A stretch of DNA of 64,000 nucleotides from Candidatus Saccharimonadota bacterium. Its GTDB lineage: Bacteria > Patescibacteriota > Saccharimonadia > Saccharimonadales > SZUA-47. The notes beneath the pieces are model-generated. The model was not told where the DNA came from. It saw only the letters and a list, made by a program, of their open reading frames with translations, and made no database searches. Position numbers and translations under genes: made by a program. Where the stretch lies: contig CP065013.1 in the NCBI GenBank assembly GCA_016700315.1, forward strand, positions 193,449 to 257,448, in the 5' to 3' direction. Below are positions 1 to 64,000 of this stretch, piece after piece (position 1 is the stretch's first letter; every line of letters begins with the position of its first letter).

Positions 1-67
1 TTACTCTTAAGCACGCTCCTCGGGCAAGAATTATACCCAGAGAATATCCAAATTAGTAAGAATTGCT

Positions 68-1816
68 TTAGGCAAGTAGCTTAAACAGTAGATATAATGC
101 CATAATCACTACTGCGGTTATCGTACCACTCAGTATGGCTTGTTTCTGCTGTTTGGTTTTTCGAATACGATCTGACTCCTCGTTTAGCATCCACTTGGTC
201 GCCTCTAGTACAGAAGAATGCTCCATGCTCTGATCGTCAGCCACAGATAAATCATTTAGTGCGCTAGAAGTGGGCTGCATACCTTGGTAGGAGCTGCCTT
301 CGGATGAGAGGATCGAACCTATAGACGAGGCGCTGCTGTCTTTAATCTCGCGCTTTAGATCATAATCTTTTTCTCTGAAATTTTCGTTAATCTGACCATA
401 CTTAAGAAGTTCTTGCTCGTCTATCTGTGCAGACTCTCTTTCTTCGTATTTAAGGCCGGTTCTATCTAGCTCGATAGCTTCTATGGTATCTTCTTGGAGT
501 AACTCGGGTTTACGTTCATTGGACGCTACGGCTGATTTCTCTGGGGTCGAGTATTCCGAGCCATGGTTTTCGTTTTGGTAGACTTCGGCATTACCTACCC
601 TTTCGATTGTCTGTTCGTTGTTAGACAAACTAATCTGTTCTGCCTCGCTGGCCTTTCGCTCGAGATTTTCATTAACCTCTTGTTTGTTTGCCTCTTCTAG
701 GATGATAGTCTTTACATCTTCCGCCGTTACTACTTGCGGTCTGATTTCTGGCCTGCCAGTCTTGGCACTGTTATCACTCTTAGTTTCAAGCCGTACTAGC
801 CGCTCGTTAGTCTGAGTTTTGCTGTCCAACATCTCTTGCTTAACCTCAGAAAGAACTTTTTCTTCAACGCCTGCAGACCTACGCAAATCCTCGATCTCTT
901 TGGCTTGTTTTTTGACCTTGTTGTGTACTCGATGTATAGCATACCACTCGAGTAGATCCACGGGCCCAACGCCTCGTCTTTCTATTACTCGCTCAGTTTC
1001 AACAATTTTTTCGCTAGTCGAAGAGGGGGCAGCGGTCTCAGCATAGCCCGACTCAGGGGGTGGCACTTCACTTGTAGACAATTCTATCTCAGGCTCAGGC
1101 TCCTCAGGGGGTACTTCTGGAGGCTCTTCTGGTGGCTCTTCTCCACCGCCAGAACCGTCAAACTCGCTAGCAGGACTAATGTCTTCATCAACTTCTACAT
1201 GCTCAACACTCTCAGTGAAAATTTCTGTCTCAGGGGCGACAGCTTCTGGTTTAATCTTTGGCGGTCGCTCCGCGGGTGTCGGCACAATTGTCTTAGTAGG
1301 CGTAGTATCTTCAATTACTGTTTCTGCTTTATAGTCCGTTTCTTCCGGTACTGCTTCGTAATCAAAAATATCCTCGGCTTCTTCAATGTCATTGTCGGGG
1401 ACCACAGAGCTCTCAGCCGTTTCCTCTTCGACAATAGTTGCTTCTGGGTTAGACTCTTGAATATCTTCATCTGACTGCTCAACATCGTCTATTGGTTTTT
1501 CTTCGGTCTTAAAAATCGCACCAAGCGAAAATTCTTTTTTGTCTTCAGATTCACTCTTGTCCCCTGTTAGAGCACCAAAAAATGAGCCTAGTTTCTTAGA
1601 CTTTTTGTCGTCTTTTTTATCGTCTTTTTCTTCTTTTTTGTCGCTGTCTTTTTCTTCGTCATCGTCATCATCATCTTCGTGACTTTCTTTGCTGAAGAGT
1701 CCGCCTTCGCGACTGTTTTTCTTGGCAAGCTTATCTAAAATCTCGGCCCGTTTAGCATCCGCGTCGTCGCTAGAGCTGTTTTCGTGAGAATCGTGGGAGC
1801 TCGGATACCTGTCCAT
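68..1816 (-). CDS. hypothetical acidic low-complexity protein with C-terminal membrane anchor
   Basis: 582-aa ORF directly downstream of infB. D/E/K-rich N-terminal half and a single hydrophobic segment (ILSGTITAVVIMALYLLFKLLA) at the extreme C-terminus. No family recognised. Confidence 0.5.
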   Translation of the reverse strand: MDRYPSSHDSHENSSSDDADAKRAEILDKLAKKNSREGGLFSKESHEDDDDDDEEKDSDKKEEKDDKKDDKKSKKLGSFFGALTGDKSESEDKKEFSLGAIFKTEEKPIDDVEQSDEDIQESNPEATIVEEETAESSVVPDNDIEEAEDIFDYEAVPEETDYKAETVIEDTTPTKTIVPTPAERPPKIKPEAVAPETEIFTESVEHVEVDEDISPASEFDGSGGGEEPPEEPPEVPPEEPEPEIELSTSEVPPPESGYAETAAPSSTSEKIVETERVIERRGVGPVDLLEWYAIHRVHNKVKKQAKEIEDLRRSAGVEEKVLSEVKQEMLDSKTQTNERLVRLETKSDNSAKTGRPEIRPQVVTAEDVKTIILEEANKQEVNENLERKASEAEQISLSNNEQTIERVGNAEVYQNENHGSEYSTPEKSAVASNERKPELLQEDTIEAIELDRTGLKYEERESAQIDEQELLKYGQINENFREKDYDLKREIKDSSASSIGSILSSEGSSYQGMQPTSSALNDLSVADDQSMEHSSVLEATKWMLNEESDRIRKTKQQKQAILSGTITAVVIMALYLLFKLLA

Positions 1817-1822
1817 TTTAGT

Positions 1823-3580
1823 TTATAGAGTACGCTCTTTTACCTCGCGCGTAAAGAACTGTAGCTCGTCACCTTCCTCAATAATTAGCTTGCCGCTAGT
1901 CTTCAGCGATATCCCACAAAGTTCACCCTCGATGACTTCACTGGCCTCTTGAGGACCACGCTTAAGTAGGGTGAGCTGGGCTTCGGCGATCTCATCGCCT
2001 TTGCGGCTAACTCGAACTGTGGCTGGCATCGACAATTTGCCGCTTATGACTTCACCGCCGCAGATAACTTCTGTTTTGGTGGTTTTGAAAACTGCCTTAA
2101 CTACTAGGCGGCCCTTTACGGTTTCGACTACTTCGGGAGCTAGCAAGCTAGATAGTTCGGCTTTGACATCATCAATTAGTTCGTAAATTACGCGGTAAAG
2201 ACGCACATTAACTTTGTCACGAGCAGCCAATTGCTTGACACCACTAGGAAGGCCTACTTGAAAACCATAGATAATGGCATCGGAACTGTGCGCCATCAAA
2301 ACGTCGTTTTCATTGACATTGCCAACACCAGAACCGATTACTCTAACGGCTACTTCTTCGGTATCTAGGGCCTTTAGGCTGTCGATGACACTCGTCAAAG
2401 AGCCTTGGACATCTGCTTTTACGATAATGTTGCGCTCGCTTAGGTTGGTGCTGCGATTCATCATGCGCAAAAGTTCACCACTGGATAGGTTGTTGTAAAC
2501 ATTGGAAGATTCCTTGGCGGTATGGGCTGCCGAAAGCTCACGAGCCTCGCGCTCACTGCTAACTGCGCGGAATTCGTCGCCAAACTGTGGCAGAGTTTTG
2601 AACCCAACGATAACCGCTGGGGTTGAAGGGCCAGCCGACTTTAGTGCTTTACCGAGCGTACTTTCAAGATTGCGAACTTTGGCGTAAGAGCCACCGGCCA
2701 CAATAAATTGGCCGACTTTGAGTGTGCCCTCCTCCACTAGAACTTCGGCGATAGAACCGCGGCCTTTTTCCATATGTGATTCTATGACCAGGCCTCTGGC
2801 TGGGACATCTGATCGCGCCTTTAACTCTTCGATGTCGGTAACAAGCAGGACCATTTCGATAAGCTTGTCGATACCTTCGCCTGTTTTAGCTGAGACCGGC
2901 ACAACGACCGTGTCACCGCCCCATTCTTCTATCAGAAGGTTTTGTTCGGCAAGCTGCTGCTTTAGCCTGTCGGGGTTAGCGCCCTCTTTATCCATTTTGT
3001 TCATGGCAACGATCATGCGCACTCCAGCCTTGCGTGCAAAACGTATGGCCTCTAAAGTCTGCGGCTTGATACCGTCATCGGCAGCTACCACGATTATTAC
3101 AAGGTCTGTCAGATGCGCGCCATGTTCACGAAGGGCTGCAAAAGCTTCGTGCCCTGGAGTATCTAAAAATGTGATACCACGACCCTTATGCTCAATCTGA
3201 TACGCACTGATGTGTTGAGTGATGCCACCGGCCTCGCCTTTGGCGACACTGCTGCCGCGGATTTGGTCGAGTAGGCTAGTTTTGCCGTGATCGACATGTC
3301 CCATCACAGCAATAATTGGTGGTCGCTGTTCGCCACCGCTACTGCGGCGCTCGGAGCGATCCTTGGGCGCATCTTTTTCGGCTTTTTTGCGCACTAGTTC
3401 AACTTCTATGCCTAACTCCCCGACAATGATCTGCGCGGTTTCGTAGTCAATTTTTTCGTTGACGGTAGCAAAAACGCCGTTTTTCATTAGTTCACCAATC
3501 AACTTGGTGACTGGTAACATCAGTAGATCGGCCAGAGCGCCAACCGTAATGAGCTGATCGATTTCGATAGTCCGTTGCAT
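1823..3580 (-). CDS. infB: translation initiation factor IF-2
   Basis: 585 aa with GTPase motifs GHVDHGKTSLLD, DTPGH and NKMD, and IF-2 C-terminal domains. Confidence 0.95.
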   Translation of the reverse strand: MQRTIEIDQLITVGALADLLMLPVTKLIGELMKNGVFATVNEKIDYETAQIIVGELGIEVELVRKKAEKDAPKDRSERRSSGGEQRPPIIAVMGHVDHGKTSLLDQIRGSSVAKGEAGGITQHISAYQIEHKGRGITFLDTPGHEAFAALREHGAHLTDLVIIVVAADDGIKPQTLEAIRFARKAGVRMIVAMNKMDKEGANPDRLKQQLAEQNLLIEEWGGDTVVVPVSAKTGEGIDKLIEMVLLVTDIEELKARSDVPARGLVIESHMEKGRGSIAEVLVEEGTLKVGQFIVAGGSYAKVRNLESTLGKALKSAGPSTPAVIVGFKTLPQFGDEFRAVSSEREARELSAAHTAKESSNVYNNLSSGELLRMMNRSTNLSERNIIVKADVQGSLTSVIDSLKALDTEEVAVRVIGSGVGNVNENDVLMAHSSDAIIYGFQVGLPSGVKQLAARDKVNVRLYRVIYELIDDVKAELSSLLAPEVVETVKGRLVVKAVFKTTKTEVICGGEVISGKLSMPATVRVSRKGDEIAEAQLTLLKRGPQEASEVIEGELCGISLKTSGKLIIEEGDELQFFTREVKERTL

Positions 3581-3634
3581 CTGAGTGGCGCTCCTTTCTT
3601 TTTGCCTAAGCTAAATTTACATGGGGGCTATTGG

Positions 3635-4756
3635 TTATTTATCGGCTTCGGCCTCTTTGCTGGAATCAGCTTTTTTGGCTGATTTTTTGGCTGGCTTGTC
3701 GGCCTTGCCTTTGAGGCTTAGTGCAATTTTACGAGATTCTTCATCGATATCGATGACAGTAAAGTTCTTGGTTTCGTTAACTTTGAACACCTTCTCTGGG
3801 TCGTTGCCTTCGCCGTCGCCTAGCTCAGAAACGTGAACAAGTGCTTCGACGCTTGGGCTAAGCTGAACAAATGCACCGAAAGGCGTGATGCGGGTAACAC
3901 GGCCCTCAACTTGGTCGCCTTTTTTGAACTGCTTAACTTCACCTAGCCATGGGTCTTCTTGCATCTGCTTAAGGCTAAGACTGAGGCGCTCTTTGTCGAT
4001 AGCGATGATTTTGGCTTTTACTTTTTCACCGGTTTTGACGTATTTACGAGGGTCTTCGACTCTTTCCCAGCTGATTTCACTGATATGGATTAAGCCTTCG
4101 ATACCGTCTACGTTAACAAAGGCACCAAAATCAATCACACCGGTGACAATGCCTTCTACTTCATCGCCGACTTTGAGCGATTCAAAACGAGCTTGCATGC
4201 GATCTTTGATAGCTTCTTTTTCACTGAAAATCAGTTTATTTTCTTTTTTGCTAACATCGAGAACACGTACGCTCAGCGGTATCTTGACCAAGGAATTTAA
4301 CTTCTGCAGAATTTCGTCTTTGTCGGCACCAGAAACACGTGGATAATGATCGGGTGAAAGCTGGCTAACAGGTAAGAACCCACGAATTCCTTCTAGCTCG
4401 ATCAGTAAGCCGCCTCTGTTAGCATCATAGGCTTGTACTTCGATAGTTTCGCCGGCTTGTTGAACCCTGGTAAGCTCATCCCAACCGCGATCTTTGGCGG
4501 CGCGACGCATACTAAGCAGTGCATAGCCTTCGTCCATCTCAGGATCAACGACGCTTACTACCAAACTTTGGCCTGGTTCTAGGGTCTGATTACCCAACTC
4601 ACGTCGAACGACCATACCTGAGCCGTAAGAACCAAGATCGATCCACACCTCATGCTTTAGTACGCTAGAGACTGTCCCTTCGACAACGTCTCCAGACTTT
4701 AGTTGTTTTATATCGGATGAAGCTAAAAGATCATCCATAGTTACTGCTTTAGACAT
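3635..4756 (-). CDS. rpsA: 30S ribosomal protein S1
   Basis: 373 aa with repeated S1 domains (for example DFGAFVNVDGIEGLIHISE and PFGAFVQLSPSVEALVHVSE) and a basic C-terminal tail. Confidence 0.9.
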   Translation of the reverse strand: MSKAVTMDDLLASSDIKQLKSGDVVEGTVSSVLKHEVWIDLGSYGSGMVVRRELGNQTLEPGQSLVVSVVDPEMDEGYALLSMRRAAKDRGWDELTRVQQAGETIEVQAYDANRGGLLIELEGIRGFLPVSQLSPDHYPRVSGADKDEILQKLNSLVKIPLSVRVLDVSKKENKLIFSEKEAIKDRMQARFESLKVGDEVEGIVTGVIDFGAFVNVDGIEGLIHISEISWERVEDPRKYVKTGEKVKAKIIAIDKERLSLSLKQMQEDPWLGEVKQFKKGDQVEGRVTRITPFGAFVQLSPSVEALVHVSELGDGEGNDPEKVFKVNETKNFTVIDIDEESRKIALSLKGKADKPAKKSAKKADSSKEAEADK

Positions 4757-4910
4757 TTTATAAAATGCCTCCTTATTGCTTACGGCACCCCGTAGAGTGT
4801 TGTTCCGCCAAACTTTAAGTTAATTATACTCTGTTTTATATCTGTAAGCAAGAGAAGTGTTCTAGCAAATCCCAATTTTCATAATTTTCAATTTTCAAAA
4901 AATTGCCGAG

Positions 4911-4952
4911 CTGCTACTCAGTACTCGGTACTTGCTACTTGCTACTTGCTAC
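4911..4952. repeat. six in-phase heptamers (CTGCTAC TCAGTAC TCGGTAC TTGCTAC x3)
   Basis: TAC recurs every 7 nt by hand count, directly upstream of the ROK kinase start. Confidence 0.8.
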
Positions 4953-4967
4953 TTCATAATTGTGCTT

Positions 4968-5777
4968 ATGGTTTTAGCAATTGATGTAGGTGGCACAAAA
5001 ACGCTTTTGGCAGTGTTCACGCAGGATGGCGAGTTAAAACAGTCTGTTAAGTTCCCTACACCTCCGGACTACAATGATTTTCTACTTGAATTGGCAAAGA
5101 ATGTAGACAGTCTCACAACGAACAAATTTATGATATGTGTCACAGCGTTGCCAGGCAGAATTAATCGCAGCAGAGGCATAGCTATCTCTTTTGGCAACTT
5201 GACTTGGTCTAATCTGCCGATCGTTGATAATCTTGAAAAAGTCGTTGGTTGCAAGGTTTTAATCGAGAACGACGCTAACCTTGCTGGTCTTTCGGAGGCA
5301 AATGAAGCTCAGGCAAAGAAATATAATAAGGTTATATACATCACCGTTAGTACTGGGATCGGCTGTGGCATAGTTGTAGGGGGAAAATTAGACCCTGAAG
5401 AGTTGGATGCAGAAGTTGGACATATGCTGCTTGAGTACGGCGACAAACTACAACGCTGGGAAGAATTTGCCAGCGGCAAAGCCATAGTTGCTCGTACCGG
5501 CAAACGAGCCGCTGACATACCCGCTGGTGATCCACTGTGGTATTCAATCGCACGTAATATTGCTATCGGGCTAATCAATGTAGTGGCAACACAAACCCCT
5601 GATTGCATAGTGATTGGCGGCGGGGTTGGCTCGCACTTTGCAAAGTTCGAGGAACACCTAAAAGAAGAAATGAGACTATACGAAGACAAAATGCTACGCG
5701 TACCACCGATTCTGCCAGCCGTAAGAGCTGAAGAGGCAGTAATTTACGGAGCTTACTTAATGGCAAAACAAAACTGA
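4968..5777 (+). CDS. ROK-family sugar kinase (glucokinase-like)
   Basis: N-terminus MVLAIDVGGTKT is the typical ROK/ASKHA phosphate-1 motif, with a glycine-rich GIGCGIV segment. I prefer the ATG at 4968, because the track start at 4932 is a TTG inside the heptamer run. Confidence 0.8.
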   Translation: MVLAIDVGGTKTLLAVFTQDGELKQSVKFPTPPDYNDFLLELAKNVDSLTTNKFMICVTALPGRINRSRGIAISFGNLTWSNLPIVDNLEKVVGCKVLIENDANLAGLSEANEAQAKKYNKVIYITVSTGIGCGIVVGGKLDPEELDAEVGHMLLEYGDKLQRWEEFASGKAIVARTGKRAADIPAGDPLWYSIARNIAIGLINVVATQTPDCIVIGGGVGSHFAKFEEHLKEEMRLYEDKMLRVPPILPAVRAEEAVIYGAYLMAKQN

Positions 5778-5800
5778 TCTAACTGAAGCCTAAACGCAAG

Positions 5801-6286
5801 GTGTGCCAGCCATTAAACTTCAGATATACTGTTGTTATGGATCTGCTGAGTAAACTTAAGAATGACTACCCTAACCTAAACTTTGAGGAAGGAATAAGCT
5901 ACTACTGGTCACCAGAAAGAGGTACGGTATATTTTGTAGGTGACGATATGCAAATTAGCGGTCAATGGTCTCTGTTGCACGAAGTTGGGCATGCCCTGCT
6001 TACACACCAAAAATATAGCTCTGACTTTGAACTGTTGCAGCTGGAAATGGAAGCCTGGGAAGAAGCAGTTAAACTTAGCAAAGCCTATAGAGTAAAAATC
6101 CCGAACAATCATGTCCAAGATTGCTTAGACACCTACCGTGATTGGCTCCATGCTAGAGGTCGTTGTCCTAAATGCGAGGCTCAGGGCCTACAGACCACAT
6201 CAAAGCAGTACAGCTGTCTGCGCTGTGGCAGTAAGTGGCAAGTTAGCTCAGCCAAGTTCTGTCGGCCGTATCGACGAAAAGTCTAG
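5801..6286 (+). CDS. putative zinc metallopeptidase-like protein with C-terminal zinc ribbon
   Basis: HEVGH (HExxH) motif plus CPKC...CLRC cysteine pairs. The start is uncertain (GTG 5801 or ATG 5837). Confidence 0.5.
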   Translation: MCQPLNFRYTVVMDLLSKLKNDYPNLNFEEGISYYWSPERGTVYFVGDDMQISGQWSLLHEVGHALLTHQKYSSDFELLQLEMEAWEEAVKLSKAYRVKIPNNHVQDCLDTYRDWLHARGRCPKCEAQGLQTTSKQYSCLRCGSKWQVSSAKFCRPYRRKV

Positions 6287-7167
6287 GCAACCAGCTGTTT
6301 AGAATCTGGATTTGGCAGATACCCACCGGCATAACCACGCTTTGGTACGCCATAGATAAACTTTAGTCCTTGCGAGGGCGCCCAATTATCGATAAAATAC
6401 TGCGCCGATTCCTCACTGACATGCCCGGTTAATACAACTTTTGTTGAATTAGGATCGCCATTGTTGGTTGTAAGCAGAGCCACTGAATTTTTTACCACTA
6501 CTGCAACTTGGGCTGAAAGATACTCTAAGGAATAACCATCTCCTAGTTGTTCTTTTCGCAAATCGCTTACGGGCTGTCCGATAAAATCCAATTTTGTAGA
6601 GTTATTGAGCGCTTCGCTGTAAGCTTGGACTAACCGTTTCACAGTAGAACGGTCTACGCTGTGAGATTTAGCAATTTCGTCGATCGTAAGCTTCAGCACT
6701 TCTTCAGGACTAACATTTGGCACTTCACCACGATAGGCTGCTGCAAAATTATGATCGCTTGCAGCTAGAATCTCATCTTCGTGAGTGGGCTTAAGACCTA
6801 AATACAACAAAACTTGTCCCAATGAGGATGCTCTTAAGGCTTCTGAGGCTGGCAAATCATAGCCTGGATCACCAGGGCGATGATGATCGATACGAACAAA
6901 TTCTTGTACCCCTTGAGGCTGACATTCTACAAAAACCGCTTTGTGCCCTAGTGGGATTTCAGTTGTTCTAGCTTGGTATGCAGTTTGGCCGTTAACAGGA
7001 CCGCCGTTTGGAGATAATGCTTCGACGTAGGATAGACCTTGGCCGTCCAAAATATCGCGTATGCGGCGCATCTCAGGATCATCTGCGCCAAGGACAAAGT
7101 AAGGTATGAGTGCTTCTGGACTGGTTGCCATATTATTTAGCTTAACATTTTTAAGCATATTTTGCAA
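6283..7167 (-). CDS. hypothetical protein (possible DHH-like phosphoesterase)
   Basis: 294-aa ORF with an IDHHRPGDPG segment reminiscent of the DHH motif. The start is uncertain (7167 TTG, 7158 or 7131 ATG). Confidence 0.45.
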   Translation of the reverse strand: MQNMLKNVKLNNMATSPEALIPYFVLGADDPEMRRIRDILDGQGLSYVEALSPNGGPVNGQTAYQARTTEIPLGHKAVFVECQPQGVQEFVRIDHHRPGDPGYDLPASEALRASSLGQVLLYLGLKPTHEDEILAASDHNFAAAYRGEVPNVSPEEVLKLTIDEIAKSHSVDRSTVKRLVQAYSEALNNSTKLDFIGQPVSDLRKEQLGDGYSLEYLSAQVAVVVKNSVALLTTNNGDPNSTKVVLTGHVSEESAQYFIDNWAPSQGLKFIYGVPKRGYAGGYLPNPDSKQLVA

Positions 7168-7236
7168 AATGACAAATTTAACTCCTCTACAGGTCTAGAG
7201 GAGTTAAATTAAAGAGTCGCTAGTTTATTGGATAAC

Positions 7237-7431
7237 TTAGGCTTTTTTGCTGCGGCGACTGATGCGGCCACCTTTGGCGCCAGCAATACGAGCTAGTTCA
7301 CGGTTAGCGAAAAAGCCACCGGTTTTGCCTTTTTTACCACCGGCTGCACCGATTTTTGCGTAAAAATCACTACCGTACTTTGCTTTGTTTGTAGCGGCTG
7401 CTGCGCGGCCACCTGCTTTTGTTCCTGCCAT
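7237..7431 (-). CDS. KGG-repeat general stress protein (YciG-like)
   Basis: Small basic Gly/Lys/Ala-rich protein (GGKKGKTGGF, GAKGGRISRR). SD GAAGGAG lies 8 nt upstream of the ATG at 7431. A terminator-like hairpin sits at 7181-7206. Confidence 0.7.
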   Translation of the reverse strand: MAGTKAGGRAAAATNKAKYGSDFYAKIGAAGGKKGKTGGFFANRELARIAGAKGGRISRRSKKA

Positions 7432-7815
7432 TTGATATTCTCCTTCGTGCGCGCTCCTTTGGTGCTGCACATCTTGGATGCATGCTCCGCTTCGTAGGAC
7501 TCAGCGTACTTCATAGTACGCTTACGCCTCCGATGCTCGTCTGCATCAAACCTGCACTAGCACAAAGAACCACTTAACAGTGGAAATGGTAAGCTTTTTA
7601 GCTTCCAAATCCAGGCTGCTAGTTAATAATTTTGACTCCACGCTTCTAGTTGGATGCCAAACAAAAAAGAGGCTTTAACAGCTAACTCTTTCTTGCTCTC
7701 GCAAGTTAAGTATTGTTAACTATTTACCCTCTTTTTGTTTGGCTTCTTTCGAAGTTACTTTAACTTTAGCACAATGAATTGCTTATGTCAAATTTTTTTG
7801 ATATTATATAATCTA

Positions 7816-8280
7816 ATGAGCAAGTTTGTTATCAAAGAAGTCAGAGAAATTGATTATGCACTGGTAAGCGCAGCCAGAGACTTATCTTCATTACTTACTT
7901 CTAGTAACCAGGTTACTCTTACGAAGAGCTACCTGGAGCTTATGGTTGCTAATCCCTGTAACTACTGGCTTGTGGCCCAGGAAACTACTACCCGAAAGTA
8001 CCTTGGTATGGCTTCTTTGGTCATTATGCACATGCCGACTAATGTAAGGGCAAGCTTGGAAAATGTTGCCGTTTTACCTAGTGAAGCAGGAAAAGGCATA
8101 GGCACTGCGCTGTGTTTTGAAGCCAAAAGGATAGCCGATGAAAATGAAGTTAACACCCTGCGCGCAGCGGCATTAAAAAATAATACAGCATCCCTAAGAA
8201 TGCTAGAAAAAGCAGGCTTTGTAGTAGAATATTCTATGGATTATTTGGAGTGTAGCATTTCAAGGGGCCCTAGATTTTAA
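7816..8280 (+). CDS. GNAT-family N-acetyltransferase
   Basis: Acetyl-CoA binding-like motif (VLPSEAGKGIGTAL) and a GNAT-size protein. The ATG at 7816 is preceded by TTGCTT-17-TATTAT with no SD. Confidence 0.7.
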   Translation: MSKFVIKEVREIDYALVSAARDLSSLLTSSNQVTLTKSYLELMVANPCNYWLVAQETTTRKYLGMASLVIMHMPTNVRASLENVAVLPSEAGKGIGTALCFEAKRIADENEVNTLRAAALKNNTASLRMLEKAGFVVEYSMDYLECSISRGPRF

Positions 8281-8328
8281 GAGTATGACTAATAATAAGT
8301 GTTATTTTTACTGCTATAATTAGCTGAC

Positions 8329-8817
8329 ATGGCAGAGCATGATATTTTTCATCAGATTTTAGATGTGCTAAAAACAGACAACTGCTGGCATGAGACTTTT
8401 GAGCACGGCCAAACAGTACGCACTAGCGAGGAAGCCGCTGCCCTGCGCCCCAATTACACGCTTAGCGAAGGTGCCAAAGCCTTGATTGTTCGACTGAAAA
8501 TTCCTAACCAAGGCAAGAGATTTGCTATGGCAGTGCTGCCAGGTGACAAGAAATTTGACAGCAAAAAGCTCAAAATCGCTAGCGGCGCTAATGATCTGAG
8601 GTTTGCCACTGAAGAGGAGGTCTCGGAACTAACTAAGGGCATAAAACCAGGTGGAGTGCCGCCTTTTGGCAACCTGTTTGGTATCGCAGTCTATGCAGAC
8701 AGTGGTGTTTTTGACAACGTAAAGATAATTTTTAATGCTGGCCGCGACGTGTCAATAGCGATGTATAGTGAGGATTACAGAAAACTTGTTGAACCGATCG
8801 TTGGTAGTATCGTTTAG
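8329..8817 (+). CDS. YbaK/ProX-type aminoacyl-tRNA editing domain protein
   Basis: 162 aa with a GGVPPFG motif and the overall YbaK/EbsC pattern. Confidence 0.7.
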   Translation: MAEHDIFHQILDVLKTDNCWHETFEHGQTVRTSEEAAALRPNYTLSEGAKALIVRLKIPNQGKRFAMAVLPGDKKFDSKKLKIASGANDLRFATEEEVSELTKGIKPGGVPPFGNLFGIAVYADSGVFDNVKIIFNAGRDVSIAMYSEDYRKLVEPIVGSIV

Positions 8818-9351
8818 ATGGACGCGGCACAAGAGCTTCTAGAAGCTGGCGCGGTAGGAGTTCTACCAACTGACACTATCTATGGGCTTGCTGCTCGTGC
8901 TCTTGACCAAAAAGCAGTAGCCAGACTCTATGCGTTAAAAAACCGTCGTAATAAGCCTGGAACTGTAATTGCTAGTGGGCTGGACCAGCTGATCGGGCTA
9001 GGTTTAAACGCTCGGCAACTCAAGGAAGCTGAACGGTTCTGGCCCGGCCCAGTTAGCGTTATTATCGACTGCCCTTCTAAAAACTTAGAATACCTACGCA
9101 TGGGCTCAAAAAGTCTTGCCGTTAGGATTCCTAAAGATGAAAAACTACGTCATGTACTAGAGAAGACCGGGCCACTTCTAACAACCAGCGCCAATACACC
9201 CGACGACCCTCCTTCAAACACTATCGAAGAAGCTAAAAGCTATTTCGGTGACAAGGTCGACTTCTACATCGACGGTGGCAATCTAAGCAGCCGAAAGCCT
9301 TCGAAAATCATTACCATCAACGATCTAGGCCAAGTAACAGTGCTACGGTAG
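8818..9351 (+). CDS. tsaC: L-threonylcarbamoyladenylate synthase (YrdC/TsaC family)
   Basis: 177 aa with the LPTDTIYGLAA motif and the TTSAN segment typical of YrdC/Sua5. Confidence 0.8.
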   Translation: MDAAQELLEAGAVGVLPTDTIYGLAARALDQKAVARLYALKNRRNKPGTVIASGLDQLIGLGLNARQLKEAERFWPGPVSVIIDCPSKNLEYLRMGSKSLAVRIPKDEKLRHVLEKTGPLLTTSANTPDDPPSNTIEEAKSYFGDKVDFYIDGGNLSSRKPSKIITINDLGQVTVLR

Positions 9352-9478
9352 AACAACATCTCACGATAGATGCAGGCGCTTTCTCTTCTATGACGTTTAT
9401 AATTGACAGATTGGTAATCAAGCTATAAAATATAGCGATTATGGTGATTTGCATAGATTCTAAGAAGTGCAAGCTTAT

Positions 9479-9547
9479 GCCCTTTTGGGGATAGTTTGCT
9501 AATTCCTTAATCAATAAGCAAACTACCGCCCCAAAAGGGCGGTTTTT
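9479..9547 (+). terminator. long hairpin plus T-tract terminator after tsaC
   Basis: GCCCTTTTGGGGATAGTTTGCT (9479-9500) pairs with AGCAAACTACCGCCCCAAAAGGGC (9517-9540). An inner CCGCCC/GGGCGG stem is followed by TTTTT. Confidence 0.6.
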
Positions 9548-9574
9548 ATTTGCAAAATTAAGTTAAGGAGTTTT

Positions 9575-10522
9575 ATGGGTGCGATTGTTACAAGTGCTGG
9601 GCAAGTTGGTGTGCAGCGAAGATCTTATGAGCGACTTTATGTTACTGGTCGTGAGCCAGTTACCGAAGTCTGTGCGGTTATAGATACATTATCGAGGTTA
9701 GAAGGCATTGTCACTCAGCGCTCACGAGTGCCGAGGGCTGTTTTTAGGCTAATAACCAACCAAACGACCCTGGAGACGCTAGCAGCCGAAGGCCTTAGGT
9801 CTGAAGTAGCTGCACCACTGGACCACGTAGACGAAGCTGGTTCTGTCTTTGCGATGTTTGCAGTTGCTAACGCCAAGCGTTCGGAACCTCTAGTAAAAAG
9901 AGCGGACATAATCCGCCAAACTACGCCCGAAACGCTTGCGAAAACCGCTACAGCGCCAGAAGTTGATTTGAACGCATGGGGCTACCAACTGTGTAGCCAG
10001 CTTGAGACCAGCCAATTCGATAGCCTGCAAGAGCTTTGGGGTCCAACGTTTGACTGGTCAGATGAAAATATTAGTGTCCTACAGCGCCGTCTAAACGACG
10101 CAGTTAACAGTGGGCTGTGGTTTGCCGGTGTCTACCACCAAAGCGACTCGACGCAATTAGTGAGTGCCGCAATGGCAGAAATGGTCACTTTAAGAGGCAT
10201 CAGTAGAGATATACCTTTTGTAGAAAATAGCGAGTGGCGGACCCTACGCCGACACCCGGACCAAGTAAGCGGCTTGATCGTACCAGTGATCAGGCAGCTC
10301 AATCATGCTATTGTAAATGAGGTCGACCGTCCATTCATCTTTGCCGAATGTAACTACACAACTCGTGCCGATCGCCGTGGGCATCAAGCTGGAATGGTGA
10401 TCCCAAACAGGACCTATGCCGACCAAATTTTGGTACAAAACGTAGCCGTTCACGACGGCGCAGATTCTCATCTACTACGAGATTTTATATTTATGACATT
10501 AGCTGAAAACGGAAGGAGCTAA
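9575..10522 (+). CDS. hypothetical protein
   Basis: 315-aa ORF with SD AAGGAG upstream. It abuts the deacetylase gene with a 2-nt gap. No family recognised. Confidence 0.6.
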   Translation: MGAIVTSAGQVGVQRRSYERLYVTGREPVTEVCAVIDTLSRLEGIVTQRSRVPRAVFRLITNQTTLETLAAEGLRSEVAAPLDHVDEAGSVFAMFAVANAKRSEPLVKRADIIRQTTPETLAKTATAPEVDLNAWGYQLCSQLETSQFDSLQELWGPTFDWSDENISVLQRRLNDAVNSGLWFAGVYHQSDSTQLVSAAMAEMVTLRGISRDIPFVENSEWRTLRRHPDQVSGLIVPVIRQLNHAIVNEVDRPFIFAECNYTTRADRRGHQAGMVIPNRTYADQILVQNVAVHDGADSHLLRDFIFMTLAENGRS

Positions 10523-10524
10523 AC

Positions 10525-11487
10525 ATGATAGCCATATATGATAACTCACATCTTTTACATGATCCTGAATATGAAATTTATGATGGGGCAAAAATAAACT
10601 ACCCCGAAGTACCCGACAGAATCGAGACAATCAAAAATAGCCTTACTCAAGTTGATGGAGTGGAGTTTATCAGTCCCAAATCTTTCGACGACAAACTTGT
10701 GTTCGAGCTACACAGCAAACAATATGTGTCGTACCTAAAAGATACGACTAAGCAAATAGCTCCAAACCGCGACCTATACCCTTCAAACTTCATCCACGAT
10801 ACCTACGCACCGCTAACGCAGGGTACATTCACGGCTGCTCGAAAAGCTGTCGATACCGCTCTAAGAGGAGCCGAGCTAGTGGCACAAGGTGATAGCCTTG
10901 TGTACTCACTATGTCGACCACCAGGGCATCATGCTGGCGGAAACTATATGGGAGGTTACTGTTACTTCAACAACGCGGCGGCGGCGGCAAATTTCCTCAG
11001 TAAACACGGTAAAGTAGCTATATTGGACATCGATTATCATCATGGCAATGGAACGCAGGAGTTATTCTATGATCGAGACGATGTGCTTTATGTTTCTGTA
11101 CACGCCGACCCGTCGCTGAATTATCCATACAGTCACGGCTTTGAGCATGAGCGCGGCCGCGGAAAGGGGCTAGGTTACAATCAGAACTTTATTGTAGACA
11201 AAAACTGCGGTACAAAACCTTACATGGCTACTTTCCACCAAGCATTGAGTAAAATTAATGAATTTAACGCCGATTTTTTGGTTGTATCACTCGGATTTGA
11301 CGGATATCGAGACGATCCGATCGCAGGCTTCAATCTATCCTCAGAAGACTACGCATCGATCGCAAAATACATTGCCTATGTAGACTCACCCACTTTGCTC
11401 GTGCAAGAAGGTGGATACTGCGTCGAAGCACTTGGCGAACTAGCACGGGTGTTCACAAAGAATATGATGCAACACAAAAACTCATAG
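10525..11487 (+). CDS. histone deacetylase-family amidohydrolase (acetylpolyamine/acetoin-utilisation type)
   Basis: PPGHHAG and DIDYHHGNGTQ motifs are diagnostic of the arginase/deacetylase fold. Confidence 0.85.
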   Translation: MIAIYDNSHLLHDPEYEIYDGAKINYPEVPDRIETIKNSLTQVDGVEFISPKSFDDKLVFELHSKQYVSYLKDTTKQIAPNRDLYPSNFIHDTYAPLTQGTFTAARKAVDTALRGAELVAQGDSLVYSLCRPPGHHAGGNYMGGYCYFNNAAAAANFLSKHGKVAILDIDYHHGNGTQELFYDRDDVLYVSVHADPSLNYPYSHGFEHERGRGKGLGYNQNFIVDKNCGTKPYMATFHQALSKINEFNADFLVVSLGFDGYRDDPIAGFNLSSEDYASIAKYIAYVDSPTLLVQEGGYCVEALGELARVFTKNMMQHKNS

Positions 11488-11647
11488 TGAACCCCAAAAA
11501 TTTAGTTAAGCTTGGTACCACGTCGTTCAGGAGATTTCCAGGCGTGGTTAGATTTTGGCTTTACTAGCTGTAACTGAATAAGCTGGGCCTCTTCTGTGGT
11601 TCATTCGTTGATTGTAGGCTTTTTTCTCAGAAGTCTGCGATAGGAGT

Positions 11648-11842
11648 TTAGACTGCCAAGCGTTTTAGAACTTCGTAAATCACATAGGCTGGCCAGACAG
11701 CGGCTTGGAGTAATGCTAGAATAAATCCCCAAAAGCCTTCGTTGCGCTCAATAAAGTACACGAGCGCTCCGATATAGGCCACAAACAGAGCCCAACTCCA
11801 TGGGTTGTCTACTTTAACTTTCATTTTTTCTTTTGCCATCAT
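11648..11842 (-). CDS. small two-TM membrane protein
   Basis: 64 aa with two hydrophobic helices and a strong SD (AAGGAGG) upstream of ATGATG. Confidence 0.55.
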   Translation of the reverse strand: MMAKEKMKVKVDNPWSWALFVAYIGALVYFIERNEGFWGFILALLQAAVWPAYVIYEVLKRLAV

Positions 11843-11936
11843 GCCTCCTTATATACTTATTGTACTTCAAATGCTTTAGGGATATGTGCTTAAGAAATTT
11901 TATTTTTTTTCATGAATAATTTATAATCCAATCATT

Positions 11937-12314
11937 ATGCCCACAGGTAGTAGTGAAGAATGGTTTGCAGAAGAAGAATCTTTGAGGGCCTGGGCTGCAG
12001 AAATGGGTACTGACTATGAGATTGGTACTCAAGGCACTGTTGGTGGCCAACCGATATCTGAAATGGGCAACAGCAGGATAGAAGGCTTTCTAGGAAGAGC
12101 GGCGTCAAGGCTACGAGAACTTGGTGATTTACCGGCTATAGTCAACGATGATGAACGCCGATTGCATATAACCCCCGATCAACTGCATACTATGACAGAT
12201 GATGAAAAAGATAAGTGGCTACTTGATGCACTAAACTGGCTAATCGAAAATCCGAGCGCAATAATAAACAATCTGTTTGACGTCTTACAGGACCCGAGAG
12301 ATGAGGCAGTTTAA
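11937..12314 (+). CDS. hypothetical protein
   Basis: 125-aa acidic ORF. No family recognised. Confidence 0.45.
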   Translation: MPTGSSEEWFAEEESLRAWAAEMGTDYEIGTQGTVGGQPISEMGNSRIEGFLGRAASRLRELGDLPAIVNDDERRLHITPDQLHTMTDDEKDKWLLDALNWLIENPSAIINNLFDVLQDPRDEAV

Positions 12315-12659
12315 TACAGAACTTTCAGCTAAGAAAACCATTATTAGATCGCATAATGATTACCCCTACAAAGACGGGTTTACTTTGGGGCTCTTATAGG
12401 CCAATATTGCAGGAAGAGCAGCCAACACGAGCCTACTGTTTGAATTTTCTCGTGATATTATCTTCGAGGAATTTTAGGGATGAGATCCGCAACGCTTATC
12501 GTTTCGACAACTCTAAGCTCTGGAGCTTCCTCAGGAGTAACAATAGGACGCAGGATACCATCAAACATATACCTGATTCTAGCTACGTCTGTTTCACGTA
12601 AGCCACGCGCCCTAATACCCTCACTTGCTGTTGAATAATCTAGCCTAAACTTAAATCTG

Positions 12660-13709
12660 AAGTGCAACACCTACTTCTTTTGCTAGTATTCTTGGTTATG
12701 AAGAAGTATGAACATATAACAAGGTATGAGCGTTTAGAAATTGGTATCTTGTTTCGAAAAAAATATTCAGTTCGTGAAATTGCAGTGGAACTAGGCAGAA
12801 GCCCAAGTAGCATATCCAGGGAGATACGCATCAACTCAGTGCGTGGAGTTTATTCAGGTAAGAAAGCTCATCACAAATCTTATGTGCGTCGTAAGTACGC
12901 AAAGTACCAAGCAATGCGTATAATTCAGGATATGAAACTTCGGGAATATATCGACACACACTTACGTCTTGCTTGGTCACCAGAACAGATAGCCGGAAGA
13001 CTAGCCTACGAAGCTGGGTTCGAGCCCGTATCTGCACCTACTATCTACAAATACATTCGCAGTCCTCATGGTAGACAGCTAGAATACGAGCTAAGCCTAG
13101 CCAAAAATAAGCGCACCAGGAAGAGTCAACGTAAAATAACTACCCTAGGAGACCGTATCTTCATAGATAAGCGTCCGCAGGCAGCTAACGTGAGAGCTCA
13201 GTATGGTCACTGGGAAGGAGATTTCATAGTTGGAGGCAAGAAGTATCCAAAGACATCACTCCTGGTACTTCACGAAAGGGTTAGTAGATATACCTACATC
13301 CGAAAGATCAGTGCCAGAACAGCAAAACAAGTTGAAGATACGTTAGCGGAAGCCGTGAGTAAACTAGGACCGTTCAAGAGCCTGACACTAGACAACGACA
13401 TAGCGTTCAGAAGACACTTGGACCTAAGTAAATCATTGAACGCGCCAATATATTTCTGCCAACCCTACCACTCATGGGAGAAAGGTGGTGTTGAGAACGC
13501 TAATAGGCTTATTCGAAGATTTGTACCAAAAGGTTGTAACATAGCGAGGTTTACGTACAAAGATATAGCTTACATTGAAAACTGGATTAATACGGTTCCG
13601 AGGCAAATACTAGGATTTAAAACAGCAACTGAAGTAATGAATGACTACAAAAAGGAGGCAATGAATGAGCTACTACAAACCTGAATTAAAAAACCCAAGT
13701 GTTGCACTT
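12660..13709 (+). mobile_element. IS30-family insertion sequence (boundaries approximate)
   Basis: Single transposase ORF flanked by an 11-bp inverted match, AAGTGCAACAC (12660-12670) versus GTGTTGCACTT (13699-13709). Longer IRs and a target duplication could not be resolved by eye. Confidence 0.6.
12698..13684 (+). CDS. IS30-family DDE transposase
   Basis: N-terminal HTH (ITRYERLEIG...SVREIA), WEGDFIVG, LTLDNDIAF and HSWEKGGVENANRLIRRFVPKG are typical of IS30. The frame is intact. Confidence 0.9.
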   Translation: MKKYEHITRYERLEIGILFRKKYSVREIAVELGRSPSSISREIRINSVRGVYSGKKAHHKSYVRRKYAKYQAMRIIQDMKLREYIDTHLRLAWSPEQIAGRLAYEAGFEPVSAPTIYKYIRSPHGRQLEYELSLAKNKRTRKSQRKITTLGDRIFIDKRPQAANVRAQYGHWEGDFIVGGKKYPKTSLLVLHERVSRYTYIRKISARTAKQVEDTLAEAVSKLGPFKSLTLDNDIAFRRHLDLSKSLNAPIYFCQPYHSWEKGGVENANRLIRRFVPKGCNIARFTYKDIAYIENWINTVPRQILGFKTATEVMNDYKKEAMNELLQT

Positions 13710-13831
13710 GGGGGTTTCGGGCAGGTAGACTCATAATAATCTATTATATCATACTCGTCAAGTATTTGCATCCAGGTCTCGCTTCAGGGGAGAACAGCCC
13801 GACAAAAGTCACGTCTTTTTGCCGGCGCGTT

Positions 13832-13880
13832 AGGTGGGGACGTTCCCCACCTAAAAGCAAAAAGCCAGCTTTCGCTGGCT
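13832..13880 (-). terminator. tandem hairpins ending the 23S-5S unit
   Basis: On the minus strand, AGCCAGC-GAAA-GCTGGCT is followed by TTTTT (13859-13880). A second hairpin, AGGTGGGGA-ACG-TCCCCACCT, lies at 13832-13852. Confidence 0.65.
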
Positions 13881-13892
13881 TTTGTGCAAAAA

Positions 13893-14001
13893 TCGGCACC
13901 GTGCTATTTTCCCAGGAAAATCCTAGTATAGTAACCGCTACGAGGCTTAACTGCTGTGTTCGGTATGGGAACAGGTGTTTCCCTCGCGCCATGGGCACCG
14001 A
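13893..14001 (-). rRNA. rrf: 5S rRNA
   Basis: The reverse complement contains CCCATACCGAACACAGCAGTTAAGC and CCTGGGAA. The termini pair (TCGGTGCC/GGTGCCGA, with G-U pairs). Confidence 0.85.
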
Positions 14002-14024
14002 CTTCTTGCCACTGGCAAGAAGTA

Positions 14025-14094
14025 GAATGAGGAATGAGGAATGAGGAATGAGGAAATTAATCCATCGTTCTTCGTTCTCCGTTCTTCGTTCCAC
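14025..14094. repeat. heptamer runs in the 23S-5S spacer
   Basis: GAATGAG x4 followed by GTTCTTC/GTTCTCC/GTTCTTC-type 7-mers. Confidence 0.8.
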
Positions 14095-14555
14095 TTTTCG
14101 CCTAGCGAAAAGTATCGATGTCCATTTCTGGACGGTGAGTGTCAATTTGTTAAATAACAACGGTTCGGATCGCTTGATACGAACCAATAACTAGTCGAAT
14201 GATGCACCTTCACTATCAAAGAGCCAAACCCAAGCAAATGGATTTATCTCCTTGATCTTAGAAAGTCAATGGCCCTATTAGTACGCTTCGGCTGAAAACA
14301 TTACTGCTCTTACACCTTGCGCCTATCAACCTGATCGTCTTTCAGGGGGCTCCATGGGGAAAACTAATCTTGAGGTCAGTTTCGCGCTTAATATGCTTTC
14401 AGCGCTTATCTGCTCCGCACGTAGCTACCCAACAATGCAAGTTGATCTCACAATTGGTACACCAGCGGTGCGTCCATCTCGGTCCTCTCGTACTAGAGAC
14501 AGATCCTCTCAATTTTCCTAGCGTCCACAGCGGATATAAACCGAACTGTCTCACG

Positions 14556-15336
14556 CGTGTCATCAAAAGGGCGTTCTATTCCTTTCAAATCATCCGCCAT
14601 TACTGGCGGCACGGACTATATCTTCATCCTTAACCTGTTTAGTATTAGTTAAGGCGCTGACGTTTTATGGCCGCTCGTTAAAGCAACCATCCTAGATGAA
14701 GTGGTCTAACATTCATCTAAAGTCTCTACGGGGAAAAGTCTATTGTCGTTCAAGTAGCGTTTCAGGGTTTCAGACGTATTGGTTCGCTTCTTTGAATAAT
14801 TAAATTCTGCGGTTTTATCAACCAGTGAAGCGAGCCGAAGCAACTTCTTAGCTGTCATCTTCTTAGGATGAAGACTAATTAGTCGCAAGACTTCTGAAGC
14901 TAAACGTTTCTTTAGACGAAGTTTTGGATAAAGTAGCTTTAATACTTTTTCTACTTCATTCAAGCCCACGATGGTGTATTCGACCATGCCGTCATTACGG
15001 CTGCGAATGTAACCGAACTGGAGCTGCTCTTTTAACCAAAAGAGTATTTCTTGGTGGCTGTGCTTTTGATAAAACACAATACTAACTCGAATCTGATAAC
15101 CAAGCCTATAGTCCTTACGGGCTACCAGTTGGGCCATGATCGAGCCGTCACCATCTAGAAATCCGGCAATATATGCCGCTACTTCGTCAGACATTTTCCT
15201 AATCTTCCCTCGGTATTGCCCTTCTCATCGTTCGGAATGAGATTCGGGTTTCACCGATTTCAGTCAGATTTAGTATCATTAGTGCGATGTACACTGATAC
15301 TTTACTACTTTACAGTAGTAGAACGCAATGTAATTT
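14556..15336 (-). mobile_element. group I-like intron in 23S rRNA encoding a homing endonuclease
   Basis: It interrupts GGGTTCAGAACGT | CGTGAGACAGTTCGG. The 5' exon ends in U and the insert ends in G (...GATGACACG). Confidence 0.75.
14706..15194 (-). CDS. LAGLIDADG homing endonuclease (single-motif type)
   Basis: 162 aa with the motif YIAGFLDGDGSI, located entirely inside the 23S insertion. Confidence 0.85.
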   Translation of the reverse strand: MSDEVAAYIAGFLDGDGSIMAQLVARKDYRLGYQIRVSIVFYQKHSHQEILFWLKEQLQFGYIRSRNDGMVEYTIVGLNEVEKVLKLLYPKLRLKKRLASEVLRLISLHPKKMTAKKLLRLASLVDKTAEFNYSKKRTNTSETLKRYLNDNRLFPVETLDEC

Positions 15337-15405
15337 ACGTTCTGAACCCAGCTCACGTACCACTTTAACCGGCGAACAGCCGGACCCTTGGAAGGTGCTC
15401 CCCCT

Positions 15406-15441
<36 letters not shown>

Positions 15442-18400
15442 GCATCGTCTATGTGAACTATTGGATGCGATAAGCCTGTTATCCCTAGGGTAACTTTTAT
15501 CCGTTTGCGCTGTCGATACCACAATCATAAACCATGAATGGTTAATACAGCGGGTCACTTACTCCCACTTTCGTGTCTGATCGGCTTGTTGGCCTCACAG
15601 TCAAGCTAGCTTCTGCGTATGCACTATCAGTACGATTTCCATCCGTACTTAGCTAACCTTTGAACGCCTCCGGTACTCTTTAGGAGGCAACCGCCCCAGT
15701 TAAACTACCCACCAGACACTGTCTGCATCCCTGCACCTTTGTCCAACGAAATCCTTACTCTCTTTCCCGCGAAGGGAAAAGAGCAGCCCACAAAACGGAT
15801 TTACTCCGTTTTCCGGCGCGATGAGAAAAACCGCAAGGTTTGTCTCATAAGGCGTTAGCCAAAAATGAAGGGACACGTAAGAATAAAACTACAATAAGGC
15901 TGGTATTTCACATTGCGACTCCACCTAGACTAGCGTCTAAGCTTCAAAGTCTCCCAGCTATGCTACACATATTGCAGCTCGATTCAATGTCAAGCTGTAG
16001 TAAAGCTCCATAGGGTCTTCTCGTCCTGCTGCGGACAGACGGCATCTTTACCGTCAATGCACGTTCACCGAGCTCTTCGTTGAGACAGTACCCATATCAT
16101 TACTCCATTCGTGCGGGTCAGAACTTACCTGACAAGGAATTTCGCTACCTTAGGACGGTTATAGTTACCGCCGCCGTTCACTGGGGCTTCAGTTCAGACC
16201 GTGAAGTCATCCCCTTAACCTTCCAGCACCGGGCAGGAGTCAGCCCCTATACATCCACTTTCGTGTTAGCAGAGACCTGTGTTTTTGGTAAACAGTTGCA
16301 TGGGTTCTTTAGCTGCGGCCCCATCACAATACTCATAAAAGCATGTGAAAGGCGCTCTAAAGCTTTCTTTCTCATTTCCGCTATTCGCCGGCTGGCGAAG
16401 GCGGAGCTCGCTCCTTGCATAGAAGCCGTTACTAAAAGCTTCGTTGCAAGTTTTTGTTAAAAGAAAACTCATAAAGGCAAGTCACAACGTTTACAAACAT
16501 TGTGATGGGGCAGACCTTATCCCGAAGTTACGGTCGCTGTATTGCCGAGTTCCTTAACGAAGAATCACTCGTACACCTTGGTCTTCTCGACCTGAGCACC
16601 TGTGTCGGTTTGCGGTACGGACGGCGTTACCCACGCGTTTATAGACTTTTCTGGTCAGCACCTTTACAAGAATTCGTTTTATACAAACGTTTCATTCGTA
16701 CGCATTGCTCGTACTTAGACGGATATATCAATAGTCCGCTCTTGCTAATATGCCGCGCTCTATAAACAAAGTAACACCGGTACAGGAATATTAACCTGTT
16801 GTCCATCGCCTACGCTACGCGCCTCGGCTTAGGACCGACTAACCCTGGGACGATTACCGTGGCCCAGGAAACCTTGCTCTTTCGGTGGGCAGGATTCTCA
16901 CCTGCCTTATGGTTACTAATTCCAGCATTCTCACTTCCTAACGCTCCACCGAACCTCGCGGTTCGACTTCACAGCAAGATAGGAACGCTCCTCTACCGCT
17001 CACGTATAAATACGCAAGCCCATATCGTCGGTCATATGCTTAAGCCCCGTTACATTTTCCGCGCAAGATCTCTTGATGAGTGAGCTGTTACGCACTCTTT
17101 AAATGAATGGCTGCTTCTAAGCCAACATCCTCATTGTTTAAGAAATCTCACCTCGTTTCCCACTGAGCATATAGTTAGGGACCTTAGATGATGGTCTGGG
17201 CTGTTTCCCTTTTGAGCGACGAGCTTAGCCCCGCCGTTCTGACTGCCGTAGTTCCACACTTAGTATTCGTAGTTTGTCAAGGGTGGGTAGTCTTGCGACC
17301 CCCAGTCCGAAACAGAGCTCTACCCCTAAGTGCTACCGTACGACGCTAGCCCTAAAGCTATTTCGAGGAGAACCAGCTATCTCCGAGTTCGATTGGCATT
17401 TCACCTCTAACCACAAGTCATCCGGGCGTGTTGCAACTCGCTACGGTTCGGCCCTCCACGTCGTTTTACCGACGCTTCAGCCTGCTCATGGTTAGGTCAC
17501 CCGGTTTCGGGTCTAATCGTTACAATTAATGTCGCCCTATTCAGGCTCGCTTTCACTGCGCCTCCGTCAAATGACTTAGGCTCACTGCAACGATTAACTC
17601 GCTGGATCGTTCTACAAAAAGCACGCAGTCACCCCGTACTAGACTTTTGATTGCTTTGTCAGGCAAAGCCTATCGTCTACCAAAAGCAGACGTATCAAAA
17701 GCTCAGTACGGGGCTCCTACTCCTTGTACGCATATAATTTCAGGTTCTATTTCACTCCCCTTCCGGGGTTCTTTTCGCCTTTCCCTCGCGGTACTAGTTC
17801 TCTATCGATCACAAATTATATTTAGCCTTGGGACGTGGACGTCCCAGATTCAACCAAGGTTTCCCGTGTCTCGGCCTACTCGACAACATAAATGATAAGG
17901 GTGCGACCCTTGGTATACCGGACTATCACCGTCTTTGGTACAGCTTTCCAGCTGTTTCTACTCGGTCCGCACTTTGTAACCTTACGCTAACTCGTGACAG
18001 CGTTAGCTGGACCAAGCCTAAGTCCCGTCAAAGACGGAGCCTAAACTTGGTTAATTTATGTGTCACAACCCCATTTCAAATCTTCGTCTGTCAACTTATC
18101 CGTCTGAATTAACAGACGGAAACTTGAAAGGTTTGGGCTGATCCCCGTTCGCTCGCCACTACTAGGAGAATCGTTGTTTACTTTCTATTCCTCGCCCTAC
18201 TTAGATGTTTCAGTTCAGGCGGTTACCTCTTATCAGCCTATGAATTCAGCTGAAAAGTAACTAGACATGACTCTAGCTGGGTTTCCCCATTCGGAAATCT
18301 TCGGTTCAAAGTTTGTGAGGCAACTCCCCGAAGCTTATCGCAGCCTTCTACGTCCTTTATCGGTAATTTGTGTCAAGGCATTCGTTATATGCGCTTTAGT

Positions 18401-18844
18401 AACTTTCTAAAATATGAGACGCCCGCAAGCGGGTTTCTAATCGCGCCAAGCTTGAAATAAATTCGAGCTTGGGCTGCTCTTCCCGAAGAAAAAGCAAGCG
18501 ACAAGAAGTCTCACATGTAAATTTCTGTGCATCTCTTGTATCGTCTGACGACCTCGAAGGCTGGCAAACGACCAAGAATTCGACTAGTTATTGGTTAATA
18601 CCATTATTACTCAATAACTTGTCATTATTTAACTGCGTAACTCACGCCACGGCTCTATCAATGTGGCAGTTGAGTTACAAATTGACGTTCCGAATTTTTA
18701 AGTTGCGAAACTCGAGCTAGCCCGACAAGCCTTTTTGGGGCCTATCCTACTTGCAGGTTGAGTTTACGATAAAAAGTTCGATATCGGCTTAAGGAGCTGA
18801 TTTTAATCGATTGCTTTTCGACCTAAACTCAAAAGTGCTCTATC

Positions 18845-18873
18845 ATCTTAGCAATTTTTATAGAGGTAGTCAA
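18845..18873 (-). promoter_or_regulatory. candidate sigma-70-type promoter for the 23S-5S unit
   Basis: The minus strand reads TTGACT-17 nt-TAAGAT, about 435 nt upstream of the 23S 5' end. Confidence 0.35.
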
Positions 18874-19005
18874 GCACCAACTGTAGTAATTCTTGCAACG
18901 CTATTTTATCTAGAGCCCGCCTGCTGGCAGTACGTTATACGGCAGCGTTTTTATCTAAGTTATCCAAAAAATATATAATACTTTCTTGTACTAGGCCTTT
19001 TCGGT

Positions 19006-19034
19006 TTGTAAAAAAGGTATTTTTTAGTTAAAAT
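19006..19034 (+). promoter_or_regulatory. candidate promoter for tRNA-Ala/tRNA-Ile
   Basis: TTGTAA-17 nt-TAAAAT, with the -10 ending 16 nt before tRNA-Ala. Confidence 0.4.
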
Positions 19035-19050
19035 ACATCGGTAGTATTTA

Positions 19051-19127
19051 GGGGCGATAGCTCAGTTGGCTAGAGCACCTGCTTTGCAAGCAGGGGGTCC
19101 GGGGTTCGAATCCCCGTCGCTCCACCA
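19051..19127 (+). tRNA. tRNA-Ala(TGC)
   Basis: Cloverleaf folded by hand: GGGGCGA acceptor, anticodon loop CTTTGCAAG, T-loop GGTTCGAATCC, encoded CCA. Confidence 0.9.
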
Positions 19128-19205
19128 AATACTCAAGCTACTAGCTTTAGCAGTTATAATTAATCACTGCAAACGTAGGTTAATAATCAATAAAACTTGG
19201 TGGAT

Positions 19206-19282
19206 GGGCGATTAGCTCAGCTGGTTAGAGCGCGTCACTGATAATGACGAGGTCGGTGGTTCAAGTCCTCCATCGCCCACCA
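19206..19282 (+). tRNA. tRNA-Ile(GAT)
   Basis: GGGCGAT acceptor, anticodon loop CTGATAA, T-loop GGTTCAAGTCC, encoded CCA. Confidence 0.9.
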
Positions 19283-19436
19283 GCCAAGTTTTATTAACTC
19301 GTTTTTATGACTAGCGGAAACAATGAGATCAGTGTTATTGCTAAATGATTAAGGAATTTTACTAAGCCCACCGGGCACAGTTTGATAGTCTACAGAGCAA
19401 AAAGTGAAAACCCACCAAATAATCGGCTTTTTTGCC

Positions 19437-19625
19437 TCAACAATCGTGTTTGTCAGGTCGTACAATCATAAAATAATAGCCGAGCCAACCAAAAGGCCCC
19501 AGCAGTAGTGACATTACAAACCAAGACGAAGCAGCCTTGAGTCTTCGTTTCCACGCGCTTTTCAGTACCAAGAAAGCGATAATAATATTTACTATAGGAA
19601 CATAGGTATAAATACTGTCATTCAT
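19437..19625 (-). CDS. small two-TM membrane protein (hypothetical)
   Basis: 62-aa ORF with two hydrophobic segments, between the 16S terminator and the tRNAs. No family recognised. Confidence 0.35.
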   Translation of the reverse strand: MNDSIYTYVPIVNIIIAFLVLKSAWKRRLKAASSWFVMSLLLGPFGWLGYYFMIVRPDKHDC

Positions 19626-19672
19626 AAGAACAGAATAGCACTATTTCTCCAGAAGAATGAATAACAAAACGT

Positions 19673-19699
19673 AAAAAACGCCGCTCAAAAAGAGCGGCA
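19673..19699 (-). terminator. rho-independent terminator just after 16S
   Basis: The minus strand reads GCCGCTC-TTTTT-GAGCGGC followed by GTTTTTT, about 150 nt past the 16S 3' end. Confidence 0.65.
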
Positions 19700-19978
19700 C
19701 TGAGTTTAAAAATTGAGTTGTGAACGTCAACGATTACTCATGGTTCCTCATAGATTCTTGGCCGAGTTATTGCCAAAAATCGAGGATCGCCTGGCTACCA
19801 TCAATGTTCAATTGAGACACTGATAGCGCCTGATTTCTCCCTAGAAAGGAGGTAATCCATCCGCACCTTCCGGTACGGATACCTTGTTACGACTTAACCC
19901 CAATCATCCCCCCTACCTTAGGCCGAAGCAAAGTTCAGACGTCAGGTATTGGTGACTTTCATGGCTTGACGGGCGGTG

Positions 19979-20788
19979 ATTGCAATCTGGTAATTACAGT
20001 TGCTCCCCACGTAGCATGCGCGTCTAACGCACTACGCGAGTCTTCATGTTTTTTATTGCTCAAATCTGTTCTACTCCTTCAACAGTCAAGTGCTTTTTGG
20101 TTCTTACTAGTTCTGCCGCTAAGCAAAATTTTTCAAAACTATAAAGCTTCTTGGCTCTCGGAGGATACTTTTTAAAGAATGGAATTATCTTACCATCAAT
20201 ATCTTGGAAGTTACTGACCTTGTACTTAACATGAGGCCGCCATTTGGCGTAACGCTCATAATCAAGGCGGTAAATATTACCGCAGTTCAATACTTCTTTG
20301 ATTTGATGCAAAATTTCTTCATCATCCTCGCGAAGTTCGATTTCAAAAATCAATCTCACTTCAGGTAATCTTGGTCCGTTTCGATTGATAGTAATGCTAA
20401 AGCATCCCTCTCCATCAACAAAACCAACGATGTAATTTGGATCCAACATGAAGTTCGTCCCTTTCCTCTATTATATCACAATAACAGAGGTACTACGGAC
20501 TCAGCTGACTTCCTTATGCTATCCGCCAACTGGCGGAAAAATCACAATTTCACATAAGGATCTCCTTGGGTTACGCTGGAAAACTGTTTCAAACATTCCT
20601 TGCTAGGCTTTTCTAATCGGCCTCTTCTCTTGTGTACACATTGCAAGATCGAAGCGCCTTTTGTATTGCAAAGACTGCTTTTTGTATATAGAGCCCTTCA
20701 GACATTCTGTTACCAGAGATGTCCTGCTCGCAACTACTAGAGTGGATTTACACCACTTAGCTTTCCGCGCTGCCAAGCGCATTTATTT
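19979..20788 (-). mobile_element. intervening sequence in 16S rRNA encoding a homing endonuclease
   Basis: It splits the universal block GTACA | CACCGCCCGTCA. Boundaries are within about 3 nt. Confidence 0.7.
20060..20449 (-). CDS. LAGLIDADG homing endonuclease (single-motif type)
   Basis: 129 aa with the motif IVGFVDGEGCFSI, located inside the 16S insertion. Confidence 0.85.
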   Translation of the reverse strand: MLDPNYIVGFVDGEGCFSITINRNGPRLPEVRLIFEIELREDDEEILHQIKEVLNCGNIYRLDYERYAKWRPHVKYKVSNFQDIDGKIIPFFKKYPPRAKKLYSFEKFCLAAELVRTKKHLTVEGVEQI

Positions 20789-21072
20789 TGTACAAGACCC
20801 GGGAACGTATTCACGGTAATGTGCTGACTTACCGTTACTAGCGATTCCAGCTTCAAGCAGGCGAGTTTCAGCCTGCTATCCGAACTGAGACCGGCTTTGA
20901 TGGGATTAGCTCCCCCTCGCGGGTTGGCTGCCCTTTGTACCGGCCATTGTAGCGTGTTTGTAGCCCCAGACGTAAGGGTAATACTGACCTGACATCATCC
21001 CCTCCTTCCTCCCCGTTACCGGGGCAGTCTAGCTAGAAAAATCCAACTAACTATAAGGGTTGCGCTCGTTGA

Positions 21073-21119
<47 letters not shown>

Positions 21120-21222
21120 ACACCTGTCACCGAGTTCCTTGCGGCACAGTATCCTTTCGGATGCCTTCTCGGGATTTCAAGCCTGGGTAAGGTTCTTCGC
21201 TTACCATCGAATTAAACAACAC

Positions 21223-21258
<36 letters not shown>

Positions 21259-21365
21259 ATGTTTTAAGCTTGCGCTCGTACTCCACAGGCGGGGTGCTTA
21301 ACGCGTTAGCTTCGCTACAAAGAGGGTCGATACTCCTTACAGCTAGCACCCATCGTTTAGGGCGT

Positions 21366-21399
<34 letters not shown>

Positions 21400-22119
21400 A
21401 CGCTTTCGTGCCTTAGTGTCAGTATTGGTCCAGTTATCTGCCTACGCCATCGGTGTTCCTCCAAATATCTACGGATTTCACTCCTACACTTGGAATTCCA
21501 ATAACCTCTACCAAACTCTAGTCTGCCAGTTCAAATAATAGCCTTGAGGTTAAGCCCCAAGATTTCACTATTTGCTTAACAAACCACCTACGCAACTCTT
21601 TACGCCCAGTGATTCCGGATAACGCTCGGATCCTACGTATGACCGCGGCTGCTGGCACGTAGTTAGCCGATCCTTATTCATTTGCTACTGTCATAATCGT
21701 CACAAATAAAAGCAGTTTACGACCCGAAAGCCTTCATCCTGCACGCGGCGTTGCTCCATCAGGGTTGCCCCCATTGTGGAAAATTCCCTACTGCTGCCTC
21801 CCGTAGGAGTCTGGGCCGTTCTCAGTCCCAGTCTGGCTGATCATCCTCTCAGACCAGCTAAAGATCGTCGCCTTGGTGAGCCATTACCTCACCAACTAGC
21901 TAATCTTACGCAGGCCGTTCCCAAAGCGCCCGAAGGCTTTAATCCGAAGACCATATGCGGTATTAGACACCATTTCTGGTGCTTATCCCTCACTTTGGGG
22001 TACGTTCCTACGCGTTACTCAGCCGTCCGCCACTCGACATCATTCTCACAAAAGCCCTGAAAAACTTTACAGTAATTCCGAACCTTAGTGAGAACATGTT
22101 TCCGTTCGACTTGCATGTA

Positions 22120-22166
<47 letters not shown>

Positions 22167-22194
22167 AAAAAATTGATTAAAAATCAATTTTTGG

Positions 22195-22272
22195 AACGAT
22201 GAATTTTGAATGGCGAACGAGGGAAATTTCATTGAAACTCCTTCATCGTTCATCGTTCGTCGTTCATCACTC
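22195..22272. repeat. heptamer runs in the 16S leader
   Basis: GAACGAT GAATTTT GAATGGC GAACGAG, then TTCATCG TTCATCG TTCGTCG TTCATCA. Confidence 0.75.
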
Positions 22273-22383
22273 CTTAGCTCTGTTTTCTTAAAAACAAATT
22301 AAATTAACGTTGACGTTTCACGACTCAATTTTTAACGATCTGTCTTGGGGCTAAAAAAGCCTCTGATTTTCAGAGGTACTTAA

Positions 22384-22411
22384 ATTATAAGCTCCAAAAG
22401 ACTCCATTCAA
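22384..22411 (-). promoter_or_regulatory. candidate promoter for 16S
   Basis: The minus strand reads TTGAAT-16 nt-TATAAT, about 215 nt upstream of the 16S 5' end. Confidence 0.4.
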
Positions 22412-22477
22412 TATAGCTCATTTTATCCCTTAAATCAAGCCGCAAATGTTGTAGCCTAGTCAACATTCAAAACACCA

Positions 22478-22502
22478 CTAAGCTAGCTCGGCATCCAAAA
22501 TC
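22478..22502. repeat. 25-bp copy of the surE 3' end (direct repeat partner of 23094-23118)
   Basis: CTAAGCTAGCTCGGCATCCAAAATC versus CTAAGCTAACTCGGCATCCAAAATC, with one mismatch. Confidence 0.85.
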
Positions 22503-22587
22503 TTAATATGATTCATTATATAGAGCCCAGCGTGATATCTCTTCTCCTGCGCTATACATACCGTAAAAACATTAAAACTAATTTACC

Positions 22588-23010
22588 CTATCCCACATTT
22601 CTTGAGACTATAATCGGTCTTTTAGTTAAATTACTCCGAGTGACGACAACTGGTCTTGTAACATTTACTAGATCTTCCTGAACGAGCTTAGGATCAACAC
22701 CGTTTAGTTCTGTCGCAGTTAACCCAATTATGCAATTAGCACAACGATCGACTAAATCAGCCGGGCATTTTTTGACTACTTCTAGAATACTTCCGACTGC
22801 TGGTGCATTTTCACCAACTGCAGCAGTAAGCACAACGTGTTTCGTCACTCTAATATGTGTTTGCATCAGTATATCCCACGAAGTTCTGTCTTCTCCAACT
22901 GTAGCTATGTTACTGCCCCTGAGGCAGTCTATAGCACCAATAGGCTTACATAACTCATCATAATTTCCAGATAATTCTTTAACTCTTGGCCCAAGGTGTT
23001 CTCTAGTCAC
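22588..23010 (-). CDS. hypothetical protein on a small inserted cassette
   Basis: 140-aa ORF with a GTG start, SD GGGAGAG and its own TTGCAA-16-TATAGT promoter (23034-23061). No family recognised. Confidence 0.5.
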   Translation of the reverse strand: MTREHLGPRVKELSGNYDELCKPIGAIDCLRGSNIATVGEDRTSWDILMQTHIRVTKHVVLTAAVGENAPAVGSILEVVKKCPADLVDRCANCIIGLTATELNGVDPKLVQEDLVNVTRPVVVTRSNLTKRPIIVSRNVG

Positions 23011-23093
23011 TTTTATTCTCTCCCTATTAAACTGACTATACAGAATATCTTAGTTCTTGCAAGCACTAGCAATAATTCCGCAAGCAATGTCGG

Positions 23094-23900
23094 CTAAGCT
23101 AACTCGGCATCCAAAATCCGCGCCAGTTCGGCCCTTTTCTCACGAGAGGTAATCTCGATAAAAATCGGGATGATCGAGACATGCCCGCGCGCAAGCGCCG
23201 CTAGATCACTATCTAGCTCTACCGAATCTTTCAGTTCGTGATAACCTTTGTTTCTAAAAACACCTTGCTCACTCAAAAATAGCTTGCCGTACACCTCGCT
23301 GTGAGGCCTAGTAACCACCCACTTGGCATCGGGTCTAACATCGTGCGGTAAGTTAATCGAGATCACCTGAATCCCTTCGGGGAAACCTTTGGCAATCACC
23401 TTTTCAATTATCGCTTGCGTAATACTCGCCGCTGTCTCAAAAAGCCGCACCGATTCCACGCCATTAAAATCTACTCCGCGATTTGCATGTTTGACATTCC
23501 ACACAGAGCTTGCGAATGCAGGAACACCCTGAATCGCAGCCTCCAAAGCCGCACCTACCGTGCCAGAGCTCAGTATATGACCAACCCCGACATTAGCCCC
23601 ATGATTTATCCCAGACACTACAAAATCAGGCAAATTACCATCGAAGAGCTCATACATACCTATCTGGGCGCTGTCGGCCGGAGTACCGTCGACAGTATGA
23701 CCTTTGAACTCATAATGTTCTGCCGGCTCAAATACCAAATCTCGATGACCCGAGATTGATTTTCCCATCCAGCTTTGCTCATGTGCTGGCGCCACAGCCG
23801 TCACATCAAATGTGGTCGATAACTGCTTAATCAGCGCCCGAATCCCGGCCGCCTTATAACCATCATCATTCACCACCAAAACTCTTTTCATCTCTTTCAT
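23094..23900 (-). CDS. surE: 5'/3'-nucleotidase SurE
   Basis: N-terminal VNDDGY and SGINHGANVG motifs. Confidence 0.85.
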   Translation of the reverse strand: MKEMKRVLVVNDDGYKAAGIRALIKQLSTTFDVTAVAPAHEQSWMGKSISGHRDLVFEPAEHYEFKGHTVDGTPADSAQIGMYELFDGNLPDFVVSGINHGANVGVGHILSSGTVGAALEAAIQGVPAFASSVWNVKHANRGVDFNGVESVRLFETAASITQAIIEKVIAKGFPEGIQVISINLPHDVRPDAKWVVTRPHSEVYGKLFLSEQGVFRNKGYHELKDSVELDSDLAALARGHVSIIPIFIEITSREKRAELARILDAELA

Positions 23901-24104
23901 TATACCAATCTTCCTCCCTCCCCCTCATCCCTCCATATAAGGTCCGTCCTTATACAGGGGAAGAAAATGTGAATATCTGTTTTTAACAGGGGTGGTCAAA
24001 TAGCCAGTTTAATGTGAATTTTCGCAGCCCAGACACAGATGTAAGCAATCGTTACTAGCTAAGATTCTTATTCATATGTGTTGTTATGTCGAACTAGGGC
24101 TAAA

Positions 24105-26627
24105 CTAAGCGTCCGTCGGAGTCGCTTCCGGCTCACCGTCACTATCGTTGTCACCCTCAAAGTTTGTGTCGAGTAGCGTTAGCGATACGACTTTGTCGCC
24201 TTCGTTCAGGCGCATTACCCGCACGCCCTGTGTAGCACGACTTAGCTCCGGCACATCCTTTAGCCCTAAGCGAATTGTCTGACCGGCCTGACTGATGATA
24301 ATCATCTCGCTCTTCTCCTCGGTCAGAGTAGCTACATTAGTCAATGCACCGGTTTTGCTGTTAACCACCGCCGAACGTATACCCACGCCACCTCGAGCAT
24401 GTGGAGTAAACTGCGCCACCTTAGTGCGCTTACCATAGCCATACTCACTTATCACAAAGATGTTGCTCTCAGCCTTAACCGTATCCATACCAATCACACG
24501 ATCTCCGCTGCGCAGTCGTATTCCCCTCACGCCACGGCTTACACGCCCCATTGGTCGCACATTTTTCTCATCAAATCTAATTGCTTGTCCCTGGGAAGTT
24601 GAGATGATAATTTCATCAGTGCCACTAGTTCTAACTATCCACCTCAACTCATCTCCATCATCAAGATTAATAGCAATCAGTCCAGACGCCCTCACATTCT
24701 GATAAGCCTCAAAGGCTGTTTTCTTAACAGTTCCCTTGACCGTGCACATAAACAAGTAGCCACTTGTCTCTTTTGCTAGAGTCGGAATCATAGCCGTGAT
24801 AACTTCATCTGGTTGCAGCTGGAGCAAGTTCACCACCGCCACGCCCTTAGCACTTAAACCAGCCGCTGGAATTTCGTAAGCCTTCAAACGGAAGACGCGC
24901 CCGCGATCAGTAAAGAACAATATATAATCGTGTGTGCTAGCCTGAACCAAAAATTCAGTATTATCTTCGTCACGAGTGACTATTCCGCGTTTACCTTTGC
25001 CGCCACGATTCTGCCTTCTATAATCAGCCGCCAGATTGCGCTTGATATAATTAGCGCTCGTCATCGTAATCACCACTTGCTCTTCTGGTATTAGCTCTTC
25101 CTCACTAAATTTACCAAGCTCGTGCGGTATCACCTTGGTGCGACGCTCATCACCAAAGCGTTCTTTCATTTCGTTTAGCTCATCTTTAATAATTTTAAGG
25201 ATTTTCTTTTCGTCAGCCAAAATCGCTTCTAGCTTAGCAATTACTTTCAGCAGTTCAGCCAGCTCGTCCTCGATCTTCTGGCGCTCCAGCCCAGCAAGCG
25301 TACGTAGTTGCATAGCCAAAATCGCTTTAGCTTGGATCTCTGTAAGCTTGAACCTCTTGATCAAGTTCTCTTGGGCTTCTTCTGTCGTTTGGCTGGCACG
25401 AATTGTCGCGATTACTTCATCGATATGGTCAAGAGCAATCTTGAGACCTTCCAAGATATGAGCTCGTTCTTTTGCCTTGCGCAACTCATATTCCGTTCGT
25501 TTACGGACGACATTCTGACGATGCTTTATGTACTCAGCAATAATATCCTGCAACCCCAAAATCCGCGGCTGAATGCCGTCTACCAGCGCTAGCATGTTGT
25601 AGTGAAAGGTCGTCTGCAGCGGTGTGAGCTTATAGAGCTGATTGAGTAGTTTCTTTGGATAAGCATCTTTTTTAAGATCAATCACCACCCGCACTGTTCC
25701 ACGTGAGCTCTCGTCGCGAATATCACTTATTCCGCTCAACTTTTTCTCATGCACTAGGTCGGCGATCTTCTCGACTAGCCCGGCTTTGTTAACAGCATAA
25801 GGAATCTCAGTAATAATAATTCGGCTTCTTTTGCCTTCTTCGACAACTTCGGCCACACCTCGCACCACCACACCGCCTTTACCGGTGGCAAAGGCTGTTC
25901 TGATCGATTCCTTACCATAAATAATGCCGCCCGTTGGGAAGTCTGGCCCCTTAATGTGCTCCATCAGATCGTCCAAGGTTGCTTCAGGATTATCAATTTG
26001 CGTAATCGTCGCATCAACAAGCTCGTTTAAATTGTGCGGTGGGATATTGGTCGCCATACCAACAGCGATTCCCATCTGACCGTTTAGCAGTAAGTTAGGC
26101 AATTTAGCCGGTAAGACTTCGGGCTCCTGCTGACTACCGTCAAAGTTATCGCGGAATGGTACGGTTTCTTTATCGATATCTTCGAGCAGAGCCTCGCTAG
26201 CCCTTGTCATTCTCGCCTCAGTGTATCGATAAGCAGCGGCTGGGTCGCCGTCCATCGAACCGAAGTTACCTTGACCATCCACTAGTAAATAACGAGTGTT
26301 AAAAGGCTGCGCCAGACGCACCATCGAGTCATAGATCGCCGTGTCACCGTGCGGGTGATACTTACCCATTACTTCACCAACAATCTGAGCGCTCTTGGTA
26401 TGCTTGCCAGTTGAGCGCAGACCGCTCTTATCCATAACATACAAGATTCGGCGATGCACCGGCTTCATACCGTCACGTACATCAGGCAAAGCTCGAGCCA
26501 CAATCACACTCATCGAGTATTGTAAGTAACTCGTCTCCATTTCATTTTCAACTGAGCGGTAAATCACCGACTTTGAGTTTGGGTCAATCATAGCTTGCTG
26601 TTCGTTTATAGTCTTTTCTTCGTCCAT
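24105..26627 (-). CDS. gyrA: DNA gyrase subunit A
   Basis: [17 protein letters not shown], the catalytic-Tyr region [10 protein letters not shown] and C-terminal beta-pinwheel repeats. I prefer the ATG at 26627 (SD AAGGAG 6 nt upstream), because the track start at 26669 lies in a heptamer run. Confidence 0.93.
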
Positions 26628-26648
26628 CACAAGCTCCTTTCTTTCAGC

Positions 26649-26683
26649 GAGTCTTGAGTCATGAGCCATGAGTCAAGAGTAAA
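26649..26683. repeat. five in-phase heptamers GAGTCTT GAGTCAT GAGCCAT GAGTCAA GAGTAAA
   Basis: Hand count. Located between the gyrB stop and the gyrA start. Confidence 0.8.
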
Positions 26684-26736
26684 ATTCATTATCGATGAGC
26701 CTAGGCCAGTTAATTGTTTTAGTGCATTTAGGCGGC

Positions 26737-28728
<1,992 letters not shown>

Positions 28729-28844
28729 CTAGCCCACCGCTAAAACTACACTTACCCTCTCTTTAGTTAATCTAATTATAGGATACAACCCTCAAGCTGG
28801 CAATAGACGAGAGACTTTAAGTGCGTACGACTATAGTCGGTATC

Positions 28845-29160
28845 AAGTATTGTGTATCATGTATGAATTAGACCTTAGACCCTAGACCCTAGACCCTAGA
28901 CCCTAGACCCTAATCACTCTAACCTCTAACCTATAACCTAATCTTGACTCTTGACTCTTGTCTCTCGGCTCTACCGAAATAGTACGAGGTGCGAGGTAGT
29001 TAGTAAGTATCTAGTATTATGTATAAAGTATGAATTTCCCCTCAGTAAACAGTCATCGGTATTTCTCTATCAACCATAAACTATCAACTATAAACTTGCT
29101 CCTAGACCCTAGACCCTAGACCCTAATCACTCTAACCTCTAACCTATAACCTCCCCCTAA
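28845..29160. repeat. mosaic heptamer array (largest copy)
   Basis: Abutting runs of different 7-mers, including TAGACCC x5, TCTAACC, GACTCTT, RGTNNNN, ATNNNGT, AACTATC and CCCTAGA x3. See findings. Confidence 0.9.
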
Positions 29161-29273
29161 CCCCGCCCCCTACTTATCCACAGTCAAGAACCCCATATAG
29201 CTATTGATTGAACACATAATTTAGTGATTTAATACCATTAGCGCTATATTAAAAAATTAAAAACAAAACATAT

Positions 29274-31187
29274 ATGTTCAAAAAACTAGTTACAAATCTC
29301 CCATTTAACCCTAGCCTATTCGGGCAAGTGGCCTTTTACGCCGGCCGCATGAAAAAAGAAGCCAGTGTGCGAAGGCTAGGCTTTCTGTTTATCGCTCTAG
29401 CGATGTTTATTCAACTCTTCGCTGTTATGTCGCCGCCAGAGAAATCTCTAGCTTATTCCGACGACTATATTATTAATGGTCTCACTACTCGCGATACCAT
29501 CTTAAAAGAATGGGACCGCGCCGGCAGCGATGTCAGCAAGATCTACGGCAAATTCGGTGTTACACGTGCCGACATTGCCAAGCTGCCGCAGTACACCAAC
29601 ACGACAATTCGCAGTAATGATGGTACAGACTACTGGACGATTGGTCGTAATTCGCTTTCTGGCTATAGCAACGTTGCCAAACAATACAAAAATACAGAGG
29701 TCACGATTAACGCCGGCGGTAGTACTGTCTACATGCGCCAACTCCGCGCCTGGGACATCCGCAACCCCTACAACACCTACGCAGCGTGGCGTGGCGTCAA
29801 GGCTAGCGACGGTTCTACATTCTGGATACTCAAAGATTGCGGTAATTATACACAAGGCAAGCCGACTGCCAAGCCAACCCCTAAAATAGAGATCAAAAAG
29901 AGTATAAAAGGTGCACCCGCTTCACTCAAACCCGGCGAAACAATGACTTTCCGCTTCGAGTGGCGCAACCCCGTGCCGGACTCGTTAGCCGAGAATGTCC
30001 AGCTTCGAGACGAGCTAGACCTCAAAAACTTTGATGTTCTCAGCCCAACTGGTCTGGATATCAACAAATCCAGCGGCTTACTAACATACAAGATTGGCAA
30101 CGTCCCATTCTCCGCCAACTATCATGTTTTAGAAATCACCGCTAGACTCAAAAATCCTTTAGCTAACGGCGTGAAGATCTGTAATGTTGCTCGAGCCACA
30201 GGTACCGGCATAGACGTCTGGAGCAACACTGTTTGTACAAGCGTCCTCAACCCTTGTGTATTTAATCCCAGTCTCCCCAGCAATTCACCGGAGTGTATTA
30301 CGCCAGAGCTAGTTTGCAAGCTAACCACTGGCGTCATCAAGAAAGGCACACGTGACGTTTCGCTTACTACAGTTGCCACATCCAGCAATCAAGCACTGAC
30401 TAAAATCGTTAACTACTCTTACGACTTTGGCGACGGCAGCAAGAAGCAGACTGTTGCATCAAATGCCTATTCCAACACCGTCAACCACACCTACGGAACT
30501 GGCGACTTTACGGCCACGGTGACGGTTAATTACACCATTACTGAAGGCGCAAAAACTACAGCCAAATCCTCTAACTGTAGTTCTCCGATTGACTTCGAGG
30601 CCGAAAAACCAGTTGGCCAAACCAAGACCGTCAAAAACGTTACCCAGAACCTAGAAGGTCAAAAAGCTCTAGAAAGCAAAGTAAACGCTGGTGACGTCCT
30701 CGATTACACCCTAACCACAATCAACTCCAGTGCTTACAACAAAACCGATTACATTGTTTCTGATTACATTGGTGACATCCTGGACTACGCCGATCTAGAC
30801 CAAGAAGTAATGGCCAAAGAGAAAGCCGTTTACAACAAAGATAACAAGACCATACAATGGCCAAAGGAAGTTTTAGCAGCTCATAGTGAAGTTGTTCATA
30901 GCTTCCGAGTCAAAATAAAGAACCCGATTCCGGCCACCAACTCGCCTTCGGCGCTAACTACGAGTTTTGACTGTAAAATCAGTAACAAATACGGTAACGA
31001 ACTGACTATGAACGTCTCTTGCCCGCTCGTTAAGTCTTTAGAGACACTACCAAATACAGGCCCAGGCGCCAGTCTGATCGCCGGCTTCACCATTATGAGT
31101 GTCGTCGGCTACTTCTTTGCCCGCAGCCGCCTACTAGCCAAAGAGTTAGATATTATTAAGCACGACCATGTCGCCATGGGTTACTAA
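29274..31187 (+). CDS. LPXTG-anchored surface protein with PKD-like domain
   Basis: N-terminal signal/TM segment, a YSYDFGDGS PKD-type motif, and C-terminal LPNTGPG followed by a hydrophobic segment and RSR (sortase signal). Confidence 0.75.
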   Translation: MFKKLVTNLPFNPSLFGQVAFYAGRMKKEASVRRLGFLFIALAMFIQLFAVMSPPEKSLAYSDDYIINGLTTRDTILKEWDRAGSDVSKIYGKFGVTRADIAKLPQYTNTTIRSNDGTDYWTIGRNSLSGYSNVAKQYKNTEVTINAGGSTVYMRQLRAWDIRNPYNTYAAWRGVKASDGSTFWILKDCGNYTQGKPTAKPTPKIEIKKSIKGAPASLKPGETMTFRFEWRNPVPDSLAENVQLRDELDLKNFDVLSPTGLDINKSSGLLTYKIGNVPFSANYHVLEITARLKNPLANGVKICNVARATGTGIDVWSNTVCTSVLNPCVFNPSLPSNSPECITPELVCKLTTGVIKKGTRDVSLTTVATSSNQALTKIVNYSYDFGDGSKKQTVASNAYSNTVNHTYGTGDFTATVTVNYTITEGAKTTAKSSNCSSPIDFEAEKPVGQTKTVKNVTQNLEGQKALESKVNAGDVLDYTLTTINSSAYNKTDYIVSDYIGDILDYADLDQEVMAKEKAVYNKDNKTIQWPKEVLAAHSEVVHSFRVKIKNPIPATNSPSALTTSFDCKISNKYGNELTMNVSCPLVKSLETLPNTGPGASLIAGFTIMSVVGYFFARSRLLAKELDIIKHDHVAMGY

Positions 31188-31200
31188 GAAAGGAGAAACC

Positions 31201-31755
31201 ATGTCAGAAAAATTTGTAAGCCACGAACGCCGTGAAATCCACCCTTCTCCCGAACGCCATGAATCGGCAGACAAGAAGTTTGAGAGCTCCCACAATAAGC
31301 ATGAGGTGAGCCACCAAAAACAACATGAGATGGCCGACACAGCCAAACACGAAGCTCTTCGTGGACAAGAAACACTCAGCAAAATAGCTGAGAAAAAAGC
31401 TAACCAGCCTAGCCACGACGTCGCTAGCCGGCAAGTCAAGAAGCTCACATACCAACGGACACTCAAGCGTACCCAAAACCGTTTGCGCTTGCCAGACCGC
31501 ACCCTCAGCCGTATTATTCACCAGCCAGCAATCGAAAAGGTAAGCGAAATCGCCGCCAAAACCATCGCCCGCCCGTCGGGCATTCTCGGCGGTAGCATAC
31601 TGGCTTTCGTTGGCACACTCACCGTACTCATGCTAACCAAAAAGTACGGCTATGAATTCAACTATCTCGTCTTCTTCATGATGTTCGTCGGTGGCTTCGC
31701 CATCGGCGCCCTTGCCGAAATCACCGCCAAAACTTTCTCTAAAAAAGCCGACTAG
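31201..31755 (+). CDS. hypothetical membrane protein with His/Lys-rich N-terminus
   Basis: SD AAGGAG 6 nt upstream of the ATG at 31201. Two C-terminal TM helices. No family recognised. Confidence 0.55.
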   Translation: MSEKFVSHERREIHPSPERHESADKKFESSHNKHEVSHQKQHEMADTAKHEALRGQETLSKIAEKKANQPSHDVASRQVKKLTYQRTLKRTQNRLRLPDRTLSRIIHQPAIEKVSEIAAKTIARPSGILGGSILAFVGTLTVLMLTKKYGYEFNYLVFFMMFVGGFAIGALAEITAKTFSKKAD

Positions 31756-31772
31756 TTTCTTCAAATTACATC

Positions 31773-32062
31773 TCGGCGCTCGGCCCCCTTGGGGCCTAGC
31801 TTTACCGCCCTACTTTCTTGTGCTGACAAGAAAGTAGGCAAAGAAGCAGCCCCTGGCTTCAGGCTCTTTATTGTCTCGTAGTCAAAAACGACAATGCTCT
31901 GACAACTCAGAAGATTAGTGAATTACACTAATCTTCTTCAAACACGTCACTCACTCTAATTGTCGTTTTGACACTCGTCAATCAGGAGCCTGAAGAAGGG
32001 GGTTAGCTTCTAGATACGATTACTATGGCGGCTATACGCTGGTAGTTACATATTAATTACAG
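31773..32062 (-). repeat. structured repeat element, copy A (reverse orientation)
   Basis: Positions 31773-31998 are the reverse complement of 53803-54027 with 3 substitutions and 1 indel by eye. The vestigial 5' module overlaps the stop codon of the 32046 gene. Confidence 0.85.
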
Positions 32063-33347
32063 TAATGCCCGAGTCGGCCTTTTCGACGCCTACAGCTTCA
32101 ATTTTTGCTTGAAGCCTGCCGACCATATCCTTATATTCAGCTATTTTATCTTCTTTTTCAAATACTCCTGTTACCCCCAACATAGCCCCTATACCCATAC
32201 CGAATATACTATTTTGCAATAGACTTTTTAGGTCAATTCTATTATTTACATCCAAGTGTTCAAAGAATGACCTAACAGCAACCGCAACTTCGTCTGAATA
32301 GCCTGAATCTCGTTTGGCGGCATCTAGAGAGCTATTAACAAGCGTTCTAAAACTTGTTGCATCGTACGCATACCTATTTTCATAATGTTTTGGTTGTGAA
32401 ATTCTGTTTTCATCTCCATCACTAAAACTCGTTGATTTTCCTCCAATAATTGGAACTTCGACCGTATTACGCATCACAATAGTGTAAGCCATATGCCAAT
32501 ACTTATAGGCAAAGGATTTGACATCTATATCACGCTTACCGTCAACTTGTGTTACGGCGGGCTCGATACTAATTCCGGCTGCCTCCATAGCAAACCGAAA
32601 GGCCTTACCATGCGGCTCCCGTTCCCATCCATTAGCTGACTCATCTTCACCTTGGGTGGGTACAAACATATAATCGTGCAGGTCTTCACTTTTTCGGAAA
32701 TAATGCCGCATACCATTTAGTAGTCTAACTGCACTATCGATGGATATTGTTGGCCTATCTCCAAGTAGTTCAACCTCAAGCATTCCCATCTCGTCCAGCT
32801 CGATAGGATGCATAGTACGATCAGTCAGTAAATCAGGCTGCCACGAAGGTAAGGATCCTTCTGGCATTAATGAAAAGTGATGCTCAACTCCTTCGAGATC
32901 TTTCACTGCTTGCTCAGTTGCTGTGTGGCCTTGAAAAAGAAAGGAATTATAGCTTGCATCGTCGAAAGGATGCCTAGTAACTACCTGAACCCGATCAGCC
33001 CTCAAAGTGTAATCTTTATAACTACCACCTGCTACCCTATCCACATTTGGTCTTATTCCCCCCTGAACAGTCGTTGTCGCACCCCAAGAATCATTACCAC
33101 CATTAACTTTTTCAACAACTTCATATTGCCCTGCAAGAGCATTATCTAGTTTATGGTTTAGCTCGAATTGCAAGCTAGACACCCACCTGTCGCCATTTGT
33201 TAACTCGACTCCCCAAGCCCTTACCTGATCACCATACTTATCGTCTACATATCCCTGAGCAATATCAGCATACCTACCTGCCCTAATTGCCATATCAACA
33301 CCTGACTCACCTACTGGAACATTTAATCTCTCTCTCAGTTCTCGCAT
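32046..33347 (-). CDS. hypothetical protein (orphan, 434 aa from the preferred start)
   Basis: Long ORF. The ATG at 33347 has SD AAGGAG 8 nt upstream. No recognisable family or motif. Confidence 0.6.
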   Translation of the reverse strand: MRELRERLNVPVGESGVDMAIRAGRYADIAQGYVDDKYGDQVRAWGVELTNGDRWVSSLQFELNHKLDNALAGQYEVVEKVNGGNDSWGATTTVQGGIRPNVDRVAGGSYKDYTLRADRVQVVTRHPFDDASYNSFLFQGHTATEQAVKDLEGVEHHFSLMPEGSLPSWQPDLLTDRTMHPIELDEMGMLEVELLGDRPTISIDSAVRLLNGMRHYFRKSEDLHDYMFVPTQGEDESANGWEREPHGKAFRFAMEAAGISIEPAVTQVDGKRDIDVKSFAYKYWHMAYTIVMRNTVEVPIIGGKSTSFSDGDENRISQPKHYENRYAYDATSFRTLVNSSLDAAKRDSGYSDEVAVAVRSFFEHLDVNNRIDLKSLLQNSIFGMGIGAMLGVTGVFEKEDKIAEYKDMVGRLQAKIEAVGVEKADSGITVINM

Positions 33348-33478
33348 ATTTTTTCTCCTTTGACAGACAATATACACCATTCCATAAGGATAAACAAAAG
33401 CACTATTCTACATCTTCACATCAACTAACTATCACCCAGCATGAGCATTTTTAACTCACTGACCCCTACAAAAAATGT

Positions 33479-33500
33479 CGACATTTTTTGCACACGTATT
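33479..33500. promoter_or_regulatory. perfect 22-bp palindrome (operator-like)
   Basis: CAAAAAATGTC|GACATTTTTTG, about 130 nt upstream of the 32046-33347 gene. Confidence 0.4.
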
Positions 33501-33545
33501 CAATTTATGTTGCATTTACCTGCAAAAAATATAATTGGTTTAAAC

Positions 33546-33826
33546 CGTTAACATGCTGAAAAAGCATATTAACCACTATGAGAAGCTATTACCCCTTCTG
33601 AGAACTCATGAGGAATTGAATGCCAAAAACACAATTAGAGCGAGTGACGTGTTTGAAGCCAATGTATTCATTGGCAAGTTGTCAGAGCATTGTGTCTTTT
33701 GGCAATGAAAGCTTCAAGAGTTCGAAGCTGGGGCTGCTTCTTTGCCTACTTTCTTGTCAGTACAAGAAAGTAGGGCGGTAAAGCTAGGCCCCAAGAGGGC
33801 CGAGCGCCGAAACAGGGAGTTAGATA
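33546..33826 (+). repeat. structured repeat element, copy B
   Basis: Shares the 5' hairpin module, the conserved loop sequences and the 3' module CTTCTTTGCCTACTTTCTTGTCAGTACAAGAAAGTAGGGCGGTAAAGCTAGGCCCCAAGAGGGCCGAGCGCCGAAA. Confidence 0.8.
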
Positions 33827-33870
33827 CTAGAAGTTTTTCTTTGCTCCTGGCTCATAACTCTTGGCTCTAC

Positions 33871-36717
33871 TTATCGTTCAATTCGGAGCGTTGTTGGGTC
33901 TTCATTCTGCGCTTGTGGTTGTTCGGCAACGATCTTCTCAACCGGCTCTTCGACCTTCTCTAGCTGCTCCAAAACAGACGGCTGATGGCTGTTAGCCGAT
34001 GGCTGAGGACTGCTGGCTGTTAGCTGCTGGCCAGTGGCCGTCAGCTGCTGGCTGTTTTGGCTGGTGGCCGGTGCCTGTTGGCCGTTAGCTAGCGGCTGTT
34101 GGTTGTTGGCCGTTGGCTGTGCTGGCTTCTTACCGAACCCAGTCTGCGGAGGCGTAAAGGGTTGCTGCCGTTTAGCCAACCAATCATCAAGGAAAGAACC
34201 TCCCGGTTTTGGCGCTGCTGGTCTAGCAGGCGCTGGCCCAGCCGCCCCCAAAGGTCCGCCTACCGGCTTTTCAGGGGCCTTAAGACGCTCAAATATCTCT
34301 TCCTCTACAATTCCGCGTGGACGGCCATATTTAGCGTAGGAGAGCTGTTTAAGCGCGTCACCGAGTTTCTTGTTTGGCGTTCCGAGCTGTGGCAGCGCTG
34401 CCATACTAAACGGCATACTAGGCACACCCCTTATCAGCATTCTAACAATGGCATTGTAGTTTGGCGTCCGCTGTAAGTCGTTAATATCAAAGACTGGCGC
34501 AAAATACTTAGCCAAAAACTCCGCATCGTTTGTACCGACACGGAAAGAAGTTATAGTACCAATGTTACCAAACACGGCGTCTCGGATTTCTTCGCTTAGC
34601 TGTGTGGTAAACTGGTTAGCCACAATTAGGCTCAAGCGGTACTTCCTAGCTTCACTCAAGATAGTCGCAAATGAATCTGTCGAGAAGTTTTGGAACTCAT
34701 CAACGTAAAGACTGAAATCAATACGATCACTCTCGTCAATATTGGCCCTGCTCATAGCTGCTGCCTGGAACTTCATCACAAAAATCATTCCCAAAAGCTT
34801 ACTGTTAAGGTCCCCCGTCCTACCCTTACTCAGATTTACCAGCAAAATCTTTTTACTGTCCATCACCTCTCTTAAGTCAAATGAGCTCTTCACCTGACCG
34901 ATAATATTACGCATCATCTCGTTACTTAAGAAGGCTCCAAACTTACTCACAACCCAGCTTGTAACCTCGCCGGATTCATTAGATCTCTGGGCATTTGGCC
35001 ATTCCTTAGTCCAAAAGTCGAGTACTGTCTGATCTTTTGTATATTGAAGCTTTTCGCGCATAAAATCAGAATCGACCAGAAGCTTGGGAATATCGATAAA
35101 TGTCCCTCCCTTAGGATCGCTCATCAGTAGCAGTGAACACATCCTAAATATATGCTCAAATCTAGGCCCCATGAAACCCTGTCGGTTCGGATCGTACAGC
35201 TTATACAAAATATTGATTGCTTCTTGGATCAAAAAGTCCTTTTGATCTGAGCTAGTGTATTCGAACAAATTCAACCCTAAAGGGAAATCCATCTCCGCCG
35301 GACTAAAGTAAATCACATCTTCAGTTCTCTCTTTTGGTACCATGGCTAGTAGCCGTTCGGCCGTATCACCATGTGGATCAATAAAGGCAAATCCGTCGCC
35401 GTTGAGCATATCTTGAAGAGCCAAGTTTTCCAGAAAAGTCGACTTACCTGTACCAGTTTGTCCAACAGCATAAAGGTGACGGCGACGATCCTCTGGGTCT
35501 AAAACGATTCTCTTCTTTGCACCTCGGAATATGTTATAGCCTAATACCAATCCTTGATCACTCATAGTACGCGGGCCGTCGACCTGCTTACTATCTTGGC
35601 GCTGAAGCTGTGTAGTCGGCATATTATTCTGATCTGGGAAATGGAACAGTGTAGCCAATTCAACTGAGTTCAGGATATTCTTGTTATTCTCTGGCGGGAA
35701 AAACCTCATGATATAGGCCGTCACAAAACTATCAATATCTTTAGCTGGTGAATACTTAAAACCGTTCTTACCCTGAGCGTTAAACAGAGCAAAAGAAGCC
35801 ACTATGCTATTGATGATTGAATGAGCCTTAGAAGAAATATTTGAAGACGCCACTACCCGCACCAACACCTCATAGCCTGGATGTTTGGCTTTTTCTTCCA
35901 TCGACTCTGCCAACCCAACATCAACTGCCGAGCCCTCTTCTTTTTTGCCTCCTCCATCGCCGCTCTTGTCCTCAGGTGGCTTCCAGGCAGCAGAGAACAG
36001 CTGCTTGACCCACCAAAAGGCTAGTTCCCCACCTGTCTTTTTCTTATTCCCTTTACGTTTCTTACCGGCCTCTGCAACTGTCGTTTTGCGCCAACCCTCG
36101 TGTGCTGGCCTAATCAGAATCTGTATGCCAGCACCGTCCTCCTTATCAAGGCTAGATAAGGAGTTTAGTATCGAACCCATCGCATCGCGCTTGATCTCGT
36201 TGTAGGTAGCGATAGGGTATGCAAACTGTTCTTTTAAGGTCAGCTCTCCCCCCATCGTGCCGGTAATCTTACCTACTGGGCTAAAGATATTGTGCTCTTC
36301 GACTTCTTCGATCCTAGCAGAAGGATAGGCACTAACAATTGCCTGGTGAACTGTATCTGCCAAAACAACAGGAACAGCAGTATAAAAATGCACGAAACCT
36401 TTAATGCCGACTATCTCAAATGAAAAATGACGTTGTCCATATATTTTACTCTTAAACCCTTTAGTGGCAGTAGCTGAGATAATCTCATAAAGTATCTCGG
36501 CCTTACTTATCGCTTCATTAGTTACGTCCCTTATATCTCTTGAGCCGACTTCCGTGTCTTCACTTAGAGGTGGTAAATGAATTATGAAAGTTACCATCTT
36601 GAGCCCACGCTCAAAATTTTTACTTTCTCTGGCAGTCTTGCGCATTCTAAAGGCTATAGCCAAGCCAACACCGCAAAGTGCTACCAAAAGTCCAAAAACA
36701 ATAATTGCCCAGCTCAC
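33871..36717 (-). CDS. membrane-anchored VirD4/TraD/TraG-superfamily (type IV coupling protein-like) ATPase
   Basis: 948 aa with an N-terminal TM, Walker A GQTGTGKST, Walker B LYVDEFQNF followed by RKYRLSLIVANQ, and a Q/P/A-rich disordered C-terminus. Confidence 0.6.
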   Translation of the reverse strand: MSWAIIVFGLLVALCGVGLAIAFRMRKTARESKNFERGLKMVTFIIHLPPLSEDTEVGSRDIRDVTNEAISKAEILYEIISATATKGFKSKIYGQRHFSFEIVGIKGFVHFYTAVPVVLADTVHQAIVSAYPSARIEEVEEHNIFSPVGKITGTMGGELTLKEQFAYPIATYNEIKRDAMGSILNSLSSLDKEDGAGIQILIRPAHEGWRKTTVAEAGKKRKGNKKKTGGELAFWWVKQLFSAAWKPPEDKSGDGGGKKEEGSAVDVGLAESMEEKAKHPGYEVLVRVVASSNISSKAHSIINSIVASFALFNAQGKNGFKYSPAKDIDSFVTAYIMRFFPPENNKNILNSVELATLFHFPDQNNMPTTQLQRQDSKQVDGPRTMSDQGLVLGYNIFRGAKKRIVLDPEDRRRHLYAVGQTGTGKSTFLENLALQDMLNGDGFAFIDPHGDTAERLLAMVPKERTEDVIYFSPAEMDFPLGLNLFEYTSSDQKDFLIQEAINILYKLYDPNRQGFMGPRFEHIFRMCSLLLMSDPKGGTFIDIPKLLVDSDFMREKLQYTKDQTVLDFWTKEWPNAQRSNESGEVTSWVVSKFGAFLSNEMMRNIIGQVKSSFDLREVMDSKKILLVNLSKGRTGDLNSKLLGMIFVMKFQAAAMSRANIDESDRIDFSLYVDEFQNFSTDSFATILSEARKYRLSLIVANQFTTQLSEEIRDAVFGNIGTITSFRVGTNDAEFLAKYFAPVFDINDLQRTPNYNAIVRMLIRGVPSMPFSMAALPQLGTPNKKLGDALKQLSYAKYGRPRGIVEEEIFERLKAPEKPVGGPLGAAGPAPARPAAPKPGGSFLDDWLAKRQQPFTPPQTGFGKKPAQPTANNQQPLANGQQAPATSQNSQQLTATGQQLTASSPQPSANSHQPSVLEQLEKVEEPVEKIVAEQPQAQNEDPTTLRIER

Positions 36718-36748
36718 TTCTTATTTATTCCTTTGACTCTTGTCCTAT

Positions 36749-37138
36749 TCAGGAAGTAGCCTTCGATTTTATAGTCCTATTATAGCGTTTTTTAATGTAA
36801 TCCGCTCGTACTTTATTGAGCTCATTAGTCTGAGCGTGTGGGTTGCCTATGGTCTGAGCTACTACCTTTTTAGCTCGAGCAACCCATTCGTGCTCAATCA
36901 GGTCAACGTCTTCCGCTGCTAAATCATCATCGCTAGGTGCCGCTACTGTTGAGGAGGCCATGGTTACGACATCATCAACCGCGCTACTGCCAGGTATCAA
37001 GACTGGACTTGCAGCTGAAGTTGTTGGACCAACGGGTGTAAGTTCGGGCACTCTTAAATCGCTCTCACCTCTGATCTCAGCACCAGTTACTTCTGGGCTA
37101 GATTCAAGTATTTCTGGCAGTATTTCTTTATTATCCAT
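36749..37138 (-). CDS. hypothetical protein
   Basis: 129-aa ORF in the same operon-like string as the ATPase. Confidence 0.45.
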   Translation of the reverse strand: MDNKEILPEILESSPEVTGAEIRGESDLRVPELTPVGPTTSAASPVLIPGSSAVDDVVTMASSTVAAPSDDDLAAEDVDLIEHEWVARAKKVVAQTIGNPHAQTNELNKVRADYIKKRYNRTIKSKATS

Positions 37139-37186
37139 ACAAACTTTATTCTATCACTTAACTGATTGAAATGACACCGTTTCGAA

Positions 37187-37525
37187 CTATTTTTTTAACC
37201 TTCTAAAGTAGAAGACTAGTACCGATACGAATATTACCAACAAGAAGCCTGTGCCAAAATTAAGCTGCCCTAGAGATGACATCACGACTAGTAGACTCAT
37301 CGAAAGCCCTGACGTAAAAGCAAAGAAAATGTGTATTTCGGGTCCAAACTTTCCATATGCCAACTTAAAAGATAAGATATAAGCAACCAAGCCGACGATA
37401 ATGCCTATCAATATCACCGGTACTGTAAGCAGGATTATTGGCGAGTTCTCTGGGCTGGTATTCAGTACTAAACCAGTTAAGAGCGCCACCAAGACCAACA
37501 GCAATAAGCCTATTTTTTTATGCAT
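37187..37525 (-). CDS. hypothetical polytopic membrane protein
   Basis: 112 aa with 3-4 hydrophobic helices. Confidence 0.5.
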   Translation of the reverse strand: MHKKIGLLLLVLVALLTGLVLNTSPENSPIILLTVPVILIGIIVGLVAYILSFKLAYGKFGPEIHIFFAFTSGLSMSLLVVMSSLGQLNFGTGFLLVIFVSVLVFYFRRLKK

Positions 37526-38156
37526 ATAGCTTAGTTTATATTAAATAACCGCCTTTAGTGAAGGCGGTTATTTAATTAGTTTTTTAAAAGGAGACCTGAG
37601 TAGCCGTGGAAGTAAATGCACTGGACTAAATTGTTAAAACTATTGCAGCGCTTACTTCCCTCGGCTTTGACTGACCGCTTCATAAACTTTGAGAGTTTAC
37701 GAGGCGTTATATTCAGCTAATTTTGCTTGTTTTTGTTTTAGCTGAATAACTGTATATTATAGGATCGTGTTAATAATGTCAATAGCTAGTGTCATTTAAT
37801 TATAGTAGTTATTATAACAACATTACAGATTATAAATAACGACGCGTATATATTTTTACCTGTTAATATTGTTGTTATAATTATTACGTTAATTGTAGGT
37901 GATTCCGGGTGTACTATCGGGCTTTAGCAGACTAATCAGGAGCACTTTCATAAACATTAAAATACTAAAATACTACAATTTTTTTGTATAAATTTTTGTG
38001 CTTTTGCTAAGATTTTTAATACCATAAGCCAACATTTTTAGTATCAAAACGTAGAAAAAACCAGCACTTATTAATTGGTACTTGGTGGTAATTTAAAATG
38101 ATTTTCAAACTTAATTAGCGTATTCGAACAAACAAAATATCATCTACCCACCTTGA

Positions 38157-38912
38157 CTAATTTTGGTAAAATCTTCGGCTAGCCGCCCAGCCCTCTGCTC
38201 TGACACGGCCCTGTTTAACAAGAACTTGGATATAATGTGACACCAACCCCGGACTTAAGTTTAGCTTTCTAGCAATCCGTGGCACTTGGCTTCCAGAGTT
38301 TGACTTAATATACTCCTCGATTTTAGTTAAATTATTGATCATGCGTTTTTTTCTTGCCTGTACACCTAATTGAGATAGCTCGACTGACCGTAGGCTTGTA
38401 TAGTACCTAGCTGCTATTGCTAACTCCTCTTCGGTAAGCGCGGCCACAGCGGAAGGTAAGCCATTAGTGTCATCAGATGGGCTCTGTACAGCTTGGGGTT
38501 GTTTTGGCTCCTCCCGTATCTCAGGGGTTTGGTTGGCCATAGTCGGTGAATTTTCTTCTATTTTTTGTGGCAGTGGTGATGGGGGCAACACTGAGCTAGG
38601 GTTTTCTACTACATCGTTAGGATCGAACTGTTCACCAATCGGCTGCTGTATACTGACATCAGGGTTCGGTACAGGAAGCGTTTCTACCAACGTCTCAGTT
38701 GTTATGCTTGGTTTGGGCATATCGACAGGCTGATCCACAACTATTGGGGCATCGCTTTTGGCTTGGTCTGGGATAGTCGGTTCTGACAACTGCGGTTCAA
38801 TTTGCTCAACATCGCTACCTACTATTCCAGTGGCGGCAGCTTCAGGTTGCAGCGGATCTGCTCCGCCAGCACCATCATCATTACTGCCAGCATCATTATT
38901 TTCATTATTCAT
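38157..38912 (-). CDS. putative winged-helix DNA-binding protein with acidic/proline-rich N-terminus
   Basis: C-terminal segment IEEYIKSNSGSQVPRIARKLNLSPGLVSHYIQVLVKQGRV resembles a MarR/ArsR-type wHTH. TACAAT lies 8 nt upstream of the ATG and there is no SD. Confidence 0.5.
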   Translation of the reverse strand: MNNENNDAGSNDDGAGGADPLQPEAAATGIVGSDVEQIEPQLSEPTIPDQAKSDAPIVVDQPVDMPKPSITTETLVETLPVPNPDVSIQQPIGEQFDPNDVVENPSSVLPPSPLPQKIEENSPTMANQTPEIREEPKQPQAVQSPSDDTNGLPSAVAALTEEELAIAARYYTSLRSVELSQLGVQARKKRMINNLTKIEEYIKSNSGSQVPRIARKLNLSPGLVSHYIQVLVKQGRVRAEGWAASRRFYQN

Positions 38913-39064
38913 TTGGTTAAATTGTACTACCCTTTACCATTTTTGTATGCTATTTATACGGTTTATAAACACAAATACTGTTGTTATTTTTTGGCTATCT
39001 CTAGCCTAAGAACAGTTTAATAATAAAGGCTGTTATTTTTACACAGCTATTTATAAAAAACTTG

Positions 39065-39093
39065 TTGACAATAGTGTTTAAGCTTACTAATAT
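39065..39093 (+). promoter_or_regulatory. near-consensus promoter TTGACA-17-TAATAT
   Basis: Read directly. No ORF follows for about 550 nt. Confidence 0.55.
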
Positions 39094-39099
39094 AAGGTT

Positions 39100-39245
39100 A
39101 GCACTTGAATAAAAAAAGTGCTCAAAAACAAAAACGACCCCCTATAACAACCGTTTCTCGCAAGCGGTTGTTCCATAAGAAAACAAGACAAAAACTACAA
39201 TCAAAATAAGGATCCGGCTACCACGAATACGCCGGATCCTTTAAA
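39100..39245 (+). ncRNA. candidate small RNA or 5' leader
   Basis: Downstream of the promoter are three hairpins: AGCACT/AGTGCT, ACAACCG/CGGTTGT and GGATCCGGC/GCCGGATCC. The last is followed by TTTAAATTT. Confidence 0.3.
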
Positions 39246-39292
39246 TTTACGGACACCCAACTTGCCCGCCAATCAGCGCGCTACAAGCATCG

Positions 39293-39570
39293 AGTATCAA
39301 GTATGAATACACAGATAGTAGTAAGTAGTTAGTAGTAAGTAGCAAGCGTAAAATTCTAAATTCTAAACTCTAAACGAAGTAAGTATCACGTATTACGTAT
39401 CATGTATAAAGTATGAATTTCCCCTCAGTAAACAGTCATCAGTAAACAGTTATCAGTATTCTTCCGTAAACCATAAACTATCAACTATCAACTATCAACT
39501 CGTCCCTAGTCCCTAGTCCCTAGTCCCTAGCCCGTAGCCCTAATCACTCTAACCTCTAACCTAACCGCTG
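39293..39570. repeat. mosaic heptamer array
   Basis: Runs GTAGTAA/GTAGTTA, ATTCTAA x2, NNGTATN x5, NNNCAGT x5, TATCAAC x3, TAGTCCC x3 and TCTAACC x2. Confidence 0.9.
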
Positions 39571-39645
39571 CTCATCTCCTTGCTCCCATCAATCCCCTGT
39601 GATATTATTCAACCAAAATAAGGGGTGGCTAAGGAGTAAATCATC

Positions 39646-41160
39646 TTGCCTGCCACCAAAATTCTCTCTGTTCAAGACAACGGCCTTACCGGGGCACTTA
39701 TTGAAATAGAGTGTCAGCTAAGTAACAGCTTGCCCAACGTAGTTATAGTAGGGCTAGCAGGTAAAAGCTTAGACGAGGCTAAAGAGAGGCTTAGAAGCGC
39801 CTGCACCTCTAGTGGCACGCCCCTACCAAAGAAAAGGATTATCCTAAACCTCGCTCCGGCAGACCTTCCAAAAGAAGGCAGTAGCTTTGACCTTAGTCTT
39901 GCTGCCAGTATTTACGTCTCGAGTGGCCAAGCAAGACTACCAGAAGAAGCTGCTGTTTACATCGGTGAACTAGGCTTAGATGGTACTATACGGCCAGTCC
40001 GTGGAATACTAGGTAAACTCCTTGCCGCTCACGAAAAAGGCATTGAAAAAGCCTACATTCCAGCCGGCAACCTGCCCCAAGCCAGACTTATCAAAGGCCT
40101 TAGGGTCATCCCGTTACAAAAACTCAAAGACCTCTATGACATTCTCAACAATCCTGATAGCGAACCGCTAGTTGTAACTGACGGTAAGTTGCCTGCGCCT
40201 ACTGATTCGAACTCCTCTCTGTTAGACGACATTGTCGGCCAAGAGCGAGCCAAACGCGCCATGCTAATCGCCGCCGCCGGCCACCATAATATCTTGCTCA
40301 ACGGTCCACCGGGGGTTGGCAAAAGCATGTTGGCCAAAGCCATGGCTACTCTGCTGCCACCATTGTCAAACGAAGAAAGCATTGTTGTTACACACCTTCA
40401 CTCTCTCGCAGAAAATAATTATGATTCAATAGTCGTTAACCGCCCGGTTCGCGCCCCCCACCATACAGCCAGCGCTACAGCTGTCGTAGGTGGTGGTCAA
40501 AACCCGCGCCCCGGAGAAATAAGCTTATCTCACGGCGGCATACTGTTTTTGGACGAGCTGCCCGAATTCCACCGCGATATTATCGAGTCGCTTCGCCAGC
40601 CGTTAGAGGACAAAACTATTCGCGTTTCTAGGGCCAAAACCAGTGTTCTATACCCAGCTAATTTTATTCTTGTTGCTACGCGCAATCCCTGCCCCTGCGG
40701 CTACTTGAACAGCAGCAAACCTTGCACTTGTACCCCTTATCAGATCATTCAATATGAAAAGAAATTGAGTGGCCCAATCCTTGACCGTATCGACCTGCAT
40801 GTTCAGGTAGACTCAATCGACAACTCCAAGCTGCTAGAAGGTGCTCCCAAAACATCAAATTCCAAGAACTTTGCTGCTAGCGTTGCGGTATGCGCTCAAG
40901 TTCAGGCTGAACGCTTTGGCAAGCTAGGCGTCTTCAACAGCGACATGAGTAACGCCCAGGTCAAAAAACACGTCAACCTAGAGCCAGCCGCCAAAGAATT
41001 GCTCGACGCCGCCGCTGACAGACTAAACATCTCAGCTCGCGTCTATATGCGCACGCTCAAGGTCGCCCGGACCATCGCCGATCTTGACGGCTCAGACACA
41101 ACCTTACCCGCCCACATCAGCGAAGCCCTCCAATACCGCCCCATCACCACAAACTTCTAA
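39646..41160 (+). CDS. comM: Mg-chelatase-like ATPase YifB/ComM family
   Basis: Lon-like N-terminal domain, Walker A GPPGVGKS, LFLDELPEF, and a zinc-ribbon-like CPCG...CTC segment. TTG start with SD AAGGAG. Confidence 0.85.
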   Translation: MPATKILSVQDNGLTGALIEIECQLSNSLPNVVIVGLAGKSLDEAKERLRSACTSSGTPLPKKRIILNLAPADLPKEGSSFDLSLAASIYVSSGQARLPEEAAVYIGELGLDGTIRPVRGILGKLLAAHEKGIEKAYIPAGNLPQARLIKGLRVIPLQKLKDLYDILNNPDSEPLVVTDGKLPAPTDSNSSLLDDIVGQERAKRAMLIAAAGHHNILLNGPPGVGKSMLAKAMATLLPPLSNEESIVVTHLHSLAENNYDSIVVNRPVRAPHHTASATAVVGGGQNPRPGEISLSHGGILFLDELPEFHRDIIESLRQPLEDKTIRVSRAKTSVLYPANFILVATRNPCPCGYLNSSKPCTCTPYQIIQYEKKLSGPILDRIDLHVQVDSIDNSKLLEGAPKTSNSKNFAASVAVCAQVQAERFGKLGVFNSDMSNAQVKKHVNLEPAAKELLDAAADRLNISARVYMRTLKVARTIADLDGSDTTLPAHISEALQYRPITTNF

Positions 41161-41333
41161 CCTCAGACTGCCCGGGTTGTGCAATGAAATCCTTAGCGTT
41201 AGACGTATAAGGTACGGCAAGTATAGGCTATGTGTTATCGGCTAAGGGTTATAAGGGTAAAGATAAGAAAGGGTGTGTCTAGTACGCAGTACAGAGTTTT
41301 GCTAGTGGCCGGCCTCTAGCAGTCTATATACCT

Positions 41334-41553
41334 ATTAATATGCCCGTTGGCATATTAACTACCATGAGAAGCTGAGTCCCGCTTTCCTTCCTTGCTGACT
41401 AGATGTTGTAGGTAATGACGATGATTTGTCATTGCTACAATTCAGATAGGTCAAGAAGGAACGAGTACGGGTCGTTTCTTTGCCTACTTTCTTATTGACA
41501 TAAGAAAGTAGGGCGGCAAAGCTAGGGCTGATAGGCCAAGCGCCGAAATGGAA
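41334..41553 (+). repeat. structured repeat element, copy C (short variant)
   Basis: Perfect 5' hairpin TTAATATGC/GCATATTAA, then CTGAGTCCCGCTTTCCTTC, a different central hairpin, and a 3' module whose stem carries a compensatory change. Confidence 0.75.
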
Positions 41554-41657
41554 TTAGAGAAGCTAATAAACCTTAAGAAATTTGCCCCCAAACTGTTGCA
41601 CCCCAAATCCATCTCTGTTATAATAACTATCAATAAATATGACGCGAGGACAGAACA

Positions 41658-42200
41658 ATTAACAAATACACCCGCATAAACGAGGCGATTCGCGCGCCAC
41701 TTTTGCGTGTCATAAGTGAAGACGGAAGTCAGCTTGGCGTTCTTAGTCGCCGCGAGGCGATAGATGCCGCAAAAGCTGCCGAGCTGGATCTTGTAGAGGT
41801 TTCGCCAAATGCCAACCCCCCTGTTTGTAAAATTGTCGATTGGGGCAAATACAACTACCAGCAAACCAAACAAGCTCAAAAAAACAAGCGCACTGCCAAA
41901 ACAAGCGAGATCAAGCAGATGCGTTTTGGCCTGAAGATTAGCGACCACGACCTAGGTGTCAAAGCTCGCAAAATCCAGGAGTTCCTTGACGAAGGTAACA
42001 AGGTCAAGATCATGGTCGTTTACCGTGGTCGGGAGCTAGCGCATCGAGACATAGGCTTCAAGCTAGCCGACAAAATAGTTGCTCTGTTCGGAGAAAAAAT
42101 CAGCGTTGATCAAACTCCACAGTTCGCAGGAAAACAGCTAAGCTTCCAGATTCGACCCAGCCAAAACTACAAACCAAAACCACAAGACACAGAATCTTAA
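41658..42200 (+). CDS. infC: translation initiation factor IF-3, probable AUU start
   Basis: The conserved N-terminus INEAIRAPLLRVISEDG lies upstream of the first canonical start (TTG 41703). An in-frame ATT at 41658 has GAGGA 7 nt upstream, and a TGA stop closes the frame 5 codons (15 nt) upstream of that ATT. Confidence 0.8.
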   Translation: MNKYTRINEAIRAPLLRVISEDGSQLGVLSRREAIDAAKAAELDLVEVSPNANPPVCKIVDWGKYNYQQTKQAQKNKRTAKTSEIKQMRFGLKISDHDLGVKARKIQEFLDEGNKVKIMVVYRGRELAHRDIGFKLADKIVALFGEKISVDQTPQFAGKQLSFQIRPSQNYKPKPQDTES

Positions 42201-42231
42201 TAAATTTCATATCATTTCAGAAAGGATATAT

Positions 42232-42426
42232 ATGCCCAAACTAAAGACCCACAGCGGAACCAAAGACCGTGTTCGAATTACCAAGAACGGTAAGGTCTTG
42301 CGCCGCAAAGCGAGCGGCAATCACTTGCTGAGCAAGAAAAGTGAACGACGTAAGCGAACATTTGCCGGAGTAACTGAAGTTACAGGTAAAACTGCACGCA
42401 ACATGAAAAGAAAACTAGGAGTTTAA
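42232..42426 (+). CDS. rpmI: 50S ribosomal protein L35
   Basis: 64 aa starting MPKLKTHSGTKDR. Confidence 0.9.
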   Translation: MPKLKTHSGTKDRVRITKNGKVLRRKASGNHLLSKKSERRKRTFAGVTEVTGKTARNMKRKLGV

Positions 42427-42429
42427 TAA

Positions 42430-42774
42430 ATGAGAGTAAAAAGAGGCGTTACGGCCAGAGCCCGCCACAATAAGATCAGAAAAGCTACCAAGGGCTTTAC
42501 CAAGTCAAACCGCTCAAGCGTCAGACGTGGTAAGCAAGCCATCGTCAAAGCCCTAGAGAACGCACATCGCGACCGCCGAGAACGCAAACGAACGTTCAGA
42601 CAATTATGGAATGCTCGTATTAATGCTGCTGCCCGTCTAAACGGCACCACTTACAGCGTACTGATGAACGGCATCAAGAAAAATCAACTTGGCCTAGACC
42701 GCAAAGTCTTGGCAGAGCTTGCAGTTAATGAGCCAAAGGCTTTTGCCGAAGTTGTTAAAGCTGCCAGCAAATAA
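42430..42774 (+). CDS. rplT: 50S ribosomal protein L20
   Basis: Starts MRVKRGVTARARHNKI, the typical L20 N-terminus. Confidence 0.9.
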   Translation: MRVKRGVTARARHNKIRKATKGFTKSNRSSVRRGKQAIVKALENAHRDRRERKRTFRQLWNARINAAARLNGTTYSVLMNGIKKNQLGLDRKVLAELAVNEPKAFAEVVKAASK

Positions 42775-42795
42775 GTTCACTTTTTTAGGAACACT

Positions 42796-42826
42796 AAAAA
42801 CCACCGATAAACTTCGGTGGTTTTTT
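42796..42826 (+). terminator. rho-independent terminator after rplT
   Basis: CCACCGA-TAAAC-TTCGGTGG followed by TTTTTT. Confidence 0.75.
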
Positions 42827-42840
42827 GCTATAATACAGAG

Positions 42841-43194
42841 GTGAGCTATTCGGCTGACCGCCCATACGGGAGGAAAGTCCGGGCAGCGCAGAGAACGACA
42901 GTTGTTAACGGCAACCAAGAGTAATCTTAGGGAAAGTGCCACAGAAACGACACAGCCTAACGCCCTAAAGGCGCGGCAATGGTGAAACGAGTGGGGTAAG
43001 AGCCCACAGTCTCTCGTGGTGACACGGGAGAGAGGTAAACCCTGTCGGCTGCAAGGTAGTATCATCTAGCAGGCTTCTCGCCATGATGGTACGTTCAATA
43101 ATCCGCGACGAGCCGCATGGCAACATGCGGACAAGATAGATGGCCAGCCCCGCCTAACGGCGGGACAGAACCCGGCTTATAGAATAGCTCACAC
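42841..43194 (+). ncRNA. rnpB: RNase P RNA (bacterial type A-like)
   Basis: GGAGGAAAGTCCGGGC, AGGGAAAGTGCCACAGAAA, GGTAAGAGCCCAC and ACAGAACCCGGCTTA blocks. P1 pairs GTGAGCTATTC with GAATAGCTCAC. TATAAT lies at 42829-42834. Confidence 0.85.
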
Positions 43195-43242
43195 CTTTTA
43201 CTATTTGCCCTAAACAATTAAGGCACTTTGCCAAAATTCGCA

Positions 43243-44058
43243 CTAGCTTTCTTCTGCGTCTAAAGCCTTATTTACCTCAGCATCGGCCTCTTTGTTCAAC
43301 TCCCTAGGTACATGAGAAAATGAAATTTTTTGGAACTGTTCTGTTAACTGCTTGATTGATTCGTGTATCGGCCACAGATCACGATTTCGAACCTTGAAGA
43401 TACCCTTCATTTGGTTAACCACGAGTAGCGAATCCATCCGCACATCGACTTCCCTGACGTGGTTACTTAAGCACCACTCCAAACCAATCTTCAGAGCCTG
43501 GTACTCCGCCTGGTTGTTGGTGGTAATCCCAAGATACTTAGAACCGCTGGCAATAGGCTTTTTTGCTTCATCAAATACCGCCCAGCCCGACGCCGAAGGA
43601 CCAGGGTTTCCCCTAGAACCGCCATCGGCGTAAAGCATAACTTTGCCTGGCACCTTGCTGGTTTTGTCGCCGGCAGGTTCGTTATAAACAACCTCATAGT
43701 AAGGCTCGGGGCTTTCATACGGCGTATAGTCAAAAGTAACTAACTTCACTGGCAAGTCAACTTGCTGGTCGTCGTTATAACTTTGTCGGTACACCGCCAA
43801 CAGATCAGCAGCATCCTCAAAGTCGCCATTCGGTACCTCGCCACGCTTCAGCTGACCAAGGCTATATATATCCGTCGCAGTGATCTGCCCTTGTCCTAAA
43901 ATCAGCCACTGCGCTGGGTTGGTAGCACTTGTTTTGTCTACCACCCGAAATTCATCTCCCGCTCTTAGATCTTTGTCGTCGATTAAGCGTAAAGTGTAAT
44001 TATTCGGGCCTGCCACCAGCCTAAGAGCCCTACCGTGATCAAATTTTAGTTGTTTCAT
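43243..44058 (-). CDS. RNase HI domain protein with extra N-terminal domain
   Basis: The C-terminal half has ADGGSRGNPGPSA, NNQAEYQAL and DS..V motifs. The ~130-aa N-terminal domain is unassigned. The ATG at 44058 avoids overlap with the upstream gene. Confidence 0.7.
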   Translation of the reverse strand: MKQLKFDHGRALRLVAGPNNYTLRLIDDKDLRAGDEFRVVDKTSATNPAQWLILGQGQITATDIYSLGQLKRGEVPNGDFEDAADLLAVYRQSYNDDQQVDLPVKLVTFDYTPYESPEPYYEVVYNEPAGDKTSKVPGKVMLYADGGSRGNPGPSASGWAVFDEAKKPIASGSKYLGITTNNQAEYQALKIGLEWCLSNHVREVDVRMDSLLVVNQMKGIFKVRNRDLWPIHESIKQLTEQFQKISFSHVPRELNKEADAEVNKALDAEES

Positions 44059-44092
44059 TATTATATATTGTAGCGACAAACTCGCCTTAAAA

Positions 44093-44635
44093 CTATCGTA
44101 TAAATGGCAGGTGTCTAAAGTTGGCGTAGACAATGGCCGCTATATGACCATTGACTGGCAGCCGCACAACTCGAGCGCCAGGTACTAGCATATCAGCAAG
44201 CGGTACCACGTCATCACTTTTTGGTTGATAGCAAGTTACTTTGCTGCCCCTAAGGTCATTCACAGCCTGCTCAGATGCCCTAACAGACTCAATTAGCGCT
44301 ACGTACCTTTTGAAGTATCGTGGGCCAACTGAGTCCGCTCCCTGCACTTTTCCAGCAACCAAATGCAGGCTAGTCGACCTGTACTTACTGCCAAGGCAGA
44401 CTGCCAAACTAGCGCCGGCGCTAATACCATAAATTATTGAAGGCAATCCCGATTCTTCATAAACTTTTAGTAGACGTGCAAATTTATCAGCATAACTTTC
44501 ACCACTCCCCCACAACGCCTCAAAGTAAACTATTTTTCGGCGACGGAACAGATTCAGTAGCCCAATGTAACGGCGCTGAAGCCCACCATTCTCGCGGTCC
44601 CCAACCCCGGGGATATATAAAACCGAATAACTCAC
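44093..44635 (-). CDS. hypothetical alpha/beta-hydrolase-like protein
   Basis: 180 aa with GISAG, which resembles a GxSxG nucleophile elbow. Confidence 0.4.
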   Translation of the reverse strand: MSYSVLYIPGVGDRENGGLQRRYIGLLNLFRRRKIVYFEALWGSGESYADKFARLLKVYEESGLPSIIYGISAGASLAVCLGSKYRSTSLHLVAGKVQGADSVGPRYFKRYVALIESVRASEQAVNDLRGSKVTCYQPKSDDVVPLADMLVPGARVVRLPVNGHIAAIVYANFRHLPFIR

Positions 44636-44848
44636 TACTGAACCTCCAAACTTAAAGCAATAAGGCCACGTCCGATTATGCCGATTTGGCTACCTTTAAT
44701 CAATAACATATGGTCGGGTCGAACATACCCTACACGAACTGCTTAAAAGCTTGATGGAAGACTATTCCAGCACTGTTATCGTACTCGAAAAACTTAGAAA
44801 CGCTTGCAACACTAAGGCTAGTACCAGATTAGTAAAAAACTTAGTGTA

Positions 44849-45973
44849 TTAAGCCACTTCAGCTAATACACGCACAGGTGTTAATTGTTTTGCAGCTTTT
44901 TGAATACGTTGGCGATTACGAATTGCTTCTATACTACGAACGGCAATGACTTCCTGTTTCTGCGTAACTGATCCATCACAGTTTTGTTGTAGAGTCGATA
45001 AGTAGTTCACACCGATTTCTTCGGGTCGGTCGTGCCAACTAACGTGTGTATGTAAATCACTCTTTCCGGTTGCGTCTGCACCTTCACCGCACATCACAGC
45101 AAAATAGGTTTGTGCGTTATGCTTCTTCATTAAGCGTTGAGCCAATCGCATAGTACCACCACCAATTACCCAGTCATCTACGAATAGAACACGAAGCTGT
45201 TCGCCATCTGCAAGTTCATTGCCACGCTGCATGCCGAACCGCTTACTAGCTTCCACAATTTCATCAACCTTTTCCTGAAGCACATCAGGGTCTTCTAACT
45301 TACTGACCCTTGCAAAGTGTAAATTACCATCTAGGGTTGGGAATGGCTGACCATCTCTCGTCTGCTGCCAAGCAGCGTGCATAGCCAAACCGAACAACCG
45401 TCCACCTCTATCACAACCAATAACAATGTGTGGCTGTACATCTTCCATAAACTCAAGCACTGGTAATGCCATCTCAGGAAGGTCTTCTGGTTTTGTTGCT
45501 CCTAAGTCAAGATAACCACCAAATGGCTGTTGTACATTTCCGCCATTTAGCAATGAAGCGGGAAGCTGACTGATGAGCTGATTCTGCCTGCTTTGAGGCA
45601 TTTGTATAAAGTTCTGAATGGCAAGCTGTCCTAGAGTACGACCTAGCAATTCAGACTTTGGCTTAATAATTTCGTATTGAGAGAGCTTGGATTCACTTAT
45701 ACAACTCAACTCAGGATAGTATTCTAACTCAGGATAGTATTCTTTTTGTATTAAGTTCTCTTTGGGTAGCTGGATACTGTTGAGGTTTAACTTTTCTTCG
45801 TACCGTTCTGGTCTAATTGAGTAAGGATCGTCATAGTACTTAATTATGTAATTATTTTTGTCTTCCAGTGTATGTGGAATGAGGAGTTCATGTTTTGGCA
45901 GTTCTTTAATACGCCTTTCACTGAACGGGTCATATTCACCAAGCAAGGCTTCTAACCTAAACTCTTCTTCCAT
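44849..45973 (-). CDS. phosphoribosyltransferase-domain protein with unknown N-terminal region
   Basis: The C-terminal half has the type-I PRT motif VLFVDDWVIGGGT. The N-terminal ~180 aa are unassigned and include an 18-bp tandem duplication (EYYPEL x2). Confidence 0.55.
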   Translation of the reverse strand: MEEEFRLEALLGEYDPFSERRIKELPKHELLIPHTLEDKNNYIIKYYDDPYSIRPERYEEKLNLNSIQLPKENLIQKEYYPELEYYPELSCISESKLSQYEIIKPKSELLGRTLGQLAIQNFIQMPQSRQNQLISQLPASLLNGGNVQQPFGGYLDLGATKPEDLPEMALPVLEFMEDVQPHIVIGCDRGGRLFGLAMHAAWQQTRDGQPFPTLDGNLHFARVSKLEDPDVLQEKVDEIVEASKRFGMQRGNELADGEQLRVLFVDDWVIGGGTMRLAQRLMKKHNAQTYFAVMCGEGADATGKSDLHTHVSWHDRPEEIGVNYLSTLQQNCDGSVTQKQEVIAVRSIEAIRNRQRIQKAAKQLTPVRVLAEVA

Positions 45974-46116
45974 AATCTGTTGATTGTAACATAATTCAAC
46001 ACTTTATGCAAGAGCATAATTAAACGTACTGGAACTGGCAAACAACAGAGGTACGAGATAACTCACAAATTAAATGAACCCTGGGACGGGTTCATAAAAT
46101 CTGGAAATATCGATCG

Positions 46117-46192
46117 TGGTCGGGGATGCGAGACTTGAACTCACGACCTCACGACCCCCAGCCGTGCGCGCTACCAACTGCGCCAATCCCCG
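46117..46192 (-). tRNA. tRNA-Pro(GGG)
   Basis: The reverse complement folds as a cloverleaf: CGGGGAT acceptor, anticodon loop CTGGGGG, T-loop GTTCAAGTC, encoded CCA. Confidence 0.85.
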
Positions 46193-46377
46193 AATCTTAC
46201 CAAAAGTTAGCTCCAAGCGGCCGCAGATTTATCCGCTGTTACCTAAATTGGAAGCTTCTCACTCATAAACCACGGTTTACTTGCGTCTGCTTCCTATATG
46301 ATTTTGTTCAGAAAATCATAAAGGCCGCCCGAGCTAACGTACTAATTTTAACTCATGCACACTACACCATACAATTT

Positions 46378-46405
46378 AAAAACCTCCGAAATTACGGAGG
46401 TTTTT
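46378..46405 (-). terminator. bidirectional hairpin terminator after rpmB
   Basis: AAAACCTCCG-AAATTA-CGGAGGTTTT. Confidence 0.7.
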
Positions 46406-46437
46406 AAGTCATAGTGACGTTGACTATAGCCTATAGT

Positions 46438-46626
46438 CTAGAGCGTACCCTTTTTCTTCAAAGTACGAATAGCATCGGTACTCAATTTTAGACGAACCTT
46501 GCGGCCGTCAATTACCAAAGTCTTAGTTTGTAGGTTGGGCTTCCAGACTTTCTTGGTGTGGCGCTGCGAAAAACTGACATTACTGCCGTACTGCTTGCCC
46601 TTGCCCGTTAAATCACATTTTTGCAT
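46438..46626 (-). CDS. rpmB: 50S ribosomal protein L28
   Basis: 62 aa starting MQKCDLTGKGKQYGSNVSFSQRHTKKVWKPN. Confidence 0.9.
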   Translation of the reverse strand: MQKCDLTGKGKQYGSNVSFSQRHTKKVWKPNLQTKTLVIDGRKVRLKLSTDAIRTLKKKGTL

Positions 46627-46696
46627 AAGTCTTATTATAACCCAAAAACACCTTACAGGTCAACCATTTGAGCAACATTCAATAGACATGGGCAGC

Positions 46697-46806
46697 GATT
46701 AGGTTAGAGTGATTAGGGTCTAAGGTCTAGGGTCTAAGGTCTAATTCATACATGATACATAATACTACCCAGTGTTTAGATTTTCTCCTCCTCGTTCATA
46801 GTTCCG
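46697..46806. repeat. mosaic heptamer array, reverse orientation, with promoter-proximal module
   Basis: The reverse complement reads GGAACTATGAACGAGGAGGAGAAAATCTAAACACTGGGTAGTATT...GTATGAATTAGACCTTAGACCCTAGACCTTAGACCCTAATCACTCTAACC. Confidence 0.85.
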
Positions 46807-46857
46807 GGTAAGCTCCTTCCTTCGCGAAAACACTCATGGCAAGCTATAATGTAGCAA

Positions 46858-47481
46858 ATGGATAACCTACTACAGATCAAAGATGCCGTACCCATCGTCT
46901 TAGCCCTAATAATCTCTGCTGCGCCCCATGAAATGATGCATGCTTTCACCGCCTACAAGCTGGGCGACGATCTAGCTCATTCTCATGGCCGTATCTCTCT
47001 TAACCCCATGCGCCACATTGACCCGATATTAACCATAGCTCTGCCCTTTTTTAGTCTAGTGTTAGGTGGTGGCATTATTATGGCGGCTAAGCCAGTCCCC
47101 ATTAATACCTCACGTATCCGTGGCGGCGAAAATGGCCTTGCCTTAACTGCTCTGGCTGGTCCCCTAACCAATTTAGTCTTTGCTGGTTTGCTTTCTCTGC
47201 CACTAAACATGATGAGCCACGGCGGCCCAATTTTTGAGTTCACTAAGATTCTCTTCCTGGTTAACATCGGACTTTTTGTATTCAACATGTTGCCTATCCC
47301 ACCGCTAGACGGCTCACGGCTCGTCTACGCTATTGCTCCTCGCCCCGTTCAAAGAGTATTTGAGATTATAGAATCTCAGGGAATATTCTTTTTCCTAATT
47401 CTAATCATGATATTCGGGACTGCTATCTACCCAGTCATCGACAAAGCTCAAGCCCTACTAATTAACTTCTTTATCCGCTAA
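46858..47481 (+). CDS. site-2 protease (peptidase M50) family membrane metalloprotease
   Basis: HEMMH (HExxH) in TM1 and NMLPIPPLDGSRL as the second motif. TATAAT lies 7 nt upstream of the ATG and there is no SD. Confidence 0.8.
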   Translation: MDNLLQIKDAVPIVLALIISAAPHEMMHAFTAYKLGDDLAHSHGRISLNPMRHIDPILTIALPFFSLVLGGGIIMAAKPVPINTSRIRGGENGLALTALAGPLTNLVFAGLLSLPLNMMSHGGPIFEFTKILFLVNIGLFVFNMLPIPPLDGSRLVYAIAPRPVQRVFEIIESQGIFFFLILIMIFGTAIYPVIDKAQALLINFFIR

Positions 47482-48116
47482 ACTTTAGGCTCTAGGACCA
47501 CCAGTTTTGCCTGTTCCGCGCCTAGTTCTAGATTTTTTAGTTTGGCAGCGTTGCTTCTTGGAGATTCATCGACAGTCATACCTAGAGTATTCAAAGCTTC
47601 CTCTAAAGTCGGAGTTGGCATTTCGGTCTTAATGCCGCTGACAGTAAAGTATGTAGGAATCACAACACTTGGCTCCAATTTCTTGATTACTTTTAGCGCT
47701 CCCTCTGCATCTAACGTGAAGCCGCTGCCTCCAACAGGCACCATCAAAACATCAACATCCCCGATTTCTTCCACCTGTTGATCGGTGATATCTGGGTGGA
47801 TATGCCCCGCCATAACCACGTTTCCATCAAGGGCCGTAAACTTAAATACTGTGGCAGTTTTTTTACCTTCTTCATCACGATGACCTCTTACACCAACTGC
47901 TTTTACAGAAATGTCGCCGACTTCATATTCACCCGGCACAGAGAGTAGCAGTCTACCGCCATCGGCAACCGGAATCGCAACATCGGTCTGTACGCTTACA
48001 TCATCAGCTTTAGTTATAGACTTCTTACCCTGCACGGCCAAAGTATCATCAACTATTATCCGAGTTTTCTTAGTCTCGAGTCTAATAGCATTAGCGCCGT
48101 AGTATTCAATATCCAT
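47478..48116 (-). CDS. MBL-fold hydrolase-like protein (degenerate)
   Basis: 212 aa. The N-terminus MDIEYYGANAIRLE...IIVDD resembles the UlaG/UPF0173-type beta-lactamase fold, but no clear HxHxDH is seen. Confidence 0.4.
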   Translation of the reverse strand: MDIEYYGANAIRLETKKTRIIVDDTLAVQGKKSITKADDVSVQTDVAIPVADGGRLLLSVPGEYEVGDISVKAVGVRGHRDEEGKKTATVFKFTALDGNVVMAGHIHPDITDQQVEEIGDVDVLMVPVGGSGFTLDAEGALKVIKKLEPSVVIPTYFTVSGIKTEMPTPTLEEALNTLGMTVDESPRSNAAKLKNLELGAEQAKLVVLEPKV

Positions 48117-48127
48117 TTTTTGCCTTT

Positions 48128-48763
48128 CTATTTAGAAAAAATTTTATTTTTATCCATTACGATCTGTTTTTTGGATTCTTCTAGCTGGCTCCAAAAGCGG
48201 TCTCGCACTTGTGATCGATAAAGTGCTTCATCGGCGGTAAAACTGGCATATCTTAGCTCAACTCCCTCCGACTTTTCCATTTCTGCGACCAAGTTGGCTA
48301 GTTTAGTTGGGTTTACATCACCAACCACCAAAACATCTATCGGCGCCGTCTCATCCCTAGTTAAGTGTCCCGAGTAAACTACCGCGTCAACGTTGCCAAC
48401 AGATCGCCACTTACGAGCATCGTTACTAGTGGTGGTGACTGCCGCCAACTCCTCACCTAACTCTTTTGTGGCTTCACTGGTCTCAGCCTCGCTATCTGGC
48501 ACAGATACGGCGCTGCCAAAAATCGCATTCAGTGATTTATAGAATTCGTAATCTTTATTGACCTGATAATACAGCCTGTTCTCAGCCGTATCCGAACTTA
48601 TCAAACCAACGCTTAGCAAATTAGATAATTCGCGACGAACAGAGTTAATTTGTTCATCTATCTTACGAGTTATTTCTCGGACATAAAAAGATCGCTCAGG
48701 ATTACCATAAAACAGGTACAAAAGCTTCACTCTTGTTTTCGAACCAAACAACTGTTCAATCAT
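48128..48763 (-). CDS. winged-helix transcriptional regulator-like protein
   Basis: The N-terminal segment FGSKTRVKLLYLFYGNPERSFYVREITRKIDEQINSVRRELSNLLSVGLI is typical of an ArsR-like wHTH. Confidence 0.5.
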   Translation of the reverse strand: MIEQLFGSKTRVKLLYLFYGNPERSFYVREITRKIDEQINSVRRELSNLLSVGLISSDTAENRLYYQVNKDYEFYKSLNAIFGSAVSVPDSEAETSEATKELGEELAAVTTTSNDARKWRSVGNVDAVVYSGHLTRDETAPIDVLVVGDVNPTKLANLVAEMEKSEGVELRYASFTADEALYRSQVRDRFWSQLEESKKQIVMDKNKIFSK

Positions 48764-48984
48764 TATCTTGCCCTCCTCATAATCCTATTGTATCAAAAAA
48801 AGGTTCACCATACATGCTGTTTAGTCATAACGAACACACAAATTACATCATCTGCCTTAATAAACAGACCAAAAGGCCCACCAGCCATCAACCAGCTTGC
48901 CTACCCAATTCTCTCATACCCCCCTATTGCGGCCTACAAAACCGTGTTCCTATGATCTGCTATAGCAGATCATAGGAACACGGA

Positions 48985-49764
48985 TCAAATAAGGTAGGAG
49001 AGGGCAGATTCGGCTGAGTCGAACCAGCGAATGTTGGGGTTTCGCTTGAACCAAGTCATCTGGCGCTTAGCTAGCTGATAGTCCCGAGTCGCAAAGGCCG
49101 CTTTTGCTTGATTCAGGTCAATCTCACCTCTTAGGTAATCAGAAAAAGCGCGATACCCCGGTGCGTCTAGCGCTTTAGCGCTTGGGTATTTTTTGTGAAG
49201 CATCGCTACCTCCTCAACAAACCCATTTTCGACCATCTTGTCTACTCGCACAGTCAATTTTTGTTTCAGCATTTCCCTCCCCGGATTCAGGCCAATAATA
49301 AATGTCCCTTCTCTGAGCGGAGATTTTGCATGTTCTGCCTCCGGCGCGCGGTGACGAGGATTAACCGAATCTCTGCCACCGCTTGCACCAGCGAAGTCGT
49401 AATCAAATATGACAGAGTCAACATACAGACCACTGCCGCCTATCATGATAGGCAACTTCCCGCGTTTGTTGATGTCTTCGATTGCTTGTAGTGCTAACTT
49501 CTTAAAATCCGCAACCGTAAAGGGCTCGTCTGGCTTAATCACGTCTATCAAGTGGTGTCGGACAGCGGCCTGCTCTTGCCGGCTGGGTTTAGCCGTGCCT
49601 ATGTCCATGTACTTATAGACTGTACGACTATCGGCACAAATGATCTCGCCATTTAATTTTCTGGCTAGCTCTATAGCTAGCGCTGTCTTGCCGCTGGCCG
49701 TAGGCCCAACGATGACTAGTAGATGGTATTTGGGAGTTGGCATTTGGAGGTTTCCGTGTAGCAT
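48985..49764 (-). CDS. miaA: tRNA dimethylallyltransferase
   Basis: GPTASGKT P-loop, DSRTVYKYMDIGTAKP and GGSGLY motifs. An alternative start is at 49743. Confidence 0.85.
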   Translation of the reverse strand: MLHGNLQMPTPKYHLLVIVGPTASGKTALAIELARKLNGEIICADSRTVYKYMDIGTAKPSRQEQAAVRHHLIDVIKPDEPFTVADFKKLALQAIEDINKRGKLPIMIGGSGLYVDSVIFDYDFAGASGGRDSVNPRHRAPEAEHAKSPLREGTFIIGLNPGREMLKQKLTVRVDKMVENGFVEEVAMLHKKYPSAKALDAPGYRAFSDYLRGEIDLNQAKAAFATRDYQLAKRQMTWFKRNPNIRWFDSAESALSYLI

Positions 49765-50121
49765 CTACTGCCTTCCATCTACCAAGGTTGGTTGCCAAAT
49801 TAGCTTATCAATATCAATTTGGTATGATTCAGCTTCGCCAAACACTTCAACCCCTTCGGCTTCAAGCATCAACTTTTGGGCTTCGCGCCCGCCGTGATAG
49901 CCGCTCGCTAGGCCACCTTTTTTATTAACCACTCGGTGCCAAGGTAGATCTTGCGGCCCAAAATGGGCTATCCCGCCAACTATTCTCGATGCTCTAGCGT
50001 TTCCGCACAACGCCGCTATTTGTCCATAAGTCATCACTCTGCCTGCCGGAATTTGCGCAACCAAAGCGTAGACTTTTCTTGCAAATTCTCCTCCCGGATG
50101 ATCAGCTCCATTAAACTTCAT
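49765..50121 (-). CDS. alkyltransferase-like (ATL) protein, MGMT family without the acceptor cysteine
   Basis: The MGMT DNA-binding domain carries PWHRVVN where active methyltransferases have PCHRV. Confidence 0.65.
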   Translation of the reverse strand: MKFNGADHPGGEFARKVYALVAQIPAGRVMTYGQIAALCGNARASRIVGGIAHFGPQDLPWHRVVNKKGGLASGYHGGREAQKLMLEAEGVEVFGEAESYQIDIDKLIWQPTLVDGRQ

Positions 50122-50124
50122 ATT

Positions 50125-50763
50125 CTAATTATTATGTCGCATCGAACCTAGCGTTAAGCTTGATAGTAAATGTGGCACTTCAGTCAGATTAGATGCTACC
50201 ACAGCTTCCCGGGATAGGTTATGTCCATTGTGATTATGTGATGGATACTGAATCGAAATCCCAACCAATCCGGCTCCAATCGCCGCATTTACATTATGAT
50301 CAGCGTCATCTATGGCGGCAAAAGCTCCAATTTTTCTATACGTCGAGACTTTGGATGTCATTTTGTGATCGCCATTATACTCGGCTGTGTGTACATCGCT
50401 AAAGATTCCCGGAAAATGTAATTTTACAGACTCTATAGTTATAGCTTTATGCGTAGGAGGCCTAGCAGTAACTATTTGGAGATCATAGCGCTCAACTAGA
50501 AGGGTTAAACCTTCAGTTGCAGCTTCGTAAGCAGGCGTTTCTATACTTTTTGTAAGTGTATACTGGTTTAGCAGTTCAGTAAATTCTTTGGCGGTCAACC
50601 CACTATCGGGGTAGGCCTCATCATAATGAAATTTACCTTCAATCGCTTTAACGGATAGCAGGTCAATGCCGTGTTCGTCATGCATCCAATTTCTAAATGG
50701 AATATCAAATGGCACAACACAATCATCGTAGTCTACAGCTATAATCTCTTTATTTTTTGCCAA
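50125..50763 (-). CDS. HAD-superfamily hydrolase (5'(3')-deoxyribonucleotidase-like)
   Basis: N-terminal IAVDYDDCV fits HAD motif I (DxD). Confidence 0.5.
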   Translation of the reverse strand: MAKNKEIIAVDYDDCVVPFDIPFRNWMHDEHGIDLLSVKAIEGKFHYDEAYPDSGLTAKEFTELLNQYTLTKSIETPAYEAATEGLTLLVERYDLQIVTARPPTHKAITIESVKLHFPGIFSDVHTAEYNGDHKMTSKVSTYRKIGAFAAIDDADHNVNAAIGAGLVGISIQYPSHNHNGHNLSREAVVASNLTEVPHLLSSLTLGSMRHNN

Positions 50764-50827
50764 TTAAATCCTCAACAACTATTAGATTATACATATATTA
50801 ACAGATTGCAGAATCATAAAGATATAT

Positions 50828-52690
50828 TTAGAGCGAAGCATGTGACACTCGAGACTTAGCCTCATTTTTGACACTTCTAATGAAATTCTCTGCTGGATAC
50901 GCCAATTCCTGGCGGCCCTCCAAGGCCAAATCGGCTCTCACTCTAGGCGTCACCTCGCCCGATTCAACCTCTTTTTCGCCAATTACGATAGAGTACGGCA
51001 CTTTCCAAACTTCGGCGGCGCGAATCTTCTTGCCGACGGACTCACTAGAATTGTCCAGATAAGCACGCACGCCCCTCTCTTTGGCCAGACTGACTAGCTT
51101 TTCTGCAAACTCTACTATCCCATCGGTCTGGTTTACCGTAATGACCCTTAGCTGTTCTGGAGCACACCAAAGCGGGAACTTGCCAGCTGTATGCTCAATG
51201 TAAACGCTCAAAAAGCGCTCGATACTACCCAGTGTTGCACTGTGGATCATGACTGGCCTAGCGGCTTGCCCTTCTTCATTCGTGTACTCAAGCTCAAATC
51301 TTTCAGGCTGAACAAAATCAAGCTGTACTGTTGCCAATTGGTGCTCTCTACCAATTGCATCGGTCACCATAAAGTCTATTTTTGGCCCATAAAACGCCGC
51401 CTCGCCCTCTTGCTCGAAGTACTCCAGCTTATTGGCAATTACAGCGTTTTTAAGTTGGGCCTGTGCTGACTCCCAGAGTTTCTTGTCGCCCAAATAAGCA
51501 TCACTTTCGTCTCGGTAGCTTAGCCTTACTCGCAAGTTCATTCCCACTATTGAATATAATTCATCGGCACACTCAAGTAGACTGTTTATCTCGGTTTCTA
51601 TCTGATCAGGTCGGCAAAAAACATGGCTATCATCTTGGGTTAGCGCCCTAACTCGGCTCAAACCGCCGAGCTCACCCGTTTTTTCATCGCGGTAATCAGT
51701 CGTTGTCTCCAGGTAGCGTACGGGCATTTCGCGGTAACTGCGCTGCTGTGACGCATAAATCCTGGTGTGATGCGGGCAGTTCATCGGCTTCATCACTAGC
51801 TCATCGCTTGTTTCTTGGCTCTTTACCAAAAACAGCTCATCGCCAAACTTGGCCCAGTGGCCGCTTTTTTCGTATAAGTCCTTTTTAGTTATGTGAGGCG
51901 TCCACACTTTTTGGAAGCCTCTTTTTTCACGCAGCTCATTCGAAAGCTTAGAAAGCTCCTCCCGTAAGACGGTTCCACGTGGCGTAAACATCGGCAGCCC
52001 AGAACCAACTAAATCCGAAGTTACGAACAAGTCATATTCCACACCCAAACGGCGGTGATCCCGCTTCTTGGCTTCCTCGAGCATATTTAGATACTGTCGA
52101 AGCTCCTTGTCTGACGCAAAAGCCACTCCATAGAGCCGCTGCATTTGAGGATTTTTCTCATTGCCACGCCAGTAAGCGCCAGCCACACGCATCAACTTAA
52201 ACGCCCCGACCTTATCTGTCGATTCTACATGAGGCCCGCGGCACAAATCAGTAAAATCACCATTGCGGTAAAAACTAACCTCGGTAATTGTCTTTGTCGA
52301 TGCAGCCCCTGAAATCCCAGCAGGTAGCCCCATCATTGCCAAGTCCAAATCTTTGGCTAGAGTTGTACCTTCTCTTTTTAGGTCGTTCAAAAGCTCAATC
52401 TTGTATGGCTGCCCTGCCTTGTCTGCCCAGGCCAAAGCTTCATCAACAGGCATCATAAACTTTTCAAATGCTTGCTTTTCGGCGATAACTTTTCGCATTT
52501 CCGCCTCAATTTTGTCGAAATCGTCCTCACTTATCGTCACGCCAGGCACGTCAATATCATAGTAAAAACCGTTTTCCACCACCGGTCCTACCCCAAGCCT
52601 GGCCTCTGGCCAAAGCTTAGTTACAGCAGTAGCCATTATGTGCGCTAGGCTATGTCTCATAGGGTATAGTTCGTCTTCTGGATTGCTCAT
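50828..52690 (-). CDS. thrS: threonyl-tRNA synthetase
   Basis: 620 aa with the second additional domain HSLAHIMA, class II motifs and a C-terminal anticodon-binding domain. SD AGGAGG. Confidence 0.95.
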   Translation of the reverse strand: MSNPEDELYPMRHSLAHIMATAVTKLWPEARLGVGPVVENGFYYDIDVPGVTISEDDFDKIEAEMRKVIAEKQAFEKFMMPVDEALAWADKAGQPYKIELLNDLKREGTTLAKDLDLAMMGLPAGISGAASTKTITEVSFYRNGDFTDLCRGPHVESTDKVGAFKLMRVAGAYWRGNEKNPQMQRLYGVAFASDKELRQYLNMLEEAKKRDHRRLGVEYDLFVTSDLVGSGLPMFTPRGTVLREELSKLSNELREKRGFQKVWTPHITKKDLYEKSGHWAKFGDELFLVKSQETSDELVMKPMNCPHHTRIYASQQRSYREMPVRYLETTTDYRDEKTGELGGLSRVRALTQDDSHVFCRPDQIETEINSLLECADELYSIVGMNLRVRLSYRDESDAYLGDKKLWESAQAQLKNAVIANKLEYFEQEGEAAFYGPKIDFMVTDAIGREHQLATVQLDFVQPERFELEYTNEEGQAARPVMIHSATLGSIERFLSVYIEHTAGKFPLWCAPEQLRVITVNQTDGIVEFAEKLVSLAKERGVRAYLDNSSESVGKKIRAAEVWKVPYSIVIGEKEVESGEVTPRVRADLALEGRQELAYPAENFIRSVKNEAKSRVSHASL

Positions 52691-52698
52691 TTTTCCTC

Positions 52699-53169
52699 CT
52701 AGTTATAACTCTGTACTCGTCTTGGTTCAGGCCTGTTTTCAGTTTCAATGAAGCCGCTTTTTATCATCTTAAAAGCTTGCGTCAGCATATCTGTTTCCTC
52801 ATCGTCCTTACCAATCGTTGCTATTTCACTCTCTTCAATCCAGCGTGATTCATTGTGATCTTCCGGGTTTAACTTTGGCTCAACACCTTCATCTAGGTAA
52901 CAGAAGTAGCCGACTTCTATACAGAATTCGCCATTCATATAGCAAGTAAAACTGTCTACTGGGCTACCAACTCTGACATCTATACCAAACTCTTCTCGCA
53001 TTTCCCTCTTTAAAGCTGCCTGAGGTGTTTCACCTGGCTCAACATGACCCCCAGGTACTTCGTAGCGGTTTGGAAAAATCTTTTTTGTAGATGCACGTCT
53101 CGCCAAAAAGATTCGTCTATCTCTGACAATTAGCCCTACAATCATTATATTACTGTTGTGGTCGCTCAT
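52699..53169 (-). CDS. NUDIX hydrolase
   Basis: Nudix box GGHVEPGETPQAALKREMREEFGI. Confidence 0.85.
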   Translation of the reverse strand: MSDHNSNIMIVGLIVRDRRIFLARRASTKKIFPNRYEVPGGHVEPGETPQAALKREMREEFGIDVRVGSPVDSFTCYMNGEFCIEVGYFCYLDEGVEPKLNPEDHNESRWIEESEIATIGKDDEETDMLTQAFKMIKSGFIETENRPEPRRVQSYN

Positions 53170-53474
53170 AGCCCCTCCTTAACTAACTCACCACCGACTC
53201 GCTTATATTCTCTACCTTCGTTTATTGTCAGCTTTGCCATAATAGCTTTTTCCAAATCCCCGCCTAAAATTGCCGCTAAACCTAGAGTTTCTATGACTAC
53301 GTCGGCGGCTTCTTCTAATACCTCGGGGAGCAACTTCCCGCCCTCCCATGCTTCGGTTAGTTCATTTAGCTCACCACGAATCCTACCTAGTTTTTTCCTC
53401 GGGTCAGTGGTGTCAAAGCCTTGATTAACCATGTTATCCCAGACTCGTCGCTGCATATCTGCTACTTCGCCCAT
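53166..53474 (-). CDS. MazG-like nucleotide pyrophosphohydrolase
   Basis: 102-aa all-alpha protein with an ELNELTEAW...EEAADVVIE pattern. Confidence 0.6.
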   Translation of the reverse strand: MGEVADMQRRVWDNMVNQGFDTTDPRKKLGRIRGELNELTEAWEGGKLLPEVLEEAADVVIETLGLAAILGGDLEKAIMAKLTINEGREYKRVGGELVKEGL

Positions 53475-53705
53475 ACAAAACTCCTTCTAAAAATAAATAA
53501 ACACGCTGTTATTAGCGTGTTTCGGGTCAGCCAGTTAGCTGACGGTTCCACCGAAAACTTTTCACTCATCAAGCGCGCGTTCCCTAGCTCGCTATCTATC
53601 AGGTTAAGCTCCGCGGTTAGTGATTCCGCCTCAATGCTTAAGATTATTGTACCACAGTAATTAATAGTAGCAGAAAATAGTGAGCGAAAGTTGGCCAATA
53701 ATCCC

Positions 53706-54027
53706 GTTAATCTGACTGAGCATATCAACTACTCTGAGAAACTGAGTCCCGCTTTCCTTCATTCCTAACTAGTTTCTCTAGAGGCTAGATGCTGGCTCCC
53801 ATTCTTCAGGCTCCTGATTGACGAGTGTCAAAACGACAATTAGAGTGAGTGACGTGTTTGAAGAAGATTAGTGTAATTCACTAATCTTCTGAGTTGTCAG
53901 AGCATTGTCGTTTTTGACTACGAGACAATAACGAGTCTGAAGCCAGGGCTACTTCTTTGCCTACTTTCTTGTCAGCACAAGAAAGTAGGGCGGTAAAGCT
54001 AGGCCCCAAGGGGGCCGAGCGCCGAAA
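53706..54027 (+). repeat. structured repeat element, copy D (best-preserved long form)
   Basis: 5' module, a ~140-nt long hairpin (53804-53942), a 12-bp perfect hairpin CTACTTTCTTGT-CAGC-ACAAGAAAGTAG, and a GGCCCC-AAG-GGGGCC hairpin. Confidence 0.85.
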
Positions 54028-54456
54028 TGGGAGCTAGAAAAATTTTATCATGCAAATAAAAAAGCGTCCGACTCTCTCGCAAATAAGTCCGACGCTTTCT
54101 TTTAGGAGAAACCTCTCCCAAAACACAACCTAAATAAGACTATACATGCTATAGCCCGATAATGCTAGTACTTTTTTACCCACTTTTCCACAACGTCCAA
54201 TTTTACCCCCAAGTTTTCCACGTGCCTTATAATGCTAGCGCTTATAATTTTATATCACAGACTGAATAATAATAAATCAACTCTTGTCATAACAATAAAT
54301 ATCCCCTATACTTACCCCTGTTGGTTGTTGCCGTTAAATCCAAATCGCAGTTCAGACTGCGTTTTCAAGAAGAGTCGGCTTGGCGAGGTCGCAAGAAGTG
54401 GTGAGTAAACTTGTTTTGTCATCAGTTCTTGCGAAAACGCCATCACACGCCGACAA

Positions 54457-54533
54457 GGGCGATTAGCTCACTTGGCTAGAGCGCTTCCTTGACGTGGAAG
54501 AGGTAAAAGGTTCAAATCCTTTATCGCCCACCA
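54457..54533 (+). tRNA. tRNA-Val(GAC)
   Basis: GGGCGAT acceptor, anticodon loop TTGACGT, T-loop GGTTCAAATCC, encoded CCA. Confidence 0.88.
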
Positions 54534-54538
54534 AAACT

Positions 54539-54564
54539 TATCGGCTTTATAGCCGATTTTTTTA
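54539..54564. terminator. bidirectional terminator hairpin
   Basis: ATCGGCT-TTAT-AGCCGAT followed by TTTTTTT. It serves tRNA-Val (+) and overlaps the end of the NlpC/P60 gene (-). Confidence 0.7.
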
Positions 54565-55077
54565 GTTTTGAGCAAGCTTGATCAATACAGATAGCGGCAC
54601 AACTCGTAATATCGAACCTGGCTCTACAACAGTTTCTAAGTCTTCAATTTCAACTTTTTGTGTTTTTCCGCTGGCATGTGCAATTGTTCCGGTCTTGATA
54701 AGAATTCCCATGTGGTTTCTTGGAGGCCTTGGCCCGGTTACTCTACGCATTATTAGGGCATCACCAGCTTCAGGTTCAGTATCGACAGACAGCCCCATTA
54801 GTTGTGGTACGTGTCTATACTCGTCATCCCACTCCCTGACATCGACATGTGCGGCAGTACAAACACTTGCAATAACCAGGCCACTACAATCAAAACCTCG
54901 GCCGTCCATACCAACCTCCATGCATTCTTGTCGGGTAAATACACCACCACATAAGTTCACTGGCTTATAGTGATGTCTGAATGGCAAACCTTGCTTAGAT
55001 AAAGCAGTTCTAACAACACGCTGGCGCAAGTCTCTTAGTTGCGGGCCCAGCTCTGTCATCTTCGAAGTTCTTCGCAA
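54562..55077 (-). CDS. NlpC/P60 (C40) family peptidase
   Basis: Catalytic-Cys motif GFDCSGLV and a downstream His (NHMGI). Confidence 0.7.
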   Translation of the reverse strand: MRRTSKMTELGPQLRDLRQRVVRTALSKQGLPFRHHYKPVNLCGGVFTRQECMEVGMDGRGFDCSGLVIASVCTAAHVDVREWDDEYRHVPQLMGLSVDTEPEAGDALIMRRVTGPRPPRNHMGILIKTGTIAHASGKTQKVEIEDLETVVEPGSILRVVPLSVLIKLAQN

Positions 55078-56309
55078 ATTTTAGTTAAGTACCTAAGGTT
55101 GTGAACACTAGCCAAACTACCGGCTAACGGCTCACGCACCTTAAACTGGTGGCGGAAGAAGCCTTTGCTATAGCCGCTGGCACATGTGTAACAATCACAA
55201 CCCGGATCAATCACGCTCGCGTCTTGTGTGTACTGCTCATTGGTCAGGTGAATCTTTTTATCGCCAGAGACCCATACCGTTGCATGTCTGGCGTTTCGAG
55301 TCGGGAGCACGCAATCCGCCATATCAATCCCATGTTCGTAAGCAAACCTTAGGTCTGCCGGCGCGCCAACACCAAGTAAAAACCTAGGCCTGTCTGCGTC
55401 ATACTGTGGGGCTAAGTGCTCTAATACTTTAAACATCTCGGCCTGTGGCTCTCCAACGCTCAAGCCACCGATTGCAATACCATCTACATCACTATCCTGA
55501 ACCATTTTGAGGCTTTGAGAGCGTAGTTCTAGGTCTAGGCCACCTTGTACCACACCAAACAGCAGAGGCCTTCGCAACCCATTAGCCTGCTCGTCAGCAG
55601 AGCTGAGGACTATGCTAATTGGTTGTGGCGCATTAGCAGATTTTCCGCTGCGACTACTCGCATCAGCGTACACTTCGGTACGCTTCTCTCCGTTGCTCGC
55701 GGCAAAATCAGCTACTGCATCCCCATGCGAAGGCCTCTGGAGCTTTTCTTTTTTCTCTTGTTCTTTTGTGAGTTTCTTGAATTCGACAACGCAGCGCTCA
55801 AGCCAACGATGGGTCCGATCAAATGCTTCCTTTACTTCTGCAGGCGTAGCGTCGTCTAGCCCAATCAAATGATCGAATGCCACAAACATATCACTGCCTA
55901 GCGCAAACTGAATCTGCATAGAGCTTTCTGGGGTTATCAAATGCTTACTGCCAGTTACAGGGTCTTTAAAAGTTACACCTTCTTCGGTAACTTTGGTGTG
56001 CTTGCCCAAAGAAAAGACCTGAAAACCACCGCTATCCGTCAAAATTGGCCCGCGCCACTTACCGAATTCATGTAAACCACCAAGACTAGCAACTACCGCT
56101 TCACCTGGCTGCAGATGCAGATGATAGGTGTTGGCTAACACGACTTGCACACCTGTTCCGGCAACTTGCTCTGCCGTCAAGGTTTTTACTACCCCCCGTG
56201 TACCATCAGGCATAAATGTCGGAGTTAGCACTCTACCAGCACGAGTGTCAAAGTAACCGCAACGACCGTGCTGTCCAAAGGTTTTTGTTGTAATAAATTG
56301 TTTGCTCAC
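55056..56309 (-). CDS. tgt: queuine tRNA-ribosyltransferase
   Basis: TDSGGFQV, GLSVGEP and the zinc site CDCYTC...H. GTG start. It contains a low-complexity insert of about 45 aa (EQEKKEKLQRP...) relative to my memory of E. coli Tgt. Confidence 0.9.
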   Translation of the reverse strand: MSKQFITTKTFGQHGRCGYFDTRAGRVLTPTFMPDGTRGVVKTLTAEQVAGTGVQVVLANTYHLHLQPGEAVVASLGGLHEFGKWRGPILTDSGGFQVFSLGKHTKVTEEGVTFKDPVTGSKHLITPESSMQIQFALGSDMFVAFDHLIGLDDATPAEVKEAFDRTHRWLERCVVEFKKLTKEQEKKEKLQRPSHGDAVADFAASNGEKRTEVYADASSRSGKSANAPQPISIVLSSADEQANGLRRPLLFGVVQGGLDLELRSQSLKMVQDSDVDGIAIGGLSVGEPQAEMFKVLEHLAPQYDADRPRFLLGVGAPADLRFAYEHGIDMADCVLPTRNARHATVWVSGDKKIHLTNEQYTQDASVIDPGCDCYTCASGYSKGFFRHQFKVREPLAGSLASVHNLRYLTKICEELRR

Positions 56310-56500
56310 TCTGTTAATAATAGCACAGCTATTGACTTTTACACCCTACTATGTTACCATAAGCATGTTAATGTGAGGTAAGCGTATCAGCAATACCAGC
56401 TCGCTTGACGTCTTCAAACTCTTTTACGAAGAGATTGGAAGCGCTAAGCCGGCCGCCGTTCGTTCAATCAGACGCGGCCGTTAACAGGGTGAGGAAATTT

Positions 56501-56535
56501 AAAAAGCGTTTCTCCTTTAAGAGAAACGCTTTTTT
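56501..56535. terminator. bidirectional hairpin terminator
   Basis: AAAAAGCGTTTCTC-CTTTAA-GAGAAACGCTTTTT. Confidence 0.75.
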
Positions 56536-56712
56536 AGTAGCAAGTAGTTAGTAGTTAGTAGTTGGCATAGAACCCTAAATCCTAAGCACTAAATTCTAAA
56601 CGAAGATAGTATCAAGTATTATGTATAAAGTATGAGTTTCCCCTCGGTAAACAGTTCTCAGTCTTCAGAATTTTTCTATCATCCATAAACCATAAACTCG
56701 CACCGAGTCCCT
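56536..56712. repeat. mosaic heptamer array in the 3' region of the GT2 gene
   Basis: Blocks of GTAGTTA x3, CCTAAAT/CCTAAGC/ACTAAAT/TCTAAAC, NNGTATN, CAGT and CATAAAC. Confidence 0.85.
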
Positions 56713-56717
56713 GCTAC

Positions 56718-58367
56718 CTAGCTCTGCTTGCCGTCTTTCAAAGAAGTTGCCATACCCTTATCGGTCACAACTGCCTTCTCCGTTACGTCAAAACCACCGA
56801 TGTATTTGCCAAAAATCAGTCTAGTCTGCGAGTAGATAGCAGCTGATGCGCTATATCCAATTGTAGTGAGTGGAAGCAAAACCCACTGCAAAAGCATGGC
56901 AAGCGATCGACGTCGCTTGTAGCGCGCAGGTTTCGGCGGTAGTATCTTAAAACTTAAGTACAGAGTCACGAATATGCCGAGCATGGCCAAAGTTTGGATA
57001 CGGCTAGCCAGTTGGGGTAACTGATTGGCCAAGTAATCCGTGTTGTGAAACAAAAAAGGTATAAACGCACCAAAAGCCAATATGAGAGGCGAACTAGACC
57101 AGCTAACATGCCCCTCAAGCAGTCGGAAGAATTTAGCCAGTCGATCCCAAAGAGGAATTGAGTTAGGCTTAAAGAAGGCATTCTCGGCCACATAAGCCAC
57201 ATCGCTAGCGCCCCAAGCCCAGCGTCTAATCTGAATAAACTGTTGCTTCAGTGTTTTCACATAGCCACTTGCCAGCACTGCGTCTTGATAAATTGGCAAG
57301 AATATAGGTATCACCTCGTGCTTACCGTCAAAAGCAAAATAGCTTCTCCAGAACTGATGCCCATCTTCCACAATCGTTCGGACACTCCAAAAGTTTGTTT
57401 CAATAAGTGCATCTAGGGGCTGACTATGCGCCGAAAAGTTTCTAAGCATATGATGTCGCAGCGCCTGAACCATCATCCAGTAAGAGTTGCCTGTCGCGAT
57501 CACACGCATCGGCGCTGGTGCGTCCCAAATATTGTTTGTAAACATTGGTATAGGCTGAAAAGACAGATTTTTTGGCGCATAACAAACACTGTAGATGTAA
57601 TCAAGGCAGGGTAAGTACTGTTTGTCTGGGCGGTTATCCGCATCAAGCGTCGTTACCAGCACTTGTTTTGGCTCTAAGCCCTTAGACTGCACCCACTGCG
57701 CCGCCCTGAATCCTGCAAAGGTGATGTTGCCACCTTTACCGCGCACTTCGTTAGGCATGTGGCTTGGATGTTTAACTGCCTCAGAGTGCATAAACTTACC
57801 CTTGTAGTCGTTCATCAGCTTGATAGCCTGAGCCTCAACTTCTGCCCCACCTCGCTCCTCATAGGCCAGAAATACTGCTACCCTGCTCATGTCTACATCG
57901 TTGTCTAGTACAGCTTGTAGGGTTGGCTCAATCACCTCTCGCGTTTCGTTGTAAGTAGCAATGATGATAACGTGAACAATCTTTTCAGGATCAATGCCGT
58001 TCGGATCCTCTAGAATACGCGAGATATTACTTAGGTGCCACTTAGGAACTCGACGTTGTATAGTATCACCTTTCTGTGCTGCAATCACCTCAGCATGTAG
58101 CTCGCGCCAAGGCAATTTCTTGTGCTGATCAAGCCGACGAAAACTTTGAATTCCTCGAACGTTCAGTGCAGCGGCGCGTACAAACCACAGCATAAGATAC
58201 AAAAGCATTAATAGAGCCGCTAGACTAACGTTCAAAAACCCCAGCCAGAACGGGCTTGTTAAGACTGTCCAAGACAATATGCCAGGCAGCGCCTCAAAAA
58301 ATCTATACCTAAACTTGCGCTCCTGCGGCATCGGTATCTCAAAATCTTGAGAGGCTAGCTTGCTCAT
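56718..58367 (-). CDS. processive family-2 glycosyltransferase (cellulose/chitin synthase-like)
   Basis: Multiple TMs, the ATYNE and TLDADN (D,D,D) motifs, and QIRRW (QxxRW). Confidence 0.75.
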   Translation of the reverse strand: MSKLASQDFEIPMPQERKFRYRFFEALPGILSWTVLTSPFWLGFLNVSLAALLMLLYLMLWFVRAAALNVRGIQSFRRLDQHKKLPWRELHAEVIAAQKGDTIQRRVPKWHLSNISRILEDPNGIDPEKIVHVIIIATYNETREVIEPTLQAVLDNDVDMSRVAVFLAYEERGGAEVEAQAIKLMNDYKGKFMHSEAVKHPSHMPNEVRGKGGNITFAGFRAAQWVQSKGLEPKQVLVTTLDADNRPDKQYLPCLDYIYSVCYAPKNLSFQPIPMFTNNIWDAPAPMRVIATGNSYWMMVQALRHHMLRNFSAHSQPLDALIETNFWSVRTIVEDGHQFWRSYFAFDGKHEVIPIFLPIYQDAVLASGYVKTLKQQFIQIRRWAWGASDVAYVAENAFFKPNSIPLWDRLAKFFRLLEGHVSWSSSPLILAFGAFIPFLFHNTDYLANQLPQLASRIQTLAMLGIFVTLYLSFKILPPKPARYKRRRSLAMLLQWVLLPLTTIGYSASAAIYSQTRLIFGKYIGGFDVTEKAVVTDKGMATSLKDGKQS

Positions 58368-58372
58368 AAACC

Positions 58373-58729
58373 TCAGGAGCTTACTATCAATCGGTCGCTA
58401 ATTACTATCACCATCATCAAGAGGAAAGGTGTTACTCCTAGCACGGCGGTGGCAACATGGCGGCGGTGCCCGTAAGCTCGCACACTAATCAACCAGCTGG
58501 CTAGCACAACCAATACGGCAAACAGCGCAAAAAGCCTTATCTCGCTCAGTGGCCCGCTTTTTATGGCTAAGGCCTTAAGATTTGAACGGTACTGTACTAC
58601 AAAGGTCTCCCCCGAGGCAGAAGTAGCCCTCAGTAGAACAGATAAACAAGCAACTACGAGCATGGTAATATTCAGCGCCAAAAGGGTCAAAATGGTTTTG
58701 TCGTGGAAATAGTTTTTGTGGATATGCAT
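58373..58729 (-). CDS. hypothetical membrane protein
   Basis: 118 aa with 3-4 TM helices, 5 nt upstream of the GT2 gene. Confidence 0.5.
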   Translation of the reverse strand: MHIHKNYFHDKTILTLLALNITMLVVACLSVLLRATSASGETFVVQYRSNLKALAIKSGPLSEIRLFALFAVLVVLASWLISVRAYGHRRHVATAVLGVTPFLLMMVIVISDRLIVSS

Positions 58730-58824
58730 GGTGTTTTGGATATAGATTACAGTACTAATATTAATAACTTCTTCAACTAAACTTCTTCGGTCATTATAGC
58801 AGAAATGTTAAAATGAATCTCAGC

Positions 58825-58900
58825 GCCACCTTAGCTCAGTTGGTAGAGCATTTCATTCGTAACGAAAAGGTCACCAGTTCGATCCTGGTAGGTGGCTCCA
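58825..58900 (+). tRNA. tRNA-Thr(CGT)
   Basis: GCCACCT acceptor, anticodon loop TTCGTAA, T-loop AGTTCGATCCT, encoded CCA. One A31-C39 mismatch. Confidence 0.8.
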
Positions 58901-58994
58901 AGTTAAGATACGCCACTTGCCACCCGTCGTGTTTGCGAACAGATGATCTAGCACTAGGCGGCTCGTGCGTAATTCCTCCTTTAAAAACTGAGCT

Positions 58995-59068
58995 GCGAGA
59001 TTAGTATAATGTTAGTACGCGTGCTTCCCAAGCATGTGGCGCGGGTTAGATTCCCGCATCTCGCACCA
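58995..59068 (+). tRNA. tRNA-Gly(CCC) with non-canonical D- and T-loops
   Basis: Perfect 7-bp acceptor GCGAGAT/ATCTCGC and anticodon loop TTCCCAA. The D-loop AATGTTA lacks GG, and the T-loop is TTAGATT instead of TTCRANY. Confidence 0.7.
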
Positions 59069-59070
59069 CG

Positions 59071-59097
59071 TCCGAACTAAGATCAACCCCGTCTATT
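59071..59097. repeat. 27-bp perfect direct repeat (partner at 59196-59222)
   Basis: TCCGAACTAAGATCAACCCCGTCTATT occurs twice, the first copy starting 3 nt after tRNA-Gly. Confidence 0.85.
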
Positions 59098-59319
59098 TTT
59101 ATGCAATCAAGTGGCATAAAAATGACGGGGTCTTGTCTTGTTCCTCCTTTACCCCAAACAATCGGAATTGTTTGGGGGCCCTGATTCAATCTAGTTCCGA
59201 ACTAAGATCAACCCCGTCTATTCTTAAGGCAAAGGCGTTTGCATCTTTACCTCTGTTTTGTTAAAATTAGCTCAACGTAGTGACAGGCGTATCAAGCTTG
59301 GAACTACCAAGCAAGATAC

Positions 59320-59396
59320 GGGCTCGTGGTGTAGAGGCCTAACATGCCTCCCTGTCACGGAGGAGATCGCCGGTTCGAATCCGGTCGAGCCCGCCA
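59320..59396 (+). tRNA. tRNA-Asp(GTC)
   Basis: GGGCTCG acceptor, anticodon loop CTGTCAC, T-loop GGTTCGAATCC, encoded CCA. Confidence 0.88.
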
Positions 59397-59397
59397 T

Positions 59398-59431
59398 AGA
59401 AAAACCGTTACCTTTTAGGTAGCGGTTTTTC
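59398..59431 (+). terminator. terminator after tRNA-Asp
   Basis: GAAAAACCGTTACC-TTTT-AGGTAGCGGTTTTTC. Confidence 0.7.
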
Positions 59432-59705
59432 TATTGACGAGACTTGTCTCGTGAAGCGAATCGGCGAAGCCGGGACGAATCTTGTCAAATATAATCATTT
59501 GCACAAAATATAGCGGATGACGGAATAGCCACTGCTAGTCTGTCATCCAAGCGTTCATCCGGTCTCTTACTAATTAAATAAGATGGGCTTGGCAGGGATT
59601 CTCACCTTAGCGCTAATCAACCAGAAAAGTTTTTACAGCCTATTCGTATCTACAAATCAGATAAGTTAATCCAGCGTGAACTCGAAAGCCCACTGGGCTT
59701 TCTCG

Positions 59706-59776
59706 GGTTCGAATCCGGTCGAGCCCGCAATAGAAAAACCGTTACCTTTTTAGGTAGCGGTTTTTCTATTGACGAG
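59706..59776 (+). repeat. duplicate of the tRNA-Asp 3' part plus its terminator
   Basis: GGTTCGAATCCGGTCGAGCCCGCAATAGAAAAACCGTTACC...CTATTGACGAG matches 59372-59441 with 1 substitution and 1 indel. Confidence 0.85.
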
Positions 59777-59947
59777 GCTTGGCGATCTTGATGGTCTTGT
59801 AAACGCCTGAGATAAACAAAGCACTTTGATTGTTGCATAGCGTATGTGTATCATTCAGAAAGTAACCTTTACCTTTTTATCATAACTCCTGGGGCTTTGC
59901 TCCTCAATTGTCGCTCCTTGACGATTACGGTATTACACACCACATAA

Positions 59948-60055
59948 GGCAGTTTTAGTATCGATATAATCGGAGATTACAGGGCCATTTATAAGTTAAT
60001 TAACGATCAAACGGCAATTTTTACGCATATTGGTACCCATAGCCAACTGCACTAA
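59948..60055 (+). pseudogene. C-terminal fragment of a RelE/ParE-family toxin
   Basis: The frame reads GSFSIDIIGDYRAIYKLINDQTAIFTHIGTHSQLH*, a GDYRxIY...IGxH pattern. The upstream frame is closed by TAA at 59945. Confidence 0.35.
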
Positions 60056-60067
60056 TTTCGGTCCGTC

Positions 60068-60514
60068 CTAGCGTTTCGTGGCCTTTCTGTGCGCCTCCAC
60101 CATTGCATCCATGCCGTTTCTGACGCCGGGACCAGGCAAGTCCTCGGCAATAACAGGGTAGATATGAGCGTGTACTTGGGCTTGGGTTTGGCCGGCTAAA
60201 TCGCCGTTGTTGAAGGCGGGGCCCGTGAAGTGACCAGTAAAGGTTACATTCGCCTTATCGCATAGTTTTTGCGGAGCTGTTTTCATAATCTCTGCTAAGT
60301 CTGCCCATTCTTCGTTTTTTAGATCAGTTACCAAAATAACTTCTCGTTTTGCAATTAATAATCCGGCGGCGGCACCTCGCTTTTGCCTATATTTCTCTGG
60401 CTGTAGCACAAGGTGCCATTGATCGTACTCATAGACATAATTTTCGTCTAGTGGATCGCCAGGTTTTATATACAAAGCAGATGTTCCGGGCTTCAAACGA
60501 AACTCAAATTTCAT
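60068..60514 (-). CDS. HIT-like protein with a degenerate histidine triad
   Basis: NNGDLAGQTQAQVHAHIYPV resembles the HIT motif N.G..AGQ.V.H.H.H..P but reads H-A-H-I-Y. The start is uncertain (60571 or 60514). Confidence 0.45.
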   Translation of the reverse strand: MKFEFRLKPGTSALYIKPGDPLDENYVYEYDQWHLVLQPEKYRQKRGAAAGLLIAKREVILVTDLKNEEWADLAEIMKTAPQKLCDKANVTFTGHFTGPAFNNGDLAGQTQAQVHAHIYPVIAEDLPGPGVRNGMDAMVEAHRKATKR

Positions 60515-60597
60515 AAAAACATTGTAACAAAGTTTTTTCCAAGATTTTCTATAAGCGGGCGTACCTGCCATTTAAAACAATCAATCAACTAATCAAA

Positions 60598-61977
60598 CTA
60601 GACCACAAACGAAGCCATAAGCACCAAAACTGCCAAGGTCATTACTACAAACGCCAATCTGATTAAGAGGTTAGACAGCCAGCTGTTTTTGTAGTTGCCC
60701 ATGACTCGCTTGTTGCTGCCGACCCTAACAATGATGTAAAGTAACGGGATAGCAGCTATACCGTTAAATACTGCCGAGAAAACCAAAGCCTTTACCGGGT
60801 CTAATCCGATAAAATTCATCGCCAGACCCGCTAGCGTAGCCAAGATAATCACAATATAAAAGCCACTTGCACGCTTGAATTTACGATACAAACCTTCCTT
60901 CCAACCAAGCGCCTCACTGATTGCATAAGATGATGATCCGGCAAGAACCGGAACTGCCAGTAGTCCCAAACCAATTATGCCAACTGAGAAAATCAGCTTA
61001 GCAATCAGCCCAGCATTCGGAAAGCCTTGCACCAGCGGCTCCAAAGCCCGCGCAGCATCTGCCGCCGTTGCTATGTTAGTAATCCCGCTCCTGTTAAGCG
61101 TCGACGCACAAGCTATCACAATAAACCAAGCGGTTACACTAGCTAGCGCCATACCAACAAAATTATCTACCCTCAGATTATGAATGAATCTTTTTGTGGC
61201 TTTAGTATCAGTACCAATCTTGGCAACATTGTGCTTTTGTATCTCTTCCTCCACCACTTCAGAAGTATCCCAAAAGAACAAATAAGGTGAAATCGTCGTA
61301 CCAAGCATTCCCACGAACACATAAAGTGCTTCTTTGCTAATACTTGGCACTACGAATGTATCGCGTAGCACCTGCCCCCAATCTTGACCAACCATAAAGG
61401 CGGTCAACGGGTATGCAAGCAGGGTAATCGCTAGCCATTTCAAAAATCTAGCATACGATCGATAGCTGACAAAAACGACCAAAAGCGTTGTTAACACAGC
61501 AAATAAAACTGCCAGAAGCTCAAACGGCAAGTCGACAAAAAGCCTGGTCGTAGCTGCCATCGCGCCGAGGTCTGCGCCAATGTTGACCACATTGGCCGTC
61601 ACTACCAAAAAAACTGCCGCATAAAGTAGTCTTCGGTTATAGTTTTCTTTGATAACTGCTGCCAAGCCCTTGCCGCTGATTGCGCCGATGCGGGCACAAG
61701 ACTCTTGCACCGCCAACAGTAGTGGGAACATGAGAGGAAAAGCCCAGAGTAAACTAGTGCCAAAACCCGCTCCAGCCTGAGAATAGGTAGCTATTCCAGA
61801 AGGATCGTCATCGGCAGCTCCAGTTACAAGGCCGGGCCCCAGCACTCGCAAGAATCTGTTGAAGCGTTTTCTGCTTAGAGCTCCCCTAACAACGCCGATA
61901 GTTTTGCGTTCAGCCCTACCGACCTTTCTCTCGACATCTCTTTCGGTTTTTTTGTATTGCCTAAGTATTTCGCCCAT
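60598..61977 (-). CDS. NRAMP-family divalent metal transporter
   Basis: About 11 TMs with an N-terminal motif LGPGLVTGAADDDPSGIATYSQAGAGFG. Confidence 0.8.
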   Translation of the reverse strand: MGEILRQYKKTERDVERKVGRAERKTIGVVRGALSRKRFNRFLRVLGPGLVTGAADDDPSGIATYSQAGAGFGTSLLWAFPLMFPLLLAVQESCARIGAISGKGLAAVIKENYNRRLLYAAVFLVVTANVVNIGADLGAMAATTRLFVDLPFELLAVLFAVLTTLLVVFVSYRSYARFLKWLAITLLAYPLTAFMVGQDWGQVLRDTFVVPSISKEALYVFVGMLGTTISPYLFFWDTSEVVEEEIQKHNVAKIGTDTKATKRFIHNLRVDNFVGMALASVTAWFIVIACASTLNRSGITNIATAADAARALEPLVQGFPNAGLIAKLIFSVGIIGLGLLAVPVLAGSSSYAISEALGWKEGLYRKFKRASGFYIVIILATLAGLAMNFIGLDPVKALVFSAVFNGIAAIPLLYIIVRVGSNKRVMGNYKNSWLSNLLIRLAFVVMTLAVLVLMASFVV

Positions 61978-62045
61978 CTTACCACCATTTATACTAGCTT
62001 AAGTATCGACCAAAAATCACTAATTAGCAAACATTATTTACAGCT

Positions 62046-63134
62046 TTAACGTGGGGCGGTCGGTATACGAATATACTGCCTAACTGGGTGGTTAGCTTTG
62101 TAGTCATTTAAAAACTCATTAAAGTCCCTGATCGGAATAATTATATGTGCTGCCTTGATTTTGTCACCCTGAATCTCAATATTCTTGACAATTTCATAAG
62201 CAAACCCACCCCTATAAGATACTAGTATAGGCTCCGACACACCGCCCGCTGCTAGTTTATAAAGTGCTTCAATACTCTGAGGGCTCATGTCGCGGTCTGA
62301 TTTTGCCACCAAACCTAATTCGCCACCACTTTGCTTAGTTGCCTCATCCGATGAAGAAGAAAGAACTAAGGCCTTAAAGTCTATGCCTGATCTCAGTTGA
62401 GCAGAAAGATCAGCTGCTCGTTTGGCCGAGTCTTCATCTACTTTAGCGGCTACCCTCTGCTCCAGTAATTCGCCCCTCAAAGAACGCTTATAGTCATCCA
62501 CAGTCCAGCCCCAATAATCCCGAAGTACATCTTCGAACACTTTTTCGCTACCGCCCAAACGATTTTGACTTCGCGCCAGTTCAATCTGATTATTCACGTC
62601 TTGGTCGCTTACCGACACACCTTTATCGGCAGCGACCTGCTTGGTTATCATATCTGCCACCACCTTATCCAAAGCCCTCTGTTTGTAACTTTGTAGTTGC
62701 TGTTTACCCGACTCACTGTCAAAGCTAAGTTTCTGCTGATTTTCATAGTAATGCATATAATGACGCAGCTCAAAAAGATAGTTCTCGTAACTAACAAAGT
62801 TCTTGCTCTGCCTAGCAACGGGAAACGGCAGGACCTGAGTAATCCGATAGACAAAGGTATTGGTCGATTGAAGCTTATAAAGAGAAACTACACAAAAAAT
62901 TATAAACGACAATATCGAACCAATAAAAATAGCCGATGAAACTAATACGATTCTGTGCTTGGAATGCTGAAGGGGGTATATATACTTCCTGGCCCCAGAG
63001 AGCACCTGCTCACGCTGTTCAGCGATTGTCTCACTTGTGATTTTAGGAAAAGCGACTGGCTCCTTCGGAGTACGCTTAACAAGAGCTGTTGCTCTTGCCT
63101 TACTACGACTGACTAAATGTTTAATTTTCTTCAT
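62046..63134 (-). CDS. membrane-anchored parvulin-type peptidyl-prolyl isomerase (SurA/PrsA-like)
   Basis: N-terminal TM, a SurA-N-like region, and a C-terminal PpiC-like segment (SGGELGLV...GFAYEIVK). Confidence 0.55.
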   Translation of the reverse strand: MKKIKHLVSRSKARATALVKRTPKEPVAFPKITSETIAEQREQVLSGARKYIYPLQHSKHRIVLVSSAIFIGSILSFIIFCVVSLYKLQSTNTFVYRITQVLPFPVARQSKNFVSYENYLFELRHYMHYYENQQKLSFDSESGKQQLQSYKQRALDKVVADMITKQVAADKGVSVSDQDVNNQIELARSQNRLGGSEKVFEDVLRDYWGWTVDDYKRSLRGELLEQRVAAKVDEDSAKRAADLSAQLRSGIDFKALVLSSSSDEATKQSGGELGLVAKSDRDMSPQSIEALYKLAAGGVSEPILVSYRGGFAYEIVKNIEIQGDKIKAAHIIIPIRDFNEFLNDYKANHPVRQYIRIPTAPR

Positions 63135-63663
63135 TTGGTTTTTCGCTCTGCACATAAGACGGCTTTTCGTCTAGTTCACCGTACTGTCGCAAAATTTGCG
63201 ATAATTCTCCAACTGTTTTTTCTGGATGATGAACCTCATGGACAACAATATCGCCTAAATAACTCTGCATAACTATTGTACCAAAACCCAGTGCTGTTTG
63301 CTCTATGCCTGCAATTCTGTAATTAAGTGACTGTATTTGCTTAAGGGCAATATCTGAGACGCTACGATTAAAGAGTCCCTTTTGCTTCATCTGTATGAAA
63401 CGCTGATTTGTTACCAAAAACATACTGTAGTACCAGCTCATCCAATAAGGAAACATGATGAGAGCAGCCAGAACCACCCCGCCAATCAGGCCCAGCCAAA
63501 GCAGCGTCATCGTCGGCTTGATTAGAGAGGGCACAGTCCCAGCCAATAACCCGAGCGAACCATAAATCAGCCCCCGACGCATAACAATTGGATGTTTGCG
63601 AAACATCATAAGTAGCTCTTCCCCCTCGAGTTGTCCCCGAAAACTGTTTTGGTTTTTAGCCAT
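63121..63663 (-). CDS. membrane protein with bacterial PH (YdbT/DUF304-like) domain
   Basis: Two TMs followed by a PH-like region. I prefer the ATG at 63663, which has TATAAT 6 nt upstream and no SD. The track extension to 63759 runs into the heptamer array. Confidence 0.5.
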   Translation of the reverse strand: MAKNQNSFRGQLEGEELLMMFRKHPIVMRRGLIYGSLGLLAGTVPSLIKPTMTLLWLGLIGGVVLAALIMFPYWMSWYYSMFLVTNQRFIQMKQKGLFNRSVSDIALKQIQSLNYRIAGIEQTALGFGTIVMQSYLGDIVVHEVHHPEKTVGELSQILRQYGELDEKPSYVQSEKPNEEN

Positions 63664-63689
63664 AAGGGTATTATATACGATAAGGACGA

Positions 63690-64000
63690 GCAGCGAGTAG
63701 TAAGTCCGCCGAAGGTGGACTTGGTGGAACGATGAACGAGGAGGAGAAAACCTAAACACTAGGTAGTATTAAGTATTGTGTATCATGTATGAGTCCACAG
63801 ATAGTAGCAAGTAGTTAGTAGTAAGTAGCAAGCATGAAATTCTAAACTCTAAATCCTAAACAAAGATAGTACCAAGTATTATGTATCATGTATGAATTAG
63901 ACCTTAGACCCTAGACCCTAGACCCTAGACCCTAGACCCTAATCACTCTAACCTCTAACCTCTAACCTAATCTTGGCTCTTGGCTCTTCCATCAACTATA
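63690..64000. repeat. mosaic heptamer array (runs to the window end)
   Basis: Two NNGTATN blocks, GTAGCAA/GTAGTTA/GTAGTAA, TTCTAAA-type runs, TAGACCC x5, TCTAACC x3 and GGCTCTT x2. Confidence 0.9.

Follow-up and report, generated by a model that had tools for sequence, protein, structure and literature searches.

The array under study lies in the spacer between a small-RNA-like gene and comM (yifB) within the window, i.e., the whole 64-kb stretch of DNA that we analyzed. On its 5′ side, a promoter (TTGACA-17-TAATAT) and a small-RNA candidate of roughly 150 nt with three hairpins are located at 39065–39250 on the + strand, and on its 3′ side, outside the repeat, comM (39646–41160, + strand) encodes a Mg-chelatase-like AAA ATPase of 504 aa, for which we identified exact matches in Candidatus Saccharibacteria MAG assemblies. 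The probable comM promoter, made up of a weak −35 (TTGCTC), 17 nt and a TG-extended −10 (TATTAT), occupies 39581–39611 on the + strand, downstream of the array, with the extended −10 TGATATTAT at about 39603–39611; it falls below the threshold of our consensus scan, and we propose it on the basis of sequence and of comparison with two array-less relatives (L037 and L038), in which the −10 and RBS region are conserved. Eight abutting tandem heptamer blocks tile 39290–39562 (~270 bases), 5′ of comM, and the resulting array, which is polymorphic, ends about 20 nt 5′ of the putative comM −35, i.e., it sits neither between the −35 and the −10 nor in an open reading frame.

Our analysis bears out the preliminary description of this region as a large mosaic heptamer array. 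The tiling is accompanied by a period-7 self-match over 39293–39570 of 0.638, where 5000 shuffles gave 0.272 ± 0.026 with a maximum of 0.358, and where other lags gave 0.20–0.30, the exceptions being the multiples 14, 21 and 28; TRF reports period-7 arrays all through 39317–39562. Across the whole window, a strict threshold returned 10 regions of period 7 (735 nt) and 0–1 regions for the other periods from 5 to 12, with no period-7 region in 50 first-order Markov shuffles of the window, and the periodicity is far above the shuffled expectation. Re-reading of the sequence located every previously listed heptamer at its position, with 31 heptamers in one frame over 39318–39534, the same frame running 5′ to 39290 (TCGAGTA, TCAAGTA, TGAATAC, ACAGATA), and a 6-mer, TAGCCC at 39535–39540, shifting the phase as described before TAATCAC, TCTAACC and TCTAACC. 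The further claim of about 32 frames without a phase break holds in that the blocks do abut, with non-repeat junctions of just 0–5 nt in our block parse of the 39.3-kb array, but the single phase is largely trivial and carries little information, since there is no natural register between blocks of unrelated units, and one frame will fit any blocks that abut. The two GTAT blocks that share a unit (39294 and 39383) are out of register, their offset being 89 (12 × 7 + 5), and distant heptamers have an in-frame similarity of 1.59 of 7, against 1.65–2.15 at other offsets. As in-frame similarity is not above that at other offsets, i.e., there is no in-frame relationship between blocks, we have no support for a single ancestral unit from which every block descends.

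Read along the + strand, the array starts with a GTAT-type block, Y1 (TCGAGTA, TCAAGTA, TGAATAC; 39290–39310), which forms the left edge in this copy and is homologous to about 850–880 of L009, a related genome, and to 63775–63795 of the window. The junction ACAGATA and block B (GTAGTAA, GTAGTTA, GTAGTAA, GTAGCAA) follow at 39311–39345, block C (GCGTAAA, ATTCTAA twice, ACTCTAA) at 39346–39373, and a second GTAT-type block, Y2 (ACGAAGT, AAGTATC, ACGTATT, ACGTATC, ATGTATA, AAGTATG), at 39374–39415, where Y2 is the join point of an internal deletion relative to the master order given below. The junction AATTTCC and block G (CCTCAGT, AAACAGT, CATCAGT, AAACAGT, TATCAGT), whose CAGT-type units have a 14-nt super-period, occupy 39416–39457, and the junction ATTCTTC and block H (CGTAAAC, CATAAAC, TATCAAC three times) occupy 39458–39499; blocks C and H each have one unit fewer in allele B of this locus. 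Block D (TCGTCCC, TAGTCCC three times, TAGCCCG, TAGCCC; 39500–39540) carries C3 tracts on the + strand, and is followed by TAATCAC and block E (TCTAACC twice, then T; 39541–39562), a region whose 24-nt junction CCCTAATCACTCTAACCTCTAACC is identical in four copies in the window. Beyond it lies a non-periodic right terminus common to family members (AACCGCTGCTCATCTCC..., 39563–39585, + strand), with counterparts in the rpmB copy (AATCGCTGCCCATGTCT) and in L009 (AACCGCTACCCAAGTCT).

We found no ORF of at least 50 aa across 39020–39646, no structure signal on RNA folding of the two array strands (z-scores of +1.2 for the + strand and +0.35 for the other), and no Rfam match on the array, either in gathering mode over the whole window or in E-value mode over 38900–39660. 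A structured cis-regulatory leader or riboswitch of comM was rejected on this lack of a structure signal and of an Rfam match, and on its absence 5′ of comM in relatives. The − strand of block D contains a canonical G-quadruplex motif (GGGCTACGGGCTAGGGACTAGGGACTAGGGACTAGGG, 39504–39540), and the three such motifs in the 64 kb, against 0.5 expected, are all D blocks, the motif being antisense to the downstream gene. The composition of the H-D-E part is 35–39% C and 5–11% G. CRISPR repeats are about 24–48 nt and have unique spacers of similar length; a CRISPR array is ruled out here by contiguous 7-nt units with no spacers. An omega-repressor-type operator (WATCACW) was rejected, with one AATCACT per module and none in tandem. 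Telomere-like CCCTAA/CTAACC motifs also occur in the array, as a resemblance only.

Relatives with ComM proteins of 82%, 70% and 64% identity keep the gene order of this locus and show no period-7 signal 5′ of comM. The small-RNA-like gene is kept beside comM, and the non-periodic spacer between the two is about 95 nt in L037 and about 220 nt in L038. Since the relatives keep this gene order without the array, we interpret the array as a lineage-specific insertion, 3′ of the small-RNA-like gene and 5′ of the comM promoter. The earlier proposal that the array lies in a possible comM leader is not upheld, with the comM promoter lying 3′ of the array and being conserved in relatives without any array; we found no evidence for the array as a regulatory leader of comM, and read-through from the promoter at 39065 may occur. 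The M50–rpmB spacer is 60–65 nt in relatives, much longer in the window and longest in L009, the arrays that it holds being about 110 and 450 nt, respectively. Apparent synteny differences in L032 and in L020, L021 and L026 were gene-calling differences and not rearrangements.

Dispersed copies and a common block order

All ten copies that we examined are colinear subsets of a master order of ~450 nt, Y-B-C-Y-D-E-F-(xB)-Y-G-H-D-E, which is present whole in a sister Saccharibacteria MAG. The first half of this order reads Y(GTAT) - B(AGTAGYA) - C(AAAYTCT) - Y - D(TAGACCC) - TAATCAC - E(TCTAACC) - F(TCTTGAC), and is followed by a spacer and then Y - G(xxxCAGT) - H(ATCAAC/ATAAAC) - D(TAGTCCC) - TAATCAC - E. 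Our block parse and BLAST colinearity confirm the block order (GTAG, TCTAAA, GTAT, CAGT, ATCAAC, TAGNCCC, TAACC) that the preliminary description had found to be common to the 28.9-, 56.6- and 63.8-kb copies.

The sister copy at 28831–29170 on the + strand, (Y) D E F (xB) Y G H D E, is 5′ of a DUF7927 gene at 29274. A degenerate copy (B C Y G-like H) at 56534–56700, also on the + strand, has a terminator-like hairpin on one side and the stop codon of a minus-strand gene on the other, and a copy at 63726–64000 (+ strand; left flank, then Y B C Y D E F...) is cut by the window end, the full allele of this locus being ~520 nt in L042, where tRNA-Arg(CCT) follows. In addition, we identified at 46701–46773 a family member absent from the earlier list, an inverted copy with a short allele (C Y D E) that spans 46694–46805 on the − strand, between an M50 peptidase gene and the rpmB promoter. 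A left flank, GGAACNATGAACGAGGAGGAG...CTAAACACTRGGTAGT, is common to the 46.7- and 63.7-kb copies; paralogy as its source was rejected, with the genes adjoining these two copies being unrelated. L009 and the copies at 39.3 and 46.7 kb have the right end TAAYCGCTRCYCA in common. Every copy of the family is intergenic, and the 3′ (E) end of the array is ~20–55 nt 5′ of an outward-firing promoter at the four loci of four that could be assessed (comM, rpmB, tRNA-Arg(CCT) and DUF7927).

The window also contains heptamer arrays of unrelated units, at 14025 (GAATGAG), 14065 (TCGTTCT), 22242 (TTCATCG), 26649 (GAGTCAT) and 33980 (GGCTGTT). One of these unrelated period-7 tracts is within a gene (33980–34120), and those at 14008–14107 and 22239–22281 adjoin rRNA genes and may be transcribed.

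Allele variation and occurrence of the family

Strains with near-identical flanks differ by ±7-nt unit changes and by the loss of whole block sets. Three alleles, A, B and C, are present at the comM locus. Alleles A and B differ by indels of −7, +13, −7 and +7, i.e., three of the four are exact 7-nt steps and the fourth is 13 nt, and the unit-sized indels (−7, −7, +7) are in blocks C, H and D, as read from assemblies rather than long reads; the net difference between alleles A and C is 115 nt, which is not a multiple of 7. Relative to the master order, the comM copy of the window lacks D E F xB Y, and a second allele at this locus lacks E F xB Y G H D. Array sizes are about 110, 420 and 450 nt at the rpmB locus (~450 in L009), and about 520 versus about 110 nt at the 63.8-kb locus. 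Every one of the short-read contigs L002–L006 terminates within the array, and L043 has a junction between the 63.8-kb and 28.8-kb arrays. All of these allele data derive from metagenome assemblies, the majority of them short-read, in which such repeats are prone to collapse and chimeric joins. Assembly artefacts may account for the L043 junction and for allele C, although the latter turned up independently in two assemblies.

Our search with a 22-nt family junction identified one related genome (L009) among 185,579 species representatives, and two further relatives (L015 and L016) in metagenomes. Two gammaproteobacterial matches to this junction were short and chance-like, and were not arrays. 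The metagenome scan also matched several unrelated organisms with CTCTAAC-type heptamer runs. Both scans used one exact, very specific pattern, and therefore understate the prevalence of other heptamer families. A full-text literature search returned no paper pairing Saccharibacteria with heptamer or intergenic tandem repeats.

Comparison with known repeat systems

In many bacteria, the most abundant class of long SSR is that of heptamers (PMC4679880), and long repeat units have been reported mainly from large, GC-rich genomes (PMC4692102). As far as the heptanucleotide LSSRs of Mrazek, Guo and Shah (2007) are described in PMC4679880 and PMC4692102, the array resembles them in its head-to-tail 7-nt units far beyond chance, its mostly intergenic location, the prevalence of heptamers over other periods, the 7-nt differences between strains and the presumed slippage. 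It differs from LSSRs, within the same accounts, in that eight different units stand in a fixed order and the composite is itself a dispersed multi-copy family, and in its host, a small-genome Saccharibacteria epibiont lineage. With above-chance 7-nt tandems, unit-step polymorphism and a predominantly non-coding location, the array has the properties of LSSRs, and is a known general repeat class, heptamer repeats, in a new lineage and in compound form.

STRRs were originally found in heterocystous cyanobacteria, and the units that Mazel and colleagues reportedly described in 1990 from Calothrix and Nostoc are CCCCAGT, TTGGTCA and CAACAGT. To our knowledge, STRRs have not been described as a multi-block master element of fixed order from which copies derive by colinear deletion. 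Searching the literature for the STRR units themselves brought up only unrelated papers. Two units of the array, CCCTAGT and AAACAGT, each differ by one base from one of these units. The resemblance to STRRs that the preliminary description saw in the CAGT and CCCTAGT units is at chance level, since a single tandem unit (CCCTAGT) comes within one mismatch where about 0.55 would be expected. The array has no exact copy of these three units, and its host is an uncultured member of the Saccharibacteria and not a cyanobacterium. Cyanobacterial STRR arrays and the mixed heptamer arrays of Microcystis (PMC4679880) are, like this array, intergenic tandem heptamers of several unit types, sometimes mixed. 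The resemblance of the array to STRRs is one of kind, i.e., intergenic tandem heptamers, and not of family.

Block D shares several features with the GGGNATC repeats of Xanthomonas and Nostoc (Rehm et al. 2015, PMC4692102), in that its minus strand, (GGGTCTA)n/(GGGACTA)n, is G3 plus 4 nt, with 3–7 intergenic units of variable copy number that are antisense to the downstream ORF. Its units are GGGTCTA, GGGACTA and GGGCTAC, and not GGGNATC or GGGGA(C/T)T, it has no preference for exactly four units (about 3–7 were observed), and it is a single module within a larger mosaic, at a distance of about 100 nt from the ORF against at most 50 nt for GGGNATC repeats (PMC4692102). Quadruplex formation by GGGNATC repeats was shown with CD spectroscopy (PMC4692102); for block D it is predicted from a canonical motif of at least four units, with G3+ tracts and loops of at most 7 nt.

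The TAACTGA repeats of Beggiatoaceae, cyanobacteria and Bacteroidetes (MacGregor 2015, PMC4679880) are similar in being intergenic heptamer runs with a patchy, lineage-specific distribution and 7-nt indels between sister strains; for example, intergenic differences around matched TAACTGA sets in sister Cyanothece strains are mostly indels in 7-nt increments. The CAGT block resembles TCAGTTA, the reverse complement of TAACTGA, but TAACTGA is not tandem in the array, and the array is 5′ of a promoter whereas TAACTGA repeats directly precede start codons (PMC4679880). Promoter-upstream 7-bp tandems of strain-variable copy number are also present 5′ of H. influenzae hmw1A/hmw2A (PMC8262952, PMC2424069) and, as TTTTGAT heptads, upstream of V. 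cholerae ctxAB (10.1101/2021.05.14.444153). The hmw and ctxAB arrays are of a single unit, at virulence genes, with demonstrated effects on expression, whereas the Saccharibacteria arrays are multi-unit mosaics beside housekeeping genes. In E. coli, BIMEs are built of REP units of ~35 nt, imperfect palindromes of alternating orientation to which gyrase and IHF bind. The array is like BIMEs in being dispersed and extragenic, with a mosaic modular grammar and a module number that varies per copy, but its modules are direct 7-nt repeats without palindromy. PMC3116915 discusses REP and related elements. We reject assignment of the array to REP/BIMEs or MITEs on the fold z-scores (+1.2, +0.35) and on the absence of palindromic units and of TIRs.

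Origin and possible roles of the arrays

We consider it fairly likely (a probability of roughly 60%) that the array is one copy of a lineage-specific, dispersed, hypervariable, non-coding family of compound heptanucleotide minisatellites that is tolerated in promoter-upstream spacers. Heptamers are specifically expanded, with several unrelated 7-nt units amplified in the window and other periods essentially absent. Replication slippage is the likely cause of the exact 7-nt unit changes within blocks, and recombination between internally duplicated blocks (Y...Y, D-E...D-E) would remove whole block sets. The copies probably spread among intergenic regions through recombination-based copying rather than transposition. 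They occupy promoter-upstream spacers, where an insertion leaves transcripts uninterrupted, in this case between the small-RNA-like gene and the comM promoter. The array would encode no protein or structured RNA and would act mainly through structure, lengthening and destabilising the spacer and creating recombination and assembly breakpoints, and block D would put a G-quadruplex/i-motif-capable tract about 40–80 bp 5′ of the promoter. That arrays of 100–520 nt are kept in several intergenic regions of a highly compact genome, and that their 3′ end faces an outward-firing promoter at all four assessable loci, both hint at a non-neutral function.

Such a function could be that of cis-elements 5′ of promoters, as orientation-specific heptad protein-binding arrays and/or a D-block G-quadruplex/i-motif, whose modules would tune or insulate the adjacent promoter and whose copy-number changes would act as a rheostat or contingency switch; we regard this as unlikely, although it has precedents in the H. 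influenzae hmw repeats, the ctxAB TTTTGAT heptads and the Nostoc recF/recO heptamers, and heptamer repeats alter promoter output in other bacteria (10.1101/2022.06.06.494920; PMC8262952). The E-end spacing described above agrees with such a role but rests on four loci, and the 56.5-kb copy is in a gene-tail position. Unit number does vary between strain alleles, and the D blocks, as the only G4 motifs in the window, are on the antisense strand and placed as GGGNATC repeats are (PMC4692102). However, the same promoters carry no arrays in relatives, and so do not need them, the neighbours (comM, rpmB, tRNA) are housekeeping and not typical contingency genes, and a single sequence-specific binder is improbable since units differ between blocks.

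It is also quite improbable that the array acts at the level of a transcript, be it a long comM leader or a 3′ extension of the small RNA, e.g., with its C-rich, unstructured 3′ half serving as a rut-like Rho-loading tract that stops read-through or as a platform for RNA-binding proteins. The strong promoter at 39065–39093 is directed into the region, and read-through is plausible since the third hairpin is followed by merely a weak T tract. Rut sites are typically C-rich, G-poor and lacking in structure, and the H-D-E part is C-rich and G-poor, with + strand RNA no more structured than shuffles (z +1.2); the possibly transcribed heptamer arrays of other units beside rRNA genes (14008–14107, 22239–22281) would also be in keeping with this reading. 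Against it, the conserved promoter of comM is 3′ of the array, relatives retain the small RNA and comM but not the array, the rpmB/M50 locus has no upstream transcription unit entering the array in the C-rich sense, and there is neither covariation nor an Rfam match. A non-autonomous mobile element, MITE-like or of a new type, in intergenic DNA, with the heptamer runs as secondary expansions, seems very improbable. It would account for the dispersal of the family (at least five to six copies in 64 kb), for the non-periodic ends that copies share, for the empty sites in syntenic relatives and for the integrase and recombinase genes near the 63.8-kb locus, but no copy has TIRs or a flanking inverted-repeat pair (the inverted-repeat search returned only whole-copy inversions between loci), there is no significant self-complementarity, the ends vary, with the 39.3- and 28.8-kb copies having no left flank, no target-site duplication was apparent, and no linked transposase was found.

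Reports of intergenic heptamer repeats go back decades and cover cyanobacteria, Xanthomonas, Beggiatoaceae and Geobacter. The arrays described here are in a Candidate Phyla Radiation lineage with a compact, small genome, where neutral filler is less expected, and they have a multi-block master element of fixed order whose copies are deletion derivatives. They break short-read assemblies of these MAGs and may produce chimeric joins, and they could be used as strain-typing markers. The natural alleles A, B and C before one promoter are a ready-made experiment on heptamer arrays and transcription. It is doubtful that the mosaic elements are orientation-specific promoter-upstream modules in which block D is a G-quadruplex/i-motif and the other blocks are heptad protein-binding arrays; if they are, slippage and block deletion would set housekeeping promoters (comM, rpmB, tRNA) heritably in each strain, i.e., as a genome-wide contingency rheostat in a regulator-poor, ultra-small Saccharibacteria genome, and the elements, as recombination hot spots, would also drive genome rearrangement (cf. 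the L043 junction). If the arrays are neutral, they would still be a clear example of a 7-nt-specific slippage process.

Heptamer content and period of the array

The array under study is flanked by an HTH gene on the minus strand (38157-38912) and by an ORF (39646-41160) encoding a YifB/ComM Mg-chelatase-like AAA ATPase, with no ORF of at least 50 aa on either strand across 39020-39646. Its frame at 39290-39562 (plus strand) opens with TCGAGTA TCAAGTA TGAATAC ACAGATA and runs through GTAGTAA GTAGTTA GTAGTAA GTAGCAA, then GCGTAAA ATTCTAA ATTCTAA ACTCTAA, then ACGAAGT AAGTATC ACGTATT ACGTATC ATGTATA AAGTATG, then AATTTCC CCTCAGT AAACAGT CATCAGT AAACAGT TATCAGT, then ATTCTTC CGTAAAC CATAAAC TATCAAC (x3), then TCGTCCC TAGTCCC (x3) TAGCCCG, and ends with a 6-mer, TAGCCC, followed by TAATCAC TCTAACC TCTAACC. 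The heptamers listed in the preliminary description agree exactly with this sequence. TAATCAC (39541-39547) reads TAATCCC in GCA_029781765.1 and several other assemblies (L001, L028, L030-L032), so the window is not base-identical to GCA_029781765.1 here.

Tandem Repeats Finder reported overlapping period-7 and period-14 arrays throughout this region, and the self-match at period 7 across 39293-39570 was 0.638, compared with 0.272 +/- 0.026 (maximum 0.358) in 5000 shuffles. Using a strict threshold across the whole window, we found 10 period-7 regions (735 nt) and 0 or 1 region for the other periods from 5 to 12, and 50 first-order Markov shuffles of the window gave zero period-7 regions. The periodicity claimed at the outset is therefore above shuffled expectation, genuine and specific to 7 nt. 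The further claim, that some 32 consecutive frames run without a phase break, says less than it seems to. Eight blocks do tile the 270 nt almost completely, with non-repeat junctions of only 0-5 nt. Any of the seven frames suits a tandem run, however, so that neighboring runs of unrelated units will always appear to keep one phase, and the claim is testable only between blocks with a common unit. In the two blocks of GTAT type, GTAT recurs after 89 nt (39294 to 39383), i.e., 12x7+5, and the blocks are thus out of phase; heptamers at least 6 units apart have an in-frame similarity of 1.59 of 7, against 1.65-2.15 at other offsets, and the period-7 autocorrelation no longer exceeds background by lag 56-63.

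Dispersed copies and their conserved block order

At least five copies of this family are present in the 64 kb, with sister copies at 28831-29170 (+), 46694-46805 (-), 56534-56700 (+) and 63726-64000 (+, cut by the window end), and a 24-nt junction, CCCTAATCACTCTAACCTCTAACC, is identical across four copies (expected 0). A further copy of ~450 nt, in a sister MAG (L009) with flanks 96-99% identical to the window, occupies the orthologue of the 46.7-kb locus and has every block. We parsed the copies by placing each tandem heptamer into one of eight unit classes, namely Y (GTAT-type), B (AGTAGYA), C (AAAYTCT), D (TAGACCC/TAGTCCC), E (TCTAACC), F (TCTTGAC), G (xxxCAGT) and H (ATCAAC/ATAAAC). This gave a master order of Y B C Y D E F (xB) Y G H D E, where xB is a spacer, and all 10 copies examined were colinear subsets of it. 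For example, the 63.7-kb copy reads Y B C Y D E F ..., the 28.8-kb copy (Y) D E F (xB) Y G H D E, the 39.3-kb copy Y B C Y G H D E, the 56.5-kb copy B C Y x H, the 46.7-kb copy C Y D, the copy on contig L023 Y B C x F (xB) Y G H D E, and that of a diverged relative (L015) B C D x H D x H x E. The central proposal of the preliminary description, a conserved block order, is thus confirmed; the copies inherited this order from a single composite element, and independent slippage at each locus did not produce it.

Unrelated heptamer arrays occur in the window at 14025, 14065, 22242, 26649 and 33980. The last is a degenerate tract (33980-34120; ~20 units, AACAGCC on the coding minus strand, 62% match) in the C-terminal tail of a 948-aa DUF8128/AAA ATPase ORF (33871-36717); with a unit of 7 nt, coprime to the codon length of 3, it encodes repeats of 7 residues (NSQQLTA, TGQQLTA, NGQQAPA), and it looks like a heptamer array taken into coding sequence. 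Arrays of other units adjoin the 5S gene (14008-14107) and lie just upstream of the 16S gene (22239-22281) in an unusual rRNA region (13891-22170). Here the 16S (20741-22170), 23S (15293-18408) and 5S (13891-14002) genes are on the minus strand, but tRNA-Ala and tRNA-Ile, located between the 16S and 23S genes (19051-19282), have plus-strand orientation; the segment 20458-20539 matches group II intron D1-D4, and the ~1.3-kb 23S-5S gap contains an ORF. A second, unrelated dispersed repeat family (31769-32001, 33618-33812, 41469-41526, 53798-54029) has copies of up to ~230 nt in both orientations, some 98% identical, with a core palindrome CCTACTTTCTTGTCAGTACAAGAAAGTAGG. Short local duplications (59367-59781, 59071-59226) adjoin a tRNA-Asp/Gly/Thr cluster and include a duplicated tRNA 3' end with a terminator-like hairpin (59367-59446 versus 59701-59781). 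Metagenome contigs of unrelated, higher-GC organisms (GC content ~54%; L011/L013, L014) contain heptamer runs of CTCTAAC type that form inverted pairs (GTTAGAG type ... CTCTAAC), near two tRNA-Ser genes in L011, so related units recur outside Saccharibacteria.

Array alleles and array-less relatives

Three array alleles are present at the comM locus on contigs with essentially identical flanks. Allele A is found in the window, L028 and L030-L032; allele B (L027, L003) differs from it by indels of -7 (block C), +13 (Y/G junction), -7 (block H) and +7 (block D) and by 7 substitutions; allele C, from two independent assemblies (L029, L033), reads Y B C Y D E. Allele A equals the master order minus [D E F xB Y] and allele C the master order minus [E F xB Y G H D], and both can be explained as deletions between internally duplicated blocks. 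Array lengths also vary at the rpmB locus (~110, 420 and 450 nt) and at the 63.8-kb locus (~520 nt in the window and L042, ~110 nt in L041 and L044-L048). Comparison of L043 (JGI 3300045333 Ga0490007_002908) with window 63664-64000 and 28970-29274 showed that, at 2136-2851, a 63.8-kb-type array start continues as the 28.8-kb copy and then the DUF7927 gene; in the window these arrays are 35 kb apart, with the DUF7927 gene after the 28.8-kb array. This junction is either a rearrangement or duplication through the repeats or an assembly chimera. Every one of the short-read contigs L002-L006 ends within the array, and as all allele data come from assemblies, some alleles are possibly artefacts.

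Three relatives with ComM identities of 82% (L037), 70% (L038) and 64% (L039) retain the neighbourhood (DUF8128 ATPase, comM, infC, rpmI, rplT; further on M50, rpmB), and no period-7 signal is present upstream of their comM genes. A promoter with a three-hairpin element of ~150 nt (window 39065-39250) is 89%, 81.5% and 77% identical in these relatives, respectively, and the comM-proximal TG-extended -10 and RBS region is likewise conserved (TGTGATATTAT...GGGGTGGCTAAGGAG in the window, TGTGATATATT...GGGGTGGCAAGGAG in L038, TGTGTTATATT...GAGGAG in L037). The distance from hairpin element to comM start is ~95 nt in L037 and ~400 nt in the window, a difference explained by the array. In L038 and L039 the divergent spacer between M50 and rpmB measures 60-65 nt; in the window it is much longer (array ~110 nt), and in L009 it is longer again (array ~450 nt). 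The arrays are therefore recent, lineage-specific insertions into promoter-upstream spacers.

The hairpin element itself, at 39065-39250 (+) directly upstream of the array, is a candidate conserved small RNA, with a promoter (TTGACA-17-TAATAT), ~150 nt containing three hairpins (MFE -39.6 versus -16.9 +/- 3.1 kcal/mol in shuffles, z -7.4), compensatory changes at three base pairs among four sequences, an invariant single-stranded GUGCUCAAAAACAAAAA and no Rfam family.

Nature of the array and its parallels

We favor, with a probability of about 0.6, a reading in which the array belongs to a family of compound heptanucleotide minisatellites. Expansion acts specifically on 7-nt units, and unrelated heptamer arrays occur elsewhere in the window; units are, for the most part visibly, gained and lost in 7-nt steps; sets of blocks, whose loss is visible in the allele structures, would be lost via recombination between duplicated blocks; copies would disperse to new intergenic sites; and spacers upstream of promoters evidently can tolerate them. 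That the array is instead a functional DNA module upstream of a promoter is unlikely. Its E end faces a promoter firing away at 4 of 4 loci (comM, rpmB, tRNA-Arg(CCT) and the DUF7927 gene), a suggestive but weak hint, and the only three canonical G-quadruplex motifs predicted in the 64 kb (28880-28910, 39504-39540 and 63909-63939, minus strand; shuffles give 0.5) are all D blocks. An action at the RNA level, as a leader or Rho-loading tract, is improbable. The H-D-E part has 35-39% C and 5-11% G, and read-through from the promoter at 39065 may enter the array. Neither strand of the array has an RNA structure signal (fold z = +1.22, +0.35), no Rfam match was found, and the comM leader first envisaged is not supported, since relatives keep the hairpin element and the comM -10/RBS region without the array. 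A mobile element is more doubtful still; we found no palindromic units or terminal inverted repeats in the family, which excludes REP/BIME and MITE identities, and the lack of CRISPR-like spacers excludes a CRISPR array.

Cyanobacterial STRRs, with the unit CCCCAGT, are a parallel case, and by its defining features the array is not an STRR; a TAACTGA array is excluded on the same grounds. The resemblance rests on CCCTAGT of the array, which has one mismatch to CCCCAGT, with ~0.55 such matches expected by chance among the array's tandem words. Identical ComM sequences occur in Saccharibacteria MAG assemblies (GCA_029781765.1, GCA_041909835.1) and in several metagenome assemblies that, to judge from their record names, probably come from sewage surveys; ComM homologues are named Candidatus Saccharibacteria or Saccharimonadales, and a family-specific 22-mer retrieved only one related genome, an uncultured Candidatus Saccharibacteria. 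The host is therefore a member of the Candidate Phyla Radiation and not a cyanobacterium. Of the earlier interpretation, the mosaic family stands, and the comM leader and STRR kinship do not.

Broadly classed, the array is one of the prokaryotic long SSRs with a heptanucleotide unit; in many genomes heptamers are the commonest long-SSR class, with slippage as proposed origin, in the account of Mrazek 2007 given in PMC4679880. It parallels the mixed heptamer arrays of Microcystis and the 7-nt-step indels between Cyanothece sister strains (PMC4679880), the GGGACCG elements of Geobacter (PMC2700814) and the heptamer repeats with an effect on the recF and recO promoters of Nostoc (10.1101/2022.06.06.494920). 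On the minus strand its D blocks have the same form as the Xanthomonas and Nostoc GGGNATC repeats, for which G4 formation in vitro and an antisense-strand position upstream of ORFs are described (PMC4692102). A search of a full-text library found no paper that combines either "heptamer" or the pair "tandem repeats" and "intergenic" with Saccharibacteria. Three features are new: this lineage as host, a master architecture of several blocks in fixed order with colinear deletion derivatives, and the copy density. In practice, the arrays are relevant to MAG assembly and strain typing, and the natural allele series could serve to test for an effect of heptamer arrays on promoters.

Follow-up and report, generated by a model that had tools for sequence, protein, structure and literature searches.

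BOX elements of the pneumococcus combine conserved ends with a variable interior and adopt a folded form as RNA, and no dedicated transposase is known for them (PMC3049150). [quoted passage not shown] The hairpins of mobile REPINs, which are inherited vertically and depend on a Y1 transposase, show the same kind of compensatory change as is described below (PMC3116915). By comparison with these systems, a repeat present in four copies in the chromosomal DNA of a Saccharibacteria-type CPR bacterium seems to behave most like pneumococcal BOX elements and REPINs. The genomes of CPR bacteria and Saccharibacteria are small and streamlined, and no report that describes interspersed structured repeats in such genomes was found in a literature search.

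The window, which is the whole 64,000-nucleotide stretch of DNA that was analyzed, carries an rRNA operon, the RNase P RNA, seven tRNAs and the housekeeping genes for IF2, S1, gyrA/B, ThrRS, IF3, L20 and TGT. The homologs of ComM and IF3 that bear source names come from Saccharibacteria or Saccharimonadales. The left edge of the window was extended via exact-protein look-up, and the element was examined in about 75 kb of this one genome. A first-pass annotation had reported four copies of a structured repeat, and that observation is confirmed by reading, by alignment and by blastn within the window, with all copies at about the positions first given. Their starts lie near those first proposed, but their 3' ends extend about 15-20 nt further. 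The copies are 230-340 nt in length, all are intergenic, and they share a 3' tail of the form GGRRnYTAGAnA(A)GCTAR. Their refined limits are as follows.

53706-54042, plus strand: copy D, a chimera
31752-32057, minus strand: copy A
33547-33830, plus strand: copy B
41334-41566, plus strand: copy C

Copies A and D lie 22 kb apart, in opposite orientation and between unrelated flanks, yet blastn within the window aligns them at 95.9% identity over 246 nt. Copies B and D are 79.3% identical over 217 nt, and C matches the others only in its 5' module (53 nt, 86.8%) and its 3' module (78-93 nt, about 80%). No fifth copy was found in the window, either by blastn with each copy or with a covariance model of the 3' module.

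The element opens with a 5' hairpin that is perfect in C, interrupted by a single mismatch in B and degenerate in D, where it is absent from the minimum free energy (MFE) fold; in A it falls short by 13 nt, with only its first 9 nt present. The linker that follows is ACYAYGAGAAGCT, in which GAGAAGC forms pairs with a GCTTCTT located about 100-200 nt further on and so closes a long rod; the closing-stem strand at the 3' end is GCTTCTTTGCC. Beyond the rod lies a perfect hairpin, CCTACTTTCTTGT/ACAAGAAAGTAGG, which measures 13 bp rather than the 12 bp first counted. It is followed by a three-part 3' stem-loop, CGGY...GCT.GGCCCC-loop-GGGGCC.AGC.RCCG (GGCGG...CGCC), and by a tail that ends in CTAR. 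The parts are placed as follows.

53706-53729, plus strand: 5' hairpin of D, degenerate
to about 53770-53781, plus strand: C-type 5' segment of D (53720-53781 is 82% identical to C)
from about 53771-53785, plus strand: A-type body of D, 96% identical to A
53804-53942, plus strand: rod of D
53960-53989, plus strand: 13-bp hairpin of D
53991-54024, plus strand: 3' stem-loop of D
54025-54042, plus strand: tail of D
31857-31995, minus strand: rod of A
31809-31838, minus strand: 13-bp hairpin of A
31774-31807, minus strand: 3' stem-loop of A
31752-31773, minus strand: tail of A, which ends on the TAG stop of a convergent 195-aa gene
33547-33573, plus strand: 5' hairpin of B, intact
33602-33723, plus strand: rod of B, with the internal-loop sequences of A and D, compensated stems and another apical stem
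33745-33774, plus strand: 13-bp hairpin of B
33776-33809, plus strand: 3' stem-loop of B
33810-33830, plus strand: tail of B
41334-41359, plus strand: 5' hairpin of C, perfect
41366-41480, plus strand: rod of C, shorter and of unrelated sequence
41483-41512, plus strand: 13-bp hairpin of C
41514-41545, plus strand: 3' stem-loop of C, a variant
41546-41566, plus strand: tail of C

The first-pass annotation had assigned the same four parts to every copy. This does not hold for A, given its remnant of a 5' hairpin, or for C, in which the central hairpin is different, being shorter, unrelated in sequence and without the conserved internal loops. The sequences of those loops are nearly unchanged between A/D and B, as had been described, but they contain a conserved helix, UGACG/UGUCA. 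The end modules of the family are conserved and the interior is variable and exchangeable, which is the mosaic pattern of BOX elements. By its alignments, D is a chimera in which a C-type 5' end is fused to an A-type body. The motif (T)AGAGAAGCTA, which is present after the 5' hairpin and at the 3' tail, was considered as an insertion target and rejected, as no solo site with hairpin and motif occurs in the window. Enrichment of CTAG is weak, with 11 occurrences in 1180 nt compared to about 5.6 expected.

Predicted folds reach minimum free energies of -130.9, -112.5 and -89.5 kcal/mol, with z-scores against dinucleotide shuffles of -7.7, -8.6 and -7.3, respectively. RNAalifold, applied to the A/D-type and B-type copies with their strain variants, gives 88 pairs, 11 of which are changed on both sides. 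In the comparison with controls, 12 pairs are altered on both sides. Shuffles yield 6.5±1.7 such pairs, with none of the 500 reaching the observed number, and slid controls yield 0-4. Paired cells amount to 96.7%, versus 40-46% with the partner slid. These 12 pairs correspond to the REPIN-type pattern of a hairpin maintained by compensatory substitutions. The three compensated pairs first noticed between D and B, GTCAAAACGACAAT/ATTGTCGTTTTTGAC versus GCCAAAAACACAAT/ATTGTGTCTTTTGGC, are correct, as is the outright replacement of the apical stem between these two copies. There is further compensation in the lower rod, which reads GGCTC/GAGCC in A, GGCTC/GAGTC with a G·U pair in D, and AACTC/GAGTT in B, such that a single pair forms the series G-C (A), G·U (D) and A-U (B). 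One pair of the 13-bp hairpin is G-C in A, B and D and A-U in C, and the 3' module on its own shows little variation.

Conserved loops with covarying stems had been taken as the usual hallmark of a functional RNA or of a structure-specific protein target. The covariation is indeed far above controls, but it does not single out an RNA gene, because the signal derives in essence from a single contrast in evolution, that of A/D-type with B-type copies, because the copies are mosaic or truncated and of narrow range, and because the compensation resembles that of REPINs. A search for known families agrees with the first impression that the element belongs to none. At gathering thresholds, Rfam 15 reports no family on any copy, including 6S, HEARO/omega-RNA, group I/II introns, self-cleaving ribozymes and retron RNAs. 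Even at E<=10 the copies remain without a family match, and over 31500-54300 there are just chance-level hairpin matches, at 17-23 bits versus thresholds of 50-75.

Single-nucleotide polymorphisms (SNPs) among strains (the window, L006, L013, L016, L017, L019 and L021) were classified on the fold of each copy. In robust helices, nine exchange a Watson-Crick and a G·U pair and one produces A·C; four more A·C changes sit in doubtful tail helices. For D, B and C, though not for A, the strand listed above folds more stably than the opposite strand, by 9-12 kcal/mol. The transcribed strand had been left undecided by the first-pass annotation, and on these two lines of evidence the listed strand can now be assigned tentatively. 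The bias among SNPs and the better fold of the listed strand indicate a constraint on one strand in single-stranded form. They point to a fold of that strand that is kept by selection, either as read-through RNA or as single-stranded (top-strand) DNA in the course of mobilization.

The distribution of the family was examined with a 22-base motif from the 3' module, GGCGGNAAAGCTAGG..AGCGCCGA. In the metagenome collection there was one true match, L002, which is identical to copy A and comes from the same species, and nothing real was found in 185,579 species representatives (one genome each) or in viral contigs. Matches in L001 and L003-L005 were rejected as chance occurrences in GC-rich coding DNA. 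Phage and plasmid collections gave no blastn match to the element, and the 3'-module covariance model found no diverged copy in about 45 kb from relatives. With the translated minus frame of the element as the query, the one real match, P0124, led to L017, which has a strain variant of C, and the remaining matches were set aside as low-complexity noise. In the collections searched, the family is restricted to one species and its sister species.

Within the species, contigs from GCA_029781765.1 (98.9% identical over 21.3 kb), from ERZ28613422 and from many Logan runs hold copies at the same sites, and orthologs of copy C are found in L006, L013 and L017. Copy D is fixed at its site, as all 10 contigs that come from other samples carry it there and every one breaks inside D; contig ends inside copies are expected for repeats in short-read assemblies. 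There is no insertion polymorphism, since every sampled strain has all four copies at the same sites. Strains differ from one another by 1.4% within the elements, compared to 1.2% for genes and 0.8% for the remaining intergenic DNA.

The sister species (ComM 82%, IF3 86%) has a diverged element at the site between comM and infC, and its contigs also break inside. The 5' part of that element, ATTAAGTCCAACTGACTGTTAATCATCAAGAGAAGCTATTTCCCGCTC, is recognizably homologous, and in the 3' part GGGCGG and the tail are kept while the sequence of the stem-loop is not. In relatives at 64-70% ComM identity the gap between comM and infC is 45-190 nt and holds no element, and the site is empty in L010, L011 and L012. 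The exact ends of the element are not fixed by these empty sites, because the relatives are too diverged.

On balance, the evidence somewhat favors a new, lineage-restricted family of mosaic, structured, non-autonomous, non-coding interspersed repeats with a top-strand fold under selection. Such a family is probably selfish DNA. It would have spread as copies were inserted between genes in an ancestor shared by the species and its sister species, and the copies may later have recombined with one another, which would have produced the chimeric D and the truncated A, before reaching their present, presumably fixed state. A Y1/HUH transposase encoded nearby is the only candidate class of mobilizer seen. 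Once inserted, the copies might act at most as structured spacers in neighboring transcripts. Against the repeat interpretation, no mobility event was seen, all strains have the same four sites, and the divergence of the elements is no different from that of genes. In addition, the G·U bias and the conserved internal loops of A, B and D would fit a functional RNA equally well. If the DNA is selfish, as is probable, it offers a clean case of compensatory stem evolution with G·U intermediates, and cautions against the use of covariation alone as proof of an RNA gene. A mosaic family of 230-340 nt that breaks short-read assemblies at every copy also matters for assembly and binning. Should the copies instead be true expressed RNAs or substrates of the Y1 enzyme, they would provide a handle on the genome dynamics of an uncultured lineage.

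The copies could also be paralogous, independently expressed structured small RNAs of about 230-340 nt, with a putative cellular role such as a protein scaffold or partner. The core would consist of the 5' hairpin, the closing stem, the 13-bp hairpin and the 3' stem-loop, and the rod would be a variable peripheral extension. The covarying stems, with their G-C, G·U and A-U series at one pair, the strand-asymmetric SNPs, the very low z-scores, the internal loops that persist while stems change, and the fixation of the copies in all strains are each in line with such RNAs. The 5' hairpins of B, C and D are immediately preceded by AT-rich, -10-like hexamers, and a terminator-like hairpin is found about 20 nt past D, but consensus scans revealed no promoter or terminator shared consistently by the copies. 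Genes for small RNAs are nonetheless considered unlikely here, given the non-uniform build of the four copies, the unconserved sequence of the 3' stem-loop in the sister species, the occurrence in one or two species only with empty orthologous sites in relatives, and the lack of a match in Rfam.

A related proposal is that of an undescribed class of large structured RNA, putatively made from the listed strand in this lineage of Saccharibacteria, with a conserved core and a swappable rod. The rod would bear a conserved, G·A-rich internal loop, and the RNA would either have a cellular partner or propagate in RNA form. It is accorded a small probability.

The preferred reading, that of a repeat family, raises the question of kinship with described repeats. 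The boxA-boxB(n)-boxC elements of Streptococcus are, like this family, intergenic, non-coding and multi-copy. In both, conserved ends surround a variable or exchangeable interior and the predicted RNA form is strongly base-paired; both move slowly or not at all at present, and a dedicated transposase is known for neither. Unlike those of BOX elements, which pair as terminal inverted repeats, the 5' and 3' ends of the present family do not pair; its interior is one long rod and not a series of boxB units in tandem; its host is a CPR bacterium; and a sequence relation to BOX is not apparent. The size range, the intergenic position and the long hairpin formed when transcribed are also features of the MITE-like ERIC and Correia elements, which however have terminal inverted repeats and, for Correia, TA duplications, neither of which is seen here. 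In short, by their defining features the element does not qualify as a classical MITE (including RUP), a REPIN, a PATE, a TnpB/IscB omega-RNA or a member of any Rfam family.

As the first-pass annotation had noted, neither terminal inverted repeats nor target duplications are seen in the four copies. In local alignment, the first 60 nt score 10-13 against the reverse complement of the last 60, compared to shuffle means of 11-13, and the flanks of the four copies have no direct repeat in common, with ends that are uncertain by a few nucleotides. The 5' flanks, ATCCC, AAACC, TACCT and ACTGT, show no constant motif across the four copies, with a boundary uncertain by 1-3 nt. Together, the lack of terminal repeats, of target duplication and of a constant flank motif means that no known transposition chemistry is indicated.

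The window was first said to contain no transposase, and this needs correction, as an IS30-like gene lies at 12662-13684, though it is unrelated to the elements. It belongs to an IS30-like insertion sequence at 12660-13709 that adjoins the 5S rRNA gene, encodes a 340-aa transposase with HTH_38 and rve domains, and is bounded by 22-nt imperfect terminal inverted repeats, AAGTGCAACACCTACTTCTTTT / AAAAAACCCAAGTGTTGCACTT. This transposase was rejected as a mobilizer because the ends of the element show no relation to the 22-nt terminal repeats (AAGTGCAACAC..).

Transposases of the Y1/HUH type work on hairpins in single-stranded DNA. The suggestion that a TnpA-type gene be sought elsewhere in the genome bore fruit just outside the window, where a gene for a 202-aa Y1/HUH transposase (L031 6399-7007, same species) lies about 1.2-1.8 kb to the left. 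The protein matches Pfam Y1_Tnp (E=2.1e-8, 34.7 bits, cut-off 23) and has HFH and Y..NP motifs; its best NCBIfam match is the REP-associated tyrosine transposase (REP_Tyr_transpos), at 36.9 bits, below the cut-off of 80. On both sides of the gene lie REP-like units of about 40 nt in inverted orientation, GTATAAGG-ACGGA-CCTTATAC with GAAAATGTGA (L031 6357-7056), and the same unit occurs once in the window:

23935-23973, plus strand: solo REP-like unit, ATATAAGGTCCGTCCTTATAC with AGGGGAAGAAAATGTGAA

This solo unit, between surE and gyrA, belongs to a repeat family separate from the four-copy element. The REP-flanked Y1 gene and the solo unit suggest that the genome has a REP/RAYT-like system. 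The hairpin that flanks the Y1 gene is unrelated to those of the element, which makes a connection of this system with the element no more than a possibility. No similarity was found between this REP and the element hairpins GTTAACATGC..GCATATTAAC and CCTACTTTCTTGT..ACAAGAAAGTAGG. A half-REP-like sequence, GTATAAGGTACGG, is found together with a GC-rich palindrome, GCTAGTGGCCGGCCTCTAGC, between the comM stop codon and copy C (41205-41330), and both are conserved in L017.

The element could be imagined as non-autonomous, PATE-like or REPIN-like DNA, mobilized as a top-strand single-stranded form by the adjoining Y1/HUH transposase, with the 5' hairpin as its left end and the 13-bp hairpin and 3' stem-loop as its right end. 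The first-pass annotation had offered such an IS200/IS605 alternative, and the nearby Y1 gene between inverted REP-like hairpins speaks for it. With IS200/IS605-derived PATEs the family shares its non-coding nature, its hairpins near both ends, and its lack of terminal inverted repeats and target duplications. With REPINs and the REP-RAYT system it shares long hairpins with compensatory changes, as are known from REPINs (PMC3116915), an intergenic, lineage-specific and vertically inherited distribution, and a genome that holds a Y1 transposase gene flanked by REP hairpins. The strand-specific constraint on structure would also be expected. Nevertheless, this origin is quite unlikely. The REP at the Y1 gene is a different sequence, of 21-40 nt, to which the arms of the rod are unrelated; the element is not composed of two inverted REP copies and has additional, non-palindromic end modules. 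Unlike those of PATEs, its two end hairpins differ from each other and from the hairpins at the resident Y1 gene, the 5' flanks of the four copies show no constant target tetra- or pentanucleotide, and the NCBIfam score is below the cut-off. No TnpB is present and there is no relation to an omega-RNA, as HEARO does not match. A TnpB/IscB omega-RNA was also considered. Copy A does overlap the 3' end of a 433-aa ORF, but that ORF has no OrfB_IS605 domain, no Zn-ribbon and no match in Pfam or NCBIfam, and no TnpB/IscB-type gene lies beside B, C or D.

With respect to their neighbors, the copies of the repeat family abut stop codons and are of mixed orientation. Copy A comes after the 433-aa orphan gene and shares its orientation, B is upstream of that gene and directed away from it, C is situated between comM, which precedes it in the same orientation, and the infC promoter, and D is upstream of an operon for a 102-aa protein, NUDIX and ThrRS, again pointing away. 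This arrangement allows for cis-acting RNA structures, such as 3'-UTR stabilizers, attenuators or insulators, duplicated with or recruited by gene ends and including a paired 5'/3' arrangement around the 433-aa gene. Because A and B are inverted around one gene, a minus-strand read-through transcript would carry two arms that are about 80% complementary. Although A starts in the stop region of the 433-aa gene, C follows comM, and pneumococcal structured repeats are thought to affect co-transcribed genes (PMC3049150), a cis-acting role is very unlikely, as B and D point away from adjacent genes, U-tract terminators are missing, the neighboring genes are functionally unrelated, and relatives lack elements at the same junctions.

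The gene between A and B is placed as follows.

32046-33347, minus strand: orphan 433-aa gene, flanked by A and B as inverted copies

The protein has only three homologs (93%, 90% and 40%) among 5.8 billion protein clusters, and no match in Pfam, NCBIfam, PHROG, PADLOC or PDB. It lacks cysteine and has a single hydrophobic segment close to the C-terminus, and its AlphaFold model, at pLDDT 36, is unusable. The protein was rejected as a new mobilization enzyme, as it has no domain match and no elements flank its 40% homolog in L015. The block of about 2.1 kb formed by A, the orphan gene and B (31752-33830) is missing in L011, a relative at 64% identity, where the same neighbor genes are 51 nt apart (4947-4998). 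The reduced 5' hairpin of A, ATTAATATG, is formed by the last codons and stop of the 433-aa gene; the start of the element's 5' hairpin thus falls on the native final codons, ATT AAT ATG TAA (window 32040-32057). The 3' end of the 40% homolog (L015 about 11280-11300), ATTAATGCCCGTTAA, resembles the arm and loop of the C hairpin, ATTAATATGCCCGTT. The likeness between the gene end and the hairpin could be due to chance, to microhomology at an insertion site, or to an origin of the hairpin from the gene end.

Several other features of the window were observed. A second family of intergenic repeats lies upstream of genes at 28829-29172, 39285-39563, 46685-46765, 56504-56698 and 63771-63988. Its units are short and tandem, (CCCTAGA)n, CTATCAA and CAGTAAACAGTCAT, beside a shared block of about 70 nt (..GTATAAAGTATGAATTTCCCCTC..), and its length varies by strain, with a 115-bp indel at 39413-39528 relative to L006. 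A 31-nt repeat is found at 59071-59101 and 59196-59226. The rRNA operon (13891-22170, minus strand) is unusual in its short 16S gene (1430 nt) and in the large insertions of its 23S gene. ORFs for LAGLIDADG endonucleases at 14706-15194 and 20060-20449 are apparently in spacers, an Rfam match to group-II-D1D4-1 lies at 20458-20539, and the genes for tRNA-Ala and tRNA-Ile in the 16S-23S spacer are on the opposite (plus) strand, at 19051-19282. The 3' half of tRNA-Asp and its terminator hairpin are duplicated 335 nt downstream (59367-59446 and 59701-59781) with 85-94% identity, which resembles the scar that remains after integration of an element into a tRNA gene.

Follow-up and report, generated by a model that had tools for sequence, protein, structure and literature searches.

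The heptamer array at the right end of the analysed DNA (the window, a stretch of 64,000 nt to which all positions refer) is one member of a dispersed family of arrays. On sequence grounds, the copies were shown to share ancestry by their identical non-periodic junction words and by collinear matches of the same polarity. The element sits, in a Candidatus Saccharibacteria genome, between the divergent promoters of a gene for a bPH-domain membrane protein and a tRNA-Arg(CCU) gene. We consider it probable that the family is a lineage-specific, STRR-like dispersed repeat, which changes by in-register slippage and inter-copy recombination and is likely to be near-neutral. The repeat marks a gene-replacement site and breaks assemblies. 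The observation made in the original prediction was confirmed, and its interpretation of the copies as assortments that recombination has drawn from one shared set of heptamer blocks was supported by the block parse and the alignments with two refinements. The blocks are not freely shuffled, as each copy is an order-preserving subset, in the same polarity, of a series of ~0.5 kb, and the variation consists of whole-module replacement or deletion between lineages with 1-3% flank difference.

Parsing of the sequence revealed a non-coding run of heptamer blocks that extends from 63726 to 64000. The heptamer pattern is far beyond chance. A lag-7 self-match of at least 60% was found in 0.9% of 42-nt windows, while any other lag from 3 to 12 reached at most 0.06%. 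The left-end segment (63726..63783, plus strand, as are all blocks described here) contains the units GAACGAT, GAACGAG and GAGGAGA at 63727-63747 and the linker AAACCTAAACACTAGGT. A module shared with the copy at 46.8 kb had been proposed for this end. The sharing was evident in BLAST (46805-46748, inverted, 89.7%), and its length proved to be 58 nt and not the proposed 45 nt. A first GTATnnn block (63763..63790; GTAGTAT, TAAGTAT, TGTGTAT, CATGTAT) was delimited by the block parse and by alignment with the 39.3-kb copy and with contig L007. It precedes an AGTAGNA block of five units (63799..63833; AGATAGT, AGCAAGT, AGTTAGT, AGTAAGT, AGCAAGC; TRF and parse) and a TCTAAAN block (63836..63861; GAAATTC, TAAACTC, TAAATCC, TAAAC; parse and alignment). 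TRF reported an AGTAGTA-type repeat of 4.3 units at 63803-63832, and the AGTAGNA block has a 25-nt exact run in common with the 39.3-kb copy (BLAST). Indeed, the blocks expected here by analogy with that copy were recovered by the parse, and the region matched 39285-39407 with 85% identity over 123 nt.

A second GTATnnn block (63866..63898; parse) closes with the family-wide junction word GTATGAATT at 63890-63898. This word occurs five times in the window, each time within an array (0.57 expected). The following TAGACCC x6.3 block (63898..63941; TRF, 97% matches) is joined to a CTCTAAC x3.3 block (63946..63968; TRF, 100% matches; alignment to the 28.9-kb copy) by the non-periodic junction word CCTAATCACTCTAACC (63938..63953), which links TAGNCCC and CTCTAAC blocks and is exact in all five large copies (5 exact matches vs 0.01 expected). 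A TCTTGGC x2.6 block (63971..63988; TRF) corresponds to TCTTGAC in the 28.9-kb copy. At 63990..64000 a module of the CTATCAA/CTATAAA type begins, and the window stops within it. The claimed near-collinearity with the 28.9-kb copy was borne out by an ungapped alignment of 63869-63988 to 28840-28959 (95.8% over 120 nt, E = 4e-52), which includes an 80-nt exact run. The same alignment showed CTTGGCT here and CTTGACT in the other copy, as had been stated. An extra TCTAACC unit, also claimed, is absent: both copies have three units, and CTATAAC of the 28.9-kb copy corresponds to CTCTAAC at 63.9 kb.

That the window ends inside the array, as originally noted, was verified with contig L002, which is 99.9% identical to 60273-64000 (3.7 kb) and on which the extension beyond 64000 rests. 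In this contig the array continues for about 180 nt with TAGNCCC-like and GGTACGG-like units, TAGNCCC x5, TAATCA, CTCTAAC x5 and a tail. The complete element is ~455 nt long here, and the window holds the left 60% or so of it.

The left flanking gene (63121..63663, minus strand; ORF and translation) encodes a 180-aa membrane protein, and its start codon faces the array. Matches of this protein to the Pfam families bPH_3 and bPH_2 were weak and just under the cut-offs. Contigs with the exact 180-aa protein occurred in 66 index blocks of the collection, and 23 of these contigs were read; homologs of the protein carry the names Saccharibacteria, Saccharimonadales or Patescibacteria. Look-up of a 212-aa GTG-start version of the flanking ORF gave no match, and the near-identical NCBI contig JAKOVZ010000048.1 was not among the matches for the flanking proteins. 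A TATAAT hexamer (63670..63675, minus strand), read directly from the sequence, lies 6 nt upstream of the ATG and outside the repeat blocks; it was not flagged by the consensus promoter scan. This hexamer is likely to be the -10 box of a leaderless or near-leaderless promoter of the left gene. Between it and the first block a short inverted repeat, AGTCCGCC-GAA-GGTGGACT, is present (63703..63721), in place of which short-allele strains have AGTCCGTC-GAA-GGCGAACT. On the other side, L002 showed a tRNA-Arg(CCU) gene (~64226-64300 in virtual coordinates), which is separated from the end of the array by ~45 nt of unique sequence; the two genes that flank the element are thus divergent.

The window contains five large copies of the array and, in addition, four small arrays. 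A crude gene map places them all outside ORFs, and arrays make up about 2% of the window. The sister copy at 28836..29170 (plus strand), a double unit, is located between gyrB and a DUF7927 gene. Here the ~230-nt segment 28812-29042 stands in for a 1.6-kb Peptidase_M16-bearing segment of other strains, and the location of one copy is thereby shown to match that of a replaced, gene-bearing segment. The gyrB promoter (TTGCCA-17-TATAAT, 28803-28775) is just outside this array, whose start is about 30 nt upstream of the -35 box. The copy at 39280..39570 (plus strand) lies upstream of a Mg-chelatase/ComM-like gene, and a single substitution was the sole difference across all recovered assemblies. 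A short copy (46690..46805, minus strand) lies in inverted orientation between rpmB and an M50 peptidase gene; long alleles of this site, of about 530-570 nt, were found in L007 and L033. The M50 peptidase gene, at 46.85 kb, is preceded by the same TATAAT layout as the left flanking gene of the window-end array. The copy at 56530..56717 (plus strand) lies between the stop codon of a 549-aa minus-strand gene and a hairpin with a T-run, read as a terminator by eye only, and is therefore probably in the 3' UTR of that gene. Hairpins are formed only by the small arrays next to the rRNA genes, at 14.0 and 22.2 kb.

All large copies are collinear, in one polarity, with an ordered ~0.5 kb series of blocks and unique linkers. 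No inverted HSPs between copies were found in the comparison against the L007 reference copy, and the window copy at 28.8 kb is 93.8% identical over 289 nt to the L007 copy at a different locus. The fixed block order and the conserved unique linkers identify each locus as a version of a single composite element, and this internal grammar argues for shared ancestry of the copies and against an independent origin at each site. Pure blocks differ in length by 28, 21, 14 and 7 nt, i.e. by multiples of 7, and only 6 of the 22 alignment gaps are multiples of 7.

Between flanks that are 98.2-99.9% identical, the window-end site has three alleles, of 563, 232 and 234 nt, which contain different subsets of the blocks; the 46.7-kb site likewise has three alleles. 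Apart from their ends, the 232- and 234-nt alleles have almost no common blocks; the latter is known from a single contig. An ortholog with 82% identity has only a ~65 nt spacer without an array. No lag-7 arrays were detected in 20 kb of the syntenic region of a relative at 55% identity, and look-up of the 76%-identical ortholog P0002 gave no match. The original prediction had raised the matter of unit-number polymorphism. None was found among near-identical strains in assembled contigs, a type of data in which repeats can be chimeric: unit counts were the same in 3 assemblies for the long allele, in 10 for the 46.7-kb short allele and in all for the 39.2-kb copy, and the short allele of the window-end site was identical in at least 7.

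Several candidate roles were rejected. The G/T/A-rich left and C/T/A-rich right halves of the arrays suggested a long hairpin or structured RNA. When six large arrays were folded on both strands and compared with shuffles, 11 of 12 folds had z between -1.4 and +2.0 and showed no excess; the exception was the 56.5-kb copy, whose minus strand showed a weak excess (z = -2.5). A known RNA family was ruled out by the absence of Rfam matches at gathering thresholds in any array. The consensus scan detected no sigma-70-like sites inside the arrays, which argues against a promoter cassette, and no terminators were found inside the large arrays. Coding potential was dismissed, as stops occur in all frames and ORFs are absent. 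A regex search of the window for canonical G-quadruplex (G4) motifs gave three (0.58 expected), all on the minus strand in TAGNCCC blocks (63916-63939, 28887-28910 and 39518-39540). The motif at 63916-63939, (GGGTCTA)n, is the complement of the TAGACCC block. Other blocks, the 29.1-kb block and the short alleles are without a motif, and G4 capacity is lost in many alleles, for example by TAGTCCG/TCGTCCC units or in the 3-unit block at 29.1 kb. A unifying function as G4 was rejected, because only TAGNCCC blocks qualify and many alleles have no motif.

We compared the arrays with known repeat systems. The STRR words, which Mazel and co-workers reportedly described in 1990 as CCCCAGT (STRR1), TTGGTCA (STRR2) and CAACAGT (STRR3), formed no 2- or 3-unit arrays in the window even when mismatches were allowed, and the units closest to them were 1-2 nt off after rotation, about chance level. 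Like the STRR of cyanobacteria (Calothrix, Nostoc, Anabaena), the arrays consist of tandem 7-nt units of several heptamers, are intergenic and dispersed in many copies, and have no known function. Unlike STRR, they occur in Saccharibacteria and not in a (heterocystous) cyanobacterium, and have one fixed block order with conserved unique linkers. STRR heptanucleotide arrays of Calothrix PCC 7601 are cited in a passage of Rehm 2015 (PMC4692102). Rehm et al. 2015 (PMC4692102) described G-quadruplex-forming GGGNATC-type heptamers in Xanthomonas and Nostoc, which favour co-oriented ORFs and are under-represented between divergent ORFs. The arrays resemble these repeats in having, in non-coding DNA, a G3-tract heptamer that gives a canonical G4 motif with at least four units. 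However, only TAGNCCC blocks qualify here (GGGTCTA or GGGACTA on the minus strand), and the arrays are enriched between divergent ORFs (4 of the 5 large arrays). GGGAATC or GGGGAYT arrays are absent from the window.

Intergenic TAACTGA direct repeats are found in marine Beggiatoaceae, cyanobacteria and Bacteroidetes (MacGregor 2015, PMC4679880). They too are intergenic heptamer direct repeats with a patchy phylogeny and stop codons in the unit, but are made of a single unit type a few nt upstream of start codons, whereas many unit types form long mosaics upstream of promoters here. TAACTGA arrays were absent, and the one unit that is a rotation of the TAACTGA complement, CAGTTAT, is near chance expectation. 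According to passages in PMC4679880 and PMC4692102, Mrazek et al. 2007 described long SSRs of 5-11 nt, with heptanucleotides as the commonest class. The period of 7, the proposed polymerase slippage and the pure-block differences in multiples of 7 nt agree with such repeats, but slippage at independent sites leaves the shared linkers, the fixed order and the single polarity unexplained. The arrays also have short tandem units near promoters in common with contingency-locus SSRs, but are found neither in ORFs nor within the -35/-10 spacer; a phase-variable contingency locus was rejected on the basis of identical unit numbers in 7-10 assemblies of near-identical strains. As for REP, REPIN and MITE sequences, which are likewise short, non-coding and dispersed in many intergenic copies, the arrays differ in having tandem heptamers inside and no palindrome, hairpin or terminal inverted repeats. 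A MITE was rejected for the lack of inverted termini. Full-text searches on Saccharibacteria, Patescibacteria, the candidate phyla radiation and heptanucleotide repeats gave no description of such arrays in this phylum.

The arrays may be functional DNA-level cis elements between divergent promoters, a reading that we regard as possible if somewhat unlikely. They would be either spacers or insulators, in which slipped or G4 structures would take up the negative supercoiling that transcription generates, or platforms for a DNA-binding protein that reads phased TpA/TAG steps. Large arrays occupy 4 of 9 divergent gaps vs 1 of 28 other gaps (Fisher p = 0.008, from the crude gene map and a small sample). 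They lie upstream of promoters, 60-120 nt or more from start codons, and the promoter-like hexamers of gyrB and the bPH gene are outside them. TpA is over-represented (rho 1.49 vs 0.93 for the window) and phased at 7/14/21 bp, the G4 motifs are confined to arrays, the junction words are conserved and the unit numbers are stable. However, the near-complete block turnover between the 232- and 234-nt alleles of the same locus, the array-free relative at 82% identity, the copy in a probable 3' UTR and the G4 capacity gone from many alleles speak against such elements, and the many heptamers would need many binding specificities. Action as RNA is very doubtful. According to this idea, the transcripts would be unstructured, stop-dense and, in their distal half, C-rich and G-poor; they would unload ribosomes in all three frames and load Rho or single-strand-binding proteins (S1 or cold-shock proteins), and the effect would be less read-through or antisense transcription in either direction. 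Most folds are weaker than shuffles and the absolute stability of the plus strand is very low, the two strands have an excess of stop trinucleotides (plus strand: 1.5-2.1-fold, z 2.1-6.6), and G/C skew changes sign within each array, so that the distal half is C-rich and G-poor in either direction of transcription. The 56.5-kb copy between stop codon and terminator-like hairpin would also fit, and binding of S1, Csp or CsrA has been proposed for TAACTGA heptamers (MacGregor 2015, PMC4679880). Yet for 4 of the 5 large copies both neighbouring genes point away from the array, shuffling does not significantly lengthen the longest open frames, and relatives exist without arrays.

A different origin, as a non-autonomous mobile element actively inserted by a putative recombinase or transposase and not spread by homologous recombination, is quite unlikely. 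The unique linkers and single polarity common to dispersed copies, the presence or absence of arrays at orthologous sites, the tRNA gene next to one copy and the replacement of about 230 nt at the gyrB site are all compatible with insertion. But neither terminal inverted repeats nor inverted HSPs nor a predicted hairpin were found, no transposase gene accompanies the copies, and the alleles can be derived from each other via internal deletions between repeated modules. By eye, the left terminus was not consistent in filled and short alleles, and the 563-, 232- and 234-nt alleles, compared together with the ortholog that lacks an array, revealed no target-site duplication; a clean empty site from a close strain was absent from this set. 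A broader proposal, in which the arrays are not passive microsatellites but copies of an undescribed polar composite element of ~0.5 kb that is actively spreading or recombining among promoter-distal intergenic sites of a streamlined genome, has a cis function and drives gene loss and rearrangement, seems unlikely. The last part is suggested by the M16 peptidase replacement together with the junction between 63.9 and 28.9 kb. If true, the candidate cis functions would be those of a bidirectional insulator, of a platform that unloads ribosomes and polymerase, or of a scaffold for a nucleic-acid-binding protein that reads heptads. That the array or its copy numbers are an assembly artefact, i.e. 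a collapsed or chimeric repeat, is hardly tenable. Contig L003 does switch from 63.99 kb into 28.84 kb within the exact repeat of 80 nt, and arrays of this kind can thus break assemblies or lead assemblers astray. Many contigs terminate inside arrays, and the longest contig is only 2-5 kb for 57 of 66 and 96 of 117 index blocks listing the flanking proteins. Nevertheless, three independent assemblies from different samples (the window, L002/L040 and L003/L039) agree base for base over 63664-63988, including six TAGACCC units, and the short allele recurs in at least seven assemblies, which answers, at the assembly level, the concern about mis-assembly.

For the preferred reading, a near-neutral STRR-like repeat, new units would arise by replication slippage or unequal exchange in a 7-nt register; a passage of MacGregor 2015 (PMC4679880) credits the idea of polymerase slippage to Mrazek et al. 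2007. Modules would be lost, gained or swapped via homologous recombination or gene conversion between copies or strains. Exchange between strains would fit natural competence in Saccharibacteria, and natural transformation is possible in some of them (PMC10633639). The elements may survive chiefly at sites that tolerate insertions, namely between divergent genes at a distance from the promoters, and are probably without a sequence-specific function of their own. Their effects would then be side effects, as recombination substrates, as a G4-prone strand and as breakpoints of short-read assemblies. Selection, not neutrality, could explain the enrichment in divergent gaps, the conserved linkers and junctions and the stable unit counts. 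It could also account for the excess of stop trinucleotides, the phased TpA excess and the switch in G/C skew.

Heptanucleotides are reported to be the most over-represented long simple repeats in bacteria, and their origin and function are not understood. The present example stems from a reduced genome of the candidate phyla radiation, in which the arrays have a clear internal grammar and natural alleles of differing block content occur between nearly identical flanks. The arrays also bear on the interpretation of Saccharibacteria MAGs, as they fragment short-read assemblies, sometimes mis-join them, and flag sites of strain-to-strain gene-content difference.

An exact-pattern scan for the junction word matched 1 locus in the genome collection, in an uncultured Candidatus Saccharibacteria MAG, and 3 loci in the metagenome collection, one of them unrelated. 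Such a small number does not allow a census and probably reflects the fragmentation of assemblies at arrays. Viral scans gave no copy of the element and only unrelated TAGACCC runs. In the same scans, a Bacteroidales Mu-like phage fragment was seen to carry heptamer arrays of its own.

The sequence at 63690-64000 is a run of short tandem blocks with a period of 7 nt, as found by sequence reading, TRF and a block parse. GAACGAT-type units (63727-63747) are followed by a first GTATnnn block (63763-63790), an AGTAGNA block (63799-63833), a TCTAAAN block (63836-63861) and a second GTATnnn block (63866-63897), which terminates in GTATGAATT. Then come 6.3 units of TAGACCC (63898-63941), a TAATCA linker, 3.3 units of CTCTAAC (63946-63968) and 2.6 units of TCTTGGC (63971-63988). 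The last bases of the window hold only the beginning of a CTATCAA/CTATAAA module. The period is not due to chance, since a lag-7 self-match of at least 60% occurred in 0.9% of all 42-nt windows, concentrated in a handful of intergenic spots, versus at most 0.06% for each other lag from 3 to 12.

As predicted originally, the array is nearly collinear with the 28.9-kb copy (63869-63988 against 28840-28959; 95.8% over 120 nt, gapless, with an exact run of 80 nt), and its upstream blocks resemble the 39.3-kb copy (85% over 123 nt, aligned to 39285-39407). The left-end module is indeed shared with the 46.8-kb copy (46805-46748, inverted, 89.7%); it is 58 nt long, not 45 nt as had been proposed. The supposed extra TCTAACC unit is absent: either copy has three units, and the 28.9-kb copy has one CTATAAC. 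The window was also correctly recognized to end within the array. Contig L002, from another assembly, matches the window at 99.9% identity over 3.7 kb, reaching position 64000, and carries ~180 nt of further blocks (TAGNCCC-like, GGTACGG-like, five TAGNCCC, TAATCA, five CTCTAAC and a CTATCAA-type tail). After ~45 nt of unique sequence a tRNA-Arg(CCU) gene follows on the same strand as the array. The whole element thus measures ~455 nt and fills the gap between two divergently oriented genes. Its left neighbour, on the minus strand at 63121-63663, codes for a membrane protein of 180 aa that matches bacterial PH domains weakly, and exact look-up of this protein led to contigs from several metagenomes. 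A possible mis-assembly was checked at the assembly level, where the window, L002/L040 and L003/L039, from different samples, were concordant over 63664-63988. The bPH-domain gene (63661-63675) and an M50 peptidase gene (46845-46860) each have a TATAAT hexamer just 6-7 nt 5' of their ATG; this short distance suggests leaderless mRNAs.

Five large arrays (28.84-29.17, 39.28-39.57, 46.69-46.80 (inverted), 56.53-56.72 and 63.73-64.0+ kb) and four small ones (4.9, 14.0, 22.2 and 26.65 kb) were found in the window. Block order is constant: GAACGAT, a linker, GTATnnn, AGTAGNA, TCTAAAN and a GTATnnn block ending in GTATGAATT. From there one branch continues with TAGACCC, TAATCA, CTCTAAC and TCTTGRC, the other with CAGTNNN, CTATCAA/CCATAAA, TAGNCCC, TAATCA and CTCTAAC. 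The most complete copy is a 570-nt allele at the site orthologous to 46.7 kb in L007, a contig of an uncultured Candidatus Saccharibacteria MAG. All other copies chain collinearly onto it in a single polarity, with no inverted HSPs between copies and this reference. Non-periodic junction words are identical in all five large copies; CCTAATCACTCTAACC occurred 5 times (0.01 expected) and GTATGAATT likewise 5 times (0.57 expected). Independent slippage at each site cannot yield shared unique linkers in a shared order, so the copies descend from one composite sequence. In an exact-word scan covering one genome per species, the junction word was found solely in the uncultured Candidatus Saccharibacteria MAG, and homologs of the flanking protein carry the annotation Saccharibacteria, Saccharimonadales or Patescibacteria. 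The window (45.5% GC) also holds an rRNA operon, RNase P RNA, gyrB-gyrA, ribosomal protein genes and several tRNA genes. Two CXWK01 metagenome contigs, L009 (370-650) and L010 (1370-1455), bear further arrays with this vocabulary at loci that the window does not contain. They include CTAACTA blocks, the exact complement of GTAGTTA blocks within the same array, and one array starts where a histidine-kinase gene has its stop codon.

At the 63.7-kb site, three alleles were observed, all flanked by the same gene on one side and the same tRNA on the other. A 563-nt allele is present in the window, L002/L040 and partly L003, a 232-nt allele in at least seven assemblies (flanks 98.2-98.7% identical to the window), and a 234-nt allele in a single contig (flank 98.6%). 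The two short alleles have hardly anything in common beyond their end modules. At the 46.7-kb site, a 231-nt allele is identical at every base in the window and 9 other assemblies, and long alleles (~530-570 nt) are found in L007 and L033. The 39.2-kb copy is invariant across assemblies except for one substitution. Unit numbers are thus constant among near-identical strains, and a hypermutable contingency locus was therefore rejected. In lineages with 1-3% flank divergence the arrays differ by entire modules. Alignable homologous pure blocks differ in length by 28, 21, 14 or 7 nt; overall 6 of 22 alignment gaps are multiples of 7, and gaps in degenerate linkers are not. This 7-nt bias fits polymerase slippage, which was proposed as the origin of heptamers by Mrazek et al. 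2007, as cited in MacGregor 2015 (PMC4679880). Paralogous segments between loci are 94-96% identical, close to the 96-99% of orthologous flanks, which points to a recent common origin or continuing exchange between copies.

Array-free relatives were also found. Where the flanking protein has an 82%-identical ortholog, only ~65 nt separate it from its tRNA-Arg and this spacer holds no array; in a relative at 55% identity, 20 kb of syntenic region are free of lag-7 arrays. The arrays are thus a lineage-specific gain, dispensable for basic expression of these genes. At the gyrB site, a Peptidase_M16 gene lies between gyrB and a DUF7927 gene in most strains (compared in L011/L013, 1252-2896) and is missing from the window and from related-strain contigs L014, L017 and L018. 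Array sequence of 231 nt (28812-29042) stands in the window where others have ~1.6 kb with Peptidase_M16. Presence or absence of this gene crosscuts strains of like divergence (97.7-98.9%). In the JGI contig L003 (identical to L039), positions 2526-2645 fuse 63.99 kb to 28.84 kb within the 80-nt exact repeat; this junction is either an assembly chimera or a tandem duplication or excised 35-kb circle formed between two direct copies. The longest contig is just 2-5 kb for most index blocks listing the flanking proteins, and many contigs terminate inside arrays, so that short-read assemblies are evidently broken by them.

On balance we favour, with some reserve, a lineage-specific dispersed family that derives from one composite heptamer-block sequence and is probably near-neutral. 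Its descriptive and evolutionary parts have direct evidence; absence of function is its least certain part. Blocks would diversify by in-register slippage or unequal exchange, and modules would be deleted, replaced or transferred via recombination between copies or strains. The elements would be passengers in promoter-distal DNA that affect recombination, gene content and assembly as a side effect. The arrays themselves contain no sigma-70-like promoter and no intrinsic terminator; the gyrB promoter (TTGCCA-17-TATAAT) is placed immediately outside the 28.8-kb array, and the 56.5-kb copy has a stop codon on one side and a terminator-like hairpin on the other. Spread by enzyme-mediated mobility is quite unlikely; the arrays are dispersed and have no terminal inverted repeats.

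A role at the DNA level, as insulator or protein-binding site, is doubtful. Large arrays occupy 4 of 9 divergent gaps versus 1 of 28 other gaps (Fisher p = 0.008, on a crude gene map with small numbers), and TpA is in excess (rho 1.49 versus 0.93 in the window) with phasing at 7/14/21 bp. In G/C skew, each array passes from G-rich to C-rich along its length. The window has three canonical G-quadruplex motifs, all in TAGNCCC blocks and on their minus strand (0.58 expected there), and the motif is missing from many alleles. An unloading role at the RNA level is quite unlikely. Stop trinucleotides show a 1.5-2.1-fold enrichment on the plus strand (z 2.1-6.6) and a slighter one on the minus strand, and the longest open frames in the arrays are not significantly below those of shuffles. 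Excess structure was not significant in 11 of 12 folds (six large arrays, both strands; z -1.4 to +2.0), the sole exception being the 56.5-kb copy on its minus strand (z = -2.5). Absolute fold stability is very low on the plus strand of large arrays, and no array has an Rfam match. Unlike these large mosaics, the small arrays adjoining the 5S (14025-14091) and 16S (22190-22290) genes are strong hairpins. In the former, 4.4 GAATGAG units pair with 3.9 TCGTTCT units via G-U wobbles (z = -11 on the plus strand, -4.7 on the rRNA-sense strand); in the latter, TTCATCG units stand opposite GAACGATGAA (z = -3.8).

The nearest known kinds, alike in being intergenic tandem heptamers, are cyanobacterial STRR arrays, G4-forming repeats of Xanthomonas and Nostoc (PMC4692102) and TAACTGA repeats of Beggiatoaceae, cyanobacteria and Bacteroidetes (PMC4679880). 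The Saccharibacteria family differs from them in sequence, host or location, and in addition its several blocks keep a fixed order and their linkers are conserved. A unit search of the window found no STRR, TAACTGA or GGGAATC-type arrays, and literature searches returned no account of arrays like these from Saccharibacteria or the rest of the candidate phyla radiation. The unit CAGTTAT of a CAGTNNN block (39425-39458) equals, after rotation, the complement of TAACTGA from Beggiatoaceae and cyanobacteria, and TAGTCCC and CAGTAAA, once rotated, are one substitution off the cyanobacterial units STRR1 and STRR3, respectively; for the number of units compared, these likenesses are close to chance.

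Several minor observations were made. Between divergent ribosomal protein S1 and ROK-kinase genes, small arrays (4873-4954) comprise 3 AATTTTC and 3.7 TACTTGC units; the latter give a TTGCTA hexamer 17 nt upstream of CATAAT, directly before the ROK start codon, and may thus contribute its -35 element. A degenerate GGCTGTT repeat of period 7 (33980-34120; ~20 copies, 62% matches), within the 3' end of a minus-strand 948-aa ORF, encodes a low-complexity C-terminal tail rich in Q/P/A/S/T/N and may be a heptamer array taken up into coding sequence. The rRNA operon (13891-22170) has an unusual layout, with 16S, 23S and 5S on the minus strand and tRNA-Ala and tRNA-Ile (19051-19282) on the plus strand between 16S and 23S. 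Its spacers contain LAGLIDADG endonuclease ORFs at two places (14706-15194, 20060-20449) and, at 20458-20539, an Rfam match to group-II-intron D1-D4, and the 23S match is 3116 nt long against a model of 2925 positions. Short heptamer arrays were also seen in almost all intergenic gaps of a Mu-like phage fragment, viral contig L060 (IMGVR_UViG_3300005083_000303; 300-370, 1926-2103, 3228-3309, 3757-3844 and 4253-4338), whose transposition ATPase is 65-66% identical to Dysgonamonadaceae and Prevotellaceae MAG proteins. These arrays hold AGTAGCA/AGTAGTT units and share a 22-nt exact match with the window, and every unit type read contains a stop codon (TAGCAAG, TGAGAAT, TAATAAT, AATTGAG and ACTAACT).
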